A DNA stretch of 64,000 nt, from positions 57,583 to 121,582 of the forward strand of contig CAJUDX010000001.1 of the NCBI GenBank assembly GCA_910584785.1. The letters run 5' to 3'. This document shows, piece after piece, positions 1 to 64,000 of the stretch. The number at the start of each line of letters is the position of its first letter. Position 1 is the stretch's first letter. Below the pieces are notes generated by a model, which had not been told where the DNA came from, did not search any database, and was given only the letters and a program-made list of their open reading frames with translations. The DNA is from an uncultured Lachnospiraceae bacterium (GTDB lineage Bacteria > Bacillota > Clostridia > Lachnospirales > Lachnospiraceae). The translations under genes and the position numbers were made by a program.

Positions 1-2989
1 GATTATCGACCGCTTCAGCACCTTTGTCAACCCGGACGTGCCGATTCCCTTTGACATTGAACAATTAACCGGGATTAATGATTCCATGGTGCTGGATTCT
101 CCGCCGATCGATGTAATTTTGCCGCAGTTTCTTACTTTTTGCGGGGATGCGGTGATTGTGGCGCATAATGCGGGGTTTGATACAGGATTTATTTCTTATT
201 ATGCAAAAAAGCTGGGTTATGCTTATGCGCCGACGATTCTGGATACGGTGACACTGGCAAGGTTTTTACTTCCGAATTTAAACCGCTATAAGCTGGACAC
301 AGTGGCAAAGGCGGTCGGTGTGTCACTGGAAAATCATCACCGGGCGGTGGACGATGCGGAGGCGACAGCGGGGATTTTTCTTGCCTTTCTTCAGATGTTC
401 AGGGAACAGGAGATTGAAAATCTGGATCAGTTAAATGCGCTGAATAATATGTCCACAGAAACGATCCAAAAGCTTCCCACCTACCATGTGATTATTCTGG
501 CAAAGAATGATGTGGGGCGGATTAATCTCTACCGTCTGGTTTCGCTTTCCCATCTGGAGTACTATGCCCGCAGGCCCCGGATTCCCAAAAGTCTTTTGCA
601 GGAGTACCGGGAAGGTCTGATCATTGGTTCGGCCTGTGAGGCGGGGGAACTTTACCAGGCCCTGCTGCGGGGTGTGCCGGAGACAGAGATTGCCCGGCTG
701 GTGGATTTTTATGACTATCTGGAGATTCAGCCTTTGGGCAATAATGCCTTTATGCTTCGGGATGAGAAAAGTACAGTTAAAAGCGAAGAAGATTTAATTG
801 CCCTGAACAAACGGATTATTGCGCTGGGCAGGGAGTTCGGAAAGCTGGTCTGTGCGACCTGTGATGTACATTTTATTGACCCGCAGGATGAGATTTACCG
901 ACGGATTATCGAGGCGGGGCGCGGGTTTAAGGACTGTGATCTCCAGCCTCCGCTCTACCTTAGAACGACGGAGGAAATGCTTGAGGAGTTCTCTTATTTA
1001 GAGCCGAATGTGGCGGAAGAGGTGGTTGTGACCAATACCAGGAAAATTGCAGATATGTGTGAAAAAATTAATCCGGTAAGACCGGATAAATGTCCGCCGG
1101 TGATTGAAAATTCCGATACCACGCTGAGGAAAATCTGTTATGACCGGGCACATGCAATTTATGGGAAGGAGCTTCCGGGAATTGTAACCGCCAGGCTTGA
1201 GCGGGAATTAAATTCGATTATCAGCAATGGGTTTGCTGTGATGTATATTATTGCCCAAAAACTGGTATGGAAGTCCAATGAGGATGGCTATCTGGTAGGT
1301 TCCCGCGGTTCGGTGGGGTCGTCATTTGTCGCCACCATGTCGGGAATTACCGAGGTTAATCCGCTAAGTCCGCATTATATCTGTCCTTCCTGCCACTACT
1401 ATGATTTTGATTCGGAGGAAGTTAAGCAGTTTTCCGGGATGGCAGGATGCGATATGCCGGATCGGGATTGTCCGGTGTGCGGGAAACCCTTAAAAAAGGA
1501 GGGGTTTGATATTCCCTTTGAAACTTTTCTTGGCTTTAAGGGAGATAAGGAGCCGGATATCGACTTAAACTTTTCCGGCGAATACCAGAGTAAGGCGCAC
1601 GATTATACCGAGGTTATCTTTGGAAAGGGACAGACTTTCCGGGCGGGAACCGTGGGTACGATGGCGGATAAAACAGCATACGGCTATATTAAAAAGTATT
1701 TTGAGGAGCGCGGACAGAGGAAGCGGGCCTGTGAGATTAACCGCCTGGTTTCCGGCTGTGTGGGGGTAAAGCGGACGACGGGGCAGCATCCGGGCGGCAT
1801 TATCGTACTTCCTCTGGGGGAGGAGATCTATTCGTTTACTCCGGTGCAGCACCCGGCAAACGATATGACGACCTCGACAGTGACAACGCATTTTGATTAT
1901 CATTCCATCGACCATAATCTGTTAAAGCTGGATATTTTAGGACACGATGATCCGACCATGATTCGTATGCTTCAGGACCTGACCGGGATTGATCCGGTGC
2001 AGGATATTCCGCTGGACAGCAGGGAAGTAATGAGCTTATTTCAAAATACTTCTGCCCTAAACATTACGCCGGAGGATATCGGAGGGTGTAAGCTGGGGGC
2101 GCTGGGAATACCGGAGTTTGGAACTGATTTTGCCATGCAGATGTTAATTGATACCAGGCCGAAGTACTTTTCCGACTTAGTGCGTATCGCCGGTCTTTCC
2201 CATGGCACGGATGTATGGCTGGGCAATGCACAAACCTTGATTTCCGAGGGAACGGCAACGATTCAGACGGCGATTTGTACGCGGGATGATATTATGGTGT
2301 ACCTGATTAGCCGGGGAATGGAAGAGGGGCTTTCCTTTACGATTATGGAGTCTGTCCGCAAGGGCAAGGGGTTAAAGCCGGAATGGGAGGAAGCGATGAT
2401 GGAGCATGGGGTACCGGGGTGGTATATCTGGTCGTGCAAAAAAATCAAGTACATGTTCCCCAAGGCCCACGCGGCAGCCTATGTTATGATGGCGTGGCGG
2501 ATTGCCTACTGTAAGGTATTTTACCCGCTGGCCTACTATGCCGCGTTTTTCAGCATCCGGGCGAAGGGCTTTAGCTATGAATTAATGTGTATGGGAAGGG
2601 AAAAGCTGGAGACATATTTGGCAGATTATAAGAAGAGAAGTGACACACTTTCGAATAAGGAACAGGATACCTTAAGAGATATGCGAATTGTGCAGGAGAT
2701 GTATGCGAGAGGGTTTACTTTTCTGCCCATCGATATTTACAAGGCGAAAGCAGTGCATTTTCAGATTATGGAAGATAAACTGATGCCGTCGTTAAACAGC
2801 ATTGATGGACTGGGAGAAAAGGCGGCGGAGGGAATTGCCGAGGCGGCGAAGGACGGCCCGTTCTTATCAAAAGAGGACTTCCAGAACCGGACAAAGGTAA
2901 GTAAAACGCTTTGTGATTTAATGGCGAATTTAGGGCTTTTGGGAGATTTGCCGGAGAGTAATCAGCTGTCATTATTTGATTTTGGGTGA
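1..2989 (+). CDS. polC: DNA polymerase III, PolC-type alpha subunit (C-terminal ~985 aa; 5' end lies upstream of the window)
   Basis: The frame is open from the window edge. It shows DnaQ-like exonuclease motifs (HNAGFDTGF, HRAVDDA), then the pol III alpha core (GSRGSVGSSFVATMSGITEVNPL) with the CPSC...CPVC zinc module typical of Gram-positive PolC. Confidence 0.93.
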   Translation, partial: IIDRFSTFVNPDVPIPFDIEQLTGINDSMVLDSPPIDVILPQFLTFCGDAVIVAHNAGFDTGFISYYAKKLGYAYAPTILDTVTLARFLLPNLNRYKLDTVAKAVGVSLENHHRAVDDAEATAGIFLAFLQMFREQEIENLDQLNALNNMSTETIQKLPTYHVIILAKNDVGRINLYRLVSLSHLEYYARRPRIPKSLLQEYREGLIIGSACEAGELYQALLRGVPETEIARLVDFYDYLEIQPLGNNAFMLRDEKSTVKSEEDLIALNKRIIALGREFGKLVCATCDVHFIDPQDEIYRRIIEAGRGFKDCDLQPPLYLRTTEEMLEEFSYLEPNVAEEVVVTNTRKIADMCEKINPVRPDKCPPVIENSDTTLRKICYDRAHAIYGKELPGIVTARLERELNSIISNGFAVMYIIAQKLVWKSNEDGYLVGSRGSVGSSFVATMSGITEVNPLSPHYICPSCHYYDFDSEEVKQFSGMAGCDMPDRDCPVCGKPLKKEGFDIPFETFLGFKGDKEPDIDLNFSGEYQSKAHDYTEVIFGKGQTFRAGTVGTMADKTAYGYIKKYFEERGQRKRACEINRLVSGCVGVKRTTGQHPGGIIVLPLGEEIYSFTPVQHPANDMTTSTVTTHFDYHSIDHNLLKLDILGHDDPTMIRMLQDLTGIDPVQDIPLDSREVMSLFQNTSALNITPEDIGGCKLGALGIPEFGTDFAMQMLIDTRPKYFSDLVRIAGLSHGTDVWLGNAQTLISEGTATIQTAICTRDDIMVYLISRGMEEGLSFTIMESVRKGKGLKPEWEEAMMEHGVPGWYIWSCKKIKYMFPKAHAAAYVMMAWRIAYCKVFYPLAYYAAFFSIRAKGFSYELMCMGREKLETYLADYKKRSDTLSNKEQDTLRDMRIVQEMYARGFTFLPIDIYKAKAVHFQIMEDKLMPSLNSIDGLGEKAAEGIAEAAKDGPFLSKEDFQNRTKVSKTLCDLMANLGLLGDLPESNQLSLFDFG

Positions 2990-3135
2990 GGATTGTTTTG
3001 CCGATATGTTCTGAACCTTGTCCCGGACAACGATGGTGGGTTAGCCTTTAGATGTTGTGGATAACCTGCCAGCGCAGTCCGGGATATTGGTTAGAACAAG
3101 GTTAAAAAAACGACGGTAAACAGCAGTTGATAAAC

Positions 3136-3351
3136 TTAGGCTGGTGTGTTGTTGTTTTCTTTTTTGTTCATTGCTTTTGGCAAATAGGGATATAATTCCT
3201 CATAGGATTCCTGTTCAGCATCGCTTTGCGGCGGGGTGGGAATCAGTCCGGTACAGTCTCCGGCAGAGCAGACCGGAATATCCAGATCGTGAAATTCCCG
3301 ATGGAAACCCATTTCACCGACATCTTTGGCTGAAAGATGGTCTTTTTGCAT
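3136..3351 (-). CDS. hypothetical small protein (71 aa)
   Basis: ORF with a GGTGA Shine-Dalgarno 5 nt before the ATG. I recognise no family. It is divergent from ftsH. Confidence 0.45.
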   Translation of the reverse strand: MQKDHLSAKDVGEMGFHREFHDLDIPVCSAGDCTGLIPTPPQSDAEQESYEELYPYLPKAMNKKENNNTPA

Positions 3352-3470
3352 TTATCTCACCTCATTTCTTTTAAAACTTATCCGACAGAGTCTGACAAGT
3401 ATAATTTAGTATTAAGAGACGGCGGGGATTTTATACCTGTTTTTTGTTATCCGCAGTATTTTCAAATTTT

Positions 3471-3556
3471 GTGTTATTCTGTTATTCCTGTAGAAAGTGT
3501 GTTATTCCTATAAAAGTGTGTTATTCCTGTAAAACGTGTGGGATTTCTGCCAAAAA
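3471..3556. repeat. four head-to-tail copies of a ~19-20 bp unit (GTGTGTTATTCCTGTAAAA)
   Basis: Units lie at 3471-3496 (degenerate, with an internal GTTATTC duplication), 3497-3515, 3516-3535 and 3536-3556 (degenerate). The array sits in the divergent intergenic region between the small ORF and ftsH. Confidence 0.8.
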
Positions 3557-3712
3557 TAAAAAAGGAGCCGGGATTTTAATGAAAAGGGAAAGTGAGTTCA
3601 TAAAAATTTTAACTTTTTCCACTTTCTTTTCCTTGATTTATGGAGAGACTAACACTATAATAGTATGGAATGGCGCAAAATGGGCCTATTCAGATGGAGG
3701 AATGGAATATTT

Positions 3713-5758
3713 ATGGACAACAATAATACACCCGAAAATAATAATAACAGCAAAATACCAAAGGGCAGTCAAACCGTGATTGTCTGGCTGGTGGCGGCTG
3801 TGATTACGTTTCTTGTTATTGGTCTGATGAAGGATGTAGTGACGAAAAATTCCACGCATGAGTTTACCTACAGTGAATTTCTTCAGATGATCGAGGATCG
3901 TCAGCTGGAATCGGTGACGTTTTCCGGTTCGGAAGCTAAGTTGGAGCCGACGAAGGAGATTACCTCCCAGTATCCTCTGGTAAAGTATTATTATACGGTT
4001 TTAGTTGCCAGGGACTTTACTCTGACCGAACAATTAAAGGAAGCCGGTATTGAGATGAAGGAGGAAAAGCAGGATACCAGCATGATTCTGGAATCCATTA
4101 TCAGTTTTGTGATTCCTTTTATCTTTATTGTGGTTTTAATGAATTTTATGATGAAGCGCATGGGCGGCGGCGGAATCATGGGCGTGGGGCGGAGCAATGC
4201 CAAGGTTTATGTGCAGAAGGAAACAGGAATTACTTTCCAGGATGTGGCCGGTGAAGATGAGGCGAAGGAATCGCTGACGGAGATTGTGGACTTTTTGCAT
4301 AATCCGGCAAAATATACGCAGATTGGCGCAAAGCTTCCCAAGGGAGCATTGCTGGTCGGCCCTCCGGGAACCGGAAAGACTTTGTTGGCTAAGGCAGTAG
4401 CGGGCGAGGCACATGTGCCGTTTTATTCGCTGTCCGGTTCGGATTTTGTGGAAATGTTTGTGGGTGTGGGTGCTTCCCGTGTCCGCGACCTGTTTAAGCA
4501 GGCCCAGGAATCGGCGCCCTGTATTATCTTTATCGATGAAATCGATGCAATAGGAAAGAGCAGGGATTCCCGTTACGGTGGGGGAAATGATGAGCGGGAG
4601 CAGACCTTAAACCAGCTGCTTTCTGAAATGGATGGATTTGATTCTTCGAAGGGATTGCTTGTTCTTGGGGCGACAAACCGACCTGAAATTTTAGACCCCG
4701 CGCTTTTAAGGCCGGGACGTTTTGACCGGCGGGTTATTGTGGATAAGCCGGATTTAAAGGGAAGGGTAAATATCCTGCGGGTTCATTCCAAGAATGTGCT
4801 TTTGGATGAAACGGTTGATTTTGAGGAAATTGCCCTGGCGACTTCAGGCGCTGTAGGTGCAGACCTGGCAAATATGATGAATGAGGCGGCGATCAATGCG
4901 GTAAAGAACGGTCGGACGGCTGTTTCGCAGAAGGATTTATTTGAAGCTGTGGAAGTGGTTTTGGTCGGCAAGGAGAAGAAGGACAGAATTTTAAGCAAGG
5001 AAGAGAGAAGGATTGTTTCCTATCATGAAGTGGGTCATGCCCTGGTAAATGCGCTGCAAAAAGACGCCGAGCCGGTGCAGAAAATTACCATTGTTCCGCG
5101 TACCATGGGAGCACTTGGCTATGTCATGCAGGTGCCGGAAGAAGAGAAATACTTAAATACCAAGAAAGAGATTGAAGCGATGCTGGTTGGCTGCCTGGGA
5201 GGACGGGCAGCGGAGGAGCTTGTTTTTGATACTGTGACGACCGGAGCAGCAAACGATATTGAAAAAGCGACCAAAATTGCACGGGCGATGGTGACACAGT
5301 ACGGGATGTCGGAGAAGTTTGGGCTGATGGGCCTGGAAACCAGGGAAAATCAGTATTTATCCGGGCGGGCGGTATTAAACTGCTCTGATGCGACGGAAGC
5401 TGATATTGACAAGGAAGTTATGGCGATTTTAAAGGCTTCCTATGAAGAAGCAAAGCGTCTTTTAGCTGAGAATCGGGAAGCGATGGATAAGATTGCAGAA
5501 TTTTTGATTGAGCGGGAGACGATTACCGGGAAGGAATTTATGGAGATTTTCCATCAGGTAACAGGGAAGAAAGACGGCGAAGGAAAGAAGGATGGCGAAG
5601 TAACCGGTGATGGCGGCGGGAGAGTCAGCCTGCAAAAGGCAGAAGATTCCAGAGAGAACACGGAAATAGAAGTTTTACAAGAAGAAACAGAAGCTTTACA
5701 AGAAGAAACAGAAGCTTTACAAGAAGAAACAAAAGCAGAGATAAGTGAAGTGCATTAA
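3713..5758 (+). CDS. ftsH: ATP-dependent zinc metalloprotease FtsH
   Basis: Walker [12 protein letters not shown] region and HEVGHA zinc motif are present, with two N-terminal TM segments. The ATG at 3713 follows GGAGGAA; the ORF is also open from 3665. The C-terminal tail carries a 21-bp tandem repeat. Confidence 0.93.
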
Positions 5759-5777
5759 ATACGCAGGAGGAATCGGG

Positions 5778-6359
5778 ATGAAAACAGGAAGCTTAAGGGA
5801 ACTGGCAGAGCGCTGCCGCTCGTATCGCAGATTTGAGGAAGAGGAGCGGATTGGCGAGGAAAATTTAAAAGATTTGGTAGATTTGGCCCGGCTTACGGCT
5901 TCTGCGGCAAATGCACAGGCCCTGAAATTCCGGCTGGTTTTTACTGAGGAAGAATGTGAGAAACTTTTCCCCTGCATTGCCTGGGCCGGGGCATTGCCCG
6001 ATTGGGACGGACCGGAAAAAGGAGAGCGGCCTTCGGGCTATATCGTTATCTGCTGCGATTTACATCTTGGGAAAAATAAGCTGTGGGATGATGGAATTAC
6101 AGCGCAGACGATGATGCTTGGGGCTGTGGAAAAGGGTTTTGGCGGCTGTATGATAGGAAGCTTTAAGCATGAGGAGGCTGCCCAGGTTTTGGGCATTGAC
6201 CAGGAAAGCTACAGTTTGGATTTGATTTTGGCGTTGGGAAAGCCTAAGGAAGAGGTCGTGCTGGTTCCGGTGAAAGAGGACGGCGATGTCCGCTATTACC
6301 GGGATGAAAACCAGGTACATTATGTGCCTAAGCGGGCGCTGGAGGAGATTCTTTTGTAA
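5778..6359 (+). CDS. nitroreductase family protein
   Basis: The protein has nitroreductase-fold features (RSYRRF..., GGCMIGSF). The ATG at 5778 follows AGGAGGAA. The ORF-track start at 5745 would overlap the ftsH tail. Confidence 0.8.
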   Translation: MKTGSLRELAERCRSYRRFEEEERIGEENLKDLVDLARLTASAANAQALKFRLVFTEEECEKLFPCIAWAGALPDWDGPEKGERPSGYIVICCDLHLGKNKLWDDGITAQTMMLGAVEKGFGGCMIGSFKHEEAAQVLGIDQESYSLDLILALGKPKEEVVLVPVKEDGDVRYYRDENQVHYVPKRALEEILL

Positions 6360-6385
6360 AGCAGAAGATAGAGATAGACAAGGAT

Positions 6386-6430
6386 AACCAGAGTTTTTCT
6401 GCAAAGAAATGAGGAAGGCTCTGGTTTTTG
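6386..6430 (+). terminator. intrinsic terminator after the nitroreductase gene
   Basis: AACCAGAG (6386-6393) pairs with CTCTGGTT (6419-6426) and is followed by a T-run. The loop is long. Confidence 0.5.
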
Positions 6431-6456
6431 CTTATTTGCATGGAGAGGTGAGAAAA

Positions 6457-6945
6457 ATGCCCTGGAAGCTGAAAGTAAAGGATTATGGGAAAATTAAATA
6501 TGCAGAAATGGAAATGGCTCCTCTTACACTTTTGGTAGGGGATAAACATAAAAAAGCATTGGATATGCTTTTTTATGAGGAACCGGAAATGTGTCTGCAT
6601 CCGCAGCTTCAGCAAAAAATGGCAAAGGTAATTTGTCAGTTGGTGAATGCCGGCCTTGGAATGATGGTTACTACACACAGCGATATTATTCTGCAGCACA
6701 TCAATAATATGATTTGCCTGTCAGAAAGGGAAGATACGGAAAATATATGCCGCCAGCTGGGCTTTATTTCCTGGGATTTATTAAACTGCCATCAGGTAAA
6801 AGTTTATCAGCTAAAAGTAAATTCCCGCGGAAAAACAGAAGTTGAGGAATTAATTTGTGGTAAGAATGGGTTTGCTATTCCTACCTTTAATGATGCGCTG
6901 GATAAAATTATGGATGAAGCCTATTTAATTCAAGGACAGGATTAA
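6457..6945 (+). pseudogene. internally deleted AAA/ABC-type ATPase (AAA_15/21-like) remnant
   Basis: The N-terminus (MPWKLKVKDYGKIKY...PLTLLVGD) runs directly into the Walker-B/D-loop region (LFYEEPEMCLHPQLQ...VTTHSD). The Walker A P-loop and the whole middle domain are missing. Confidence 0.55.
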
Positions 6946-6949
6946 GAAT

Positions 6950-7165
6950 ATGGGAGAGGACAAAAGAGAATTTATTTTACGTCATTTAATGCAGCCCGGC
7001 TTTATGACACATGAGAGCCAAACGATGATTTTAGAAGAAAAAGAAGATTCGGGGAAAAGCCGATTAGTTGTTCAGTTGTTTTCTGAAGAAAATTTATGGA
7101 AAAAAATGAAGGTTGCTGATGCAGCCCCGCTCCTGCGCAAGAGTCCGGCAAGCCGGACTCTTTAA
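6950..7165 (+). pseudogene. short ORF, possible remnant of the ATPase partner gene
   Basis: A 71-aa ORF lies 4 nt after the ATPase remnant. Its 3' end reads into the hairpin at 7141-7160. I recognise no family. Confidence 0.25.
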
Positions 7166-7179
7166 TGATTCTGTTAAAA

Positions 7180-7869
7180 TTAATTTTTACGTTTTGTACA
7201 GCGGATCGTATATTTTTTATTGTTGATTACATTTCCCTCCAGCCGTTTATTGGTTAAGGTGACGGTCCAGTTCCGCATGGAATAGCCTGACGCCTGGTTG
7301 AGCCAGCGTTCATAGCGAAGTTCGTAGGTATTCCCTGTTTTTTGGGTTACTGTGCACAGATAGCTGCCTCCTTTTGTGTTGTCCTCTTCTTCCGGATCGT
7401 AGAAGATAAACTCTGCCATCAGATCTCCATCCTCTTCAAAAATCGAGAGTTCCACGCTGCTTTTTCCCCTGGAATCCGTAAAGGAACCCTTGTATTCGCC
7501 GATGATTTCTGCGGTTTCTTCGTTTTCCTCATCGTTTGTCTGTGTGTTGGTTTGTGCTGTTTGGTTTGTCTGTACTAACTGTGTCTGCACTATTCCGTTG
7601 ACTGACCAGGCTCCGTTGGCATCCAGCAAATAGCCGTCCGGCGTAACACTCCAGGGTACACAGTAGCAATATTCATTAAAGTAATAGCATTCGGCAATAC
7701 CATCATTATTTCCGTCAATCCAGTGCCAGCCTGTAGGCGCACAGGTGCCGTCTCCCCGATCATACCACCAGCCATATTCGCTGTTCTTCCATTCTCCGGC
7801 AAAGGCCGGCAGGCTTAATGTCAAAGCCAGAGCAGCCGTACATACAGAACCTGTTAAAAAACGTTTCAT
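7180..7869 (-). CDS. secreted protein with N-terminal cell-wall-binding (choline-binding-like) repeats
   Basis: A signal peptide (MKRFLTGSVCTAALALTLSLPAFA) is followed by GW/aromatic repeats (GWWYDRGDG..., GWHWIDGNNDG...), a Thr/Gln/Asn linker, and an uncharacterised C-terminal domain. Confidence 0.7.
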   Translation of the reverse strand: MKRFLTGSVCTAALALTLSLPAFAGEWKNSEYGWWYDRGDGTCAPTGWHWIDGNNDGIAECYYFNEYCYCVPWSVTPDGYLLDANGAWSVNGIVQTQLVQTNQTAQTNTQTNDEENEETAEIIGEYKGSFTDSRGKSSVELSIFEEDGDLMAEFIFYDPEEEDNTKGGSYLCTVTQKTGNTYELRYERWLNQASGYSMRNWTVTLTNKRLEGNVINNKKYTIRCTKRKN

Positions 7870-8005
7870 TCTCTTCCCTCCTGGTTTTTGTTGCTTTTTT
7901 TGCTGTTTGTTTCATTCGGTTTAATGTTGCTGTTTACTATTTTACCATAGAGAAAGAAAAAGATAAACCAGGCAGGAAGAATTTATGGTAAAATATTGGT
8001 AAACT

Positions 8006-8099
8006 GGTTTGTGCCAAATATTGTGCCCTGCCGTGAAGTTAAAGCTTAAACGGTAATCAGGCAAATGAGGTTTGTGTCAAACTATTGAACCCTGCCGTG
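8006..8099. repeat. two ~30-bp direct repeats upstream of cbiG
   Basis: GGTTTGTGCCAAATATTGTGCCCTGCCGTG (8006-8035) matches GGTTTGTGTCAAACTATTGAACCCTGCCGTG (8069-8099). The period is 63 bp. Confidence 0.7.
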
Positions 8100-8132
8100 T
8101 GGGCATAAGGATAGATGGGAGGAAAGTTGGTT

Positions 8133-9302
8133 ATGGCGGAAGAAATAAGAAAAGAAGTGCAGAAAGAAATGGTTATTATCTCTTTTACCGAAGAAGGTCA
8201 AAAGCTTTCACAAAAGATCATTTATATTTTGCAGAAGGAGGGAATTTCCTGTACAGGATATTATAAAATTTCTAGGAAAACACCCTCTGCTTTCCCGGAA
8301 TCTCCAGTTTCATCAAACCAATCTTTTTTGCCAGATAACGTTTCTCTTCCAGCGCTTATCCCGCTTTCGACCTCCCTTACCCAGTGGACGGGCGAGCAGT
8401 TTTTACAGGCAAAGGCTTTGATTTTTGTCGGTGCTGCCGGGATTGCCGTCCGCGCATCGGCGCCATGGATCAGGGATAAATTTCAGGACCCGGCAGTGTT
8501 AGTGGTGGATGAAATGGGGAAGTTTGTTATTCCTATTTTATCCGGGCATATGGGCGGGGCAAATGCGCTGGCTTACAGACTGGCAGAAGGGATTCATGCG
8601 GTTCCGGTGATTACTACAGCTACAGATATCCGCGGCTGCTTTGCTGTGGATGTCTTTGCCAGGGAAAACGGGCTTTATTTAACGGATCGGAAGCTGGCAA
8701 AAATGATGTCAGCCCAGGTGCTTGAGGGAAGTCCGATTGGTGTTTTTTCAGATATTCCTGTCCGCCAGGAGGAAATGCCGGGATGCCGTCTGGGGCAGGC
8801 GGAAAAATTAAATCTTTATGTGGGAATCTGGAAAAGGGAGAAATGGGAAAAAGAAACATGGGCAGAACTTCTTTCCGAAAAAAACACCCTGCAGCTGGTG
8901 CCAAAATGCCTTGTTCTTGGCCTTGGCTGCCGAAAAGACATTGCTTCAGAGGAATTAAAAAAACAGGTGATGGAGGGCCTTTGCGAATGGAATATCTGGC
9001 CTCAGGCGGTAAAAAAGCTGGCGACGATTAATCTGAAAAAAGAAGAAAAAGCAATTCGTTTACTGTGCAGGGAAATGAACTGGGAACAGTGTTTATTCTC
9101 GTCCCGCGAACTTGCGGAAGCGGAAGGTAAATTTTCCTATTCTGCCTTTGTGGAAAAGACAACCGGCGTGGGAAATGTATGTGAACGGGCTGCGGCGCTT
9201 GGTGCGGGTTCGCCCTTATTGTTTGGAAAAAAAATAAAAAAGGGAGTTACGATGGCAGCTGCAATCTTATCCGGTCAGATGGAAAAAAGCCGCTGCAAAT
9301 AA
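8133..9302 (+). CDS. cbiG: cobalt-precorrin-5A hydrolase CbiG
   Basis: The CbiG core is present (FVGAAGIAVRASAPWIRDKFQDPAVLVVDE.GKFVIPILSGHMGGAN) along with a CbiG C-terminal domain. The ATG at 8133 follows GGGAGGAAAG. Confidence 0.85.
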   Translation: MAEEIRKEVQKEMVIISFTEEGQKLSQKIIYILQKEGISCTGYYKISRKTPSAFPESPVSSNQSFLPDNVSLPALIPLSTSLTQWTGEQFLQAKALIFVGAAGIAVRASAPWIRDKFQDPAVLVVDEMGKFVIPILSGHMGGANALAYRLAEGIHAVPVITTATDIRGCFAVDVFARENGLYLTDRKLAKMMSAQVLEGSPIGVFSDIPVRQEEMPGCRLGQAEKLNLYVGIWKREKWEKETWAELLSEKNTLQLVPKCLVLGLGCRKDIASEELKKQVMEGLCEWNIWPQAVKKLATINLKKEEKAIRLLCREMNWEQCLFSSRELAEAEGKFSYSAFVEKTTGVGNVCERAAALGAGSPLLFGKKIKKGVTMAAAILSGQMEKSRCK

Positions 9303-9466
9303 GCTTTGGAACCTTTGCAGCGGGCTTTGTGAGAGTGTTTGAAAGCAAGTTGATCATAAACCCTGGTCCTGCTCCATGGTCAACCAATTATTTCGAACAA
9401 TTTTCTTACAGAGATGGATAATTTTGTTAATGGAAATTACGTTGTTTTACAGTATCCTTACTTTGC

Positions 9467-9497
9467 TTGACCTTGGACTTAGTCTATGGTTTAGGCT
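9467..9497 (+). promoter_or_regulatory. MerR-type promoter: TTGACC-N19-TAGGCT with a dyad operator in the spacer
   Basis: The -35 is at 9467-9472 and the -10 at 9492-9497, with a 19-nt spacer. An imperfect palindrome ACCTTGGACT-T-AGTCTATGGT (9470-9490, 8 of 10 arm positions pair) spans the spacer. Confidence 0.55.
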
Positions 9498-9604
9498 AAG
9501 CTCAGGCCGGAAAAACAGATGAAAAACCCGATAATAAAAAAAGAAAATAAACAAAAAGCGGGTAAGCATCCGGCAGATGGGACAAACAGAAAGGAGACAA
9601 AGAA

Positions 9605-11020
9605 ATGAAAAACAAAAATTTAAAACTTCCGCAGATTTTAGCAGCAGCAGCTACCATGACATTTTTATCAGCCATTCCTGTTTTTGCCGCAGGAGGCTGG
9701 GCACAGGAGAATGGGCAGTGGATTTATCTGGATCGTAATGGAAACCGGGTAACAGAAAGCTGGAAAAAGAACGCAGCGGGGGATAACTGGTATTATTTAA
9801 AAGATGACGGCTATATGGCAGTGAGCCAGTTGGTCGAAGATGACGACGATTATTTTTATGTTAATTCCTCCGGCGCCATGGTAAAAAATGAATGGAGGCT
9901 TTTGGACGATGACAGCGATGCTTATCCTGATGGAACCTGCTGGTACTTCTTTAACGGCAGCGGTAAGGCAGTAAAGAATACAACCGGAAAAACGAAGCTG
10001 ACCACGATTAATGGAAAAAAATATGCCTTTGACGATACGGGAAAGATGCTGTATGGCTGGGTTGACGAAGATGCCATGATGATTACCGATGAAAGTGACT
10101 GGACGGCTGGACTGTATTACTGCGGTGAGGCCAATGATGGGGCAGCAGTGGTGAATGACTGGAAGCTTTTGGAGGTGGAGGATTCTGAGAACGATACAGA
10201 AGCTGATGGAAATTACTGGTTTTACTTTGGTGTAAATGGAAAGAAATATACGGATGTATCAAAAACGATCAATAAAAAGAAATATTTGTTTGATGAACGC
10301 GGCGTGGCGCAATTTAAATGGAACTTTGCCACTTCTTCAAATTCGGCTTCAGATTCCGCCGCTTCATCGAGCAACTATAAATATTATAATAACCCTGAAG
10401 AATGCTGGCAGGCAAATGGATGGATTTACACTGTTCCTTCTGAGGAAGTTGATGCCGATGCCTATCATGATGATGAACAGTTCTGGTTCTATGCTGATAA
10501 GAATGGCAGTCTTGCCATAAGCCAGATTAAGACCATTGACAAATATAAATATGGTTTTAACGAAAAAGGAGAAATGCTGGAAGGTTTATATGCTCTTACT
10601 TTTGATGGAAAGAATAAAATCAGTTCCTATGAAAAAATAGAGGATATTGCCGATATGCCGGGAGAAGATGAGGAGTGTTCGGTGTATTATTTCGGCAATA
10701 GCCCTAAAGATGGTGTAATGGCGACAAAGAAAAATGTGGAGATTGAACTGGATGATAAATATACCTTTGGCTTCCGCTCCAACGGGGAAGGCATTCATGG
10801 AATTTCGGATAATGCAATTTACATTAAGGGACGTAAATTAAAGGCGGATGCCGAGTTAAAACTTCAGCCCGTGACGTTTAACGGTGAGGAGTATCTGGTA
10901 AATACTTCTGGTACGATTCAAAAGAAAAAGACCAACGTTAAGGATGCTGATGAAAATTATTACTGCACCGATGCCAGGGGCGTAATTACCTACAGCGGAA
11001 GTGAAAAACAGACAAAATAA
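9605..11020 (+). CDS. secreted cell-wall-binding repeat protein (CW_binding_1-like repeats)
   Basis: A signal peptide ending AIPVFAAGGW is followed by many ~20-aa GW.....G.WYY/FYF repeats. Confidence 0.8.
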   Translation: MKNKNLKLPQILAAAATMTFLSAIPVFAAGGWAQENGQWIYLDRNGNRVTESWKKNAAGDNWYYLKDDGYMAVSQLVEDDDDYFYVNSSGAMVKNEWRLLDDDSDAYPDGTCWYFFNGSGKAVKNTTGKTKLTTINGKKYAFDDTGKMLYGWVDEDAMMITDESDWTAGLYYCGEANDGAAVVNDWKLLEVEDSENDTEADGNYWFYFGVNGKKYTDVSKTINKKKYLFDERGVAQFKWNFATSSNSASDSAASSSNYKYYNNPEECWQANGWIYTVPSEEVDADAYHDDEQFWFYADKNGSLAISQIKTIDKYKYGFNEKGEMLEGLYALTFDGKNKISSYEKIEDIADMPGEDEECSVYYFGNSPKDGVMATKKNVEIELDDKYTFGFRSNGEGIHGISDNAIYIKGRKLKADAELKLQPVTFNGEEYLVNTSGTIQKKKTNVKDADENYYCTDARGVITYSGSEKQTK

Positions 11021-11035
11021 CAATAAAAATAAGGA

Positions 11036-11851
11036 ATGGAAATTATGGGACGGGAATATACGATTGGAGAGACAGCACAGCTTTTAAATGTCACAAGGGA
11101 TACGCTGCGTTTTTATGAAAAAAAGAAGCTGATTGTGCCGAGAAAGGAGGCAAATGGATACCGTTATTATTCGGGGGAGGATATTCAGCTGCTTTTGGAT
11201 TTAATTTTCCTGCGTAAACTTCAGTACAGTATTCAGGATATCCAGTTACTTTGCGAGGATGGGGACATGGATTCGATGTGTGATTGTTTTGAACTTAGGA
11301 TGAAGGAGGAGGAAGAACTGATTCGCCGCCATCAGCAAATTTTACAGCAGTTGATCGTTACCCGATACACAAGGGAGAAAATCCGAAAGTATTTTCAGCG
11401 TTATGTTCTCCGTCCCATTCCCCGCACTTATATCTTTTCCCCGACTGTGTCGGATTATGATGCGGTACGCGAAGAATGGTTTAAGCTGCTTGAAGAAAAT
11501 AAAAAATTAAACTGCTACCTTCATGAGCAATGGAATATCTTGGGGGATAAAACAGTAAATCATCAGTGTTATCTAATTTTGGAGGAGCGCGCTGTTAAAC
11601 TTCTGGGCCTGGAGGAAAACGCAAAACATGCCCCCTTCTTCTCTTTTGACCAGAGCGTTTATACCATTTATGCCTCAAAAACAGTTTCTCCGCAGCAGGA
11701 GGATATTCAGAAAATCATTCATTGGGCAAGGGAACAAAACATCGCTGTGACTGGGGAAATCCATGCACATTATCTGTGGAACCATTACCAGGAAGGAAAG
11801 CTGCAAACCTCATATATTGAACTTTATCTGCCGGTGAAGCCGGATTCATAG
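11036..11851 (+). CDS. MerR family transcriptional regulator with a C-terminal effector-binding (GyrI-like) domain
   Basis: The N-terminal wHTH reads YTIGETAQLLNVTRDTLRFYEKKKLIVPRKEANGYRYYS. A coiled-coil linker and a ~150-aa C-terminal domain follow. An alternative start exists at 11045. Confidence 0.85.
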   Translation: MEIMGREYTIGETAQLLNVTRDTLRFYEKKKLIVPRKEANGYRYYSGEDIQLLLDLIFLRKLQYSIQDIQLLCEDGDMDSMCDCFELRMKEEEELIRRHQQILQQLIVTRYTREKIRKYFQRYVLRPIPRTYIFSPTVSDYDAVREEWFKLLEENKKLNCYLHEQWNILGDKTVNHQCYLILEERAVKLLGLEENAKHAPFFSFDQSVYTIYASKTVSPQQEDIQKIIHWAREQNIAVTGEIHAHYLWNHYQEGKLQTSYIELYLPVKPDS

Positions 11852-11907
11852 AGAGCAACAGCTCATTTGAATAGAAGGTAATCAAAAATAATCCGAACAC
11901 AGGCATA

Positions 11908-11947
11908 TAAAAAATGCCAGAACCCTTGTAAAATCAAGGCCTGGCAT
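11908..11947 (-). terminator. intrinsic terminator downstream of tRNA-Gly, possibly bidirectional for the merR-family gene
   Basis: ATGCCAG (11914-11920) pairs with CTGGCAT (11941-11947), with an inner CCTTG/CAAGG pairing. A U-run follows on the minus strand (A-run 11908-11913 on plus). Confidence 0.7.
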
Positions 11948-11959
11948 CTGTCTGTGTGA

Positions 11960-12030
11960 AGCAGATGACGGGAATCGAACCCGCCTCCCCAGCTTGGGAA
12001 GCTGGTATTCTACCGATGAACTACATCTGC
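11960..12030 (-). tRNA. tRNA-Gly (anticodon CCC), 71 nt, CCA not encoded
   Basis: Hand-folded cloverleaf: acceptor GCAGATG/CATCTGC, D arm GTTC/GAAT, anticodon stem CCAGC/GCTGG with loop TTCCCAA, T arm GCGGG-TTCGATT-CCCGT, discriminator U. Confidence 0.9.
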
Positions 12031-12041
12031 ACAACACAATT

Positions 12042-12069
12042 ATTATAGCATAATTTGAAAATTTTGCAA
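12042..12069 (-). promoter_or_regulatory. sigma-70-type promoter of tRNA-Gly (TTGCAA-N16-TATAAT)
   Basis: On the minus strand the -35 TTGCAA is at 12064-12069 and the -10 TATAAT at 12042-12047. The -10 lies 11 nt upstream of the tRNA 5' end. Confidence 0.7.
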
Positions 12070-12151
12070 GTACTTGTTTTAATTTTTTTTCCAGATTTTT
12101 TTCCTGTCTTTTTTTAAACTTTTGCCCTGTCGTTTTCTTTTGTTTTTTGTG

Positions 12152-12187
12152 TTTTTTCTTATTTTTCTATTTTTTCTTATTTTTCTA
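12152..12187. repeat. perfect 18-bp tandem duplication spanning the stop codon of the GT2-TPR gene
   Basis: TTTTTTCTTATTTTTCTA occurs twice (12152-12169 and 12170-12187). On the coding strand each copy reads ATAGAAAAATAAGAAAAA, that is IEK-stop. Confidence 0.85.
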
Positions 12188-13259
12188 TGTTTTCTTCCAT
12201 TACCTTAAGGTTATTTTGCAGGCGTTCATTGTCCGGTTCCAGTGCCAGGGCTTTTTTTGTTTCTTCCACTCCTTTTTCTCTCAGCCCCAGCCGGTCAAAG
12301 GCAATTGCCCGCAAATCGTGGGGCAGGCTTCCCCAGGCGGTGGCTTCGCTGATATAGGTTTTAGGCCGTTCAGTAAGCTTCAGGGCACATCCGGTAAAGT
12401 AGAGCACACCTTCCCATTCCTCCTCCTCATAAAGCATCCAGGCCAGATCCATATAGGCTTCCCTCAGATAAGGCGCCTGGGCAATTGCCTGCAAGTACCA
12501 GCTCTTTGCCTCCTCATACTCTCCTTTATTTCGATAGGCCTTTGCAAGATAGCGCATGGAAGCCGCCCGTTCATCCTTCCAGGTTGCCTGGGGCATTTGC
12601 AGATGGTACATTAAGGTGCGGATACAGTCGTCCCATTGCCCATGATACATATATTCCCGTCCCAGATAGTGGACATTGCGGTCATCGTGCGGTTCTTCTT
12701 TAACGGAGAGCTCCAGCAGGGGAAGGTACTGCCCGCGGGACTTTTCAGGATCGGGGTGGTGATCCAACTGAATCCCGTCCACCAAGATTACCGGTCCCTG
12801 TGTTTTTTCGCCCACCCACTGTAAAACCTCATGGACAGGGTGTACCCAGCGAAAACCGTGACGGGCATGGATTTTTTCCATCCAAAATACAATTCCTTCC
12901 CGGCCTTGCGGCGTAAAGCTCCAGGTATAGCGGTATTTGGCCTGGCTGCATCCTGTTTTCCAGGCGTTTTCCAGTTTTTTCCTCCATCCCGGATGGAATA
13001 CCTCGTCTAAATCTGTGCAGACGCAAATATCGGCATCCTCCGGCACCAGATCTAATGAACGGTTGCGGGCCACATCAAAACGCCAGGGCGATATCGTTTC
13101 CTCTGTCACATTTACACCTGCTTTTTGCAAAGCGCTGACGGTATTATCCGATGAACCGGTATCCAGCACCACGATTTCATCCGCCTCAGCCATAGATTCC
13201 ACCCAGCGTTTTACAAATTTTTCTTCATTTTTACAGATCCCATAAACGATAATTTTCAT
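12177..13259 (-). CDS. glycosyltransferase (GT2-like) with C-terminal TPR repeats
   Basis: The N-terminus reads KNEEKFVKRW...VVLDTGSSDNT...TDLDEV (GT-A/DxD-like). The C-terminal half has TPR-like helices (YLAKAYRNKGEYEEAKSWYLQAIAQAP...). It is a distant relative of the four paralogues at 33.4-39.1 kb. Confidence 0.75.
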   Translation of the reverse strand: MKIIVYGICKNEEKFVKRWVESMAEADEIVVLDTGSSDNTVSALQKAGVNVTEETISPWRFDVARNRSLDLVPEDADICVCTDLDEVFHPGWRKKLENAWKTGCSQAKYRYTWSFTPQGREGIVFWMEKIHARHGFRWVHPVHEVLQWVGEKTQGPVILVDGIQLDHHPDPEKSRGQYLPLLELSVKEEPHDDRNVHYLGREYMYHGQWDDCIRTLMYHLQMPQATWKDERAASMRYLAKAYRNKGEYEEAKSWYLQAIAQAPYLREAYMDLAWMLYEEEEWEGVLYFTGCALKLTERPKTYISEATAWGSLPHDLRAIAFDRLGLREKGVEETKKALALEPDNERLQNNLKVMEENIEK

Positions 13260-13537
13260 GTTTTGTCTCCTTTTTATTTCCTTTTTTGTTTCCTTTTACC
13301 ATCTTTTATCGTTAATCTTTTTCTTTCATTTTCTCTTATTTTTCATCTTTCATCTTTCCTTAAGCCCATCTCTGCTGTTTATATGTTCTTTCTCCCTGTT
13401 ATTCTATGAAAGTTTTTCCTAATGGTTCGGTGATTCCCCGCGATGCATTGTCCATAACCTACTTGACATTTTGCAGAAAATCGTAGAAAATGGATAACAT
13501 CAATGCAGGCATGGCCTGTACAAAGGGGGATTCATCG

Positions 13538-15016
13538 ATGAAGATTGGATTTGACAATACGAAATACCTTTCCTTGCAGTCCGAAAAAATTAAAGAACGG
13601 ATCAGCAAGTTTGGCGATAAGCTGTACCTGGAATTTGGCGGAAAGCTTTTTGACGACTATCATGCATCCCGTGTGCTTCCCGGCTTTGCCCCGGACAGCA
13701 AGCTGCGTATGCTGTTACAGCTGGCGGATCAGGCGGAGCTGGTGGTTGCCATTAATGCTGCCGATATTGAAAAAAATAAGGTGCGCCATGATTTAGGCAT
13801 TACCTATGATTTGGATGTGCTGCGTCTGATTCAGGAATTCAGGGATAAAGGCCTTTATGTGGGAAGTGTGGTAATTACCCAGTATTCCGGTCAGGCCAGT
13901 GCTGACCAGTTCCGTATTAAGTTAGAGCACATGGGAATTAAGGTTTACCGCCATTATACGATTGACGGCTATCCCAGCAATGTCACCCGTATCGTCAGCG
14001 ACGACGGCTACGGCAAGAATGACTACATTAACACCACCAGGCCGTTAGTTATTATTACTGCCCCCGGTCCGGGCAGCGGAAAGATGGCAACCTGTCTTTC
14101 CCAGCTCTACCATGAAAATAAGCGCGGGATAAAGGCCGGTTATGCTAAGTTTGAAACGTTTCCGATTTGGAATCTGCCATTAAAGCATCCGGTGAATATG
14201 GCCTATGAGGCAGCCACCGCCGACTTGAACGATGTCAATATGATCGATCCCTTTCATTTGGAAACTTATGGTCAGACAACCGTAAATTACAACCGTGATG
14301 TGGAGATCTTCCCTGTGCTTAATGCGATTTTTGAAGGGATTTACGGCGAAAGTCCCTATAAATCACCGACGGACATGGGGGTAAATATGGCGGGCTTTTG
14401 TATTATCGATGACGAGGCATGCCGGGAAGCCTCCAATCAGGAAATTATCCGCCGCTACTATCAGGCCTTAAACCGCCTGGCAACCGAGGAAGGGGCGCAG
14501 GAAGAGGTCTATAAGATTGAGCTTTTAATGAAAAAAGACAATATTACTCCCTCGATGCGCCAGGTCGTTGGCGCCTGCAATACCCTTGCCGCTGCCAAAA
14601 ATGCCCCTGCCGCTGCCATGGAGCTTCCCGACGGTCGGATAATCACAGGAAAAACCAGCAGTCTTTTGGGGGCCTCCGCCGCAGTACTTTTAAATGCCAT
14701 TAAGGAGCTGGGGGAGATTCCGCATGATATTCATTTAATTGCACCCTCGGCAATTGAGCCGATTCAAACACTGAAAACGAATTATCTGGGCAGTAAAAAC
14801 CCAAGGCTGCATACCGATGAGGTCTTAATTGCTCTTTCTGTCAGCGCCGCCACCGATCCCATTGCCCAAAATGCCCTGGCACAGCTGCCCAAACTTGAGG
14901 GCTGTCAGGTGCATACATCAGTGATGCTTTCCGCAGTGGATATTGCGGTATTTAAAAAGCTGGGAGTTCAGCTGACGTCAGAGCCGGTGTATGAGCATAA
15001 GAGGCTTTACCGTTAA
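13538..15016 (+). CDS. DUF1846 (UPF0371) family protein
   Basis: MKIGFDNTKYLSLQSEKIKERI...YHASRVLPGF matches my recollection of the UPF0371 family. The ATG at 13538 follows AAGGGGGA. Confidence 0.75.
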   Translation: MKIGFDNTKYLSLQSEKIKERISKFGDKLYLEFGGKLFDDYHASRVLPGFAPDSKLRMLLQLADQAELVVAINAADIEKNKVRHDLGITYDLDVLRLIQEFRDKGLYVGSVVITQYSGQASADQFRIKLEHMGIKVYRHYTIDGYPSNVTRIVSDDGYGKNDYINTTRPLVIITAPGPGSGKMATCLSQLYHENKRGIKAGYAKFETFPIWNLPLKHPVNMAYEAATADLNDVNMIDPFHLETYGQTTVNYNRDVEIFPVLNAIFEGIYGESPYKSPTDMGVNMAGFCIIDDEACREASNQEIIRRYYQALNRLATEEGAQEEVYKIELLMKKDNITPSMRQVVGACNTLAAAKNAPAAAMELPDGRIITGKTSSLLGASAAVLLNAIKELGEIPHDIHLIAPSAIEPIQTLKTNYLGSKNPRLHTDEVLIALSVSAATDPIAQNALAQLPKLEGCQVHTSVMLSAVDIAVFKKLGVQLTSEPVYEHKRLYR

Positions 15017-15112
15017 ACCCAAACATATTTTCGATTTTTTTCTTTTTCCTACTTGCAATCTCCGAAATTTTGTGTTTAAATAGGATGCATGACGCATGTA
15101 TGGAGGATGATT

Positions 15113-17032
15113 ATGACAAAAGTACAATATAATGCGGATAGTATTACCGTTTTAGAAGGCCTGGAAGCGGTGAGAAAGCGCCCGGGCATGTACATTGGCG
15201 GTGTAGGGACGAAGGGTTTGAACCATTTGATTTATGAAATTGTTGATAATTCCGTAGACGAACATCTTGCCGGATTCTGCACGGATATCTGGGTAATCCT
15301 GGAGCAAAACGGTTCCTGCACCGTTCGCGATAATGGACGCGGGATTCCCGTGGAAATGCATAAAAAAGGAATCACCGCGGAGAGGGTAGTGCTGTCCACC
15401 CTTCACGCCGGCGGAAAGTTTGATAATGAAGCCTATAAAACCAGCGGCGGACTTCATGGTGTGGGATCGTCGGTGGTGAATGCATTGTCAAAAGCACTGG
15501 AGATTAAGATTTCGCGGGGCGGCGCAGTACACCGCGACGCTTATCAGTGCGGGGTTCCGGTAGTGGATCTGGTAAACGGCCTTCTTCCCACGATTGGAAA
15601 AACTAAGGAGACGGGAACAGAGATTAATTTTCTTCCCGATGATGAAATTTTTGAAAAAACGCGGTTTAAGGCTGAATGGCTGAAGAGCCGTCTGCATGAG
15701 ACGGCTTACTTAAATCCAGGGCTGACGATTCACTATGCAAACCGGCGCAGCGGTGAGGAGGAAGCTATAGATTACCATGAACCAGAGGGCATTGCCGCCT
15801 ATGTGCGCGAGCTGAATAAGGGAAAAACCCCCGTCCATGATGTGGTTTATGCGAGGGGGAGTGCAGATAAGATTGAAGTGGAAATTGCCTTCCAGTTTGT
15901 GGATGCCTTTGAAGAGAATGTTCTTGGCTTTTGCAATAATATTTTCACCCAGGAGGGCGGTACGCATCTGGCGGGCTTTAAAACCCGGTTTACCGCGATG
16001 ATTAACAGCTATGCCCGCGAACTGGGGCTGCTGAAGGAAAAGGACGCGAATTTTACCGGGGCAGATACGAGGAACGGGATGACAGCTGTGGTTGCAGTTA
16101 AGCACCCGGACCCCATCTTTGAAGGACAGACCAAGACCAAGCTTGCCAGTGCCGACGCGGCAAAGACGGTAAATATGCTTACCGGTGAGGAGCTGGGGAG
16201 ATTTTTTGACCGAAATCTTGAAGTGTTAAAAGGTGTTATCGGCTGTGCGGAGAAGTCGGCAAAGATTCGCAAGGCAGAGGAAAAGGCCAAGACGAATATG
16301 CTGACAAAATCCCGCTTTTCTTTTGACAGCAATGGAAAGCTGGCAAACTGTGAGAGCCGTGAAGCGGAAAAATGTGAAATCTTTATTGTCGAGGGTGATT
16401 CTGCCGGCGGATCGGCAAAGTCCGCCAGAAACCGCCGTTATCAGGCGATTCTTCCGATTCGGGGAAAGATTTTAAATGTGGAAAAGGCCTCGATGGATAA
16501 GGTTTTGGCGAATGCAGAGATTAAAACGATGATTAATTCTTTTGGCTGCGGATTTTCCGAGGGCTATGGGAACGATTTTGATATTACCAAGCTTCGCTAC
16601 CATAAAATTATCCTGATGACGGATGCGGATGTGGACGGCAGTCATATTGATACGCTGCTGCTGACCTTCCTTTATCGTTTTATGCCGGAACTGATTACGA
16701 ACGGGCATGTGTATATCGCCATGCCGCCGCTGTTTAAAGTAATTCCCAAAAAAGGGGAAGAGCAGTACCTTTATGACGAGAAAGAACTTGAGCGCTACCG
16801 GAAAACCCATAAGGGAGAGTTTACCTTACAGCGCTATAAGGGACTTGGGGAAATGGATGCCGGACAGCTTTGGGAGACGACCTTGGACCCGGAACGGCGG
16901 GTGTTAAAACGAGTGGAGATCGAGGACGGGCGCCTGGCTTCGGAGATTACGCAGATGCTGATGGGCAGTGAGGTAGGGCCGCGCCGCCAGTTTATCTATG
17001 ATCATGCGGATGAGGCCGAGATTGACGCTTAA
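15113..17032 (+). CDS. parE: type IIA topoisomerase subunit B (topoisomerase IV ParE / GyrB-like)
   Basis: GHKL ATPase (LEGLEAVRKRPGMYIG, GLHGVG) and Toprim (EGDSAGG, DADVDGSHI) motifs are present. It is paired with an A subunit and is not in a dnaA-gyrBA context. Confidence 0.85.
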   Translation: MTKVQYNADSITVLEGLEAVRKRPGMYIGGVGTKGLNHLIYEIVDNSVDEHLAGFCTDIWVILEQNGSCTVRDNGRGIPVEMHKKGITAERVVLSTLHAGGKFDNEAYKTSGGLHGVGSSVVNALSKALEIKISRGGAVHRDAYQCGVPVVDLVNGLLPTIGKTKETGTEINFLPDDEIFEKTRFKAEWLKSRLHETAYLNPGLTIHYANRRSGEEEAIDYHEPEGIAAYVRELNKGKTPVHDVVYARGSADKIEVEIAFQFVDAFEENVLGFCNNIFTQEGGTHLAGFKTRFTAMINSYARELGLLKEKDANFTGADTRNGMTAVVAVKHPDPIFEGQTKTKLASADAAKTVNMLTGEELGRFFDRNLEVLKGVIGCAEKSAKIRKAEEKAKTNMLTKSRFSFDSNGKLANCESREAEKCEIFIVEGDSAGGSAKSARNRRYQAILPIRGKILNVEKASMDKVLANAEIKTMINSFGCGFSEGYGNDFDITKLRYHKIILMTDADVDGSHIDTLLLTFLYRFMPELITNGHVYIAMPPLFKVIPKKGEEQYLYDEKELERYRKTHKGEFTLQRYKGLGEMDAGQLWETTLDPERRVLKRVEIEDGRLASEITQMLMGSEVGPRRQFIYDHADEAEIDA

Positions 17033-17049
17033 GACAGGAGTAAAACAGT

Positions 17050-19287
17050 ATGCCAGAAAAAATTATTCAGACAGAGTATTCGGAGGAAATGCAGCGCAGC
17101 TATATGAATTATTCCATGAGCGTGATTACTGCGCGTGCGATCCCTGACGCCAGGGACGGCTTAAAGCCGGTTCAGCGCCGGGTTCTTTATGATATGAGTG
17201 AGCTGCACATCCACCACGATAAGCCGCACCGGAAATCTGCCCGTATTGTGGGTGATACGATGGGTAAGTATCATCCGCACGGGGACAGTTCGATTTATGA
17301 AACCCTGGTGGTGATGTCCCAGGAATTTAAAAAGGGAATGCCTCTGGTGGACGGACACGGTAACTTTGGTTCCATCGAGGGCGACGGGGCGGCAGCGATG
17401 CGCTATACGGAGGCCAGATTGGAGAAGTTTGCCGAGGAGGTTTACTTAAAGGATTTGGATAAAACGGTAAATTTTGTTCCCAATTATGATGAAACCGAGA
17501 AGGAGCCGGAGGTTTTGCCCGTGCGCGTGCCAAACCTTTTGATTAACGGTGCTGAGGGCATTGCTGTAGGGATGAGTACCAGCATTCCCCCGCATAATCT
17601 GGGCGAGGTGGTGGACGGGGCAATTGCCTATATCCAAAACCCGGAGATTTCCACAAGCGAATTAATGGAGTACATCCCCGGCCCGGATTTTCCAACGGGA
17701 GGGATTATTGCCAATCAAAGCAGTTTACCGGAAATTTATGAGACTGGAACCGGGAAAATTAAGCTACGGGGACGGTTTGAGGTGGAACTGGGAAAGCGGC
17801 GGGCGGATAAGGATAAGCTGGTCATTACAGAAATTCCCTACACCATGATTGGCGCGGGAATTAATAAGTTTTTGCTGGATGTGGCAGATTTGGTGGAGAG
17901 TAAGAAGCTGCCGGATGTGGTCGATATTTCCAATCAGTCGAATAAAGAGGGAATCCGCATTGTCCTGGAATTGAAGAAAGACGCAGATATTGAAAGAATT
18001 ATGAATATCCTCTATAAAAAGACCAAGCTTGAGGATACGTTTGGCGTCAATATGCTGGCGATTGCGGGCGGAAGGCCCGAATGCCTAAGCCTTAAGGGGA
18101 TTTTCCGTCATTTCCTGCAGTTCCAGCATGAGAATACAACGAAAAAATATCAGGTGCTTCTGCAAAAGGAGCTGGAAAGAAAGGAAGTTCAGGAAGGGCT
18201 GATCCGCGCCTGCGATGTGATTGATTTAATTATCGCTATTTTGCGCGGATCGAAACAGATTAAGGATGCCAAGGCCTGCCTGATGTACGGCGATACCTCC
18301 CGCATCCAGTTTAAAACACCAGGTTTTTTAGATGATGCCGCAGCGCTTAACTTTACCGAGCGCCAGGCCACAGCTATTCTGGAAATGCGCCTATATAAGC
18401 TGATTGGGCTGGAAATTCTGGCACTGGAAAAGGAGCACCGGGAAACCCTGAAAAAGATTAAAGAATACGAAAAAATCTTAAAAAGCCGCAAGACCATGGA
18501 TGAGGTGATTATTGCCGATTTGCAGAAGATTAAAGAAGAATTTGCCCTGAAACGCCGCACCCGATTAGAGGACAGCGGGGAAGCCGTCTACGAGGAAGAG
18601 GCTCCTGCGGTGGTTGAGATGGTGTTTGTGATGGACAGGTTTGGCTACTGCAAGCTGTTGGATAAGAGCACCTATGAGAGGAATCAGGAGAGTATTTGCA
18701 CCGATTACTCTTATGTGGTACATTGCCTTACCTCGGATAAACTCTGCCTGTTTACGAATGTGGGAAATCTTCATCAAATTAAAGTCAGTGATATTCCCTG
18801 CGGGAAAATAAAGGATAAGGGAACCCCTGTTGATAATATCAGCCGCTTTGACGGGGGCAAGGAAAGGATTATTTATCTGGACAATGGCGGGAGGATGAAG
18901 GATAAGACCTTTATCTTTGCGACAAAGCAGGCCTTAATTAAGCAGGTGCCGGCGTCAGAATTTGAAACCAATAACCGGATGGTTGCGGGGACGAAGCTCC
19001 AGGAGGGAGACGAGCTTTTTGGGGTGTATCCGGTGGAAAAACAAACCGATGTGGTGCTTCAAACCAGCAATGCCGTGTTCCTGCGCTTTTTGCTGGAAGA
19101 GATTCCGCTGGTGAAAAAGGCGTCGAAAGGCGTAAGGGGAATTAAACTGGGCAAAGGGGAAGAACTGACCGCCCTTTATCTTCTGGGCGAGGATACTGTG
19201 GCGAAGGTAAACGACAGGGTGGTTCACTTAAACCGGTTAAAGCTTTCCAGGCGGGACGGAAAGGGAAGTAAGCTTCGTGGGAGCTGA
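17050..19287 (+). CDS. parC: type IIA topoisomerase subunit A (topoisomerase IV ParC / GyrA-like)
   Basis: [21 protein letters not shown] and the AAMRYTE active-site Tyr region are present. At 745 aa it is shorter than a typical GyrA. Confidence 0.85.
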
Positions 19288-19458
19288 TGGGTTTTTTGAC
19301 AGGGAAGGCTGGTGTTTTCCATGTAATTGTCTTTCTGCGGCGTACAAATGTAGTTTTCTTGCGAATAAGTATTGCATTTTTATTGGTTTTGTTATAGGAT
19401 ATTCGGGAATCTAATTGTAGTATTTATTCAGAAAATTCGAAAAAAGAGGAGCTTAACA

Positions 19459-20544
19459 ATGGAGAGAAAATTTAAGGTCGGCGTTCTGGGCGCCACAGGT
19501 ATGGTAGGTCAGAGATTTATTTCCCTGCTGGAAAATCATCCATGGTATGAGGTGGTGACGGTTGCCGCAAGTCCGCGTTCCGCGGGAAAAACCTACGAGG
19601 AGGCCGTGGGCGGGCGCTGGAAGATGACTACGCCCATGCCGGAAGCAGTAAAAAAGCTTGTGGTGATGAATGTGAATGAGGTGGAGAAGGTTGCTGCCGG
19701 TGTAGACTTTGTATTCAGCGCTGTGGATATGAGCAAAGAGGAAATTAAGGCGATTGAGGAAGCCTACGCAAAAACAGAGACGCCGGTTGTATCGAATAAC
19801 AGCGCGCACCGCTGGACGCCGGATGTGCCGATGGTGGTGCCGGAGATTAATCCCGAACACTTTAAGGTGATTGAATTTCAGAAAAAACGACTGGGAACGA
19901 AGAAGGGCTTTGTGGCGGTTAAGCCTAATTGTTCGATTCAGAGTTATGCTCCGGTTTTGACGGCCTGGAAAGAATTTGAGCCATATGAGGTGGTTGCCAC
20001 GACTTATCAGGCGATTTCAGGTGCAGGAAAGACATTTCAGGACTGGCCGGAGATGGAGGGAAATATTATTCCGTTTATCGGAGGCGAGGAAGAAAAGAGT
20101 GAGCAGGAACCGTTAAGGATTTGGGGTGCGATCCAGGATGGGGTGATTGTAAAGGCGCAGGAGCCTAAAATTACCTGCCAGTGTGTCCGTGTCCCGGTGC
20201 TGAACGGACATACGGCGGCAGTTTTTGTAAAGTTTAGAAAACAGCCCACGAAGGAACAGCTGATTGAAAAATTAGTTAACTTTTCAGGACTTCCCCAGGA
20301 ATTAAAGCTTCCCAGCGCACCAGAACAGTTTATCCAGTATATCGAGGAAGAAAATCGTCCTCAGGTAGCGCTGGATGTGGATTTTGAACGCGGCATGGGG
20401 GTTTCTGTGGGAAGGTTGCGAAAAGATTCGGTATATGACTGGAAGTTTATTGGATTATCCCATAACACCGTGCGCGGTGCAGCAGGCGGTGCTGTGCTGT
20501 GTGCAGAACTTTTAACTGCGCAGGGCTACATTGAGCGCAAATAA
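19459..20544 (+). CDS. asd: aspartate-semialdehyde dehydrogenase
   Basis: FKVGVLGATGMVGQRF Rossmann motif and NCSIQ active-site Cys region are present. The ATG at 19459 follows AGAGGAG. Confidence 0.9.
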   Translation: MERKFKVGVLGATGMVGQRFISLLENHPWYEVVTVAASPRSAGKTYEEAVGGRWKMTTPMPEAVKKLVVMNVNEVEKVAAGVDFVFSAVDMSKEEIKAIEEAYAKTETPVVSNNSAHRWTPDVPMVVPEINPEHFKVIEFQKKRLGTKKGFVAVKPNCSIQSYAPVLTAWKEFEPYEVVATTYQAISGAGKTFQDWPEMEGNIIPFIGGEEEKSEQEPLRIWGAIQDGVIVKAQEPKITCQCVRVPVLNGHTAAVFVKFRKQPTKEQLIEKLVNFSGLPQELKLPSAPEQFIQYIEEENRPQVALDVDFERGMGVSVGRLRKDSVYDWKFIGLSHNTVRGAAGGAVLCAELLTAQGYIERK

Positions 20545-20617
20545 ATCTGCGGCAGACCGATGCGGACGGCAATCAATCAGAGAGGATAAGTAAAGAAAAG
20601 AACAGGGGGATTGGCAA

Positions 20618-21700
20618 ATGGCAATCAATGTAGAACGTTTTGGCGAGACACCGCAGGGACAGCAGGTCGATAAGTATACGTTAACGAATGAACATGGGGT
20701 AAGTGCTTCGTTTACTAATCTTGGCGGAACCTGGATTTCCATGCTGGTTCCTGATCGAAATGGTCAGGTAGCGGATGTGGTGCTGGGGTATGACAGTCTG
20801 GAGGGTTATCTGAAGAATCCGGCACATTTTGGCGCGGTTATCGGAAGAAATGCCAACCGCATCGGCGGGGCGGCGTTCTCCTTAAATGGAGAAGATTATC
20901 CGCTTTCGGACAATGATGGCGGAAATAATCTGCACAGCGGCCCGGATTTTTACCATGGTCGGATATGGGAGGTGGAGCTGGATGAGAGCAGCCTGGGAAG
21001 CAGGGTGTCGTTTTCCTTATTCAGCCCCGACGGCGATCAGGGCTTTCCCGGCAATGCACAGATTACCGTAAGCTATACGCTGACCCAGGATGATGCGGTG
21101 GTCATTGATTATCATATGATTTCAGATGCAGATACCGTGGCAAATTTTACCAACCACAGCTATTTTAACCTGGCTGGGCATGATCAGGGCAGTATTTTAG
21201 GTCATAAGGTATGGATCAATGCGGACGCCTTTACCCCGGCAGACGCCGGTTCGATTCCCACCGGAGAGGTTGCGCCGGTGAAGGGAACGCCCATGGATTT
21301 TACAAAGATGAAGGAAATCGGGCAGGAGATTGGTGCTGCGTATGAACCTCTGCTTTTAGGAAAGGGTTATGATCATAACTGGGTGTTGCGTTTGGCTGAA
21401 ACAGATAAAGAGAGGGGAGACGAGGTTTGTCTTTGTGCAAAGGCCTGTGATCCGGTTTCCGGGCGCTGCATGGCAGTGTATACCGATCTTCCGGGGATGC
21501 AGTTTTATACCGGAAACTTCTTAAGGGAGGAGCTGGTCGGTCCGGGTAAGGGCGGGGCAGCCTATGGTTTCCGCCATGGTTTTTGTTTTGAAACCCAGTA
21601 TTATCCCGATGCTATCCATAAATCATCCTTTCCTTCCCCCATTTTACGCGCCGGGGAAGAATATAAGACGACAACGATTTATCAGTTTTCTCAGGAGTAG
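20618..21700 (+). CDS. galM: aldose 1-epimerase (galactose mutarotase)
   Basis: Mutarotase signatures are present (NANRIGGA.F.LNG..Y.L..N.G.N.LHGG, TNHSYFNL). Confidence 0.85.
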   Translation: MAINVERFGETPQGQQVDKYTLTNEHGVSASFTNLGGTWISMLVPDRNGQVADVVLGYDSLEGYLKNPAHFGAVIGRNANRIGGAAFSLNGEDYPLSDNDGGNNLHSGPDFYHGRIWEVELDESSLGSRVSFSLFSPDGDQGFPGNAQITVSYTLTQDDAVVIDYHMISDADTVANFTNHSYFNLAGHDQGSILGHKVWINADAFTPADAGSIPTGEVAPVKGTPMDFTKMKEIGQEIGAAYEPLLLGKGYDHNWVLRLAETDKERGDEVCLCAKACDPVSGRCMAVYTDLPGMQFYTGNFLREELVGPGKGGAAYGFRHGFCFETQYYPDAIHKSSFPSPILRAGEEYKTTTIYQFSQE

Positions 21701-21703
21701 CCG

Positions 21704-23740
21704 ATGGCAAAATCATTATATATTGCGGAAAAACCCAGTGTGGCCCAGCAGTTTGCCGATGCCTTAAAGGTAAAGGGCAGGCGGGGCGACGGATTTATCG
21801 AATCGGAGGATGCCGTGATTACCTGGTGCGTGGGGCATTTGGTGAGTATGAGCTATCCTGAAGCCTATGATCCTTCACTGAAGCGCTGGAGTTTGGAAAC
21901 ATTGCCCTTTCTTCCCAGGGAATATAAATATCAGGTCATCGACAGTGTGGCAAAACAGTTTGCCATTGTTTCCGGCTTATTAAACCGTAAGGATGTGGAC
22001 AGAATATATGTGTGCACGGACTCCGGGCGGGAGGGAGAGTATATTTACCGTCTGGTGGCACAGATGGCGGGGGTTAAGAACAAGGAGCAAAAACGGGTCT
22101 GGATTGATTCCCAGACGGAAGAGGAAATTCTCCGGGGAATCCAGCAGGCAAAGGATTTATCCTCTTACGATAATTTAAGTGCTTCCGCCTACCTTCGGGC
22201 GAAGGAAGACTATCTGATGGGCATTAATTTTTCCCGTGTTCTGACCTTAAAGTACAGCCCTGTGCTTTCTGCCTATTTAAAAACCCGGTCTACGGTTGTA
22301 TCGGTGGGCCGGGTTATGACCTGTGTGCTGGGGATGGTGGTCCGCCGGGAGAGGGAGATTCGGGAGTTTGTGAAAACTCCATTTTACCGGGTAATCGGTG
22401 TCTTTTGTCTGGGAGAATTTTTTCTGGACGGAGAATGGAAGGCGGTGGAGGGCTCAAAGTATGCCAATACGCCTGCTCTGTACAAGGAAAATGGTTTTAA
22501 GGAAAAAAAGGACGCAGAGGCCCTGATTGCCATGCTTAAAGAAGATCCGCCGGTTACGGTCTGCCTGGCAGCGAAAGAGGTAAAAAAGGAGACAAAAAAT
22601 CCGCCGCTTTTATATAATCTGGCGGAACTGCAAAATGACTGCTCCAAGATGTTTAAGATCAGCCCGGATCAGACGCTTCAGATTGTCCAGGAGCTTTATG
22701 AAAAGAAGCTGGTCACTTATCCCAGAACCGACGCCCGCGTATTATCAAGCGCAGTTGCCAAGGAAATCGCGCGAAATATCGGAGGCTTAAAAAGCTATGG
22801 GCCGATGTCTGTATTTGCCGGGAACGCCCTGGCGCTGGGGTTGTGGAAAACCATTGGAAAAACGCGGTATGTCAACGATAAACAAATTACCGACCACTAT
22901 GCGATTATTCCCACAGGACAGGGCTTGGGGGCATTAAACAGCCTGAAACCCTTATCCGAAAAAATTTACCAGGTGATTTGCCGGCGCTTTTTAAGTATTT
23001 TCTATCCTCCGGCGGTTTATCAGAAATATTCCCTTGACTTTGAACGGAAAAAAGAGCATTTCTTTGTCAATTTTAAGATTTTGCTGGAACCCGGCTATCT
23101 GCAGGTGAGCGATCCGAACATAGGAAAATCCGGCAGTGAGCAGGAAAACAGTACAGCGGCAGATCCGGTTAATTTGAAAAATGCAGAAAACCCTGCTTTT
23201 TTAGCCCAGTTAAAGACATTAAAAAAGGGTGATGTTTTGCCGGTTTCTGATTTTACCATTAAAGAAGGTGAGACTTCGCCGCCCAAGCGCTACACCTCCG
23301 GTTCCATGATCCTTGCCATGGAAAATGCAGGGCAATTGATCGAAGATGAAGAGCTGCGGGCACAGATTAAGGGAAGCGGTATCGGCACCAGTGCAACGCG
23401 TGCGGAGATTTTAAAAAAGCTTGTTCATATTGAATATATGGCGTTAAATAAAAAAACGCAGGTGATTACCCCTACCCTTTTGGGCGAAATGATTTATGAG
23501 GTAGTCTTTGCCTCGATTCGTCAGCTTTTAAATCCTGAACTGACGGCAAGTTGGGAAAAGGGGCTGACCTATGTGGCGGAGGGCAGTATTTCCAGCGAGG
23601 AATATATGGAAAAGCTAAACCGCTTTGTGGCTGGCCGGACCATGAATGTAAAGCAATTGAGCAACAGCAGTTTACTAAGGGAAAACTTTGACCGGGCTGC
23701 CGCATTTTACCAGCCGCAGGCAAAAGGAAAAAAAATATAG
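21704..23740 (+). CDS. topB: type IA DNA topoisomerase (topoisomerase III-like)
   Basis: The Toprim N-terminus (LYIAEKPSVA) and the YPRTD active-site Tyr motif are present. Length is 678 aa. Confidence 0.85.
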   Translation: MAKSLYIAEKPSVAQQFADALKVKGRRGDGFIESEDAVITWCVGHLVSMSYPEAYDPSLKRWSLETLPFLPREYKYQVIDSVAKQFAIVSGLLNRKDVDRIYVCTDSGREGEYIYRLVAQMAGVKNKEQKRVWIDSQTEEEILRGIQQAKDLSSYDNLSASAYLRAKEDYLMGINFSRVLTLKYSPVLSAYLKTRSTVVSVGRVMTCVLGMVVRREREIREFVKTPFYRVIGVFCLGEFFLDGEWKAVEGSKYANTPALYKENGFKEKKDAEALIAMLKEDPPVTVCLAAKEVKKETKNPPLLYNLAELQNDCSKMFKISPDQTLQIVQELYEKKLVTYPRTDARVLSSAVAKEIARNIGGLKSYGPMSVFAGNALALGLWKTIGKTRYVNDKQITDHYAIIPTGQGLGALNSLKPLSEKIYQVICRRFLSIFYPPAVYQKYSLDFERKKEHFFVNFKILLEPGYLQVSDPNIGKSGSEQENSTAADPVNLKNAENPAFLAQLKTLKKGDVLPVSDFTIKEGETSPPKRYTSGSMILAMENAGQLIEDEELRAQIKGSGIGTSATRAEILKKLVHIEYMALNKKTQVITPTLLGEMIYEVVFASIRQLLNPELTASWEKGLTYVAEGSISSEEYMEKLNRFVAGRTMNVKQLSNSSLLRENFDRAAAFYQPQAKGKKI

Positions 23741-23759
23741 ATCATGGAGGAAAAGGATA

Positions 23760-24440
23760 ATGAGATTAGAAGAAATGAAGAACACTGCGCTTTTTGACCT
23801 GGATCAGACGATTGCCGCACGGCTGTTCAATATGTACACCTATCCCTGGGAGGTTTTAAGCCATATCGGAAAATGTATTACTTCCATTGGAAAACATTTG
23901 CCGGAGGAAGAATATGCCAAGCTTGGCGAGAATGTGTGGATTCATAAAAGTGCCAGGATGGCCCGTTCTGTACTGATGACTGGCCCGGCGATTATCTGCG
24001 CAGGCGCTGAAGTGCGCCACAGTGCATTCCTGCGGGGAAATACTATTGTGGGCGAGGGTGCTGTTGTGGGTAATTCCTGTGAGCTGAAAAATGTGATCCT
24101 CTTTAACCGCGTACAGGTTCCTCACTATAACTATGTGGGCGATTCGATTTTAGGCTATCGGGCCCACATGGGGGCAGGGGCAGTTACCTCTAATGTAAAA
24201 TCAGATAAAACCCTGGTTAAGATCCATGCAGCAGACGGCGATGTGGAAACAGGGTTAAAGAAGGTTGGAGCTATGTTGGGCGATGGCGTCGAGGTTGGCT
24301 GCGGGTCCGTATTAAATCCGGGTACTGTGATTGGAAGAAGCAGCAATATTTATCCCCTTTCCAGCGTAAGAGGCTGTGTGGCGCCCAACTCAATTTATAA
24401 GAAGCAGGGCGAAGTGGTAGAGAGAGAGGAGAGGGAATAA
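23760..24440 (+). CDS. left-handed beta-helix (hexapeptide-repeat) protein, GlmU C-terminal-domain-like
   Basis: Imperfect hexapeptide repeats run through the sequence (IVGEGAVVGNSCELKNVILFNRVQV...). The ATG at 23760 follows GGAGGAAAAGG. Confidence 0.65.
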   Translation: MRLEEMKNTALFDLDQTIAARLFNMYTYPWEVLSHIGKCITSIGKHLPEEEYAKLGENVWIHKSARMARSVLMTGPAIICAGAEVRHSAFLRGNTIVGEGAVVGNSCELKNVILFNRVQVPHYNYVGDSILGYRAHMGAGAVTSNVKSDKTLVKIHAADGDVETGLKKVGAMLGDGVEVGCGSVLNPGTVIGRSSNIYPLSSVRGCVAPNSIYKKQGEVVEREERE

Positions 24441-24454
24441 AGAAAAGGGAAACA

Positions 24455-24492
24455 GGGACAGACAGGAGATAAAGGGACAGACAGGAAATAAA
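24455..24492. repeat. 19-bp tandem repeat x2 (GGGACAGACAGGARATAAA)
   Basis: Copies at 24455-24473 and 24474-24492 differ at one position. They lie just after the stop of the beta-helix gene. Confidence 0.8.
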
Positions 24493-24498
24493 AGAGAG

Positions 24499-24562
24499 AA
24501 AAAGACAGCTGCGCAAGAGGTAGTATATTAGGTATTCTATCCTTTTGGCAGGTGTCTTTTTT
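24499..24562. terminator. probable bidirectional terminator between convergent genes
   Basis: GACAGCTGC (24504-24512) pairs with GCAGGTGTC (24548-24556) with one mismatch. An A-run lies 5' and a T-run 3'. The loop is long. Confidence 0.45.
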
Positions 24563-24647
24563 CCTTAGTTGAGATTTCTTAAATTATTGTTTACTTAAAA
24601 TCGTTGATTTATGTTTGTTTACAAAATGTTATTTTTTAATCGTAAAG

Positions 24648-25277
24648 TTACTTCGTCCCAAAAATCCGATCACCTGCGTCTCCTAATCCCGGACAGATAT
24701 AGGCGTTTTCATTAAGGCAGCGATCCAGGTGCCCAACATAGATTTGAATATCCGGGTGCGCATTTTGTAAGCGTTTAAGGCCTTCCGGGGCAGCGATAAT
24801 CGCCATAAATTTAATTTTTCTTCCGCCGTGTGCTTTAATAAAATCAACAGCAGCGACAGCTGAACCTCCGGTAGCCAGCATGGGATCGGTAACGACAATG
24901 GTTCGCTCATCAATGGGATTAGGCAGCTTACAGTAATATTCGTGCGGCTCGTGAGTAACCTCATCCCGGTAGAGTCCGATATGTCCCACCTTAGCTGAAG
25001 GAACCAGGGCAAGGATTCCGTTTACCATGCCCAGCCCGGCCCGAAGGATAGGAACAACAGCAAGTTTTCTTCCGGCAATCATGGGGGTCATACAAGTTTC
25101 AATAGGGGTTTCAATTTCTACATCCGCAACAGGCAGATCCCTGAGTGCCTCGTAGCCCATCAGCATGGCAATTTCCTCCACCAGGGCACGAAATTCATTT
25201 GTCCCGGTATGTTTATCTCTTAGTTTGGAAATTTTGTGCTGAATTAATGGATGGTTAAAAACAATCGTTTGTTCCAT
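24648..25277 (-). CDS. upp: uracil phosphoribosyltransferase
   Basis: [17 protein letters not shown] and the PRPP loop [12 protein letters not shown] are present. The start is at the MEQTIV methionine. Confidence 0.92.
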
Positions 25278-25366
25278 GGCGGTTTCCTTTCTCTTTTTCA
25301 CGTTATTCATTAAGTGCTGTGTGCACAAAAAACAGTGATGGCATGTTGTTAAACTATCTGATGTAT

Positions 25367-25395
25367 AGTTTATCCTTATGAGGGCAGTACGTCAA
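25367..25395 (-). promoter_or_regulatory. candidate sigma-70 promoter of upp (TTGACG-N17-TAAACT)
   Basis: On the minus strand the -35 is at 25390-25395 and the -10 at 25367-25372. Confidence 0.45.
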
Positions 25396-25441
25396 GTTTT
25401 TCTGTAAGTTCTTTATCGCTTTTCCAGCAAATTCTTTGATT

Positions 25442-26272
25442 TTACTTGGTTTCCGGCGTAAATTTTATAATCGCATAGTCGCCGATGGCATGGGGAACCG
25501 GGATGGAGAAGTAGATGATGCCCTGTTTTTCATAGCTGAAAGAGGAGGGCCAGGTTACTTCTGCATCGAACGGAAAATCGGCTTTGGTAAAGATATCGGT
25601 ATAATATGCAATGTCCATCATCTGACGCGCCTCAAGTACATCCGCCAGGGAGCCCTTACCTGTCTCTTCAAACTGTACATCATCACTTAAAACATAGCCA
25701 GCCATTGTATAAGGATCGGCGAAGTCGGAAAGCCCAAGATCGGTACCGGCAATCAGGTCATAGGTGTTGGAATAGAATAAATTTACCGGGTGGGGGGCCC
25801 CGTCCAGTGAAGCATAGCCGGTATAAAGGGCAGTAATTCGTTTCCTGGTCAGCGCGGGAACCTGACATTTGATGTCAATGGTGCATTTTCCGCCTTCGGT
25901 GTCCCAGGCCTTTAGCAGAGAGAGAGCATTCTCCATTAAGTGCTGATTGATTTGATCCTGTTTTGCGGAGTCACTCATCTGGGAAATTACCGGGTATTCA
26001 ATACGGATTTTCCCGTCGCTTTCATAGGCGGCAATCTGGTAGGAGAGGCTTTGCACCTCATCACCCTCTGCGGCTGTCTGTGTGGTTGGAGCAGGTGTGG
26101 TCTCCGGTGGCGCTGTGGTTTCCGGCTCTTGGGCAGGGGCTTCGGTGGTGTGGATGGATGAAAGGTCGATTTTATCCGGGGTTTCCGAACGGGATACAAT
26201 CACAGCGACAGCAGCGCCGATAACAATAACACCAGCGACAGCAGCGCTGATGATAACATTTCGATTTAACAT
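25442..26272 (-). CDS. membrane-anchored protein with a Pro/Thr-rich linker and a DUF4163/DUF3298-like extracytoplasmic domain
   Basis: An N-terminal TM (VIISAAVAGVIVIGAAVAVIV) and a PETT-rich linker are followed by ...IRIEYPVISQMSD...QDQINQ, which resembles RsiV/PdaC-type domains. The family call is from memory only. Confidence 0.5.
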   Translation of the reverse strand: MLNRNVIISAAVAGVIVIGAAVAVIVSRSETPDKIDLSSIHTTEAPAQEPETTAPPETTPAPTTQTAAEGDEVQSLSYQIAAYESDGKIRIEYPVISQMSDSAKQDQINQHLMENALSLLKAWDTEGGKCTIDIKCQVPALTRKRITALYTGYASLDGAPHPVNLFYSNTYDLIAGTDLGLSDFADPYTMAGYVLSDDVQFEETGKGSLADVLEARQMMDIAYYTDIFTKADFPFDAEVTWPSSFSYEKQGIIYFSIPVPHAIGDYAIIKFTPETK

Positions 26273-26475
26273 AAAGAATCCTCCTTAACATTTGGCTGAA
26301 TGGGAATTACCCTAAAATTGCTTTTATTATATCGGAAAATCATGACCAGGTTTTGAAGAAAAACTTACAATATTCTAAATAATTTTCCATGATTCGACAT
26401 GAGATTAAATAATTTTCCGTTATTTGGCAGGAAAAAGAAAAGAGGGAAAAGATAAAAGAAAAAACAAAAAGGTAG

Positions 26476-26504
26476 TTGACACTAACTTGATTATGTGCTA
26501 TGCT
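26476..26504 (+). promoter_or_regulatory. sigma-70 promoter of the feo operon (TTGACA-N17-TATGCT)
   Basis: The -35 is at 26476-26481 and the -10 at 26499-26504. Confidence 0.6.
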
Positions 26505-26551
26505 TACCCATGGAAATAAGTTATACATAACTAACTGCATGCGTTTATCTA

Positions 26552-26566
26552 AGATAATAATGACAT
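26552..26566 (+). promoter_or_regulatory. weak Fur-box-like AT-rich site downstream of the feo promoter
   Basis: AGATAATAATGACAT matches about 10 of 14 positions of the 7-1-7 Fur motif TGATAATNATTATCA. It lies between the promoter and feoA. Confidence 0.3.
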
Positions 26567-26624
26567 TCAGGCTGCTGTATGCTTTTATGCAGCTAAGTCC
26601 GGCTAAGAAAGGTTAGGAGGGATT

Positions 26625-26837
26625 ATGATGCCTTTAACGATGGCGGAGTCTGGTAAGGTAAACCAGATAAAGAAGGTTGGAGGGAAAGAGGAAACGCGCC
26701 GTTTTTTAGAAAGCCTGGGTTTTGTGGCTGGGGGAGAGATTACCATTATTTCCAAAATCAGCGGTAATGTTATTGTCAATGTCAGGGAATCCCGTGTGGC
26801 GATCAGCCGTGAGATGGCGAATAAAATTTTAGTTTAA
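26625..26837 (+). CDS. feoA: FeoA family protein
   Basis: A 70-aa SH3-like FeoA (L..LG...G..I.I) preceded by an AGGAGGG Shine-Dalgarno. Confidence 0.85.
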   Translation: MMPLTMAESGKVNQIKKVGGKEETRRFLESLGFVAGGEITIISKISGNVIVNVRESRVAISREMANKILV

Positions 26838-26852
26838 AGGAGAGCAGGGCAG

Positions 26853-27074
26853 ATGGAAACATTAAAGGATATTGGTTGCGGAAGGTCAGTAAAGGTAGTA
26901 AAGCTTCATGGCACAGGTGCGGTTAAACGCCGGATTATGGATATGGGGCTGACGAAAGGAACAGAGGTCTATGTGCGGAAGGTAGCGCCTTTGGGCGATC
27001 CGGTGGAGGTAACCGTTCGGGGCTATGAGCTGTCTTTGCGCAGGGAAGATGCACAGATGGTTGAGGTGCAGTGA
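26853..27074 (+). CDS. feoA: FeoA family protein (second copy)
   Basis: A 73-aa FeoA (RRIMDMGLTKGTEVYVRKVAPLGDPVEV). Confidence 0.85.
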   Translation: METLKDIGCGRSVKVVKLHGTGAVKRRIMDMGLTKGTEVYVRKVAPLGDPVEVTVRGYELSLRREDAQMVEVQ

Positions 27075-27293
27075 GGTACATGGGTAGCATGGGGGATGGC
27101 AGCCGTGAAGGCGCTTTTCTTTTTGTATTAAGTTAGATTGAACTAACCAAGGGGTTGGCGCGTTCATCCTTAGGCTGGTGTGACGGCACATGAATTTTCC
27201 GCCCAGCTGCGGGACGAAGAATGAACATATCACAATATAATGGGGATTGGAAAAGAAGAAATGAGATGATGCAGAAATGAGGAGGAAAAAAAG

Positions 27294-29432
27294 ATGACAG
27301 TGAAAATTGCACTGGCAGGGAATCCGAATAGTGGAAAAACCACACTGTTTAATGCATTAACAGGATCAAATCAGTTTGTGGGAAATTGGCCAGGAGTAAC
27401 CGTAGAAAAGAAAGAAGGAAAACTTAAAGGATACAGGGAGGCAACATTAATTGACCTTCCGGGCATTTATTCTCTTTCGCCTTATACCCTGGAAGAGGTG
27501 GTGGCAAGAAATTACCTGATTGGCGAACGCCCGGATGCTATTTTAAATATTGTGGACGGAACTAATCTGGAAAGAAATCTGTATTTATCCACGCAGCTGA
27601 TGGAGCTGGGGATTCCGGTGATTATGGCGGTGAATATGATAGATCTTGTGCAGAAAAATGGCGACAAGCTGGATATTCAGGCGCTGGCACGTGATTTGGG
27701 TTGTGAGGTTGTGGAAATTTCAGCCCTGAAAGGGACGGGAATTGCACAAGCGGCAGAAAGAGCTGTTGCTGTGGCAGAGGCTAAGGCAGTCCAATTGCCA
27801 GTGCATCGGTTTGGAGATGAAGTGGAGGCCTGCCTGGAGGAGATCGAAAGTCAGCTGGGCGAGGATATTCCTAAAGAACAAAGACGGTTTTACGCGATTA
27901 AGCTTTTTGAGCGGGATAGTAAGCTTGTAGAGGGAATGCAGCGGGTGCCCAATGTCGAAGGTCTGATTTGTCAGGCAGAAGAAGTCTTAGACGATGACAG
28001 CGAAAGTATTATCACAAATGAACGTTATACTTATCTTTCCCGGATCATTGACGACAGTTATGTTAAACAGAGAAAAAACCAGTTAAGCATTTCCGATAAA
28101 ATTGACCGTGTGGTAACGAACCGCATTCTGGCCCTGCCGGTTTTTGCCGCTGTGATGTGGCTGGTTTACTACATTTCAGTAACGACCATAGGAACCATGT
28201 TTACGGACTGGACCAATGATGTATTATTTGGTGAAATCATTCCGCCTGCTGTGGAAAATCTTTTGATCAGCATCAACTGTGCCGACTGGCTGCAGGGGCT
28301 GATCCTGGATGGAATCGTTGCCGGAGTGGGGGCAGTGCTGGGCTTTGTTCCGCAAATGCTGGTGCTGTTTATCTTTCTGGCTTTTCTGGAGTCCTGCGGC
28401 TATATGGCAAGAATTGCTTTTATTATGGACCGTATTTTCCGCAAATTTGGTCTTTCAGGGAAGTCCTTTATTCCGATGCTGATTGGCACCGGCTGCGGGG
28501 TGCCCGGTGTTATGGCCTCCCGTACGATAGAAAATGACCGTGACAGAAAAATGACCATTATCACCACAACCTTTATCCCGTGCGGCGCAAAGCTTCCGAT
28601 AATTGCCCTGATTGCCGGCGCATTATTTGGAGGGGCGGCCTGGGTGGCGCCAAGTGCGTATTTTGTGGGGATTGCCGCCATTATCTGTTCAGGTATTATT
28701 TTGAAAAAAACGAAACACTTTGCCGGGGACCCTGCTCCCTTTGTGATGGAACTCCCCGCCTATCATATGCCTACCATAGGCAATGTGCTCCGCAGTATGT
28801 GGGAACGCGGCTGGTCCTTCATTAAAAAGGCAGGAACGGTCATCCTGTTATCGACAATATTTGTATGGTTTACCTCGTCCTTTGGCCTTGTGGGCGGACA
28901 GCTGGGTATGGTCGAGGATTTAAGCCAGGGCTTTTTAGCTGGTATTGGAAAAGCCATTGCCTGGATCTTCACACCATTAGGCTGGGGCGACTGGAAAATG
29001 GCAGTTGCCGCTATCACTGGCCTGGTGGCAAAAGAAAATGTTGTGGGAACCCTGGGAATCCTCTTTGGCTTTGCTGAGGTGGCAGAGGACGGAAGTGAAA
29101 TATGGGGCAATCTTGCCAGCAGCTATAGTGCTGCCGCCGCGTATTCTTTTTTAACGTTTAACCTTCTGTGCGCGCCCTGCTTTGCAGCGATTGGTGCAAT
29201 TAAAAGGGAAATGAACAGCACAAGATGGACCTGGTTTGCCATCGGCTATCAGACCCTGCTGGCTTATGCCGTTTCTCTTTGTGTTTATCAGATAGGAAGC
29301 TTTATTACTTTGGGCAGGTTTAAAATAGGGACGGGAATTGCATCCTTGCTTTTATTCGCCTTCCTTTACCTTCTCCTGCGTCCGGCTGGCGGAAAAAGCG
29401 AAATCAGGGTAAAAGGGCTGGCTAAGGTGTAG
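27294..29432 (+). CDS. feoB: ferrous iron transporter FeoB
   Basis: The N-terminal G domain (GNPNSGKTTLFN, DLPG) is followed by a polytopic membrane domain. Confidence 0.93.
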   Translation: MTVKIALAGNPNSGKTTLFNALTGSNQFVGNWPGVTVEKKEGKLKGYREATLIDLPGIYSLSPYTLEEVVARNYLIGERPDAILNIVDGTNLERNLYLSTQLMELGIPVIMAVNMIDLVQKNGDKLDIQALARDLGCEVVEISALKGTGIAQAAERAVAVAEAKAVQLPVHRFGDEVEACLEEIESQLGEDIPKEQRRFYAIKLFERDSKLVEGMQRVPNVEGLICQAEEVLDDDSESIITNERYTYLSRIIDDSYVKQRKNQLSISDKIDRVVTNRILALPVFAAVMWLVYYISVTTIGTMFTDWTNDVLFGEIIPPAVENLLISINCADWLQGLILDGIVAGVGAVLGFVPQMLVLFIFLAFLESCGYMARIAFIMDRIFRKFGLSGKSFIPMLIGTGCGVPGVMASRTIENDRDRKMTIITTTFIPCGAKLPIIALIAGALFGGAAWVAPSAYFVGIAAIICSGIILKKTKHFAGDPAPFVMELPAYHMPTIGNVLRSMWERGWSFIKKAGTVILLSTIFVWFTSSFGLVGGQLGMVEDLSQGFLAGIGKAIAWIFTPLGWGDWKMAVAAITGLVAKENVVGTLGILFGFAEVAEDGSEIWGNLASSYSAAAAYSFLTFNLLCAPCFAAIGAIKREMNSTRWTWFAIGYQTLLAYAVSLCVYQIGSFITLGRFKIGTGIASLLLFAFLYLLLRPAGGKSEIRVKGLAKV

Positions 29433-29546
29433 TTTGGGGGAGAGAAGAGTAGATTTTCTATAAAGTGCTGTGTCTGCTGGCAGGCACAGCAAAGATTAGA
29501 TATAGAATTAGGATAGAACGAAGATAAGGAAAGGAAGGAAGAGAAG

Positions 29547-29726
29547 ATGTCTTGGCTGATGCAAAATCTTGGCACAATTATTCCGGCAGTATTGGTATTT
29601 GGCATTGCAGCCCTTGCTGCCAGAAGTGTGTGGAAAAATAAAAAAGCCGGGAAATGCTGCGGAAGCTGCGGCGGATGCAGCTGCGGGGATGGAAGCCATC
29701 GCTGCGGTCATGGTGCTGACTTGTAA
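29547..29726 (+). CDS. FeoB-associated Cys-rich membrane protein (59 aa; absent from the ORF track)
   Basis: Hand translation gives MSWLMQNLGTIIPAVLVFGIAALAARSVWKNKKAGKCCGSCGGCSCGDGSHRCGHGADL. That is one TM helix plus a Cys-rich tail. A GGAAGGAAGAG purine tract precedes the ATG. Confidence 0.75.
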   Translation: MSWLMQNLGTIIPAVLVFGIAALAARSVWKNKKAGKCCGSCGGCSCGDGSHRCGHGADL

Positions 29727-29926
29727 AAGTGAACTGTTCCCCGTCAACTAAACAATTAAAAAATATAAATTTATGTGATGTTGTTTCATTTTAACATGGA
29801 TTTTTTTGTTGTCAGATGAAATAGAGAAGGTGACAGCTGAACAATATTTTTGAAAATTGGAAGTGTGGTTGAAATTTTTTTCGGGAAACTACCGATAGAC
29901 GGTTAGCCCGTTATATATTATAAGTA

Positions 29927-29969
29927 AAAATAACCGCTTAGCTTGTCAGGCAGGCAAGGGCGGTTATTT
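29927..29969. terminator. hairpin between the convergent feo operon and the GT11 gene
   Basis: AAATAACCGC pairs with GCGGTTATTT (29960-29969), with an inner GCTTG/CAAG pairing. The flanks are A/T-rich. Confidence 0.55.
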
Positions 29970-30001
29970 CTGCGTTTTATCATTATCTCCAGAGTAAAAA
30001 A

Positions 30002-30898
30002 TTATAATTCTCTATCTGTTAAATTTAAGACAATCTCTTTTTCTGTATTAAGCAGGGCAGCTAAGAAGCAAAATGCGCTGTTTGACATAATCATCGCCTT
30101 GCACTTGCTCATCAGCTGCAAATCCCGGTAATTTTCCCCCTGCACATTTCCCTCAACAAAGGTTACGCTTTCGAATGTGTCAAAATGCATCTCTTTTGCA
30201 TGTTCTTTGCACCAGGGGATATCATCAGAAAAGACAAAAAGGTTCCAGCTGCGTCCATACTGTACAAAGAAGGCGTCAATACATAATTGATAAAAGTCTG
30301 CAGAGAAATCCATGTTTAATTGGATATAATCCCCCCTGCGGATATGGATGGAAATAGAAGGCAGCGTAGTGATTTTTTTAATATATTGCAGGTTTCTTTC
30401 GTCAGTAATTTCAGGAAATTGAAATTCTTTCAGAAAAACTTCCTGATAAGTTTCAAACCAGTTTTTATTTATCCAATAACCATGATAGTATATATTTTCG
30501 GGGGTGGAGATATCCAAAATTTCAGGAAAGTATTGACGGCAGGGAATATCATGCCGTTTTCCGTTGAATGGGTTAAAGTGCTGGCTGTCTTTACCAACTT
30601 CGGAAATCATTTCAACAGGAATGCCGTTTTCCATAAGAATCTGCGGAACACTTTTATGCTCCTGCTGCCGGGTATACAGGATGAAATCCCACACAGTTTT
30701 GTCAAAACATTCGCTTAACATATGAGGGCGAATCCCAAATACTTTTTCCAGTTCATATCCGTTATGTACGGTATTTAATGCAAAATAACTGTCATCCATA
30801 TACATTACATCACCGGGATGAGATAATGCATAGTATCTGGCAAAGATATACTGAAAAGCCTGATTAGCCAGGCCGCCGTTTAAAAATTGAATCTTCAT
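30002..30898 (-). CDS. glycosyltransferase family 11 (alpha-1,2-fucosyltransferase-like)
   Basis: The N-terminal GGLANQAFQYIFA and the HIRRGDY motif are characteristic of GT11. Confidence 0.85.
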   Translation of the reverse strand: MKIQFLNGGLANQAFQYIFARYYALSHPGDVMYMDDSYFALNTVHNGYELEKVFGIRPHMLSECFDKTVWDFILYTRQQEHKSVPQILMENGIPVEMISEVGKDSQHFNPFNGKRHDIPCRQYFPEILDISTPENIYYHGYWINKNWFETYQEVFLKEFQFPEITDERNLQYIKKITTLPSISIHIRRGDYIQLNMDFSADFYQLCIDAFFVQYGRSWNLFVFSDDIPWCKEHAKEMHFDTFESVTFVEGNVQGENYRDLQLMSKCKAMIMSNSAFCFLAALLNTEKEIVLNLTDREL

Positions 30899-31025
30899 GC
30901 GTGTGCTCCTTACCTGAAAATATTGCCTGAGGGTCTGCTGAAATCGTTTATTTAACTATCATACAATAAGAAGAAAATGATTGCAACAGGTTAAACGATA
31001 CATTCAAAAAAAGTTGAAATTTAAA

Positions 31026-31053
31026 CTTATTCTTCTTTTTTTTTTGCCGATAT
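31026..31053 (+). promoter_or_regulatory. sigma-28 (SigD/FliA)-type promoter of flagellin 1: CTTATT-N14-GCCGATAT
   Basis: The -10 GCCGATAT is at 31046-31053. The spacer contains a T10 homopolymer (31036-31045). Confidence 0.6.
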
Positions 31054-31153
31054 TTAAAGCAGGAGCAATAGAGATGTGGAAGAATGCGTGGCAGTTTGGG
31101 CTTTGCAAGGAGGCAGGAAGCCGGCTGCGGCGATTGGAAGGTGGTTGATAGAT

Positions 31154-32029
31154 TTGATTATACAACATAACATGGGCAGTTTGAATGCCACTAGAAATAA
31201 GGGTATATCCGAAGGAAAGATGAGAAAATCATTAGAGAAGCTTTCTTCTGGCTACCGTATCAACCGGGCTGGGGATGATGCCGCAGGATTGGCGATTTCC
31301 GAGCTGATGAGAAGCCAGATTCGCGGACTGAATCAGGCGATGCGAAATGTGGATGATGGTATCAGCATGACGAATACTGGTGAAGGTGCTTTGAGTGAAG
31401 TTCATTCCATGCTGGAGAGGATGAAAACCTTGGCGGTTCAGTCAGCAAACAGCACCTATACGACAGTGCCCAGAGATAATATCGATTTAGAGCGTCAGCA
31501 GCTATTAGAAGAAATTGACCGAATTGGTGTGTCCACCGATTTTGATGATATTCCTCTGTTTGGTTCCTCTGAAAACGCAGCAGAGAAAATAGAAGAGCTT
31601 GTACCTCCGCTGGAAGCTGATCAGATTAAGGGAGATAATATTACCCTTCAGATTGGTCATGATGCAGGTGAAGTTTTAAATGTACCTCGTTACTATATGG
31701 ATAGCAAATCATTATTGCTTGAAAAGTGGACGGATTTTTCTACTGAGCATAAGGCAAATGAATCGATTGCTATTATCGATGCTGCGATAGAGGCTGTGGC
31801 TGATATTCGTGCGGAGTTTGGTGCAGCATATAATCATTTGGAACATACCCATAATAATTTAAGTGTTACTTCTGAAAATATGACTTCAGCAGAGAGCCGT
31901 ATTCGGGATACAGATATGGCAGATGAATTTACTACGTTTACAAAAGATAATATTGTTTATCAGGCGGCGAACTCTATGGTAGCGCAGGCTAATGCTGTTC
32001 CGCAGTCGATATTAAGCCTGCTTCAATAG
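31154..32029 (+). CDS. fliC: flagellin (divergent paralogue, probable TTG start)
   Basis: From the TTG at 31154 the product (M)IIQHNMGSLNATRN...LEKLSSGYRINRAGDDAAGLAISE aligns residue for residue with the N-terminus of flagellin 2. The C-terminus SENMTSAESRIRDTDMADE...VPQSILSLLQ is conserved. The ORF-track extension from 31076 has no flagellin homology. Confidence 0.85.
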   Translation: MIIQHNMGSLNATRNKGISEGKMRKSLEKLSSGYRINRAGDDAAGLAISELMRSQIRGLNQAMRNVDDGISMTNTGEGALSEVHSMLERMKTLAVQSANSTYTTVPRDNIDLERQQLLEEIDRIGVSTDFDDIPLFGSSENAAEKIEELVPPLEADQIKGDNITLQIGHDAGEVLNVPRYYMDSKSLLLEKWTDFSTEHKANESIAIIDAAIEAVADIRAEFGAAYNHLEHTHNNLSVTSENMTSAESRIRDTDMADEFTTFTKDNIVYQAANSMVAQANAVPQSILSLLQ

Positions 32030-32084
32030 GGATAAAGTATAATATAAACAAGAAATAAAAAGCATAAAAAAGTTAAAAAAAGTT

Positions 32085-32112
32085 CTTAAGTTTTAGAAAG
32101 TAATGACGATAA
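32085..32112 (+). promoter_or_regulatory. sigma-28-type promoter of flagellin 2: CTTAAG-N14-GACGATAA
   Basis: The hexamer and spacing match the cheA-operon promoter. It would give a leader of about 120 nt. Confidence 0.55.
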
Positions 32113-32238
32113 TTAAAAATGTAAGCTGAAAAGTAAATATAAAAGCTTTACAGACTTTTTCGAGGTAGGGCCCTCTTCGAAAAAGAGCCGGGGACAGGGA
32201 AGTTCCTGGGAAAGTATCATAAACAGGAGGAAGATTTT

Positions 32239-33171
32239 ATGATTATTCAACATAATATAGCGGCAATTAACTCATACAGAAACTTAGGTATCAACCAGAG
32301 TGGTTTGAACAAGAACTTAGAGAAGCTGTCTTCCGGTTACAGAATCAACCGTGCAGGCGATGACGCTGCAGGCTTGGCTATTTCCGAGAGCATGAGATCT
32401 CAGATCAATGGTTTAAATCAGGCTACCAAGAACGCACAGGATGCTGTTGGCTTAATCCAGACAGTTGAAGGTGCTTTAACCGAAACTCACTCCATGTTAC
32501 AGCGTCTTACCACACTGGCTAGCCAGTCTGCAAATGGTACGTACAATACAGTAGCACGTGGAAACCTGCAGCTGGAAGTTGATCAGCTGTTACAGGAAAT
32601 CGACCGTATCGCTAACTACACCGACTTCAACGGCATTAAGCCAATTCAGGCTGACGTTGCTGGTACGAAGATGACCTTCCAGATTGGACCAAGTGCTAAG
32701 GAAACGATTGTAGTTAACAAGCAGGCTATGACTGCTTCTGCATTAGGTTTAAGAGCAGGAAACCTTACCAGTAATGCTATTAGCACTAAGTATGAATATG
32801 ATAAGACTGGTGCTGATGATCAGAAAGTAAATATCAAGTGGGCTGTTTCTACTTCTGGCAACACTGCGAAGGTTAATGTTTCTACACAGACCGGTGGTAA
32901 CAAGGCTATCGACAGAATTAACGATGCTATCAACTTAGTATCCCAGTACCGTGCAGGTCTCGGTGCTGCTCAGAACCGTCTGGAGCATACCATCAACAAC
33001 CTGAAGGTAACTTCTGAGAACATCACCGCTGCTGAGAGCCGTATCCGTGATACCGATATGGCAGATGAGATCACTGCATTCACGAAGAATAATATTCTTC
33101 TGCAGGCATCTCAGTCCATGCTGGCTCAGTCCAACTCTGTACCGCAGAGCATCCTGAGCTTGATTGGATAA
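32239..33171 (+). CDS. fliC: flagellin
   Basis: MIIQHNIAAINSYRNLG...LSSGYRINRAGDDAAGLAISE is a canonical N-terminus, and the D0/D1 C-terminus is canonical too. An AGGAGGAAG Shine-Dalgarno precedes the ATG. Confidence 0.93.
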   Translation: MIIQHNIAAINSYRNLGINQSGLNKNLEKLSSGYRINRAGDDAAGLAISESMRSQINGLNQATKNAQDAVGLIQTVEGALTETHSMLQRLTTLASQSANGTYNTVARGNLQLEVDQLLQEIDRIANYTDFNGIKPIQADVAGTKMTFQIGPSAKETIVVNKQAMTASALGLRAGNLTSNAISTKYEYDKTGADDQKVNIKWAVSTSGNTAKVNVSTQTGGNKAIDRINDAINLVSQYRAGLGAAQNRLEHTINNLKVTSENITAAESRIRDTDMADEITAFTKNNILLQASQSMLAQSNSVPQSILSLIG

Positions 33172-33184
33172 TTAAGCAGTTTCT

Positions 33185-33204
33185 GGCCCGGCAGTCGCCG
33201 GGCC
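33185..33204 (+). terminator. GC-rich hairpin after flagellin 2
   Basis: GGCCCGGC-AGTC-GCCGGGCC is a perfect 8-bp stem. No clean U-run follows; a second ATGATA/TATCAT hairpin comes next. Confidence 0.5.
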
Positions 33205-33444
33205 ATATGATAAAAGGGCCTATCATAAAAAGTCATTTTCTGATCCGAAAGGTAAGGAAATGGCTTTTTATTATTATCGTTTGCTGCTGTTATCATTCTT
33301 AAAAGCGGAAAATACAAATGGAAAATGAAAATAATTCTTGTCTAAAACAATTCTTGCTTTATTATCCAGAAAACGTTAAAATAAGAAAAGGAAAAACGAT
33401 CAAAAACAATTGTATCAGGAATATGGCTTGTAAGGAGTCTTGTA

Positions 33445-34926
33445 ATGCAGAGCGAAAGATTAGCAGAACATGATGTGCAATATCAGAAAAATCTATCCCA
33501 GCGAAAAGTATCCGATAAAGCAAAAAGAACCCCAGGGAGGAAGAAACAGTTGAAAACGAAATCATTAAAAATTTCTCAATGTATGATTGTAAAAAATGAA
33601 GAAAATAATATCCGGCAGGCCTTATCCTGGGGTAAGGAAATCATGTGGGAACAGATTGTTGTAGATACCGGCTCTGCCGATCGCACGGTGCAGATAGCAG
33701 AAGAATTAGGGGCAAAGGTGTGTCATTATGTATGGACAGATGACTTTGCCGCAGCGAAAAATTTTGCCATTGGTCAGGCAAAAGGGGATTGGATTGCCCT
33801 GTTGGATGCTGACGAATATATGACGCCGGAGGATGCCAGGAAAATTCAGGAGGTTTTGATTGAACTGGAAGAAAGGGAGTTTGACGGTCTTTCGACGAAT
33901 CTGCAGAACTTAAATGATGAGGGGGAAGCATTTTCCTTTGGCACGCAGGTTCGTTTCTTCCGCAATGACCCGGATATCCGTTATCGCAGGAGGATACATG
34001 AGCAGTTGGAAACCGTATCGGGAAGAAAGCTGCGCATCGGTGATGCCACGCAGGAGCTTTCGATTTTCCATACAGGATATCAAAAGAAGGCAATGGAAGG
34101 AAAGGAAAAGAAAGGAAGAAACCGGAGACTGATTCTGGCTGAATTGGATGAAAACCCGAATGATTATGAGATGATGGGTTATATGGGGGATGATTGTCTG
34201 GCGGATGGAGAAAGCGAGGAGGCAACGACCTGGTACCGCCGTTCGATTCAGCACATGCCTTCTATGCTGGAGCCTGACGACCAGCGCAGTGCTATGACAT
34301 TTACAGAGTTTTTACATTTGCTGACGGAAAAAGAAGCTTTGCTTGGCGATGGATTACGGATGGATGAAATTCTTGGGACTTACCAGAGGGCGATTCAGTT
34401 ACTGCCGGAGGAGGCAGATTTTGACTATATATTAGGACGTTTTTTTGCAATGAAAAATGATATGACCAGGGCGATAAGGCATTTGGAAATGGCGTTAAGC
34501 AAACTGGATCGTTATGGCTGTTATAATAAAGCAATGTTATTATCGGGAAATGTATTTGATGCTTATGAAATATTAGTACGATGTTATTATGAGACAGGAG
34601 AGAAGCAAAAGTGTATTTCCTATGCAGTAAATTATCTGAACTATAACCGTTATGGGGTGGAGGTATTGTTTTGGCTATTAAAAGCATTGCTGCCGGATGA
34701 GGGAGGAAAGGAAAAGGGAACAATGGAAAACGGGGCAGCAGGAGAAAATGGAGAGAGAGAGAAAAGAGAAGTTCTTGAGGCCCTTTCCCGTCTTTATGAT
34801 GTTACAGCATTAAAGGATAAGGTGATTTTGGTGAAAACGGCGGAGAAGGCGGTGGGAAAAGACTTTTCGGAATTTTTGCTTAATCAGCTTTTTTCTCAGG
34901 AAGAGAGAAGGAGACTGGGCTATTGA
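33445..34926 (+). CDS. GT2 glycosyltransferase with TPR-like C-terminal region (paralogue 1)
   Basis: ISQCMIVKNEENNI, DTGSADRT and LLDADEY motifs are present. The ATG at 33445 has an AAGGAG Shine-Dalgarno. By homology with the other paralogues the TTG at 33550 (after GGGAGG) is an alternative start. Confidence 0.8.
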   Translation: MQSERLAEHDVQYQKNLSQRKVSDKAKRTPGRKKQLKTKSLKISQCMIVKNEENNIRQALSWGKEIMWEQIVVDTGSADRTVQIAEELGAKVCHYVWTDDFAAAKNFAIGQAKGDWIALLDADEYMTPEDARKIQEVLIELEEREFDGLSTNLQNLNDEGEAFSFGTQVRFFRNDPDIRYRRRIHEQLETVSGRKLRIGDATQELSIFHTGYQKKAMEGKEKKGRNRRLILAELDENPNDYEMMGYMGDDCLADGESEEATTWYRRSIQHMPSMLEPDDQRSAMTFTEFLHLLTEKEALLGDGLRMDEILGTYQRAIQLLPEEADFDYILGRFFAMKNDMTRAIRHLEMALSKLDRYGCYNKAMLLSGNVFDAYEILVRCYYETGEKQKCISYAVNYLNYNRYGVEVLFWLLKALLPDEGGKEKGTMENGAAGENGEREKREVLEALSRLYDVTALKDKVILVKTAEKAVGKDFSEFLLNQLFSQEERRRLGY

Positions 34927-34956
34927 TCATGATAAGAGGCAGGGGAGGAGTTTAGT

Positions 34957-36309
34957 TTGAAGCAAACAATACAGGGGAAAATTTCCCAGTGCATGATTGT
35001 AAAGAATGAAGAAAAAAATATTGAGCAGGCCTTAAGCTGGGGAAAGGGAGTAGTGGCGGAGCAGATTGTTGTTGACACGGGATCTGCAGATCGGACAGTG
35101 GAGATTGCCCAAAGGCTGGGTGCAAAGGTTTTTCATTTTCCCTGGATAAACGATTTTGCTGCGGCGAAGAATTTTGCTATCGAAAAGGCGCAGTATGAAT
35201 GGATTGCCTTTTTGGATGCCGATGAGTATTTTTCAGCGGAGGATGCAAAAAAATTAGCTGATGTATTGCATCATCTTTCGGCCCAGCCTGTAGATTCTGT
35301 AATGACTGCCTGGATTCATTTATATGATGATAAATCCATTATGCAGGTGGATTCCCAGACTAGAATTTTCCGCAATTGCCCGCAGATACGCTATCATGGT
35401 CGGATTCATGAAGTTTTGCGGCGTTCGGATGGAAAAGATATGGAAAATCAGGATGAGACAGCGAATCTTGCGATTTTTCATACAGGTTACGGTGAGGAAG
35501 CAGAAGAAAAGAAAAAGGCAAGTAAGAGAAATCTTCTGTTAATTCAGGCCGAGTTAGAGGATAATCCGAATAATTATCAAATGCAGGCCTATTTAGGAAA
35601 TGAATATTTAGCACTTGCAGAATATGAACTTGCGGAAAGCGCGTATCGAAAAGCTATTTCCCTGATGCCGGAAGAGGTGCTGGGAGAGTATAGCGTAATT
35701 ACATCGGGTGTTTTTTCGCGTCTTATCAATATATTGACCGATCGTCCAGGTAATCATGAGAACAAAATCGTGGAACTTTACCGACAGGCTTCCTTTGGCT
35801 GGCCTAAGGAAGGAGATTATGATTATTTGCTCGGAGAGTATTATGCGGGGCGGGAGAACTTCTGGGAAGGTGAAAGATATTTTAAACAGGCTTTAGAAAA
35901 GCTGGATAAGTATGGACATGCGCAGTATTCGTCTAAGCTTTCAGCAAGAATTATGCATACTTATGAACTATTGATTATGTGCTGCCTGAATAATGGAAAT
36001 TACAGTGATTGTGTAAAATATGCAGCAGCGATACTAAAAGAAAATCCCTATTTAATGACGATCGCCATATTGTTTATTTCTGCGTTTCACCGGGATATGG
36101 CAAAGCGGGGAAGAGAAAAGGATGGGGCAGCAGAGGTGGCGGCATTGTTAGGAAATGCATTTTATAATTTCCAATCGCTTAAAGATCGAATTTTTGTTCT
36201 TCGTGCGGCAATGGATGCAAACTATGCAGAATTAGTGGAAGTTATCCGCGGATTATTTAGCCCTGAGGAGATAGAACAGGTGGATCGCGGGCTGGGAAAA
36301 AGGAAGTAA
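34957..36309 (+). CDS. GT2 glycosyltransferase with TPR-like C-terminal region (paralogue 2)
   Basis: The TTG start follows GGAGGAG. ISQCMIVKNEEKNI, DTGSADRT and FLDADEY motifs are present. Confidence 0.8.
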   Translation: MKQTIQGKISQCMIVKNEEKNIEQALSWGKGVVAEQIVVDTGSADRTVEIAQRLGAKVFHFPWINDFAAAKNFAIEKAQYEWIAFLDADEYFSAEDAKKLADVLHHLSAQPVDSVMTAWIHLYDDKSIMQVDSQTRIFRNCPQIRYHGRIHEVLRRSDGKDMENQDETANLAIFHTGYGEEAEEKKKASKRNLLLIQAELEDNPNNYQMQAYLGNEYLALAEYELAESAYRKAISLMPEEVLGEYSVITSGVFSRLINILTDRPGNHENKIVELYRQASFGWPKEGDYDYLLGEYYAGRENFWEGERYFKQALEKLDKYGHAQYSSKLSARIMHTYELLIMCCLNNGNYSDCVKYAAAILKENPYLMTIAILFISAFHRDMAKRGREKDGAAEVAALLGNAFYNFQSLKDRIFVLRAAMDANYAELVEVIRGLFSPEEIEQVDRGLGKRK

Positions 36310-36370
36310 AACATAAAGAAAAACATAACAGAGTCGATGGAACATGACAGATAAAGAGGAGGATGCAATA

Positions 36371-37732
36371 TTGAATAAAATAGGCCGGGCAAAGATTTCC
36401 CAGTGCATGATTGTGAAAAATGAAGAAAAGAATATTGTACAAGCGCTTTCCTGGGGAAAGGGGATTGTGGCAGAGCAGATTGTTGTGGATACGGGATCGA
36501 CCGACAGAACCGTGGAAATCGCCCAGGAAATGGGAGCAAAGGTATATTCTTTTCCCTGGATCAATGATTTTTCAGCGGCGAAGAATTTTGCTATTGGTAA
36601 GGCTCGATATAGCTGGATTGCTTTTTTGGATGCCGATGAATATTTTTCTGGGGAAGATGCGAAAAAACTCCTTTCTTTGCTGGAAAAGCTTCATCCTCAT
36701 GCATGTGACGGTGTGGAAACCAGGTTAATTAATTTAGGTGATGAAGGAAAAGTGATTTCTATGGATACGCAGATTCGTATTTTTCGCAACCAACCGGATT
36801 TGCGCTATGTCAGGAAAATTCATGAGCATTTGGTAGCAGCAGACGGACGCAATTTGCGGATATGGAGTGCTGTGGGAGATTTATCGATTTATCATACCGG
36901 ATATGCGCAGAATGAGATGCAGAATAAGAAAAGCAGCCAGAGAAATCTAAGCCTTATCTTGGAGGAGCTTAAGGAAAATACAGAGAATTACGAAATGTAT
37001 GGTTATCTGGGCAATGAATATGAGGCTCTTGAAGAATGGGATAAGGCAAAAGAAGCCTATCAAAAAGCAATTGCTTTGATGCCGGAGAGTTTATATGGTA
37101 AGTACGATATGGAAACTTCTGGATTTGTTTTTCGTTTGCTGGAACTGATGACCGTTTTTCCCGGAAATGAAAAATCAGATATTTTAGCTTTATATCAAAG
37201 GGCAGTGAAGGGGTGGCCGGAAGAGGGAAATTATGATTATCTTCTGGGTAAGTATTATGCCGGGTGCCATTTATTTGGCGAAGCAGAGCATTATCTTGAA
37301 CAGGCTCTGGATAAGTTGGAAAAGCGTAAAAATCCACAGTGCTGTACCTTAATATCAGCCAATATAATGAAATTTTATGAACTTTTGGCAATGTGCTGTT
37401 TAAACTGCGGAAACAGAAATGGCTGTGTCAAGTATACGTCAGCATTATTGAAGGAAAATCCATATTTAATGACGACAATTATGTTATTTATCTCTGCATT
37501 CCATCAGGATATGGCGGCGATGGGAAGGGAAACGGAAGGGGCTGGGGAAGTAGCAGCGCTTTTGGGCAGGTCATTTTATGATTTCCAGTCGTTAAAAGAC
37601 AGAATGTTTGTCCTTCGTGCGGCGATGGATGTCGGATACCCTGCATTGGTGGAGGTTATCCGCGCTTTGTTTTCACCAGAGGAGTTAGAGCAGGTAGACA
37701 GGGCATTGAATCAAAATAAGGGGGGAGCATAA
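36371..37732 (+). CDS. GT2 glycosyltransferase with TPR-like C-terminal region (paralogue 3)
   Basis: The TTG at 36371 follows AGAGGAGGA and gives an N-terminus collinear with the other paralogues. The ORF is also open from the ATG at 36344. DTGSTDRT and FLDADEY motifs are present. Confidence 0.78.
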   Translation: MNKIGRAKISQCMIVKNEEKNIVQALSWGKGIVAEQIVVDTGSTDRTVEIAQEMGAKVYSFPWINDFSAAKNFAIGKARYSWIAFLDADEYFSGEDAKKLLSLLEKLHPHACDGVETRLINLGDEGKVISMDTQIRIFRNQPDLRYVRKIHEHLVAADGRNLRIWSAVGDLSIYHTGYAQNEMQNKKSSQRNLSLILEELKENTENYEMYGYLGNEYEALEEWDKAKEAYQKAIALMPESLYGKYDMETSGFVFRLLELMTVFPGNEKSDILALYQRAVKGWPEEGNYDYLLGKYYAGCHLFGEAEHYLEQALDKLEKRKNPQCCTLISANIMKFYELLAMCCLNCGNRNGCVKYTSALLKENPYLMTTIMLFISAFHQDMAAMGRETEGAGEVAALLGRSFYDFQSLKDRMFVLRAAMDVGYPALVEVIRALFSPEELEQVDRALNQNKGGA

Positions 37733-37733
37733 G

Positions 37734-39080
37734 ATGGCAAGAAAAGATCAACCAAAGATTTCCCAATGCATGATTGTAAAAAATGAAGAAAAGAATATAG
37801 AAAGGGCTCTTCTTTGGGGGAAGGGGATTGTGGCAGAGCAGATTGTTGTGGATACGGGTTCGACGGATCGGACAGTGGAGCTGGCAGAAAAGATGGGAGC
37901 GAAGGTGTATTCTTTTGCATGGATAGACGACTTTTCCGCGGCAAAAAACTTTGCTATCAGCAAGGCAACGGGAGATTGGATAGCTTTTTTGGATGCCGAT
38001 GAGTATTTCTCCGATGAAGATGCGAAGAAGATTCCGGCATTATTGGCAAAGCTTTCGGGAGAGTGTGAATCCGTGCTGACAGCGATGCTTCAGCTGGACG
38101 ACGCCGGGTTAGTTAAGGCTGTGGATACACATATGCGCCTGTTTCGTCGGCATCCTGATTTGCGTTATAAGAACAGGATTCATGAGTTCCTTTCTTTTCG
38201 GGGAGAAAGGCCGCCGCGGTTTTGGGATGCTACGCAGGAATTGTCTATTATTCATACAGGCTATACAGAAACGGAGAATAAGCGGAAACGGGATGAAGGC
38301 AGGAATCTCCGTTTGATTCAGAGAGAGTTAATGGAAGATCCCGATAATTATGAAATGCTGGTTTATCTTGGAAATGAATATGAGACGCTGGAGAAATGGG
38401 ATCTGGCAGAGGATGCCTATCGCAGGGCAATTGCCCTTATGCCAGGAAGTGTAAAAGGTGATTATGATGTTTTGACTTCAGGCTGCGCCTTTCGTTTTTT
38501 GGAGCTTTTAGCTGTCGTTCCGGGAAAAAACGAGAGCGATATGATGGAGATTTATGAATGGGCGGTTGAAAATTGGCCGGAAGAAGGGGATTTTTCCTAT
38601 ATTGTGGGAAATTATTATGCGGTAAAGGGAGATTATGTGGCAGGAGAAAGGTATCTGCGCAAAGCATTAGAGACGATGGAGAGGTATGGAACCTCCCGCC
38701 GTTCTTCCTTGACGTCGGCAAAGATTATGGAAACCTATGAGCTGCTTGCGGTGTGCTGTTTAAATAATGGAGACCGGGAGGAATGTGTAAGATACACAAC
38801 TGCATTATTAAAGGAAAACCGTTATCTGATGACAACGGCAATGCTGTTTATCGTTGCTTTTCGCCAGGATTTGGCAAAGACAGGTCAGGAAAAGAGCGGC
38901 GCCTCTAAAGTAGCTGCTCTCTTAGGCAAGTCATTTTATGATTTTACTTCTTTGAAGGACCGGATTTTCGTTCTCCGTGCCGCTATGGATGCCCGATATC
39001 CTGAACTTATCGAGGTTATCCGCGGTTTATTTACCCCAGAGGAGTTAGCGCAGGTTGACCGGGCACTGAATAAGACCTAA
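37734..39080 (+). CDS. GT2 glycosyltransferase with TPR-like C-terminal region (paralogue 4)
   Basis: The ATG lies 1 nt after the stop of paralogue 3. DTGSTDRT and FLDADEY motifs are present. Confidence 0.8.
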   Translation: MARKDQPKISQCMIVKNEEKNIERALLWGKGIVAEQIVVDTGSTDRTVELAEKMGAKVYSFAWIDDFSAAKNFAISKATGDWIAFLDADEYFSDEDAKKIPALLAKLSGECESVLTAMLQLDDAGLVKAVDTHMRLFRRHPDLRYKNRIHEFLSFRGERPPRFWDATQELSIIHTGYTETENKRKRDEGRNLRLIQRELMEDPDNYEMLVYLGNEYETLEKWDLAEDAYRRAIALMPGSVKGDYDVLTSGCAFRFLELLAVVPGKNESDMMEIYEWAVENWPEEGDFSYIVGNYYAVKGDYVAGERYLRKALETMERYGTSRRSSLTSAKIMETYELLAVCCLNNGDREECVRYTTALLKENRYLMTTAMLFIVAFRQDLAKTGQEKSGASKVAALLGKSFYDFTSLKDRIFVLRAAMDARYPELIEVIRGLFTPEELAQVDRALNKT

Positions 39081-39949
39081 TCACCCTCATTTACAGACAC
39101 TGCCCATAAAGGTCCCCCGCTGTCGTAAGCCTGTTTTAATTCATCCATCAGCTGCTGCAAATCCCATTCTTTTGTGCTGTTTTCATAATTTGCAGGGTCG
39201 GCAATGTAAACATTTCCATTATCTTTGATTTGGGTAATGATAATAAAATGTCCATTATTGGTCAAGCGACCCTTTCCCATCAGCGCTACCAGGATATGAC
39301 CGGACTGCAGCAGCTTTGCAGCATGTTCGGCGGTTCGTTCGGTAACGCTTTCCACCTTAAGGCCGTAAGCCGATAAACTGTTGGGAATTAAAGAGTGGTA
39401 AGAACCTCCATTGCGGGCAAAGCCTCCGTTTGCCGCTCCCCAGTCCGCCATTTCCACCGGAGTAACGCTGGTCGTGGTAAAGCTGTTTATGATCATGGCG
39501 ACACAGGTAGGCCCGCATCCGTACCGGCTCATCGGGTCGGTGCCGCCGTAGAGGTAGGATTTCCAGCGAAGGTCACCCTGATTATAATAAAGCATAGCGC
39601 CAAGTGCTGTATCCAGAAAACAGGAATAAATCGAATCCTCCTGCTCTGGAAAAACTGGTTCAGCATTAAAATCCGAAATATCTCCCATGTCTGCGGTCAG
39701 GGTAATGCGGGGAATGGTTTCTTCCTCTGCTGGTACTTCTTCCTTTGCTGCAAGCCGTTCTTCGCGTTCTTTCTTCCATTCCTGAATATCATGGACAATG
39801 GCTGAGGCACTGTCCTTTACATCTTTCCAGGTAAATGGCCGGAAATAAGAAAAAAGACTGACAATAATTGCCATCGCCATGACTGTAATTCCGCCAATCA
39901 GCAGATTTTCTGCCATACTGTTTTTTTGGCGTACAGTTTTTTTTACCAT
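39077..39949 (-). CDS. membrane-anchored papain-like cysteine peptidase (C39-like domain)
   Basis: An N-terminal TM (LLIGGITVMAMAIIVSLF) is followed by a coiled/charged linker. The candidate catalytic Cys is in YGCGPTCVAMII and the His in NGHFIIIT. The ATG at 39949 is used here; a TTG at 39979 is also possible. Confidence 0.6.
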   Translation of the reverse strand: MVKKTVRQKNSMAENLLIGGITVMAMAIIVSLFSYFRPFTWKDVKDSASAIVHDIQEWKKEREERLAAKEEVPAEEETIPRITLTADMGDISDFNAEPVFPEQEDSIYSCFLDTALGAMLYYNQGDLRWKSYLYGGTDPMSRYGCGPTCVAMIINSFTTTSVTPVEMADWGAANGGFARNGGSYHSLIPNSLSAYGLKVESVTERTAEHAAKLLQSGHILVALMGKGRLTNNGHFIIITQIKDNGNVYIADPANYENSTKEWDLQQLMDELKQAYDSGGPLWAVSVNEGD

Positions 39950-40077
39950 GGTAAGAGTCAATCCTTTCCTGAATCTCAATTAATTTAAACAAAATTCTGA
40001 CAAACCGCCAGCATGCTGACACATTTACTTTCAGGTAAATGATTTGGCGAAATGTAAACGTGTCAGAACACTATCGT

Positions 40078-41196
40078 CTATCCCTTTGCCAGCTGTGCCA
40101 TAACTACCTGAGGTATCGTACTTAATGCGGCCTGCTGACACACAGCGCCAATCTTATAGGCCTCCATCGGCATCCCATAAACAACACAGGTTTCCCGATC
40201 CTGTCCAATGGTGTAAGCTCCGGCTTTTCGCATCCTGAGCAGCCCGGCAGCTCCATCCGCACCCATGCCTGTCAGAATAACACCGATGGCCCTTTGTTTG
40301 ACATTTGCCGCAACAGAAGTAAAAAGAACGTCAACGGAAGGGCGATGTCCGCTCACCTTATCTTCATCGGTACAGCTTACGGAATATCCGTTGCCTAAGC
40401 GAACCACACGCATCTGCAGACCGCCGGGGGCCAATAAAATCCTCCCTGGAAGCACCTTATCGCCGTGGCTGGCTTCCTTTACTTCCAGGTTACACAGGCG
40501 GTTTAAGCGCTCGGCATACATGGAGGTAAATCCGGGCGGCATGTGCTGGGTAATAACGATGCCGGGCATTCTCGCCGGAAATTGCCGAACCACTTCTAAG
40601 ATAGCTTCGGTTCCCCCGGTAGAAGCACCAATCGCAACGATATCGATATTGGAGCTTGGTGATGAAAAATGTGTACGTGCGGCAGGTGCGGCTGCAGATA
40701 CAGGGTTATGATTAGCGACCTGCTGCGAACTTACGGTAAAGCGGTAATTGCCAGCAGTTCCACCTGCAGGGTGAGGCGAAACAGAATGAGCAAAAAGACG
40801 CACCTTGGCATTTGCACCGATAGAAAGCTTTGTCTTTAAGGTAGTTAAAAAGGCTTCTTTTCCTCCGTCAGCATCCATGCTTGGTTTTCGCACAAAATCA
40901 ATTGCACCGGCAGCCAGGGCATCAAATACCCGAACATTGAGGGAAGATACCAGAATAACCGGAACCGGATGAGTGGGGAGAACTTTTTTTAAAAAATCGA
41001 GACCGCTCATTCCCGGCATCTCGATATCCAGGGTCATAATATCCGGCTTTAATATCGCCAGCTTGCTTTCGGCATCACGGGCATTAATGGCATAGCCGAC
41101 AATTTCAAAGCGGGGATCAGCTCCTAAATTCTGCATTAGCCAGCTTCGGAATAAGAGAGAATCATCAACAATCATTAATCGAATTTTCTGCTGCAT
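40078..41196 (-). CDS. cheB: chemotaxis response regulator protein-glutamate methylesterase CheB
   Basis: An N-terminal REC (IVDDS...DIEMPGMSG) is joined by a long low-complexity linker to the C-terminal methylesterase (IGASTGG, ITQHMP, GMGADG). Confidence 0.92.
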   Translation of the reverse strand: MQQKIRLMIVDDSLLFRSWLMQNLGADPRFEIVGYAINARDAESKLAILKPDIMTLDIEMPGMSGLDFLKKVLPTHPVPVILVSSLNVRVFDALAAGAIDFVRKPSMDADGGKEAFLTTLKTKLSIGANAKVRLFAHSVSPHPAGGTAGNYRFTVSSQQVANHNPVSAAAPAARTHFSSPSSNIDIVAIGASTGGTEAILEVVRQFPARMPGIVITQHMPPGFTSMYAERLNRLCNLEVKEASHGDKVLPGRILLAPGGLQMRVVRLGNGYSVSCTDEDKVSGHRPSVDVLFTSVAANVKQRAIGVILTGMGADGAAGLLRMRKAGAYTIGQDRETCVVYGMPMEAYKIGAVCQQAALSTIPQVVMAQLAKG

Positions 41197-41216
41197 GGAG
41201 TAAACCTTCTTTCTCT

Positions 41217-41330
41217 TATTTTACTTTGAAAGTTCGCCGCCGAATAGGCGGCATCAATTCAGGGATTCCAAGTGCGCCCAGCAGACTTTTATTCGTGGTG
41301 GTGCACTCACTTGTGGGCGCATGAGGGTTT
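41217..41330 (-). promoter_or_regulatory. conserved ~113-nt structured element, copy A (cheR-cheB intercistronic, ends 20 nt before the cheB ATG)
   Basis: 91 of 113 hand-aligned positions are identical to copy B (50645-50757) in the reverse-complement orientation. See the findings for the helix model. Confidence 0.6.
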
Positions 41331-42147
41331 ACTTTGCCGATTTGCGGTAAATCGCCGGTTGTACGTAGTCGTAGGGGCAGGTGTTTTTTGTCAGGCCTTC
41401 AGAATGACCGATAAAGAGATGGCCTCCTGGAAGCGTGGCATTGTAAAAACGCCGAACCAGGGCATCCTTTGTCGGCTGATCAAAGTAAATCATAACATTG
41501 CGGCAGAAGATTAAGTCAAATTTTTTCTTAAAGGTAATAGGGTCCATTAAGTTAAAGGTCCTGAAAATAACATTTTGTTTAAGTGCCGGAGTTACCGTAT
41601 ATTGACCGTTTCCTGATTTGGTGAAATACTTCTGCTGCCATGAAGCCGGGAGTGTGGACACACTTTCGCTGCTGTAATTTGCAGCGACAGCAGTGGACAG
41701 TATTTTTTTAGAAATATCGGTGGCAAGAATCCTGGTATCCCACTGGGAAGCTTTAGCGCCAAAGTATTCTTTTAAATACATGGAAATCGTATAAGGCTCT
41801 TCGCCGGAGGAGCAGCCTGCGCTCCAAATGGAAAGAACTTTATCCCTGGCATGCTTTTTTTCCAGATCGGGCAGGATAACTTCCGTAAAATACTTAAAAT
41901 GGGCTTCCTCCCGAAGAAAGTATGTATAATTGGTCGTCAATTTATTTAACATGGCAGTAACCATATCAGGATCGCGACCAGATAAAATTTCATCGACATA
42001 GGCAGAAAAGTTTTCGAAGCCCTGTGAAGAAAGCGTATTGGAAAGGCGGCTGGAAATCAGCTGTTTTTTCTTGCTTAAGTCGATGCCGTAGTTTTTTTGA
42101 ATATAGGTATACAGACGATGAAAGTCCTGATCAGTTAAGGTGAGCAT
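41329..42147 (-). CDS. cheR: chemotaxis protein methyltransferase CheR
   Basis: CheR N-terminal and SAM-binding domains are present (WSAGCSSGEEPYT, ILATDIS, FCRNVMIYFD). The start is at MLTLTDQDF, after GGGGGA. Confidence 0.9.
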   Translation of the reverse strand: MLTLTDQDFHRLYTYIQKNYGIDLSKKKQLISSRLSNTLSSQGFENFSAYVDEILSGRDPDMVTAMLNKLTTNYTYFLREEAHFKYFTEVILPDLEKKHARDKVLSIWSAGCSSGEEPYTISMYLKEYFGAKASQWDTRILATDISKKILSTAVAANYSSESVSTLPASWQQKYFTKSGNGQYTVTPALKQNVIFRTFNLMDPITFKKKFDLIFCRNVMIYFDQPTKDALVRRFYNATLPGGHLFIGHSEGLTKNTCPYDYVQPAIYRKSAK

Positions 42148-42266
42148 CGAATTAAATCCCCCTAATTTCACTAAAATGATACTGCCCCTGCCAGGAGCCT
42201 GTTTAGAAAAATTCTGCATTTTCAGCAAAATGATTTCTAAACACACTCCGGCGAAAGGCAGTGTTT

Positions 42267-42752
42267 TTATTCTGGTGTAGCCAGGGCCTGGCAGTCAATC
42301 GACATAAATACACTGCCGTCATCCATGGTAACCATGCCGTCCAGGAGCTTTTGCTGGCGCTTAAGCGGAATCGGACGAACCTGTTTCAAATCAATATCAA
42401 TAACCTGGCGCACAGAATCAACGATAATTCCCAGGGCAACCGAATCGATTTCCAGGACAATAATACAGGTTTTTTCCGTTGAATCCAGGCTTTCTTTTCC
42501 CATACGGTGTTCGATGTCCACCACTGGCAGAATCTGTCCCCGGAGGTTGATAACTCCTTTAATGTAAGGCGGCATCAGCGGAAGGGTGGTAATCGTATGA
42601 TTATTAATAATTTCAATTACATGTTTCGTACTGATATACAGAACGAGATCCCCGGATTCAAAGGTGAGACAGCGCTCCACTGTTGAACTTTCTTCAATAT
42701 TTAAGGGATTGGTTTCCACTGCGTCCTGTGTGGTAATTTGTTCATACATCAT
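42267..42752 (-). CDS. cheW: chemotaxis coupling protein CheW
   Basis: A 161-aa single CheW-like domain (INLRGQILPVVD). Confidence 0.88.
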   Translation of the reverse strand: MMYEQITTQDAVETNPLNIEESSTVERCLTFESGDLVLYISTKHVIEIINNHTITTLPLMPPYIKGVINLRGQILPVVDIEHRMGKESLDSTEKTCIIVLEIDSVALGIIVDSVRQVIDIDLKQVRPIPLKRQQKLLDGMVTMDDGSVFMSIDCQALATPE

Positions 42753-42765
42753 TCGTTCCTCCCTT

Positions 42766-44895
42766 CTAAATATTTTCTAAAGCCGCACCGTGAAGGCTTT
42801 GGATGTCCAGAATAATGCTGATATTTCCATCACCTAAGATCGTACAGCCAGAAATACCAAAGTCTTTAAGGTTAAAGTAATTTAAGAATGCGGGAAGCGG
42901 CTTTACCACCACCTGCTGTTCGCCAAGAAGTTCATCGACAAACAGGCAGAAAGAACGGTCGCTGGTTTCCACCCAGAGAAGGATTCCATCCGCAAGGTTG
43001 GTGACTTCAGTTTCTATATTATAGAATTGGTGCAGACGGATAACCGGATAGAAACTTCCCATCCGCTCGACAATTTCGCAGCCGTTTTCATCGCGCAAAA
43101 CTTCCTCCGGCGTGATCTTAAAGGACTGGCGAATATTGGCAATCGCAATGGTGAAGATGGATTTTCCTACGGTTACCTTCATACCATCCATAATAGCTAA
43201 AGTAAGTGGAATGGTCATCGTAAAGGTCGTTCCTCTTCCTTCTTCACTGGAGAGGGAAACTGTACCGCCTACGGATTCCACATTTTTCTTTACAACGTCC
43301 ATGCCCACACCACGACCGGAAAACTCAGTGACAGTCTGATTTGTGGAAAAGCCGGGAAGCATAACCAGCCCCAGGGCTTCTTTTCTTGAGTACTGGCTTT
43401 CTGGTTTGGTTAGAAGTCCCTTATCCCTTGCCTTAGCCAAAAGCTTTTCGGGATTCATGCCTTTGCCGTCGTCAGCGATAGAAATAACTACCTCGCTGCT
43501 GGTGTGGGAAGCGGAAAGGACGATTTCACCCTGAGCGCTTTTTCCTGCCTGGATACGCTGATCAGCGGTATCTTCAATCCCGTGATCCATGGCATTACGA
43601 ACCATGTGCATAATCGGGTCCTGAATGCTGTCCACGATGGTTTTGTCAACTTCGGTATCCTCGCCAATTAAGGTAAGCTTTACATCCTTCCCTAATTTCT
43701 GGCGCATATCGCGAACGATACGGCTCATCTTCTGAAATACACCGGAGATGGGAACCATGCGCAGGGACATGGAAATATCCTGAAGGTCATCCGTCAGTTT
43801 ACGAAGCTGACGGGCCGATTTCATAAAATTGTCGTAGGCGTCCCGGCTTAACTGATTTAATTCGGGTGAGGAAGTTACCATGGATTCAGTAATAACAATC
43901 TCGCCCACAAGGTTTTGCAGACTGTCGAGCTTCATCAGGCTGACACTGATTAGATTCTGCTTTACCGGGGTGCCCTGGGCCTGCTTTGCCGGTACCGTCT
44001 GCTTTGGCGCAGACTTTGTCTGTTCCTGGGGAGCCGGGGCAGATGACTCTGCTGCGGATGGTTCCGCTGGAGCTGGAGCAGGGGGCTCTGGTACAGGTTC
44101 TTCTTCCTGAATCTCTACCAATTCGTAGGAACGGATATGGCCCTGTGTCCGTAAGAGATCGCTGGCTTTGGATGCAATCTCTACCGATTCAAACGCCATA
44201 AAAAAGCCGTTTTCAATAATGGAAGAACAGCTGTCCGGGTTTGATTCCATGTTTTCCGGGTAGTAGCGAAAATCCAGGTCACATTCCTTTAATGCGTTGA
44301 CAATCATAAATGCCCGGAGATTTTCCATCCCGATACCCTCGTCTAAAAATACATGGATAAAGCACACTGCCGACTTGTCGTCGGGAAGATTATCGGGAAG
44401 CGAGGATGCTGAATCAGCAGCACCTGGTTCATTTGCCGGAACACTTGCGGCTGGGGTGTCTGCCGGAGGTTCTTCCGTCGCAGCTCCACTGATTTTTTTG
44501 AGGAAATTGTTGATTTCGGCGACAAAACCGTCTAAATTTGTTTCCAGAGGTTCGCCGTTTTCAACTTTTTCCACCTCTCCGCGCAGGCAGTCTTCTGAAC
44601 GGAACATCAGGTTAAAAAGTTCCTTTTTATGCTGCGGGTCCAGGGAATCAATTCCTTTATCGCGGATATAAAAGAACAAGTCTTCTATATGATGCGCGAT
44701 GCTGGAAAGGGAACCGAATTCCATCATAGCCGAGGAACCTTTAATCGTATGCATGATGCGGAAGATTTCATTAACATCATCTGGAGAAAAATCACCTAAT
44801 TTTTCATCCTTCATCAGCATCTCATCCAGGTTGTCTAAAAGGGAGTTTGTTTCAAAGAGGTATGTGTCAAGCATACTTTCCATACCGTTATCCAT
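42766..44895 (-). CDS. cheA: chemotaxis histidine kinase CheA
   Basis: Hpt (FRIMHTIKGSS), dimerisation, HATPase (DDGKGMN, GRGVGMDVV) and a C-terminal CheW-like domain are present. The start at MDNGMES follows AGGTGG; the ORF is open to 44976. Confidence 0.9.
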   Translation of the reverse strand: MDNGMESMLDTYLFETNSLLDNLDEMLMKDEKLGDFSPDDVNEIFRIMHTIKGSSAMMEFGSLSSIAHHIEDLFFYIRDKGIDSLDPQHKKELFNLMFRSEDCLRGEVEKVENGEPLETNLDGFVAEINNFLKKISGAATEEPPADTPAASVPANEPGAADSASSLPDNLPDDKSAVCFIHVFLDEGIGMENLRAFMIVNALKECDLDFRYYPENMESNPDSCSSIIENGFFMAFESVEIASKASDLLRTQGHIRSYELVEIQEEEPVPEPPAPAPAEPSAAESSAPAPQEQTKSAPKQTVPAKQAQGTPVKQNLISVSLMKLDSLQNLVGEIVITESMVTSSPELNQLSRDAYDNFMKSARQLRKLTDDLQDISMSLRMVPISGVFQKMSRIVRDMRQKLGKDVKLTLIGEDTEVDKTIVDSIQDPIMHMVRNAMDHGIEDTADQRIQAGKSAQGEIVLSASHTSSEVVISIADDGKGMNPEKLLAKARDKGLLTKPESQYSRKEALGLVMLPGFSTNQTVTEFSGRGVGMDVVKKNVESVGGTVSLSSEEGRGTTFTMTIPLTLAIMDGMKVTVGKSIFTIAIANIRQSFKITPEEVLRDENGCEIVERMGSFYPVIRLHQFYNIETEVTNLADGILLWVETSDRSFCLFVDELLGEQQVVVKPLPAFLNYFNLKDFGISGCTILGDGNISIILDIQSLHGAALENI

Positions 44896-44959
44896 TCCAT
44901 TACACCACCTATCTCTTTTGATATATCGCATGATAATAGACCATAACACACTTATATGT

Positions 44960-44987
44960 ATATCGGCAAAAAACAAAGCAGCTTAAG
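44960..44987 (-). promoter_or_regulatory. sigma-28-type promoter of the cheA operon: CTTAAG-N14-GCCGATAT
   Basis: On the minus strand GCCGATAT is at 44960-44967 and CTTAAG at 44982-44987. Confidence 0.6.
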
Positions 44988-45055
44988 TGGTATGCAAGTA
45001 TTTTTGCTTTTTCCATTAAAAAAAATGTAAAAAATCGAAAAATTTCTTTTTCTCA

Positions 45056-45083
45056 GTTATAAATTTCAGAGATACGCCGACAT
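45056..45083 (+). promoter_or_regulatory. sigma-28-like promoter of the MCP genes: GTTATA-N14-GCCGACAT
   Basis: GCCGACAT (45076-45083) matches 7 of 8 positions of the SigD -10. The spacing equals that of the other three promoters. Confidence 0.45.
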
Positions 45084-45168
45084 ACTTAAAAGGATATTGG
45101 ATAAAAGCTATAGAATAAAAGAGGACGGCCTGTAATTTTAGGTGGTTCAGTTCAAGGAGGAACGGCAA

Positions 45169-46950
45169 ATGAAGAACTTTAAGGTCGGTAAGAAGTTTAT
45201 TGTTTCGTTTGGAAGTATCCTGGTGTTGTTTTTAGTTTCAGTAATTGCAGCCGGTATTGGGATATCCAAAGCGAAAACAAGTTATCACCAGTTTTATACG
45301 GAAGAGTACGGAGCAGTTGTCCAGATTGACCAGATCCGTCTTAATCTCCAGGGTGCGTTAAAGGAGCTGATGCTGGGTGTGACTTCCACCGATTCTCAGG
45401 AAACTGCCCAGAAGATGAAGAATGTTGACTCCTGCATGTCAAACATCGATGCAAGCCTGCAGTGGATTTACAGCAACTATGAAGGAGATACATCGCTGCT
45501 TAAGGAATTTGAGAATAAGCGGTCAGCGAATGCATCCGTCCGCAGGCAGATTGTGGAATACGCTTCTTTGGGCACAGACGAAGGAAACCAGCAGGCACTG
45601 GGGCTGATCTTTAATCAGTATAACCCTCAGGTGGAAGAATATACAGCCATCCTTGAACGTGCATTTGTGGCAATAGAAAAAGAGAGTGAAGAAGCCTATC
45701 AGTCCTCGATGAGGATGCAGCGCATTTTGCTTGGCTTATCAATTGCTATAGCTGCAGTTGCCTTCCTTTTTACCTGTCTGATTGCCATTGACTTGACCAG
45801 AAATATTATGGTTCCGGTAAAGACGATCGAGGATGCCATGAAGGAAGTGGTCAAGGGAAATCTTTCGGTGGAAGTAGAATACGATTCGCAGGATGAATTT
45901 GGTGATATGGCACATAACATGCATGTGATGACTACCAGTGTGGGAAGCATTATCCGGGATATCGAACATGTACTCAGTGCGATGGCCAGCGGGGATTTTA
46001 CAGTTACTTCTCTGGCAAAGGATCTCTACATAGGAGATTACCAGAAGATTTTTGTGTCGATGAGGCAGATTAGGGACAGTTTAAGCAGCACCCTGCTTAC
46101 CTTAAACCAGTCCTCTGATCAAGTATCTTCTGGTTCCGATCAGGTATCCTCCGGTGCCCAGGCACTTTCCCAGGGGGCTACCGAGCAGGCTTCTTCGGTG
46201 GAAGAACTTGCAGCATCCATCAGTGAAATTTCTAATAACATTAACCACAATGCTGTCAGTGCACAGGAAGCCAGCCGCAAGTCCATGGAAGTGGGCGCAG
46301 AGGCTGGGGAGAGCAACCGCAGAATGAACGATATGCTCGGTGCGATGTCAGAGATTAATGCATCCTCCGGTGAAATCGGAAAGATTATTAAGACCATTGA
46401 AGATATCGCCTTCCAGACGAATATTCTTGCTCTGAATGCCGCTGTTGAGGCTGCAAGAGCCGGGGCTGCCGGTAAGGGATTTGCCGTAGTGGCAGATGAA
46501 GTGCGCAACCTCGCCAGCAAGAGTGCGGATGCTTCAAAGAACACAGCTGTGTTAATTGAAAACTCCCTTCATGCGGTAGAAAACGGAAAGAAGATTGCCG
46601 ACGAAACCGCAAGGTCCTTAGAGAGTGTAATGACCGGCGTACAGGAAGCAGCAGGTATGATGGATTCCATCGCCAGGGCTTCCCAGGAACAGGCAGAGGC
46701 GATTACACAGATTACCGTGGGAATCGACCAGATTTCCAGTGTGGTGCAGACCAATTCCGCAACGGCACAGGAGAGTGCGGCTGCCAGCGAGGAATTATCC
46801 AGCCAGGCACAGATCTTAAAGGATTTAGTACGGCGGTTTAAACTTCTGGGCGGAGGATCCGCTGGCTATACACCGGCACCTGCTGCTTCAGCTCCTGCCG
46901 TGGTGTCTGACAAAGAAGAATTTTATTATGGGGGAAATGACAAGTATTAA
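45169..46950 (+). CDS. methyl-accepting chemotaxis protein (4HB-type sensor, HAMP, conserved aromatic C-terminal tail)
   Basis: Two TMs, a HAMP domain and the signalling hairpin [26 protein letters not shown] are present. The ATG at 45169 follows AAGGAGG. Confidence 0.9.
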
Positions 46951-46989
46951 AGAAAGTTTTAATAAAAAAGGTAATATAAGGAGAACATC

Positions 46990-48648
46990 ATGAAGCATAC
47001 GATTAAACAGGAAGTTACCGTGCGTATTGCCCTTATTTTCATCGTTGTCATTATCAGCGGAATTGTAACGGTCAGCGGAATGAGCCGGATTAGGGGCTAC
47101 AGTAAGTCGACAGAACAGTCTACGGAAATCCATTCGCTGGTGCTGACGGCACAGAAGGCTCATTACGGCTGGGTGGAAAATTTATGTTCGGCGATTGCCA
47201 TGGGCACAGAGTTTACCGGCAGCAAGGATTATAAGACCTGTGTGCTGGGCAAGTGGTTTTATGATTCGGATCTTTCTACCATTGATAATGCGGAAATTCA
47301 TCAGCTTATCGAGGAGATGAAGCCGATTCATCAGGCGATTCATGAGTCCGCACAGATTATCCTGGATATGAACCAGACAGATCCGGAAGAAGCAAAACGG
47401 CTTTATCTGGAAGATACCAAGGTTAATGTAGATCAGTTGGTTGCGATTTTGGATAAGGTAGGGGCGATTACCGAAGCTCAGGTAAGGGAAAACCAGAGCG
47501 GCTTATTAAAAGCAGTGAGCGGTACGGAAGCAATCAGCCTTGGTTCCATAGCGATCACACTGATTGTATGTATTCTGCTTGTGCTCTATGTAATGAGCCG
47601 GATTATCCGTCCGCTCCAGACGATTACCGAGTCGAGCCGCAACCTGTCTGAGGGAAATCTTGATTTCCACATTGATGTGAACAGCAGCAATGAAATCGGC
47701 GTGCTGGCAGACAGCCTGAACACTTCCGTAAAGAATCTGAAGCTGTATATTTCGGATATTTCCATGGTGCTGGATGAAATCGCTGCCGGAAATCTGGGCA
47801 AAGAAAGTGCGATTCAGTACATTGGTGATTTTGTACAGATTCAAAAAGCTATTGAAACGATCAGCGACCAGTTCTGCAATACGATGGAGCAGATTCATTC
47901 CTCGTCCAGCCAGGTAGATTCCGGTGCAAACCAGGTGGCTGTGGGTGCGCAGAGCCTTGCCCAGGGTGCTACGGAACAGGCATCGGAAGTAGATAACCTG
48001 CTGCAGATGATTGAACAGGTTACCGAGCAGATTAATGAAAATACAAAGAGTGCTGCGATTACGACGAAGGAAGCTGATAATGTTGGTGAGAAGATTACCA
48101 TCTGTAGTGACCAAATGCAGAAGATGGCGGATGCGATGCAGCAGATCAGCGCATGCTCCGGGGAAATTCAGCACATTATCAAGACGATTGAGGATATTGC
48201 CTTCCAGACAAATATTCTTGCCTTAAATGCGGCGGTTGAAGCAGCAAGGGCAGGAACTGCAGGCAAGGGTTTTGCCGTAGTTGCTGATGAGGTGCGCAAT
48301 CTTGCAGCCAAGAGTGCGGACGCAGCGAAGAATACGACTGAACTGATCGAAAAGACACTTCATGTTGTGGATAATGGTTCGCAGCTTACTGAGCTGACGC
48401 AGGAATCTTTAGGAATAGTTGTCGAGGGAGCTGGGAAGGTTACCGAACAAATAAAGATAATTTCTGCCGCTTCGATTGAGCAGGAAGCAGCGATTAACCA
48501 TATTAAAGATAGTATTTACCAGATTTCTACCGTTATTCAGTCCAACTCAGCGACTTCTGAAGAAAGTGCAGCAGCCAGCCAGCAGCTTGCTGGTCAGGCA
48601 CAGGTTCTTAAACGTTTAATTGGAAAGTTCCGTTTAAAGAACGGATGA
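46990..48648 (+). CDS. methyl-accepting chemotaxis protein with an extracytoplasmic CZB-like (zinc-binding) sensor
   Basis: H58...C84(VLGKW)...H114-x3-H118 lie between TM1 and TM2. HAMP and the MCP signalling domain follow. Confidence 0.88.
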
Positions 48649-48715
48649 GATAACTGTCAGGCAGCAGAAAATGATAGAAACGATAGGACAGAAAAAAGAT
48701 TTAAGGAGAATTACT

Positions 48716-50518
48716 ATGGGTCAGTGGATTAAAAATTTAAAGATAAGTGCAAAGCTGTATGTGTTGGTAGGGGTTGCACTGGTAGGAATGTGTGCGATAG
48801 GGCTTATTTCTATTTTTCTGATGGGGAACTTAAATTCTCAGACGGTTATTATTGCAGAAAAGTGGATGCCAAGTCTTGGGGTTGCTGAACAGATGCATAC
48901 GAATGTTGCTAATGTGCGTCTGTATGAAGAGTCCTATATTAATGCCGCAACGCAGCAGGCGTCTGAGAATCATTCGAGTAACCTTACTCAGGCGATTGCA
49001 ACGATGGATTCTTCGGTTGCCAATTATGGTGGTTATGTTTCCACTGCCGAAGGAAAAAAGCTTTATGAGGCCTTACAGTCTTCCTGGTCAGCGTATAAGA
49101 ATGTGGACAGCCAGCTGGTAAACCTGGTTAAGAATAATCGGAAGGAAGAAGCAGAAGCACTTTTAAACAGCGAGGAAGGAAGCAGCGCCTATAATAAAGT
49201 ACTGACAGACTTAAATGCAATGAGCGACTTTAATACCCAGGGAAGTCAGGATGCTTATAATGAAAGCAATGAAACCTACCGTGGGGCGATTATCTGTCAG
49301 GTTGCTGTGATGATTGTTGTCTTTATTATCGGTATTTTCTTCTCCATGACAATTATCCGAAGCATCCGTATGCCAGTGACCGAACTGGAGAAGGCTGCAA
49401 TTGAAATGGCGAATGGTCGTCTGGATGTGAATATTTCCTATCAGTCTAAAGATGAGATTGGTGTGCTTTCCGAACAATTCAGAATGTTAATCCGCAAGCT
49501 CCAGGCGATTATTGATGATGAAAATCAGTTTTTAGCCAAGATGGCTTCCGGCGACTTTACCGTGGACTCACAGTGTGAACAGGAATACATCGGCAGCTTC
49601 CATCAGCTTTTAATTTCCTTTAGAGCGATTGCTAAGCAGTTAAATGACGCGATGGGACAGATCAGCGATAGTTCTGAGCAGGTTTCCAACAGTTCCGAGC
49701 AGGTTTCTTCCGGTGCACAGGCTCTTTCTCAGGGTGCTACTGAGCAGGCAAGTTCGATTGAAGAACTTGCGGCGACCATTGCTGAGATTTCCAATCAGAT
49801 TAAGGATAATGCCGATAATGCTGTGAATGCTAATGATAAAGTCGGCGATGTTGGTCAGGAGATGAACTTAAGCAACGCCAAGATGCAGGATATGATCAAG
49901 GCGATGGAGAATATCAGCAGCTGTTCCAATGAAATCGGAAAAATTATTAAGACCATTGAAGATATTGCTTTTCAGACAAATATCTTAGCGCTGAATGCTG
50001 CGGTAGAGGCAGCAAGGGCAGGTACTGCGGGCAAGGGCTTTGCTGTAGTTGCTGACGAAGTAAGAAACTTAGCCAGCAAGAGTGCAGAGGCTTCCAAGAA
50101 TACGGCAGTATTGATTGAAAATTCCATTCAGGCTGTACAGGAAGGCACACAGATTGCCGCAGATACCGCAAAATCCCTGGTTCATGCCGTAGAGGGTGCG
50201 AAAGATGTAACAACGCTTGTGGATAAGATTTCGGTAGCCAGCAGGGAGCAGTCGGCAGCGATTTCTCAGATTACCCTGGGTATCGACCAGATTTCCAGCG
50301 TTATCCAGACAAACTCCGCAACGGCCCAACAGAGTGCTGCTGCCAGTGAAGAGCTTTCCAGTCAGGCCCAGCTGATGAAGAGCCTGGTAAGCCGTTTTAA
50401 ACTGGCAAATTCCGGCGGACGTATGACTTCTTCTGCCCCAAGGGGCGGCGCAAGTTATCATCAGGAGCCGGATACCGGAAGTGAAGATTTCTATTACGGC
50501 GCTTCCGATAAGTATTAA
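48716..50518 (+). CDS. methyl-accepting chemotaxis protein (4HB-type sensor, HAMP, conserved aromatic C-terminal tail)
   Basis: The start at MGQWIKNLK follows AAGGAG. The architecture matches the first MCP. Confidence 0.9.
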
Positions 50519-50553
50519 TGTGTGATAAAACGAATGGGTAATCCTATAAAAAG

Positions 50554-50585
50554 AGGAATAATCGATAAGGTTATTCCTTTTTTCT
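50554..50585 (+). terminator. strong intrinsic terminator after the third MCP gene
   Basis: AGGAATAA (50554-50561) pairs with TTATTCCT (50571-50578) and is followed by T6. Confidence 0.8.
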
Positions 50586-50613
50586 TGTTCGTTTTGGGTT
50601 TTTGGTGTATGAT
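50585..50613 (+). promoter_or_regulatory. candidate promoter TTGTTC-N17-TATGAT upstream of element copy B
   Basis: The -35 is at 50585-50590 and the -10 at 50608-50613. The -35 match is weak. Confidence 0.35.
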
Positions 50614-50644
50614 AGAGGGAGTAAATATTTTTACTGCAAACTGC

Positions 50645-50757
50645 AAACCTTCATGCGCCCACAAGTGGTCGTACCACTATAAAGAAAAGCCTGCCGGGCG
50701 CACTTGGAATACCTGAACTCAGACCGCCTAATCGGCGGTGAACTTTTACAGTAATAA
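50645..50757 (+). promoter_or_regulatory. conserved ~113-nt structured element, copy B (ends 32 nt before the anti-sigma gene ATG)
   Basis: It is the reverse-complement homologue of 41217-41330 and lies downstream of a terminator and a candidate promoter. Confidence 0.6.
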
Positions 50758-50789
50758 CAGGAATTTGGAAAGAATAAGGGGGCAATAAA

Positions 50790-51125
50790 ATGAAATGCCG
50801 GGAAGCAGAGCGGCTGGTGATGCCGTATATTCAAGATGAACTTACCGACGGTGAACTGGAGGAGTTTTTAGAGCATGTAGAAACCTGTCCATCCTGCCAG
50901 GAGGAACTGGAAATCTATTTTATGGTTTCTTTGGGACTTAGGCAGCTGGATGAGGGAACCGGCAGTTTTAATATGAAGCAGGAGCTGGAAGAAATCCTGG
51001 ATTTGTCCTATCGCAGGGTACATTTTGTACGAACGATAAAAATTACCTGTTATGCCATTAATACATTGGCGGGGCTAGGGCTTTTAACCACCTTTCTTCT
51101 TCAGCTCAGAATATGGATGGGGTAA
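50790..51125 (+). CDS. zinc-finger (zf-HC2/ZAS-type) anti-sigma factor, membrane anchored
   Basis: The H-x3-C-x2-C motif (HVETCPSC) follows an N-terminal Cys. There is a C-terminal TM (LAGLGLLTTFLLQL). No sigma factor gene is adjacent. Confidence 0.65.
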   Translation: MKCREAERLVMPYIQDELTDGELEEFLEHVETCPSCQEELEIYFMVSLGLRQLDEGTGSFNMKQELEEILDLSYRRVHFVRTIKITCYAINTLAGLGLLTTFLLQLRIWMG

Positions 51126-51178
51126 GGATGGGAAAGCAGAAAGAATATTAGGTTTGTGGTTGGGGACAGAAAGGAAAA

Positions 51179-53932
51179 ATGATGGGAAAATTAATGTTAA
51201 TTGACGGACACAGCATATTGCACCGGGCCTATTACGGAGTGCCCGATTTGACCAATGCAGAAGGGCTTCATACGAATGCCGTTTTTGGCTTTTTAAATAT
51301 TATGTTCCGGCTTCTGGACGAGGAAAAGCCGGATTATCTTGCGGTTGCCTTTGATCTTGGGGAGCCGACCTTCCGTCATCAAATGTATAAGGAATATAAG
51401 GCTAACCGAAACCCTATGCCCCCTGAGCTGTTTGAACAGGTGGATTTAATTAAGCATGTTTTATCTTCCATGAATATCCCGATTTTAACGATGGTTGGCT
51501 TTGAAGCCGATGATATTTTGGGAACAGTGGCGAAGGAGACACAGAAAAAGGGTGAGGAGGTTGTTGTAATATCCGGGGACCGGGATCTGCTGCAGCTTGC
51601 CGATAAGAAAATTAAGATTCGCATTCCCAAAACCAGCAAGGGTGTGACGGAAATTTATGATTATTACCCTGAGGACGTAAAGCGTGAGTATGGGGTAACA
51701 CCGGAGGAATTTATTGAAGTGAAAGCCCTGATGGGAGATTCCTCAGATAATATTCCCGGAGTGCCTTCCATCGGACAAAAGACAGCGACAGCGATAATTG
51801 CCGCTTATCAGAGTATTGAAAATGCCTATGCTCATCTTGAGGAAATCAAGCCTCCCCGCGCGAAAAAAGCATTGGGAGAACATTATGATACAGCACAGTT
51901 TTGCAGGAAGCTGGTAACGATTAGCACAGACTGCGGCATTTCCTTTTCCCTTCAGGAAGCCCAGTTGGACAATCTCTATACGCCGGAAGCCTTCCAGATG
52001 CTTAAGAGCCTGGATTTTAAATCCTTTTTAAACCGTTTTCAGACAGAACAGGGCAAGGCCGGTCTGGAGGAGCATTTTGCCGCCACCGATAACGATAAAA
52101 AGGCGAAAGAATGCGTAAGGCGTGCACTTAACCAGGCAGCCCGGACAGAAGGCGGTTCCAGAATAGGACTCCAGCTTTTTGCCGCAGAGAAAAAGGAAGA
52201 GGAAGAGCAGCTTTCCTTTCTTATCGACGCCGGAGGTCAGCTGGGCCTGGGCAATGGGGGAACAGAGGAGAGAAAGGGGCTTTCGGTGGTAGCCCTGGCG
52301 ATTTCTATGGGAAAAGAAGAAACCATCTGCATTAAGGCGGGGAAGGAAATTCATGAGGAATGGTTAAAGGAAAGTTTTCTTAAGATTGTCCGTCAGGCAC
52401 AGCCGGGCCGCGTTTGGGTGCCGGATCTTAAGGAAACATTGGCACTGGTGGATTTAGAGGACGATGCCCCGGTATTGGATGCCGGTGTGGCGGCGTATTT
52501 GTTAAATCCGTTAAAAGACAGCTACCAATATAATGATTTGGCCAGGGATTATCTGGGGATTGCTCTGCCTGCGCAAAAAGAACTGATGGGAAAGCTTTCC
52601 GTGGGTGAGGGGCTCTTAGCGGGCGATAAACAAGCGGAGCTTTGTGCCTGCTATGGGGTATGCAGTGTGGGGCTGACCGCCGATGTGCTGGAAGAAAAAT
52701 TGAAGAAAACCCAAATGTGGGAGTTATTTTTAACGATAGAGATGCCGTTAATTTACAGCCTGCACCATATGGAGCAGGCCGGAGTGAGGGTGAAGCGGGA
52801 AGTATTAAAGGAGTATGGAGAGAAGTTAAAGGTACAGATTTCTGCACTGGAAAAACAAATCCATGAAGAATGCGGTCAGGACTTTAATATTAATTCTCCC
52901 AAGCAGCTGGGCGAGGTGCTTTTTGAAAAAATGCAGCTGAAAGGAGGAAAAAAGACAAAAACCGGATATTCGACCGCAGCGGATGTGCTGGAAAAGCTGG
53001 CTGCTGATGTTCCTGTTGTGCAGAAAATTTTAGACTACCGGCAGCTGACAAAGCTTAATTCCACCTATGCGGAAGGCTTGTCTGCCTATATTGGCCCAGA
53101 TGAGCGGATTCATGGAAAATTTAATCAGACCATTACCGCCACGGGAAGAATCAGCAGCACAGAGCCGAATTTACAGAATATTCCTGTGCGTATGGAACTG
53201 GGAAGGGAAATCCGCAAGGTTTTTGTGCCGGAGGAGGGCTATATCTTTATTGACGCTGATTACTCTCAGATAGAACTTAGGATTCTGGCCTCTTTATCCG
53301 GGGATGAGCGCTTAATCGAGGCCTATGGACTGGCCCAGGATATTCATGCCATTACAGCTTCTCAGGTCTTTCATATTCCTCTGGAAGAAGTGACTTCCCT
53401 GCAAAGGCGGAATGCCAAGGCGGTGAACTTTGGTATTGTCTATGGAATCAGTGCCTTTGGCCTGGGCGAAGGCTTGAGCATATCCAAAACGGAAGCGCAG
53501 GAGTATATTGACAATTATTTTGAAACTTATCCTGGAGTAAAAGAGTATTTGGAACGGTTGGTGAAAGAGGGAAAGGATCTGGGCTATGTTACCACTCTTT
53601 ATGGGAGGAGACGCCCGATTCCCGAACTGAAATCCGATAACTTTAAACAGCGATCCTTCGGCGAGAGGGTGGCAATGAATTCACCCATCCAGGGAACAGC
53701 GGCAGATATTATGAAAATTGCCATGATTGGGGTAGACCGGGAACTGAAAAGAAGGGGATTGAAATCCCGCATTGTGCTTCAGGTGCATGATGAACTGCTG
53801 ATTGAGGCGTGGAAGGACGAGACGGAGGCAGTCAGGGAAATCTTGGAGGATAAGATGAAACATGCCTCGAAGATGAGAGTTGCCCTTGAGATTGAAGCTA
53901 AGGAGGGAGATTCCTGGTTTTCGGCAAAGTAG
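51179..53932 (+). CDS. polA: DNA polymerase I
   Basis: A 5'-nuclease domain (LIDGHSILHRAYY), a 3'-5' exo-like spacer and the pol A-family motifs (DYSQIELR, QVHDEL) are present. Confidence 0.93.
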   Translation: MMGKLMLIDGHSILHRAYYGVPDLTNAEGLHTNAVFGFLNIMFRLLDEEKPDYLAVAFDLGEPTFRHQMYKEYKANRNPMPPELFEQVDLIKHVLSSMNIPILTMVGFEADDILGTVAKETQKKGEEVVVISGDRDLLQLADKKIKIRIPKTSKGVTEIYDYYPEDVKREYGVTPEEFIEVKALMGDSSDNIPGVPSIGQKTATAIIAAYQSIENAYAHLEEIKPPRAKKALGEHYDTAQFCRKLVTISTDCGISFSLQEAQLDNLYTPEAFQMLKSLDFKSFLNRFQTEQGKAGLEEHFAATDNDKKAKECVRRALNQAARTEGGSRIGLQLFAAEKKEEEEQLSFLIDAGGQLGLGNGGTEERKGLSVVALAISMGKEETICIKAGKEIHEEWLKESFLKIVRQAQPGRVWVPDLKETLALVDLEDDAPVLDAGVAAYLLNPLKDSYQYNDLARDYLGIALPAQKELMGKLSVGEGLLAGDKQAELCACYGVCSVGLTADVLEEKLKKTQMWELFLTIEMPLIYSLHHMEQAGVRVKREVLKEYGEKLKVQISALEKQIHEECGQDFNINSPKQLGEVLFEKMQLKGGKKTKTGYSTAADVLEKLAADVPVVQKILDYRQLTKLNSTYAEGLSAYIGPDERIHGKFNQTITATGRISSTEPNLQNIPVRMELGREIRKVFVPEEGYIFIDADYSQIELRILASLSGDERLIEAYGLAQDIHAITASQVFHIPLEEVTSLQRRNAKAVNFGIVYGISAFGLGEGLSISKTEAQEYIDNYFETYPGVKEYLERLVKEGKDLGYVTTLYGRRRPIPELKSDNFKQRSFGERVAMNSPIQGTAADIMKIAMIGVDRELKRRGLKSRIVLQVHDELLIEAWKDETEAVREILEDKMKHASKMRVALEIEAKEGDSWFSAK

Positions 53933-53947
53933 AAGGGATGATGATCA

Positions 53948-54235
53948 ATGCTGGAGCGAAGCGGGTTTATGCCGGTGAATTACCTGAAAAAAGAAAGCTA
54001 TACAGGAAGTTACCGTGGAATGCGGTTTAAGATGATGAAGGCACAGGTCGGCGAAGGGGAAGAGGAGAGAACGGTTCTTAGAGTGATTCACTGGCCTGAG
54101 CCTTATGGGTTTGAAGCGACAGAAGAGGAAAAAAAGGTGTTGATGGACACCTCATTTGACGAGGAGGGGATTTTGGAAGGGATAGCGTGGCTGAACCGGG
54201 AGTATAAGGAAAAGTATGCTTATGGTGCGGAATAA
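53948..54235 (+). CDS. hypothetical protein (95 aa)
   Basis: The ORF is tightly packed between polA and mpg. I recognise no family. Confidence 0.45.
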   Translation: MLERSGFMPVNYLKKESYTGSYRGMRFKMMKAQVGEGEEERTVLRVIHWPEPYGFEATEEEKKVLMDTSFDEEGILEGIAWLNREYKEKYAYGAE

Positions 54236-54246
54236 AGGAGGTAACA

Positions 54247-54762
54247 ATGCGTTTGACGGAGGAGTTTTTTCATCGGGACTGCCTGGAAGTGGCGCCGGCG
54301 TTAGTGGGGAAGGTTTTGGTCAGGCAGCTGGAGGATGGAAGCCAGATCCGGCTGCGTATTTCGGAAACGGAGGCCTATCGCGGGGAAACGGACACAGCCT
54401 GCCATGCACATAAGGGGAGGACGAAGCGGACGGAGGTTTTATATCAGGAGGCCGGGCAGATTTATGTGTATTTATGCTATGGGATGCACTGGCTTTTAAA
54501 TTTTGTGACAGGGGAAAAGGAACAGCCGCAGGCAGTGCTGATTCGGGCCTGTGAGGGAGCGGAAGGGCCGGGAAAACTGACGAAGAAGCTGATGGTGGAC
54601 GGGCATTTAAATCGTACCTCCGTTTTTGAACAGAAGGAGCTTTGGGTGGAGGACGATGGGGTGAGAAGAGAAATCCTGACCGATACCCGCGTGGGGATTG
54701 GGTATGCCAGCAAAGAAGATCAGGAGAGACTTTGGCGGTTTAAGGGTAAGGCTGCGGAGTAG
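54247..54762 (+). CDS. mpg: DNA-3-methyladenine glycosylase (Mpg/AAG family)
   Basis: VAPALVGKVLV...I.ETEAY.G..D.ACHA.KGRT.R is the family signature. Confidence 0.85.
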   Translation: MRLTEEFFHRDCLEVAPALVGKVLVRQLEDGSQIRLRISETEAYRGETDTACHAHKGRTKRTEVLYQEAGQIYVYLCYGMHWLLNFVTGEKEQPQAVLIRACEGAEGPGKLTKKLMVDGHLNRTSVFEQKELWVEDDGVRREILTDTRVGIGYASKEDQERLWRFKGKAAE

Positions 54763-54788
54763 AAGGAAGGCTGTATAGGAAAAGGAAG

Positions 54789-55382
54789 ATGGAGATGTTA
54801 AGGATTGGGCTGACAGGAGGGGTGGGTTCTGGAAAGAGCAGGGTGATTTTCTGGATGGAAAAGGTGTGCGGGGCGAAGATTATCCGCACGGATGAGCTGG
54901 CAAGGCAGCTGATGGAGCCTGGCAGAGAGGGGTATCGCCGCGTGGTGGAAACTTTGGGAACTTCATGTTTAGATGGGGAACAGAGGATTGACCGTGCGGC
55001 TTTGGCTGAGATGATTTTTCAGGATAAGAGGGCGAGAGAGACGGTAAATGGGATAACGCATCCTCTGGTGTGGGAGCAGGTAAAAAGGGAATTAGGTTTG
55101 GCAAAAGAGGATGAATATCCGATGGCAGTGGTGGAGTCAGCGTTGTTTGATGAAACCTCTCTTTCCTTTCTGGATGAAATCTGGTATGTACATTCCTCAA
55201 GGGAAACCAGGATGGCGCGATTGATGGAGAGTCGGGGCTATAGCCGGGAAAAGTGTGAAGCAATATTTTCCAGCCAGAAATCCGAACAGGAATTTTGTCA
55301 GTTTTGTGCAAAGGTAATTGAAAATGATGGGGATTGGGAAAAAACAGAAGAAGTGCTGAGAGGGATGCTGGAAGGGATTTGA
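54789..55382 (+). CDS. coaE: dephospho-CoA kinase
   Basis: The P-loop IGLTGGVGSGKS is present and the size is typical for CoaE. Confidence 0.85.
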   Translation: MEMLRIGLTGGVGSGKSRVIFWMEKVCGAKIIRTDELARQLMEPGREGYRRVVETLGTSCLDGEQRIDRAALAEMIFQDKRARETVNGITHPLVWEQVKRELGLAKEDEYPMAVVESALFDETSLSFLDEIWYVHSSRETRMARLMESRGYSREKCEAIFSSQKSEQEFCQFCAKVIENDGDWEKTEEVLRGMLEGI

Positions 55383-55512
55383 AAATTTTTTATGCCTAAT
55401 TCTTTTTTTCTATTGAATCCTTTTTGGTTTTATATTACAATGGTGGGCGAAAAGCAGCAAAGAAGCGGAGCAAATCGAGGAACAGAAGCAGAGAAAAGGA
55501 ACAGGCATCCTT

Positions 55513-56310
55513 ATGAGATTAGTTAGTATTGCAAGCGGGAGCAGCGGGAACTGTATTTATATTGGTTCAGATAAGACCCATATTTTAATTGATGCGGGAA
55601 TCAGCAATCGCAGGATTGAGAAGGGGCTAAATGAAATCGGGGTGAAGGGAAGCGAACTGGATGGGGTTTTTGTTACCCACGAACATTCCGATCATATTCA
55701 GGGATTGGGGATTTTGGCAAGAAAGTATCCGGTTCCCATTTATGGAACAAAGGAAACCCTGGAAGAGATTGCCTCTAAGGCCTCGCTTGGGGAGTATTCG
55801 AAGGATCTGCTGCGGCCGATTCTGCCGGATGTGGATTTTTATCTTGGAGATCTGCGGATCAGGCCCTTTCGCATTGACCATGATGCAGCGAATCCAGTGG
55901 CTTATCGGGTGCAGAATGGGAAGAAATCGGTTGCTGTGGTTACGGACCTGGGACATTATGATCAGTATGTTATTGATCACCTTCAAGGGCTGGATGCCCT
56001 GCTTTTGGAGGCAAATCATGATGTAAGGATGCTGGAGTCCGGGCCTTATCCTTATCGTTTAAAGCAGAGGATTTTGAGCGATTACGGGCATTTGTCGAAT
56101 GAAAACTGCGGCAGGTTGTTAAATTGTATTCTTCATGATAATTTAAAGAATATTTTGTTAGGGCATCTAAGCGAGAAGAATAATTATGAAGAGCTGGCAT
56201 ATGAAACGGTGTGTCTGGAAATTACACAGGGAGAGACAAGGTATGAGGCGAAGGATTTTTCGATTGCTGTTGCCAGCAGGGGGAAATTGTCAGAAATTGT
56301 AACACTATAG
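55513..56310 (+). CDS. MBL-fold metallo-hydrolase (YycJ-like)
   Basis: The HEHSDH motif and SGSSGN N-terminus are present. Confidence 0.8.
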   Translation: MRLVSIASGSSGNCIYIGSDKTHILIDAGISNRRIEKGLNEIGVKGSELDGVFVTHEHSDHIQGLGILARKYPVPIYGTKETLEEIASKASLGEYSKDLLRPILPDVDFYLGDLRIRPFRIDHDAANPVAYRVQNGKKSVAVVTDLGHYDQYVIDHLQGLDALLLEANHDVRMLESGPYPYRLKQRILSDYGHLSNENCGRLLNCILHDNLKNILLGHLSEKNNYEELAYETVCLEITQGETRYEAKDFSIAVASRGKLSEIVTL

Positions 56311-56368
56311 CTGGCTTTGTAAAGTACAGAGGCAGGAAAGAAGAGCGCAGGGAAGAAGGAGAACTGTT

Positions 56369-56641
56369 ATGAATAAGTTAATTATTACCGTGGTCGGCAA
56401 GGATACCGTGGGCATTATTGCCAGAGTTTGTACGTATTTGGCGGATAAGCAGGTGAATATCCTGGATATTTCTCAGACGATTGTCCAGGATTATTTTAAT
56501 ATGATGATGATTGTGGATATGACGAATGCGGTGAGGCCGTTTGAAGAATTATCCAGGGATTTAGGCAAGATTGGCGAGGAAATTGGGGTAATGGTTAAGT
56601 GCCAGAGAGAGGAAATTTTTACCAGTATGCATCGGATTTAA
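56369..56641 (+). CDS. ACT domain protein (UPF0237 family)
   Basis: A 90-aa ACT fold (ITVVGKDTVGIIA) sits immediately upstream of a UPF0210 gene, which is the usual pairing. Confidence 0.8.
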   Translation: MNKLIITVVGKDTVGIIARVCTYLADKQVNILDISQTIVQDYFNMMMIVDMTNAVRPFEELSRDLGKIGEEIGVMVKCQREEIFTSMHRI

Positions 56642-56734
56642 AGCCGTGCGGGAGGTAAAGGATATCGGATATTAAGTATGTCAGATACAGAATAGAAAAA
56701 AGATCATTGTCAGGAAGAAAAGGCAGGACAGAAT

Positions 56735-58099
56735 ATGATTAATATTTATGAGGTTAATGAAACCAATACCATGATTGAACACGAAAATCTGGATGTGCGG
56801 ACGATTACTCTGGGGATTAGCCTGTTAAGCTGTGTTAGTTCAGATCTGGAAAGTTTGAAGAAAAATATTTATGAGAAAATTACTTCCGTTGCCCGGAATT
56901 TGGTGGCTACGGGGAAGGCGATAGAGAATGATTTTGGGATTCCCATTGTCAATAAGAGAATTTCGGTGACGCCGATAGCACTGGTTGGGGCCTCAGCCTG
57001 TCATTGCCCGGAGGATTTTGCGCAGATTGCCGGGGTGCTGGATAAGGCGGCGAAGGAAGTGGGTGTAAATTTTATCGGCGGCTATTCGGCGTTGGTTGGC
57101 AAGGGGATGACTGCGGCGGAAAAAAACCTGATTTTGTCAATACCGGAGGCGATGGCAAAGACGGAGCGGGTGTGCAGTTCAGTTAATGTCGGCTCGACAA
57201 AAACCGGATTAAATATGGATGCAGTTTATTTGATGGGGCAGGTGGTTAAGCAGACGGCAACAGCAACAAAGGAATCTGGTTCCTTAGGCTGCGCCAAGCT
57301 GGTTGTGTTCTGCAATGCACCGGACGATAATCCATTTATGGCGGGGGCGTTTCATGGTGTGACGGAGGCGGATGCCATTATTAATGTTGGCGTCAGCGGG
57401 CCGGGTGTGGTTAAGGTTGCCCTGGAAAAGGCGCGAGGGAAAAATTTTGAAGTGCTCTGCGAGACGATTAAGAAAACAGCATTTAAGATTACCAGGGTGG
57501 GGCAGTTAGTGGCACAGGAGGCTTCCCGGCGGCTGAATATTCCTTTTGGGATTATTGATTTATCCCTTGCGCCCACGCCGGCAGTGGGAGACAGTGTGGC
57601 AGAAATCCTTCAGGAAATTGGCTTAGAGAGGGTAGGCGCACCGGGAACGACCGCAGCACTTGCGATGTTAAATGATCAGGTGAAAAAGGGAGGAGTGATG
57701 GCTTCTTCCTATGTCGGAGGATTAAGCGGGGCCTTTATTCCAGTCAGCGAAGATCAGGGAATGATTGATGCGGTGAATGCCGGGGCGCTCACCCTGGAAA
57801 AATTAGAGGCGATGACCTGTGTCTGTTCGGTGGGGCTGGATATGATTGCTGTTCCGGGCGATACCAAGGAGACGACCATTGCAGGAATCATCGCAGATGA
57901 GGCAGCGATTGGCATGATTAACCAGAAAACGACGGCAGTCAGGATTATTCCTGTAATTGGAAAGGGTGTGGGCGAAGTCGTGGAGTTTGGAGGGCTTTTG
58001 GGCTATGCGCCGATTATGCCGGTTAATCCGTTTTCCTGTGAAAAATTTGTCACACGGGGAGGGCGGATTCCTGCGCCGATTCACAGCTTTAAAAATTAA
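56735..58099 (+). CDS. UPF0210 / DUF711 (PFL-like) family protein
   Basis: The 454-aa protein carries [14 protein letters not shown] at its N-terminus, characteristic of UPF0210. Confidence 0.8.
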
Positions 58100-58111
58100 G
58101 GAGTGCCGGAA

Positions 58112-58741
58112 ATGAGAGTATATTTAATTCGACACGGACGGCAGTCCAGTAAGCTCTGTAATGTTGATGTGGAGTTAAGTGAGGCGGGCTACAGTCAGTC
58201 TGCGCTTTTGGGCCAGCGTCTTGCCGGAGCGGGAATCCAGGTGGTTTATTCCAGTGAGCTGAAACGGGCTGTCCAGACTGCGCAGGCTGCGAATTATTAC
58301 TGGCGGGTAAACCATTACCTCTATCCTGAGCTTAGGGAAATTTCCTTTGGGGAAATGGAGGGTTTAAGCGATCAGGAAATTGACCTGCGTTTTTCTGATG
58401 TGAAAAAGAATATGGCAAAGATGGAGTATGACCTTGCCTATCCGGGTGGAGAGAGCGCAGGCGATGTAGTGCGGCGGGTAATTCCGGTTTTTCGTGAAAT
58501 TATGGAAACAGGGTATGAACGGGTGGCGATTGTCACGCACGGGGGAGTGATCCGCAGTATGGTAGCTTATTATTTGAATATGGATTTGGCAAAATGGCGG
58601 CTTTTGGGAAGCAGTTTGGAAAATTGCAGCATTACCGAGCTGGTCAGCCGTCCGGGAACCCAGGAATTTACCCTGGAAAGATTTAACGATTACGCGCATT
58701 TGCAGGCCTATCCCCAGCTGCTGCGGAGTGCCTGGGTGTAG
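58112..58741 (+). CDS. histidine phosphatase family protein (phosphoglycerate mutase-like)
   Basis: The RHG motif (YLIRHGR) and a later H (THGGVI) are present. The ATG at 58112 follows AAGGAG. Confidence 0.8.
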   Translation: MRVYLIRHGRQSSKLCNVDVELSEAGYSQSALLGQRLAGAGIQVVYSSELKRAVQTAQAANYYWRVNHYLYPELREISFGEMEGLSDQEIDLRFSDVKKNMAKMEYDLAYPGGESAGDVVRRVIPVFREIMETGYERVAIVTHGGVIRSMVAYYLNMDLAKWRLLGSSLENCSITELVSRPGTQEFTLERFNDYAHLQAYPQLLRSAWV

Positions 58742-58804
58742 GCAGGCTGTGCAGGAGAAACGTAGGACATAACATAACAGGACGGCAGGAGTGAAGGGAG
58801 GCTT

Positions 58805-60025
58805 ATGGAGAATAAAGACAAGCTGAGACTGGAAGAAGTATTTGACCAATTTCTGCACGGGGGACTGGAACGGATTTCGTTTGGCAATCCGACCGAGCGG
58901 GACACGGTGCAGAAGGTGAAATGTCGTCCGGTTTTTTTGCGTGGGGAAATTGTATTTCAGGTCGAAGAGTTTCGTGGAAAACAGGTATTTCATAAGAATC
59001 TGACAAAAAATGAGGCATGCACCTATTTGGCGGAGCTTTTGGATAAGTTTTTCCGCCAGTGTGAGCTGATGACCGATGGAGAATGGGCGCAGATTTTAGT
59101 GAGCAAAAAGGGGACAGTGACGATAAAACGAAAACCGACAGAGGGACAAAAGGCGGTTAAAATTCGCGCGAATGCGGATGCGGAAACGGGCAAAGATCTA
59201 TCCTCCCGTCTTTTGCACAATCGGGCAAAGCGCTATGTGCTGGAAGAAGGGACGGCGGTTCCCTTTTTGGTGGACTTGGGGGTAATGACCAGGGAAGGTA
59301 AGGTCGTTAAGGCCAAGTACGATAAGTTCCGCCAGATTAACCGTTTTTTGGAATTTATTGAAGATATTCTGCCTCAGCTTTCGATGGACAGAGAGAATGT
59401 GATTATTGATTTTGGCTGTGGAAAGTCATATTTGACCTTTGCCTTGTATTATTATCTAAAGGAAATCCAGGGTTATCCGGTTCGGGTTATTGGGCTGGAT
59501 TTAAAGAAGGAGGTTATCGAACAGTGCAGTAAGCTAAGTCAAAGATATGGTTTTGAACAGCTGAAGTTTTGCTGCGGAGATATTGCCTCATTTACCGGGG
59601 AAGAAAGGGCGGACATGGTGGTCACGCTCCACGCCTGTGATACAGCTACCGACTTTGCTTTAGCTAAGGCGGTGAAATGGGGGGCGAAGGTGATTCTTTC
59701 AGTTCCCTGCTGTCAGCATGAATGGAATGGGCAGATGAAAAATAAGCTGATGGAACCAGTACTGCGTTATGGGCTGTTAAAGGAGAGGATAGCAGCACTG
59801 TATACGGATGGAGTGAGGGCGGCAGTGCTGGAGCGGATGGGATACCGCACACAGATATTGGAATTTATTGCGATGGAGCATACGCCAAAAAATATTTTAA
59901 TCCGGGGGATTTATCAGGGCAGGAAGAAGGAGAATGAGGAGGAGATTCGGGAATTGCTGAAGTTCTGGGAGGCGGAGCCGACGCTGGTTAAACTGCTGGC
60001 GCCGGAGCTTTTGCCGCATATTTAG
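58805..60025 (+). CDS. SAM-dependent methyltransferase
   Basis: Motif I is IIDFGCGKSYLT. The substrate cannot be called. Confidence 0.7.
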   Translation: MENKDKLRLEEVFDQFLHGGLERISFGNPTERDTVQKVKCRPVFLRGEIVFQVEEFRGKQVFHKNLTKNEACTYLAELLDKFFRQCELMTDGEWAQILVSKKGTVTIKRKPTEGQKAVKIRANADAETGKDLSSRLLHNRAKRYVLEEGTAVPFLVDLGVMTREGKVVKAKYDKFRQINRFLEFIEDILPQLSMDRENVIIDFGCGKSYLTFALYYYLKEIQGYPVRVIGLDLKKEVIEQCSKLSQRYGFEQLKFCCGDIASFTGEERADMVVTLHACDTATDFALAKAVKWGAKVILSVPCCQHEWNGQMKNKLMEPVLRYGLLKERIAALYTDGVRAAVLERMGYRTQILEFIAMEHTPKNILIRGIYQGRKKENEEEIRELLKFWEAEPTLVKLLAPELLPHI

Positions 60026-60204
60026 TGAAGGTTTAGAAATAATTTCCGTTTATTTCGGTTGCTTTCTGTGCGTTGTCGTATTATAATGAAATGAAGCCAG
60101 AGAGCACGATGCACAGAGCAATCTGGATGGATAAGAAGCAGCAAAAATTTTTTGACGCTCTTATCTTAAAGTGAAACATTGAATGATGACGAGGAGGTAT
60201 GCTT

Positions 60205-60918
60205 ATGAATGAGAACTGGATGGATTCCTTTGGACAGGAACAGAGAGTGAATGCTCCGTCGATTAGCCTGGGCGCCTATACTGCAAAGACGTTTGGATGG
60301 ATGTTTGCCGGACTTTTGGTTACTTTTTTGGTTGCATTTTCCGGCTATCTTACGGGTTGGATTGCGCTGGTTACTATGATTCCTTACTGGAATTATGTGC
60401 TGCTGATTGCAGAACTTGGCGTGGTGGTATTTATGAGCGCGCGGGTGCATAAGATTGGTGTAGGTACGGCGCGGGCGATGTTCTTTTTATACGCTATGTT
60501 AAATGGTGTGGTATTTTCACTGTACTTTTTAATTTTTGAGATGGGGTCGATGATTTTTGTTTTTGGCGCTACCTCGCTGTTTTTTGGCGTGATGGCGTTA
60601 ATGGGGCGGTTTATGAATCTGGATTTCAGTCGGATTCGTCCGTTTATGACAGCTGGACTGATTTTTCTGGCTGTATTTTGGCTGTTATCGATGTTCATCA
60701 ATTTAAGCCAGTTTGAAATGATTGCCTGTACCCTGGGTATTTTCCTGTTTTTGGGTTACACGGCTTATGACACACATAAGATTAAGGAAGCCTATGCCTA
60801 TTATGGGAATAATACGATGATGCTGGAGAAGGCTTCGATCTTTTCCGCTTTGGAATTATACCTGGATTTTATTAACCTGTTTATTTATCTGCTGCGGGTG
60901 ATTGGCAGGAGAAAATAA
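60205..60918 (+). CDS. Bax inhibitor-1/YccA family membrane protein
   Basis: The protein has seven TM segments and the characteristic C-terminal YLDFINLF. The second ATG has better spacing to the GAGGAGG Shine-Dalgarno than the ATG at 60199. Confidence 0.8.
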   Translation: MNENWMDSFGQEQRVNAPSISLGAYTAKTFGWMFAGLLVTFLVAFSGYLTGWIALVTMIPYWNYVLLIAELGVVVFMSARVHKIGVGTARAMFFLYAMLNGVVFSLYFLIFEMGSMIFVFGATSLFFGVMALMGRFMNLDFSRIRPFMTAGLIFLAVFWLLSMFINLSQFEMIACTLGIFLFLGYTAYDTHKIKEAYAYYGNNTMMLEKASIFSALELYLDFINLFIYLLRVIGRRK

Positions 60919-60952
60919 GAGGAAATCAGGGAAGGTTTCAATGCATCGTAAT

Positions 60953-62302
60953 TCATGGATTCATTGGTAGAAGAATGATTTGCCGCCGGTATTCGTCTGG
61001 CGGCATTATTTTATATTTTTCCTGCAATACCAGAGAATATACCTGAGAGCAGAAGATATCCTTATTCCACAGGGGTTGGGCAGAAAAGGGAAGGAGCGTT
61101 TTTGCATCGGCGGCTTTGGATACCAGGGGAATGGAAGCGTGCTTTTTAATTTGCTTAAGAAGGGGAGCTGATTCCCGTCTAAAGCCAAGGATGCGGGCAT
61201 AGGAAGAGTAACCGGAGTTTCGGTAGGCTTCCATTTCCGTGCGCCGGATATCCAGCATCAGGTGAAGAAGGGCGCGGCTTATTCTGGTATAGGTGTACTG
61301 CCGGGTCTTTAATGCCCTGATTCGCTCGGTGAAGGATAGCGGGGTCAAGGCCTGTCCAAGTAAACGGTTAGCCAGTTCAGAAGAAAAATCCAAGTAATCG
61401 AAAATCTGCCCGGAAAGCGGGTGAGAGAGCCGGTCGGAGGATGTCGTGGAGAATTGGTCGGAAGATGGAGCGGAGAATTGGTCAGAGGATGGTGTGGAGA
61501 GCTGGTGATAACGGAGGAGAATCTTGTAATGAAGAATGGACGAAAAATCGTCCAGACAAAGGGGAAAGCAGCTGTCTTTTTGATAAAAGGAATAAAGGCT
61601 GGAGGGAATATGCGCAAGGAAGCCATGGCTATTCTCTGTGCAGGCGGAAGGGGAGGAGGCGATTGCTTTGCGCAGGGCAGTGGCAGAGGCATAGCTTCCA
61701 TGTTCGAATTGCTGTGCATGGTAAGCGCTTCCTTTCCTTTGCAGTGTAACAGGGGAGATGGGGCTGTCTAAAGCAAGCAGGGCTTTGAGGTATTCCATGC
61801 CTAAAAGGTTATTGGGCTGTTCGATAAGGGCAGCATCTTCCTGAGCAAGGCCGGACACACCAAAGGCGATACTTCTTGCCTGCGGATAGGATAGGCCCTG
61901 TCGAAGGGCGTTTTTTAAGGTTTCACGATAAAGGGGCGGCTCTTTAAGGGCGATTTGGGCAGCCCTGGTCAGGGCGGGAAGAGCACCGGATTCACTGCCA
62001 AAGGACAGGTGAGTGATAACGCCCAGGCGATGGAGGAGGGAAACTGCGCCCATGGCAAAATCCTCAGCACTGCCGCAGGCAAACGGAGCAGGGAGCTCTA
62101 ACACCAGGTCAGCACCGCATAAAAGAGCCATGTGCGTCCGCACCGATTTATCAAAAATAGCAGGTTCGCCCCGTTGGACAAAATTTCCGCTGAGTACAAC
62201 TACCAGGTAATCGGCCTGGGTTAACTTTCTGGTTTGCTGTAGGTGATATTGGTGGCCTGCGTGAAACGGGTTATATTCGGCAATAATTCCTGCAACGTTC
62301 AT
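60953..62302 (-). CDS. tmcAL: tRNA(Met) cytidine acetate ligase TmcAL (YlbM/UPF0348 nucleotidyltransferase)
   Basis: The N-terminus reads GIIAEYNPFHAGHQYHL...GNFVQRGEPA. There is an internal Ser-rich 8-aa tandem repeat insertion. Confidence 0.8.
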   Translation of the reverse strand: MNVAGIIAEYNPFHAGHQYHLQQTRKLTQADYLVVVLSGNFVQRGEPAIFDKSVRTHMALLCGADLVLELPAPFACGSAEDFAMGAVSLLHRLGVITHLSFGSESGALPALTRAAQIALKEPPLYRETLKNALRQGLSYPQARSIAFGVSGLAQEDAALIEQPNNLLGMEYLKALLALDSPISPVTLQRKGSAYHAQQFEHGSYASATALRKAIASSPSACTENSHGFLAHIPSSLYSFYQKDSCFPLCLDDFSSILHYKILLRYHQLSTPSSDQFSAPSSDQFSTTSSDRLSHPLSGQIFDYLDFSSELANRLLGQALTPLSFTERIRALKTRQYTYTRISRALLHLMLDIRRTEMEAYRNSGYSSYARILGFRRESAPLLKQIKKHASIPLVSKAADAKTLLPFSAQPLWNKDIFCSQVYSLVLQEKYKIMPPDEYRRQIILLPMNP

Positions 62303-62490
62303 ATGATTGTATTCTCCTGAATGATTTTTTGAAAAACTGGATAAGCTTTTTTATTGTAAATAATTTTCCTGATGCTTATGCCTATTATAAGGGAGATGGA
62401 TGGATTCGTAAAGTACCTGGTGCGGTTGTATGGGCAGGGGAAGAAATGGCTTTGTTTTGTAAAAAATGCAAATTTCTTTTCGGACAAGGC

Positions 62491-62519
62491 TTGAAAAAAG
62501 TATAAAAAACACCTAGAAT
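62491..62519 (+). promoter_or_regulatory. sigma-70 promoter of pduL-ackA (TTGAAA-N17-TAGAAT)
   Basis: The -35 is at 62491-62496 and the -10 at 62514-62519. Confidence 0.6.
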
Positions 62520-62577
62520 AGTAAGTAGATTCCAACGATTGTTGGCAAAATTACAGCATAAGATAGGAGAAAAAAAC

Positions 62578-63150
62578 ATGATGAAATTTTTAGTAGAAAC
62601 CTCTGCACGTCACGTACATGTAACCAAGGAAGATTTAGAGACCTTATTTGGCAAGGGCTATGAACTGACCAAGAAGAAAGACCTTTCCCAGCCTGGACAG
62701 TTCGCATGCGAAGAGAGAGTAACCGTAGTTGGTCCAAAGAAGGAATTAAAGGGCGTATCGATCTTAGGGCCATGCCGCAAAGCAACCCAGGTTGAATTAT
62801 CCTTAACGGATGCACGTTCCATCGGCGTGGCTGCACCGGTTCGTGAATCTGGCGATACCGCAGGAAGCGCTCCCTGTAAGTTAGTCGGCCCGGCTGGCGA
62901 AGTAGAATTGACCGAGGGCGTAATTGCTGCAAAGCGCCACATCCATGCTACCGTTGCCGACGCAGAGAAACTGGGCGTAACTAATGGCGAGATTGTAAAT
63001 GTAAAGATGGATACTAACGGCAGAAGTCTGATTTTTGGCGATGTTGTTGTCCGTGTAAGTGACAGCTATGCTCTGGCGATGCATATTGACACAGACGAGT
63101 CGAATGCAGCAGGCTGCGGAAGAGAAGAGTACGGCGAGATTGTGAAATAA
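62578..63150 (+). CDS. pduL: PduL-type phosphate acyltransferase (phosphate propanoyl/acetyl-transferase)
   Basis: The two PduL half-domains carry SARHVHV and AKRHIHA motifs. The ATG at 62578 follows TAGGAGA. Confidence 0.85.
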   Translation: MMKFLVETSARHVHVTKEDLETLFGKGYELTKKKDLSQPGQFACEERVTVVGPKKELKGVSILGPCRKATQVELSLTDARSIGVAAPVRESGDTAGSAPCKLVGPAGEVELTEGVIAAKRHIHATVADAEKLGVTNGEIVNVKMDTNGRSLIFGDVVVRVSDSYALAMHIDTDESNAAGCGREEYGEIVK

Positions 63151-63202
63151 AAACAAAATTTGGGGAATCAAACCATAAAAAACCGAAGGAGATTGGATAA
63201 AG

Positions 63203-64000
63203 ATGAAAATTTTAGTATTGAATTGCGGCAGCTCCTCCTTAAAGTATCAGTTAATCGATATGGCTGACGAGAGTGTAATTGCCAAGGGCTTATGTGAGAG
63301 AATCGGTATTGAAGGTTCAAAGCTCACCCATCAGGCGACGGGAAAGGATAAATATGAGGTAGAAAGCCCGATGTCCGATCATACTGTGGCAATCCACATG
63401 GTAATGGATGCCCTTCAGGATAAGGAGCACGGCGTAATTCAGAGTACGGATGAGATTTCTGCAGTTGGACACCGCGTATTGCACGGCGGAAGAATTTACA
63501 GTGAGTCCATCGTAGTGAATGATGATGTAAAGAAGGTTATCCGCGAATGCTTTGACCTTGGGCCTCTGCACAATCCGGCAAACCTGATGGGAATTGAAGC
63601 CTGTGAAGCGGCGATGCCAGGAAAGCCCAATGTAGCTGTATGGGATACCGGTTTTGGTATGGCGATGCCGGAAAAGGCCTATATGTACGCAATTCCGCAT
63701 GAGTATTATGAAAAATACAGCATCCGCCGCTATGGTTTCCACGGAACCAGTCATATGTTCGTATCCGGCGAAGCCATTCGCTTTGGTGGTCTTGATCCGG
63801 AAAATGCCAAGGTTATCGTATGCCATCTGGGTAACGGCGCCAGCATTTCTGCTTCCATCGGCGGAAAGTGTGTAGATACCTCCATGGGCTTAACTCCTCT
63901 TGAGGGCCTGATTATGGGAACAAGAAGCGGTGACATTGATCCGGCAGTTGTCCAGTTTATCTGCAACAAAGAGGGCAAGGATGTCAATGAAGTGTTAAAT
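63203..64000 (+). CDS. ackA: acetate kinase (N-terminal 266 codons; runs off the window; not in the ORF track)
   Basis: Hand translation from the ATG at 63203 gives MKILVLNCGSSSLKYQLIDM...AVGHRVLHGG...YGFHGTSH. The frame is open to position 64000. Confidence 0.9.
   Translation, partial: MKILVLNCGSSSLKYQLIDMADESVIAKGLCERIGIEGSKLTHQATGKDKYEVESPMSDHTVAIHMVMDALQDKEHGVIQSTDEISAVGHRVLHGGRIYSESIVVNDDVKKVIRECFDLGPLHNPANLMGIEACEAAMPGKPNVAVWDTGFGMAMPEKAYMYAIPHEYYEKYSIRRYGFHGTSHMFVSGEAIRFGGLDPENAKVIVCHLGNGASISASIGGKCVDTSMGLTPLEGLIMGTRSGDIDPAVVQFICNKEGKDVNEVLN

Follow-up and report, generated by a model that had tools for sequence, protein, structure and literature searches.

What do four paralogous glycosyltransferases, encoded head to tail behind a pair of flagellin genes, act on, and do they perform separate steps or the same one? 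This question is raised by a locus in an uncultured Lachnospiraceae bacterium (GCA_910584785.1, CAJUDX010000001.1, positions 57,583−121,582); the whole stretch of 64,000 nt that was analyzed is referred to here as the window. GmaR is the flagellin GlcNAc-transferase of Listeria (PMC9638930), and in C. difficile three enzymes encoded after fliC, GT1, GT2 and GT3, assemble the type B flagellin glycan step by step (PMC5207246). A search of the literature returned nothing on flagellin glycans in Lachnospiraceae. The locus was compared with 78 related loci, which hold 87 flagellin genes and 162 glycosyltransferase (GT) genes.

The locus and its flagellins

The genes are arranged on the + strand in the order Fla1, Fla2, GT_1, GT_2, GT_3 and GT_4, while a GT11-family gene is found on the − strand. 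All open reading frames of the two flagellins and the four GT2-TPR enzymes were recovered where a preliminary description of this DNA had placed them. Fla1 (31154..32029, 291 aa) and Fla2 (32239..33171, 310 aa) each harbor the Pfam domains Flagellin_N and Flagellin_C and are 50% identical. Start and RBS context place the start of Fla1 at a TTG codon within a longer reading frame, and its orthologue in the related locus L003 also begins with TTG. The central region of Fla1 is short and acidic with 9.5% Ser+Thr, compared to 22% in that of Fla2, which is the likelier main glycan acceptor of the two.

Sigma-28 (FliA/SigD)-like −10 boxes, from which both flagellins would be expressed, were read from the sequence 5' of Fla1 (GCCGATAT, 31046..31053, + strand) and of Fla2 (GACGATAA, 32105..32112, + strand); the complete consensus TAAA-N15-CCGATA was sought without success. 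In the related loci, such a box precedes 52 of the 87 flagellin genes at a distance of no more than 250 nt, but 5 of the 162 GT genes, and is found in 4% of background windows; co-regulation of the GT genes with flagellin thus does not follow, a point against the reading proposed below. Just 3' of the Fla2 stop codon, a GC-rich hairpin can be read from the sequence (GGCCCGGC-agtc-GCCGGGCC, 33185..33204, + strand), possibly a terminator or stabilizer; it has no T-run and was not listed by the terminator scan.

The array itself comprises GT_1 (33445..34926, 493 aa, with a K/R-rich N-terminal extension of 43 aa), GT_2 (34957..36309, 450 aa, TTG start), GT_3 (36371..37732, 453 aa, TTG start, with an alternative ATG at 36344) and GT_4 (37734..39080, 448 aa), all on the + strand, separated by 30, 61 and 1 nt, respectively, i.e., GT_4 starts 1 nt past the GT_3 stop codon. 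A gene encoding a C39-like peptidase (C39_2) is found directly 3' of the array on the opposite strand. The fifth, more distant GT2-TPR gene noted previously is also present (GT_5, 12177..13259, − strand, 360 aa, Pfam GT2 and TPR_2), 18 kb away and approximately 26% identical to the array paralogues. Its nearest clade-mates (L054, L060, L062, L064, L075) lie 5' of flagellin genes, at a distance of a few kb, and GT_5 is an uncertain member of the glycosylation system.

No sugar-nucleotide biosynthesis gene was detected in the window among open reading frames of at least 120 aa or among the smaller ones inspected within the locus, in agreement with the earlier claim, and no GDP-fucose pathway is encoded in the window. 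This composition of transferases only sets the locus apart from those of C. difficile (FgtA/CD0240 in type A; GT1-GT2-GT3 in type B), which also contain genes for biosynthesis or modification (PMC5207246; 10.64898/2026.02.12.704994). Likened here by gene arrangement and mode of action, the C. difficile loci share with the window GT genes placed directly 3' of a flagellin gene; their glycosylation takes place in the cytoplasm and on the protein, with a chain added stepwise in type B (PMC5207246), as is proposed for the window below.

Two types of enzyme and a proposed division of labor

Each of GT_1−GT_4 carries a Glycos_transf_2 domain (E 2e-17 to 2e-18; 64−67 bits at a Pfam cut-off of 23.3), which bears out the assignment of the N-terminal domains as glycosyltransferases. 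The ISQCMIVKNEE, DTGSxDRT and LDADEY motifs, described before as intact, do not vary in the alignment, and residues D40, D87/D89, H150, E151 and H174 are invariant across 38 homologues. The full helical domain is retained in all four paralogues, as seen in the alignment; Pfam TPR matches exceed the cut-off in GT_3 and GT_4 and are weaker in GT_1 and GT_2. An AF2 model of GT_4 (pLDDT 91.7) displays a GT-A fold at aa 9−175 followed by an all-helical region at aa 179−446.

Arrays of this kind are not rare. Tandem runs of two GT genes are found in 27 of the 78 loci, of three in 10 and of four in 3, with at most five GT2-TPR genes per Lachnospiraceae locus. The four-fold expansion, previously called unusual, is at the upper end of this range but is not unique, because arrays of one to four genes recur across Lachnospiraceae. 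Four GT genes are found also in L003 and L090, and L003 and the window acquired their four copies via different duplications, which had not been noticed before. The locus is a genuine gene cluster, very probably for flagellin glycosylation, but of a fairly ordinary kind.

GT_2, GT_3 and GT_4 are 58−61% identical to each other and 43−45% identical to GT_1. In a neighbor-joining tree of the GT2-TPR proteins, calculated without bootstrap support, GT_1, the conserved first gene 3' of the flagellins, falls in a clade of 26 positional orthologues. Separate orthologues of every copy are found in L001, L002, L088 and L090 (those of GT_2 are L001_3374, L002_7446 and genes in L088/L090). A new finding is a conserved two-type module, in which a GT_1-type gene comes first and is followed by one to three GT_2−4-type genes; this module is found in 24 loci, while a GT_1-type gene stands without the other type in one locus. 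Two kinds of gene fusion are also new. In L001 and L002, sister species represented by independent MAGs, GT_3 and GT_4 are fused as one protein, with the GT_3 orthologue as the N-terminal and the GT_4 orthologue as the C-terminal half. In at least four relatives a GT2-TPR protein is joined to a GT-B Glyco_trans_1_2 domain. Such fusions are seen more typically where enzymes act one after the other on a single substrate, and together with the co-occurrence of the two types they lead us to lean towards cooperating, non-redundant steps. That these steps are sequential, in the division of labor outlined at the end, is a proposition that we consider evenly poised.

A less probable but substantial alternative is that each GT2-TPR enzyme modifies flagellin directly, which would yield several different short glycans and no single chain, with the enzymes differing in donor sugar, target Ser/Thr site or preference for Fla1 or Fla2. 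All characterized relatives (GmaR, PMC9638930; SunS and ThuS) add a single sugar directly to protein or peptide side chains, and since the complete TPR domain is kept in all four copies, parallel initiation fits these data equally well as chain building. Identity between paralogues is ~80% in the first 100 aa, ~40% at aa 100−200 and ~64−76% in the last 100 aa. Variation is greatest in the half of the GT-A domain on the acceptor side and in the middle TPR helices, which speaks for this model, as do the very dissimilar central regions of the two flagellins. A precedent is offered by the Maf proteins, of which a flagellar island can encode several paralogues that have been proposed to differ in the site or the sugar they use (PMC13317340). 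Against this model stand the fusions and the near-constant pairing of the two types; furthermore, GT11, if it acts here, needs a glycan acceptor, such that some chain extension must occur. Phylogeny does not assign the initiator, because GTs from single-GT loci are equally distant from GT_1 and GT_2−4.

Flagellin as the probable acceptor

In sequence, the best PDB match of GT_4 is the GT domain of Listeria monocytogenes GmaR (E 1.3e-29, aa 6−201). GmaR resembles the window enzymes in its N-terminal GT2/GT-A domain, where the motifs are shared and the IHE and HxGY residues conserved, in the TPR-type helices that follow, and in acting on flagellin, the role proposed here. A Foldseek search with the GT_4 model gave ThuS and SunS (PDB 7msp, 7msn, 7msk) as top matches (E ~1e-17), nine orders of magnitude better than other GT-A enzymes. 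These enzymes, composed of a GT-A and a helical TPR-like domain, are the best structural match over the whole length and glycosylate a polypeptide directly, as is proposed here for the window enzymes. Along with the presence of a flagellin gene in 65 of the 78 loci, in 54 no farther than 1.6 kb from the array, these matches support the earlier description of a flagellin glycosylation island, and the cluster very probably glycosylates flagellin.

A quite improbable alternative is that the enzymes act on another target, such as a peptide resembling glycocins, a surface protein other than flagellin or a polymer of the cell wall, and that the adjacency to flagellin is mere conserved synteny. The closest structural relatives are glycocin S-glycosyltransferases, with bacteriocin Cys rather than the flagellin Ser/Thr expected here as the acceptor, and among NCBIfam models SunS scores best; its scores are, however, 67−99 bits with a family cut-off of 350, and in sequence the match to GmaR is stronger than that to SunS. 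The downstream peptidase gene would suit a peptide target, but C39_2 is on the opposite strand and in related loci stays beside cheB regardless of the number of GT genes. Neither a precursor peptide nor an ABC exporter was found among the open reading frames and Pfam matches, and the window locus is also without an immunity gene. The missing sigma-28 boxes at the GT genes speak for this alternative, as does L002, the nearest relative with sufficient upstream sequence, where the array is present and a flagellin gene is absent in the 6 kb upstream; across the set, on the other hand, the linkage to flagellin spans genera and rearranged orientations.

It is very unlikely that one or more paralogues mainly regulate flagellar gene expression, even though the nearest solved relative, a GT domain, comes from GmaR, which doubles as an anti-repressor of MogR (PMC9638930). 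GmaR is a single gene product of 637 aa that adds a single beta-O-GlcNAc and has linker and anti-repressor domains (PMC9638930), whereas the window has four paralogues of 448−493 aa without these domains, and a GT11. The PDB search matched the GmaR GT-domain chain only and no TPR-linker-antirepressor chain at E <0.01, the window showed no partner of the MogR type, and in each of the four copies purifying selection acts on the catalytic residues, which do not vary.

The GT11-family gene (30002..30898, − strand; PF01531, E 3e-21, 76.2 bits at a cut-off of 23.9) encodes a predicted alpha-1,2-fucosyltransferase with the HIRRGDY motif reported earlier, as in the HxRRGDY of CAZy GT11 alpha-1,2-fucosyltransferases. 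It is divergent from Fla1 in orientation, as had been stated, but not in sequence, with hundreds of homologues at 61−82% identity, some of which carry the NCBI name alpha-1,2-fucosyltransferase. Characterized GT11 members act on O-antigen, capsule or host-like glycans; the Lachnospiraceae subfamily differs in being located in flagellar loci, with predicted donor and acceptor. Six of the seven further contexts of GT11 homologues that were sampled are flagellar, five with a flagellin gene within 8 kb and one amid fliD, fliS, fliW and csrA, and L003, which was retrieved with a GT2-TPR query, also has a GT11 gene. In one flagellin-linked context GT11 directly precedes a GDP-mannose-dehydratase-like gene. 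The subfamily is typical of Lachnospiraceae flagellin loci, and GT11 plausibly belongs to the glycosylation island.

Age of the paralogues and a proposed pathway

Synonymous sites are saturated in all paralogue pairs (pS 0.72−0.79) and in nearly every 40-codon window, which speaks against the recent duplication or gene conversion suggested earlier; the conserved ends of the paralogues therefore reflect purifying selection. The C-terminus of GT_1, which had been taken as different, is the same domain in diverged form (LKDK...LFSQEE aligns to LKDR...LFSPEE). Compared with the orthologues in L088 and L090, dN/dS is 0.07−0.12 for each copy (GT_1, 0.11 against L090; GT_2, 0.10−0.12; GT_3, 0.07−0.10), which indicates purifying selection on each and agrees with the view that none has decayed, all four being intact and, by this measure, functional. 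As to the antigenic diversity that the array might drive, according to the earlier suggestion, no positive selection was detected; GT gene content varies between species. As judged from their sequences, the four paralogues are ancient, individually conserved and non-redundant.

The reported 38-nt identity between GT_3 and GT_4 (36458..36495 and 37821−37858, + strand, encoding KGIVAEQIVVDTG) is exact. None of 2000 codon-column shuffles gave an identical run of this length, and within the block GT_4 resembles GT_3 more closely than it does its 90% orthologue from L088. The block is part of the most conserved stretch of the family at the nucleotide level, where identical runs of 20−32 nt are found between non-orthologous genes of different species; at most, it is possibly a very short conversion tract. 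That the copies arose recently, are for the most part redundant and were homogenized by gene conversion, as this block might suggest, is highly improbable in view of the saturation and the separate orthologues of each copy. Whole-gene recent duplication was rejected on the former ground, leaving only a conversion tract of ~40 nt.

The best overall explanation, which we regard as probable, is a cytoplasmic flagellin O-glycosylation island that works stepwise, possibly with a fucose cap. The domains, the fold, the conservation, the flagellin linkage, the fusions and the age of the duplicates are shown by the data; which acceptor is used, which sugars are transferred and in what order is what we infer. 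The GT2-TPR enzymes would dock the flagellins via their helical TPR domains prior to export by the flagellar apparatus. The TPR module of Caulobacter FlmG binds flagellins in this manner while its catalytic module transfers the sugar (PMC7591256), although FlmG combines TPR with GT-B and the Maf proteins are nonulosonic-acid transferases, unlike the GT2/GT-A enzymes here, and both need dedicated CMP-sugar pathways nearby, of which the window locus encodes none. The inverting, DxD-dependent GT-A domains would then move a sugar from ordinary nucleotide sugars to Ser/Thr residues in the exposed central region. GT_1 would be the glycan initiator, and GT_2, GT_3 and GT_4, which differ in the acceptor-side catalytic half and the middle TPR helices, would lengthen or branch the glycan on the flagellin-bound intermediate. 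Finally, GT11 may cap the glycan with a fucose-type sugar, its GDP-sugar being synthesized elsewhere in the genome.

Layout of the flagellin locus

In the window, the two flagellin genes Fla1 (31154-32029) and Fla2 (32239-33171) are followed on the same, forward strand by a tandem array of four GT2-TPR genes, GT_1 (33445-34926), GT_2 (34957-36309), GT_3 (36371-37732) and GT_4 (37734-39080). The ORF list places each gene exactly where the preliminary description had it, the measured gaps within the array are 30, 61 and 1 nt (earlier given as 30, about 60 and 1 nt), ribosome-binding sites back the assigned starts, and the TTG start of GT_3 is also used by GT_3 orthologues. The claim that the proteins join an intact glycosyltransferase module to a TPR region was borne out by profile searches: PF00535 (Glycos_transf_2) matches GT_1-GT_4 at 63.9-67.4 bits (gathering score 23.3), the motifs ISQCMIVKNEE, DTGSxDRT and LDADEY are invariant in an alignment of the four proteins, and TPR_2 exceeds its cut-off of 27 bits in GT_3 and GT_4 only (34.2 and 38.7 bits), GT_1 and GT_2 remaining below it. 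Pairwise identity is 58-61% among GT_2, GT_3 and GT_4, and 43-45% between these and GT_1. Along the paralogues, identity is ~80% over the first 100 residues, ~40% over residues 100-200, 38-52% over residues 250-350 and 64-76% over the last 100; the end of GT_1, previously described as a different C-terminus, is seen in the alignment to be the same domain in diverged form.

The locus is flanked upstream by feoB and downstream by genes for a C39-like peptidase, CheB, CheR, CheW, CheA and three MCPs. A 59-aa ORF after feoB (29547-29726, forward strand) matches PF12669, a FeoB-associated Cys-rich membrane protein, and is unrelated to the finding. The C39-like gene (Peptidase_C39_2, 300 aa; 39077-39979, reverse strand) lies on the strand opposite to the array and converges on GT_4 with a 4-nt overlap; its product is without an ABC-transporter domain, and in many relatives this gene adjoins cheB regardless of the GT gene count. 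Pfam searches of the window's ORFs with 120 aa or more, and of smaller ORFs inspected in the locus, revealed no nucleotide-sugar biosynthesis gene, in agreement with the preliminary description; gmd, fcl and fkp are all absent from the 64 kb. Rfam gave no match in the locus, the only match being a tRNA at 11960-12030. This tRNA gene (reverse strand), together with genes for a MerR regulator and a choline-binding-repeat protein, neighbors the more distant fifth GT2-TPR gene that had also been reported, GT_5 (12177-13259, reverse strand), which does encode GT2 and TPR regions (PF00535, 38.5 bits) and is ~26% identical to the array. Clade-mates of GT_5 in five related loci from other genomes (L054, L060, L062, L064 and L075) precede flagellin genes at a distance of a few kb, and GT_5 may be a displaced member of a flagellin system.

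Fla1 and Fla2, which are 50% identical, both contain Flagellin_N and Flagellin_C (E 1e-25 to 1e-40), and the best NCBIfam model for each is flagellin Hag, at a score under its cut-off. Ser and Thr make up 22% of the central region in Fla2 and 9.5% in Fla1, where this region is short and acidic; Fla1 may be a minor or specialized flagellin and not the main filament protein. A TTG start is common to Fla1 (31154) and its orthologue in the related locus L003 (L003:1599).

Sigma-28-like -10 boxes are located upstream of Fla1 (GCCGATAT, 31046-31053) and Fla2 (GACGATAA, 32105-32112). Boxes of this kind are located upstream of 52 of the 87 flagellin genes and of only 5 of the 162 GT genes (background 4%), while the full SigD consensus TAAA-N13-17-CCGATA gave no matches, only the -10-like boxes being present. 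A GC-rich hairpin (33185-33204) follows Fla2, and 273 nt separate Fla2 from GT_1. Because of the hairpin, this spacing and the fact that GT genes are mostly without boxes, co-transcription of the array with flagellin is unsupported. In a generic promoter/terminator scan, terminator-like sites were no more frequent than in the shuffled background. An inverted repeat (ctttttcgag...cttcgaaaaag) is located in the Fla2 5' leader (32140-32238), as are several GGA motifs, of which one falls within the Shine-Dalgarno region; we take this leader to resemble flagellin leaders controlled by CsrA/FliW, and fliW and csrA are present in a related flagellar locus (L084).

Distribution, orthology and fusions

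A scan with one genome per species yielded the best 77 loci, all from Lachnospiraceae or close relatives, which were drawn from the 80 most similar matches, many of them MAGs, and annotated by BLAST with the window proteins. Flagellin is found in 65 of 78 loci (window counted) and lies at most 1.6 kb from the GT array in 54. The 78 loci hold from one to five GT2-TPR ORFs each, and the longest same-strand tandem run is one gene in 38 loci, two in 27, three in 10 and four in 3. L003 matches the window in layout (GT11, two flagellins, four GTs, C39-like gene and cheB), the extra small ORFs inside its array having no Pfam matches; L090 also has four GTs, its GT_4 being 81% identical to that of the window, and L088 (GT_4 90% identical) has at least three before the contig end. 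Four copies, which had been considered an unusual expansion, are indeed the top of the range, but since tandem runs of one to four recur in relatives and both L003 and L090 also carry four, this range is continuous and the window is no oddity. A separate clade of ~360-aa GT2-TPR proteins is encoded upstream of the flagellins in many relatives (e.g., L007:3225-4304, L015:2445-3527, L016:4124-5203, L022:5316-6413, L030:2646-3734 and others), a position held by GT11 in the window and in L003.

In a neighbor-joining tree of 171 GT2-TPR ORFs, built without bootstrap support, GT_1 belongs to a 26-member clade whose genes hold the first position after the flagellins, and GT_2, GT_3 and GT_4 fall into an 11-member clade whose other members come from L001, L002 and L003 only. 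L001 and L002, which are sister-species MAGs from two different studies and the closest of the 77 loci (CheB 86-87% identical), each contain a separate orthologue of GT_2, of GT_3 and of GT_4. L003 has a single gene that is sister to GT_2 plus GT_3, and its GT_1-type gene is duplicated instead; it follows that the duplications which led to four copies in the window are not those which did so in L003. Of the loci in the wider clade, 24 carry both the GT_1 type and the GT_2-4 type, one has the GT_1 type alone (L025, directly after flagellin) and three have the GT_2-4 type alone (in L009, the first GT begins at the contig end). From these counts, we infer a recurring unit of one GT_1-type gene and one to three GT_2-4-type genes. 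Because the GTs of 26 single-GT loci are equidistant from the two types, the tree does not assign an ancestral or initiating type.

In L001 and L002, the GT_3 and GT_4 orthologues are fused in a single ORF of 821-835 aa (L001:4750-7215; L002:8822-11329), orthologous to 36371-39080 in the window, where the two are separate genes. In the fusion, a GT_3 orthologue that is 72% identical and ends at residue 348 is joined, through a linker rich in Q, E and P, to a complete GT_4 orthologue (66% identical); the part of GT_3 that is missing is the C-terminal 100 residues conserved among GT_2, GT_3 and GT_4. Another type of fusion, in which a GT2-TPR protein continues into a C-terminal GT-B domain (PF13524, Glyco_trans_1_2; 860-940 aa), is encoded by the last gene in L005 (L005:11350-14169), L007 (L007:11363-13948), L010 (L010:11338-13923) and L030 (L030:7401-10082), the four loci that were scanned for it; the last genes of L011 and L020 are of similar length. 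There is no PF13524 domain in the window. Such fusions are a classic sign of proteins that work together on one substrate.

The 6 kb upstream of the array, C39-like gene and cheB in L002 (L002:1-6064), the only one of L001 and L002 with enough upstream sequence, is without flagellin genes and holds ORFs for a PFL-like glycyl-radical enzyme, another protein and a 296-aa protein without Pfam match. The missing flagellin could stem from rearrangement or from faulty assembly of the MAG; an ORF beside this array that was suspected to be transposase-like had no Pfam match.

The GT11 gene (30002-30898, reverse strand), predicted to encode a GDP-fucose-dependent alpha-1,2-fucosyltransferase, scores 76.2 bits with PF01531 (cut-off 23.9), and its translation contains HIRRGDY (HxRRxD motif). 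It had been called divergent, which holds for its orientation but not for its sequence, as homologues are common in Lachnospiraceae (hundreds at 61-82% identity). Among the 77 loci, GT11 is found in L003 only. Seven homologues (64-77% identity) were sampled for context: flagellin lies within 8 kb in five of the seven (L078, L080, L082, L085 and L087), the L084 homologue is located among fliD, fliS, fliW, csrA and other transferases, and that of L086 has a GT2-TPR gene as its neighbor and no flagellin gene within the range covered. The order in L082 is flagellin, two GT2 genes, GT11 and a GDP-mannose-dehydratase-type (GDP_Man_Dehyd) gene; a 397-aa gene that adjoins GT11 in L080 has no Pfam match. 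These contexts identify the GT11 subfamily as a component of flagellar glycosylation islands. The islands in L084, L085 and L086 are much larger than that of the window and hold LicD, nucleotidyltransferases, methyltransferases, and GT-D and GT-B enzymes, a gene content that points to a wide variety of flagellar glycans among Lachnospiraceae.

Enzyme class, proposed mechanism and alternatives

The PDB sequence match closest to GT_4 is the GT domain of GmaR (22ao; E 1.3e-29, aa 6-201), followed by SunS (E 1e-22) and then ThuS (E 2e-17). An AlphaFold2 model of GT_4 with 38 homologues as input (pLDDT 91.7) displays a GT-A domain of alternating strands and helices (aa 9-175) and an all-helical region (aa 179-446), and a Foldseek search of the PDB ranks ThuS and SunS on top (E about 1e-17), with further GT-A enzymes at about 1e-8. 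The expected catalytic residues D40, D87-x-D89 (the DxD metal/nucleotide-sugar motif within LDADEY), H150, E151 and H174 are invariant in the 38 homologues; for the GTs, GT11 and the C39 protein alike, every NCBIfam match stayed under the family cut-off. Overall, the array proteins are assigned to the soluble, inverting, metal-dependent GT2 enzymes of the direct polypeptide-glycosylating class.

In related systems, flagellin is glycosylated in the cytoplasm by GT2-TPR or TPR-GT enzymes that dock through their TPR module (PMC9638930, PMC7591256), and in C. difficile the transferases encoded after fliC assemble a chain stepwise (PMC5207246). It is probable that the cluster described here also glycosylates flagellin. 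We give about even weight to a sequential version, where GT_1 would start the glycan on flagellin, GT_2, GT_3 and GT_4 would lengthen or branch it, GT11 would cap it, and the sugar donors would be drawn from housekeeping pools. Among GT_2, GT_3 and GT_4, the differences lie in the latter half of the GT-A domain and in the central helices. Instead of forming such a chain, the paralogues could be parallel initiators, a reading that we consider doubtful. As GT11 enzymes use glycans as acceptors, the presence of GT11 would call for one elongation step or more. A speculative and rather improbable proposal is that the paralogues are not separate enzymes, i.e., that they form a flagellin-docked hetero-oligomeric assembly line via the C-terminal helical domain common to GT_2, GT_3 and GT_4. 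This proposal derives from the fusion, since the GT_3 of the sister species has lost that domain and is covalently joined to GT_4, which suggests, from sequence, that the C-terminal 100 residues may mediate association between paralogues.

Flagellin remains the preferred acceptor. Action on non-flagellin substrates such as a glycocin-like peptide is unlikely: SunS and ThuS are the best fold matches, but the array proteins fall outside the SunS equivalog (TIGR04195, 66.6-99.2 bits vs a cut-off of 350), and the 27-42 kb region contains neither a glycocin precursor nor a C39-ABC exporter gene. In GmaR, a ~180-residue N-terminal domain that moves GlcNAc onto flagellin is followed by a TPR domain and by a C-terminal linker and MogR-binding anti-repressor domain (PMC9638930). 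The array proteins share with GmaR a homologous catalytic domain, a helical TPR-type region after it and a flagellin-linked gene, but GmaR-like regulation by the paralogues is unlikely because they are without the anti-repressor domain and are shorter (448-493 aa vs 637 aa); in the PDB search, no match to the 141-637 region of GmaR appeared at E <0.01.

Redundant recent copies, in line with the recent duplication or gene conversion proposed in the preliminary description, are also unlikely given the own orthologues of GT_2-GT_4 in L001/L002 and the saturated synonymous differences. The latter (pS 0.72-0.79 in every pair, for whole genes and nearly all 40-codon windows, conserved ends included) rule out recent duplication or broad gene conversion, and the conserved N- and C-termini thus reflect purifying selection and not recent copying or homogenization. 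The dN/dS of each copy relative to its orthologues in L088 and L090 is 0.07-0.12, from which it follows that all four are kept as functional genes, and that of the neighboring chemotaxis and C39-like genes is 0.02-0.09. No positive selection was detected in the variable middle (dN/dS about 0.1 overall, no window >1); comparisons between paralogues are saturated and carry no information on this.

The reported 38-nt identity (36458-36495 = 37821-37858) is exact and outlasts every run in 2000 codon-column shuffles, and inside it GT_4 is nearer to GT_3 than to the GT_4 orthologue in L088. Its value as strong evidence of conversion is weakened by identical runs of 20-32 nt in the same 120-nt segment between non-orthologous family members of different species; a conversion tract of about 40 nt is the most that it could represent. 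Relative to L088, the closest contig, dS is 0.42-0.64 in the GT genes (33445-39080) and 0.17-0.32 in the adjacent C39/cheB/cheR/cheW genes (39077-42752), an about twofold difference which hints that the glycosylation genes may have a history different from that of their flanks, e.g., through recombination.

Implications for Lachnospiraceae flagellins

Flagellin glycosylation islands that carry an enzyme of the GmaR/FgtA type are a known kind of system, and the one described here is real, coherent and testable, unsurprising in principle and common in its clade. To our knowledge, no characterized system combines a conserved two-type GT2-TPR set in which the second type is amplified lineage by lineage, natural fusions of GT2-TPR with GT2-TPR and with GT-B, a GT11 subfamily associated with flagellin and the absence of sugar-pathway genes from the island. 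A search of the accessible literature found no direct study of flagellin glycosylation in Lachnospiraceae, Roseburia or Butyrivibrio; a known system type is thus extended to an unstudied, medically relevant group. Most motile members of the clade encode flagellin-type glycosyltransferases in tandem downstream of flagellin, one to four in a row and at most five in a locus, and these arrays are often accompanied by further transferases, e.g., GT11, with a gene content that varies by species via repeated duplication and fusion. Four closely related putative protein glycosyltransferases that differ mainly in the acceptor-side catalytic half, plus a natural two-enzyme fusion, offer a handy system for studies of acceptor choice in GT2-TPR enzymes.

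Few bacterial antigens met by the gut immune system are as abundant as the flagellins of Lachnospiraceae, most studies of which use recombinant protein that is not glycosylated. If the enzymes coat the filament, the native antigens would be unlike the recombinant ones, and species-specific glycans could affect motility, recognition by phages and antibodies, and innate sensing. If, in addition, the assembly-line proposal is true, repeated, lineage-specific duplication and fusion of the second-type module would give each species its own flagellar glycan "barcode", and such barcodes could change how host antibodies and TLR5 view the flagellins of abundant commensals.
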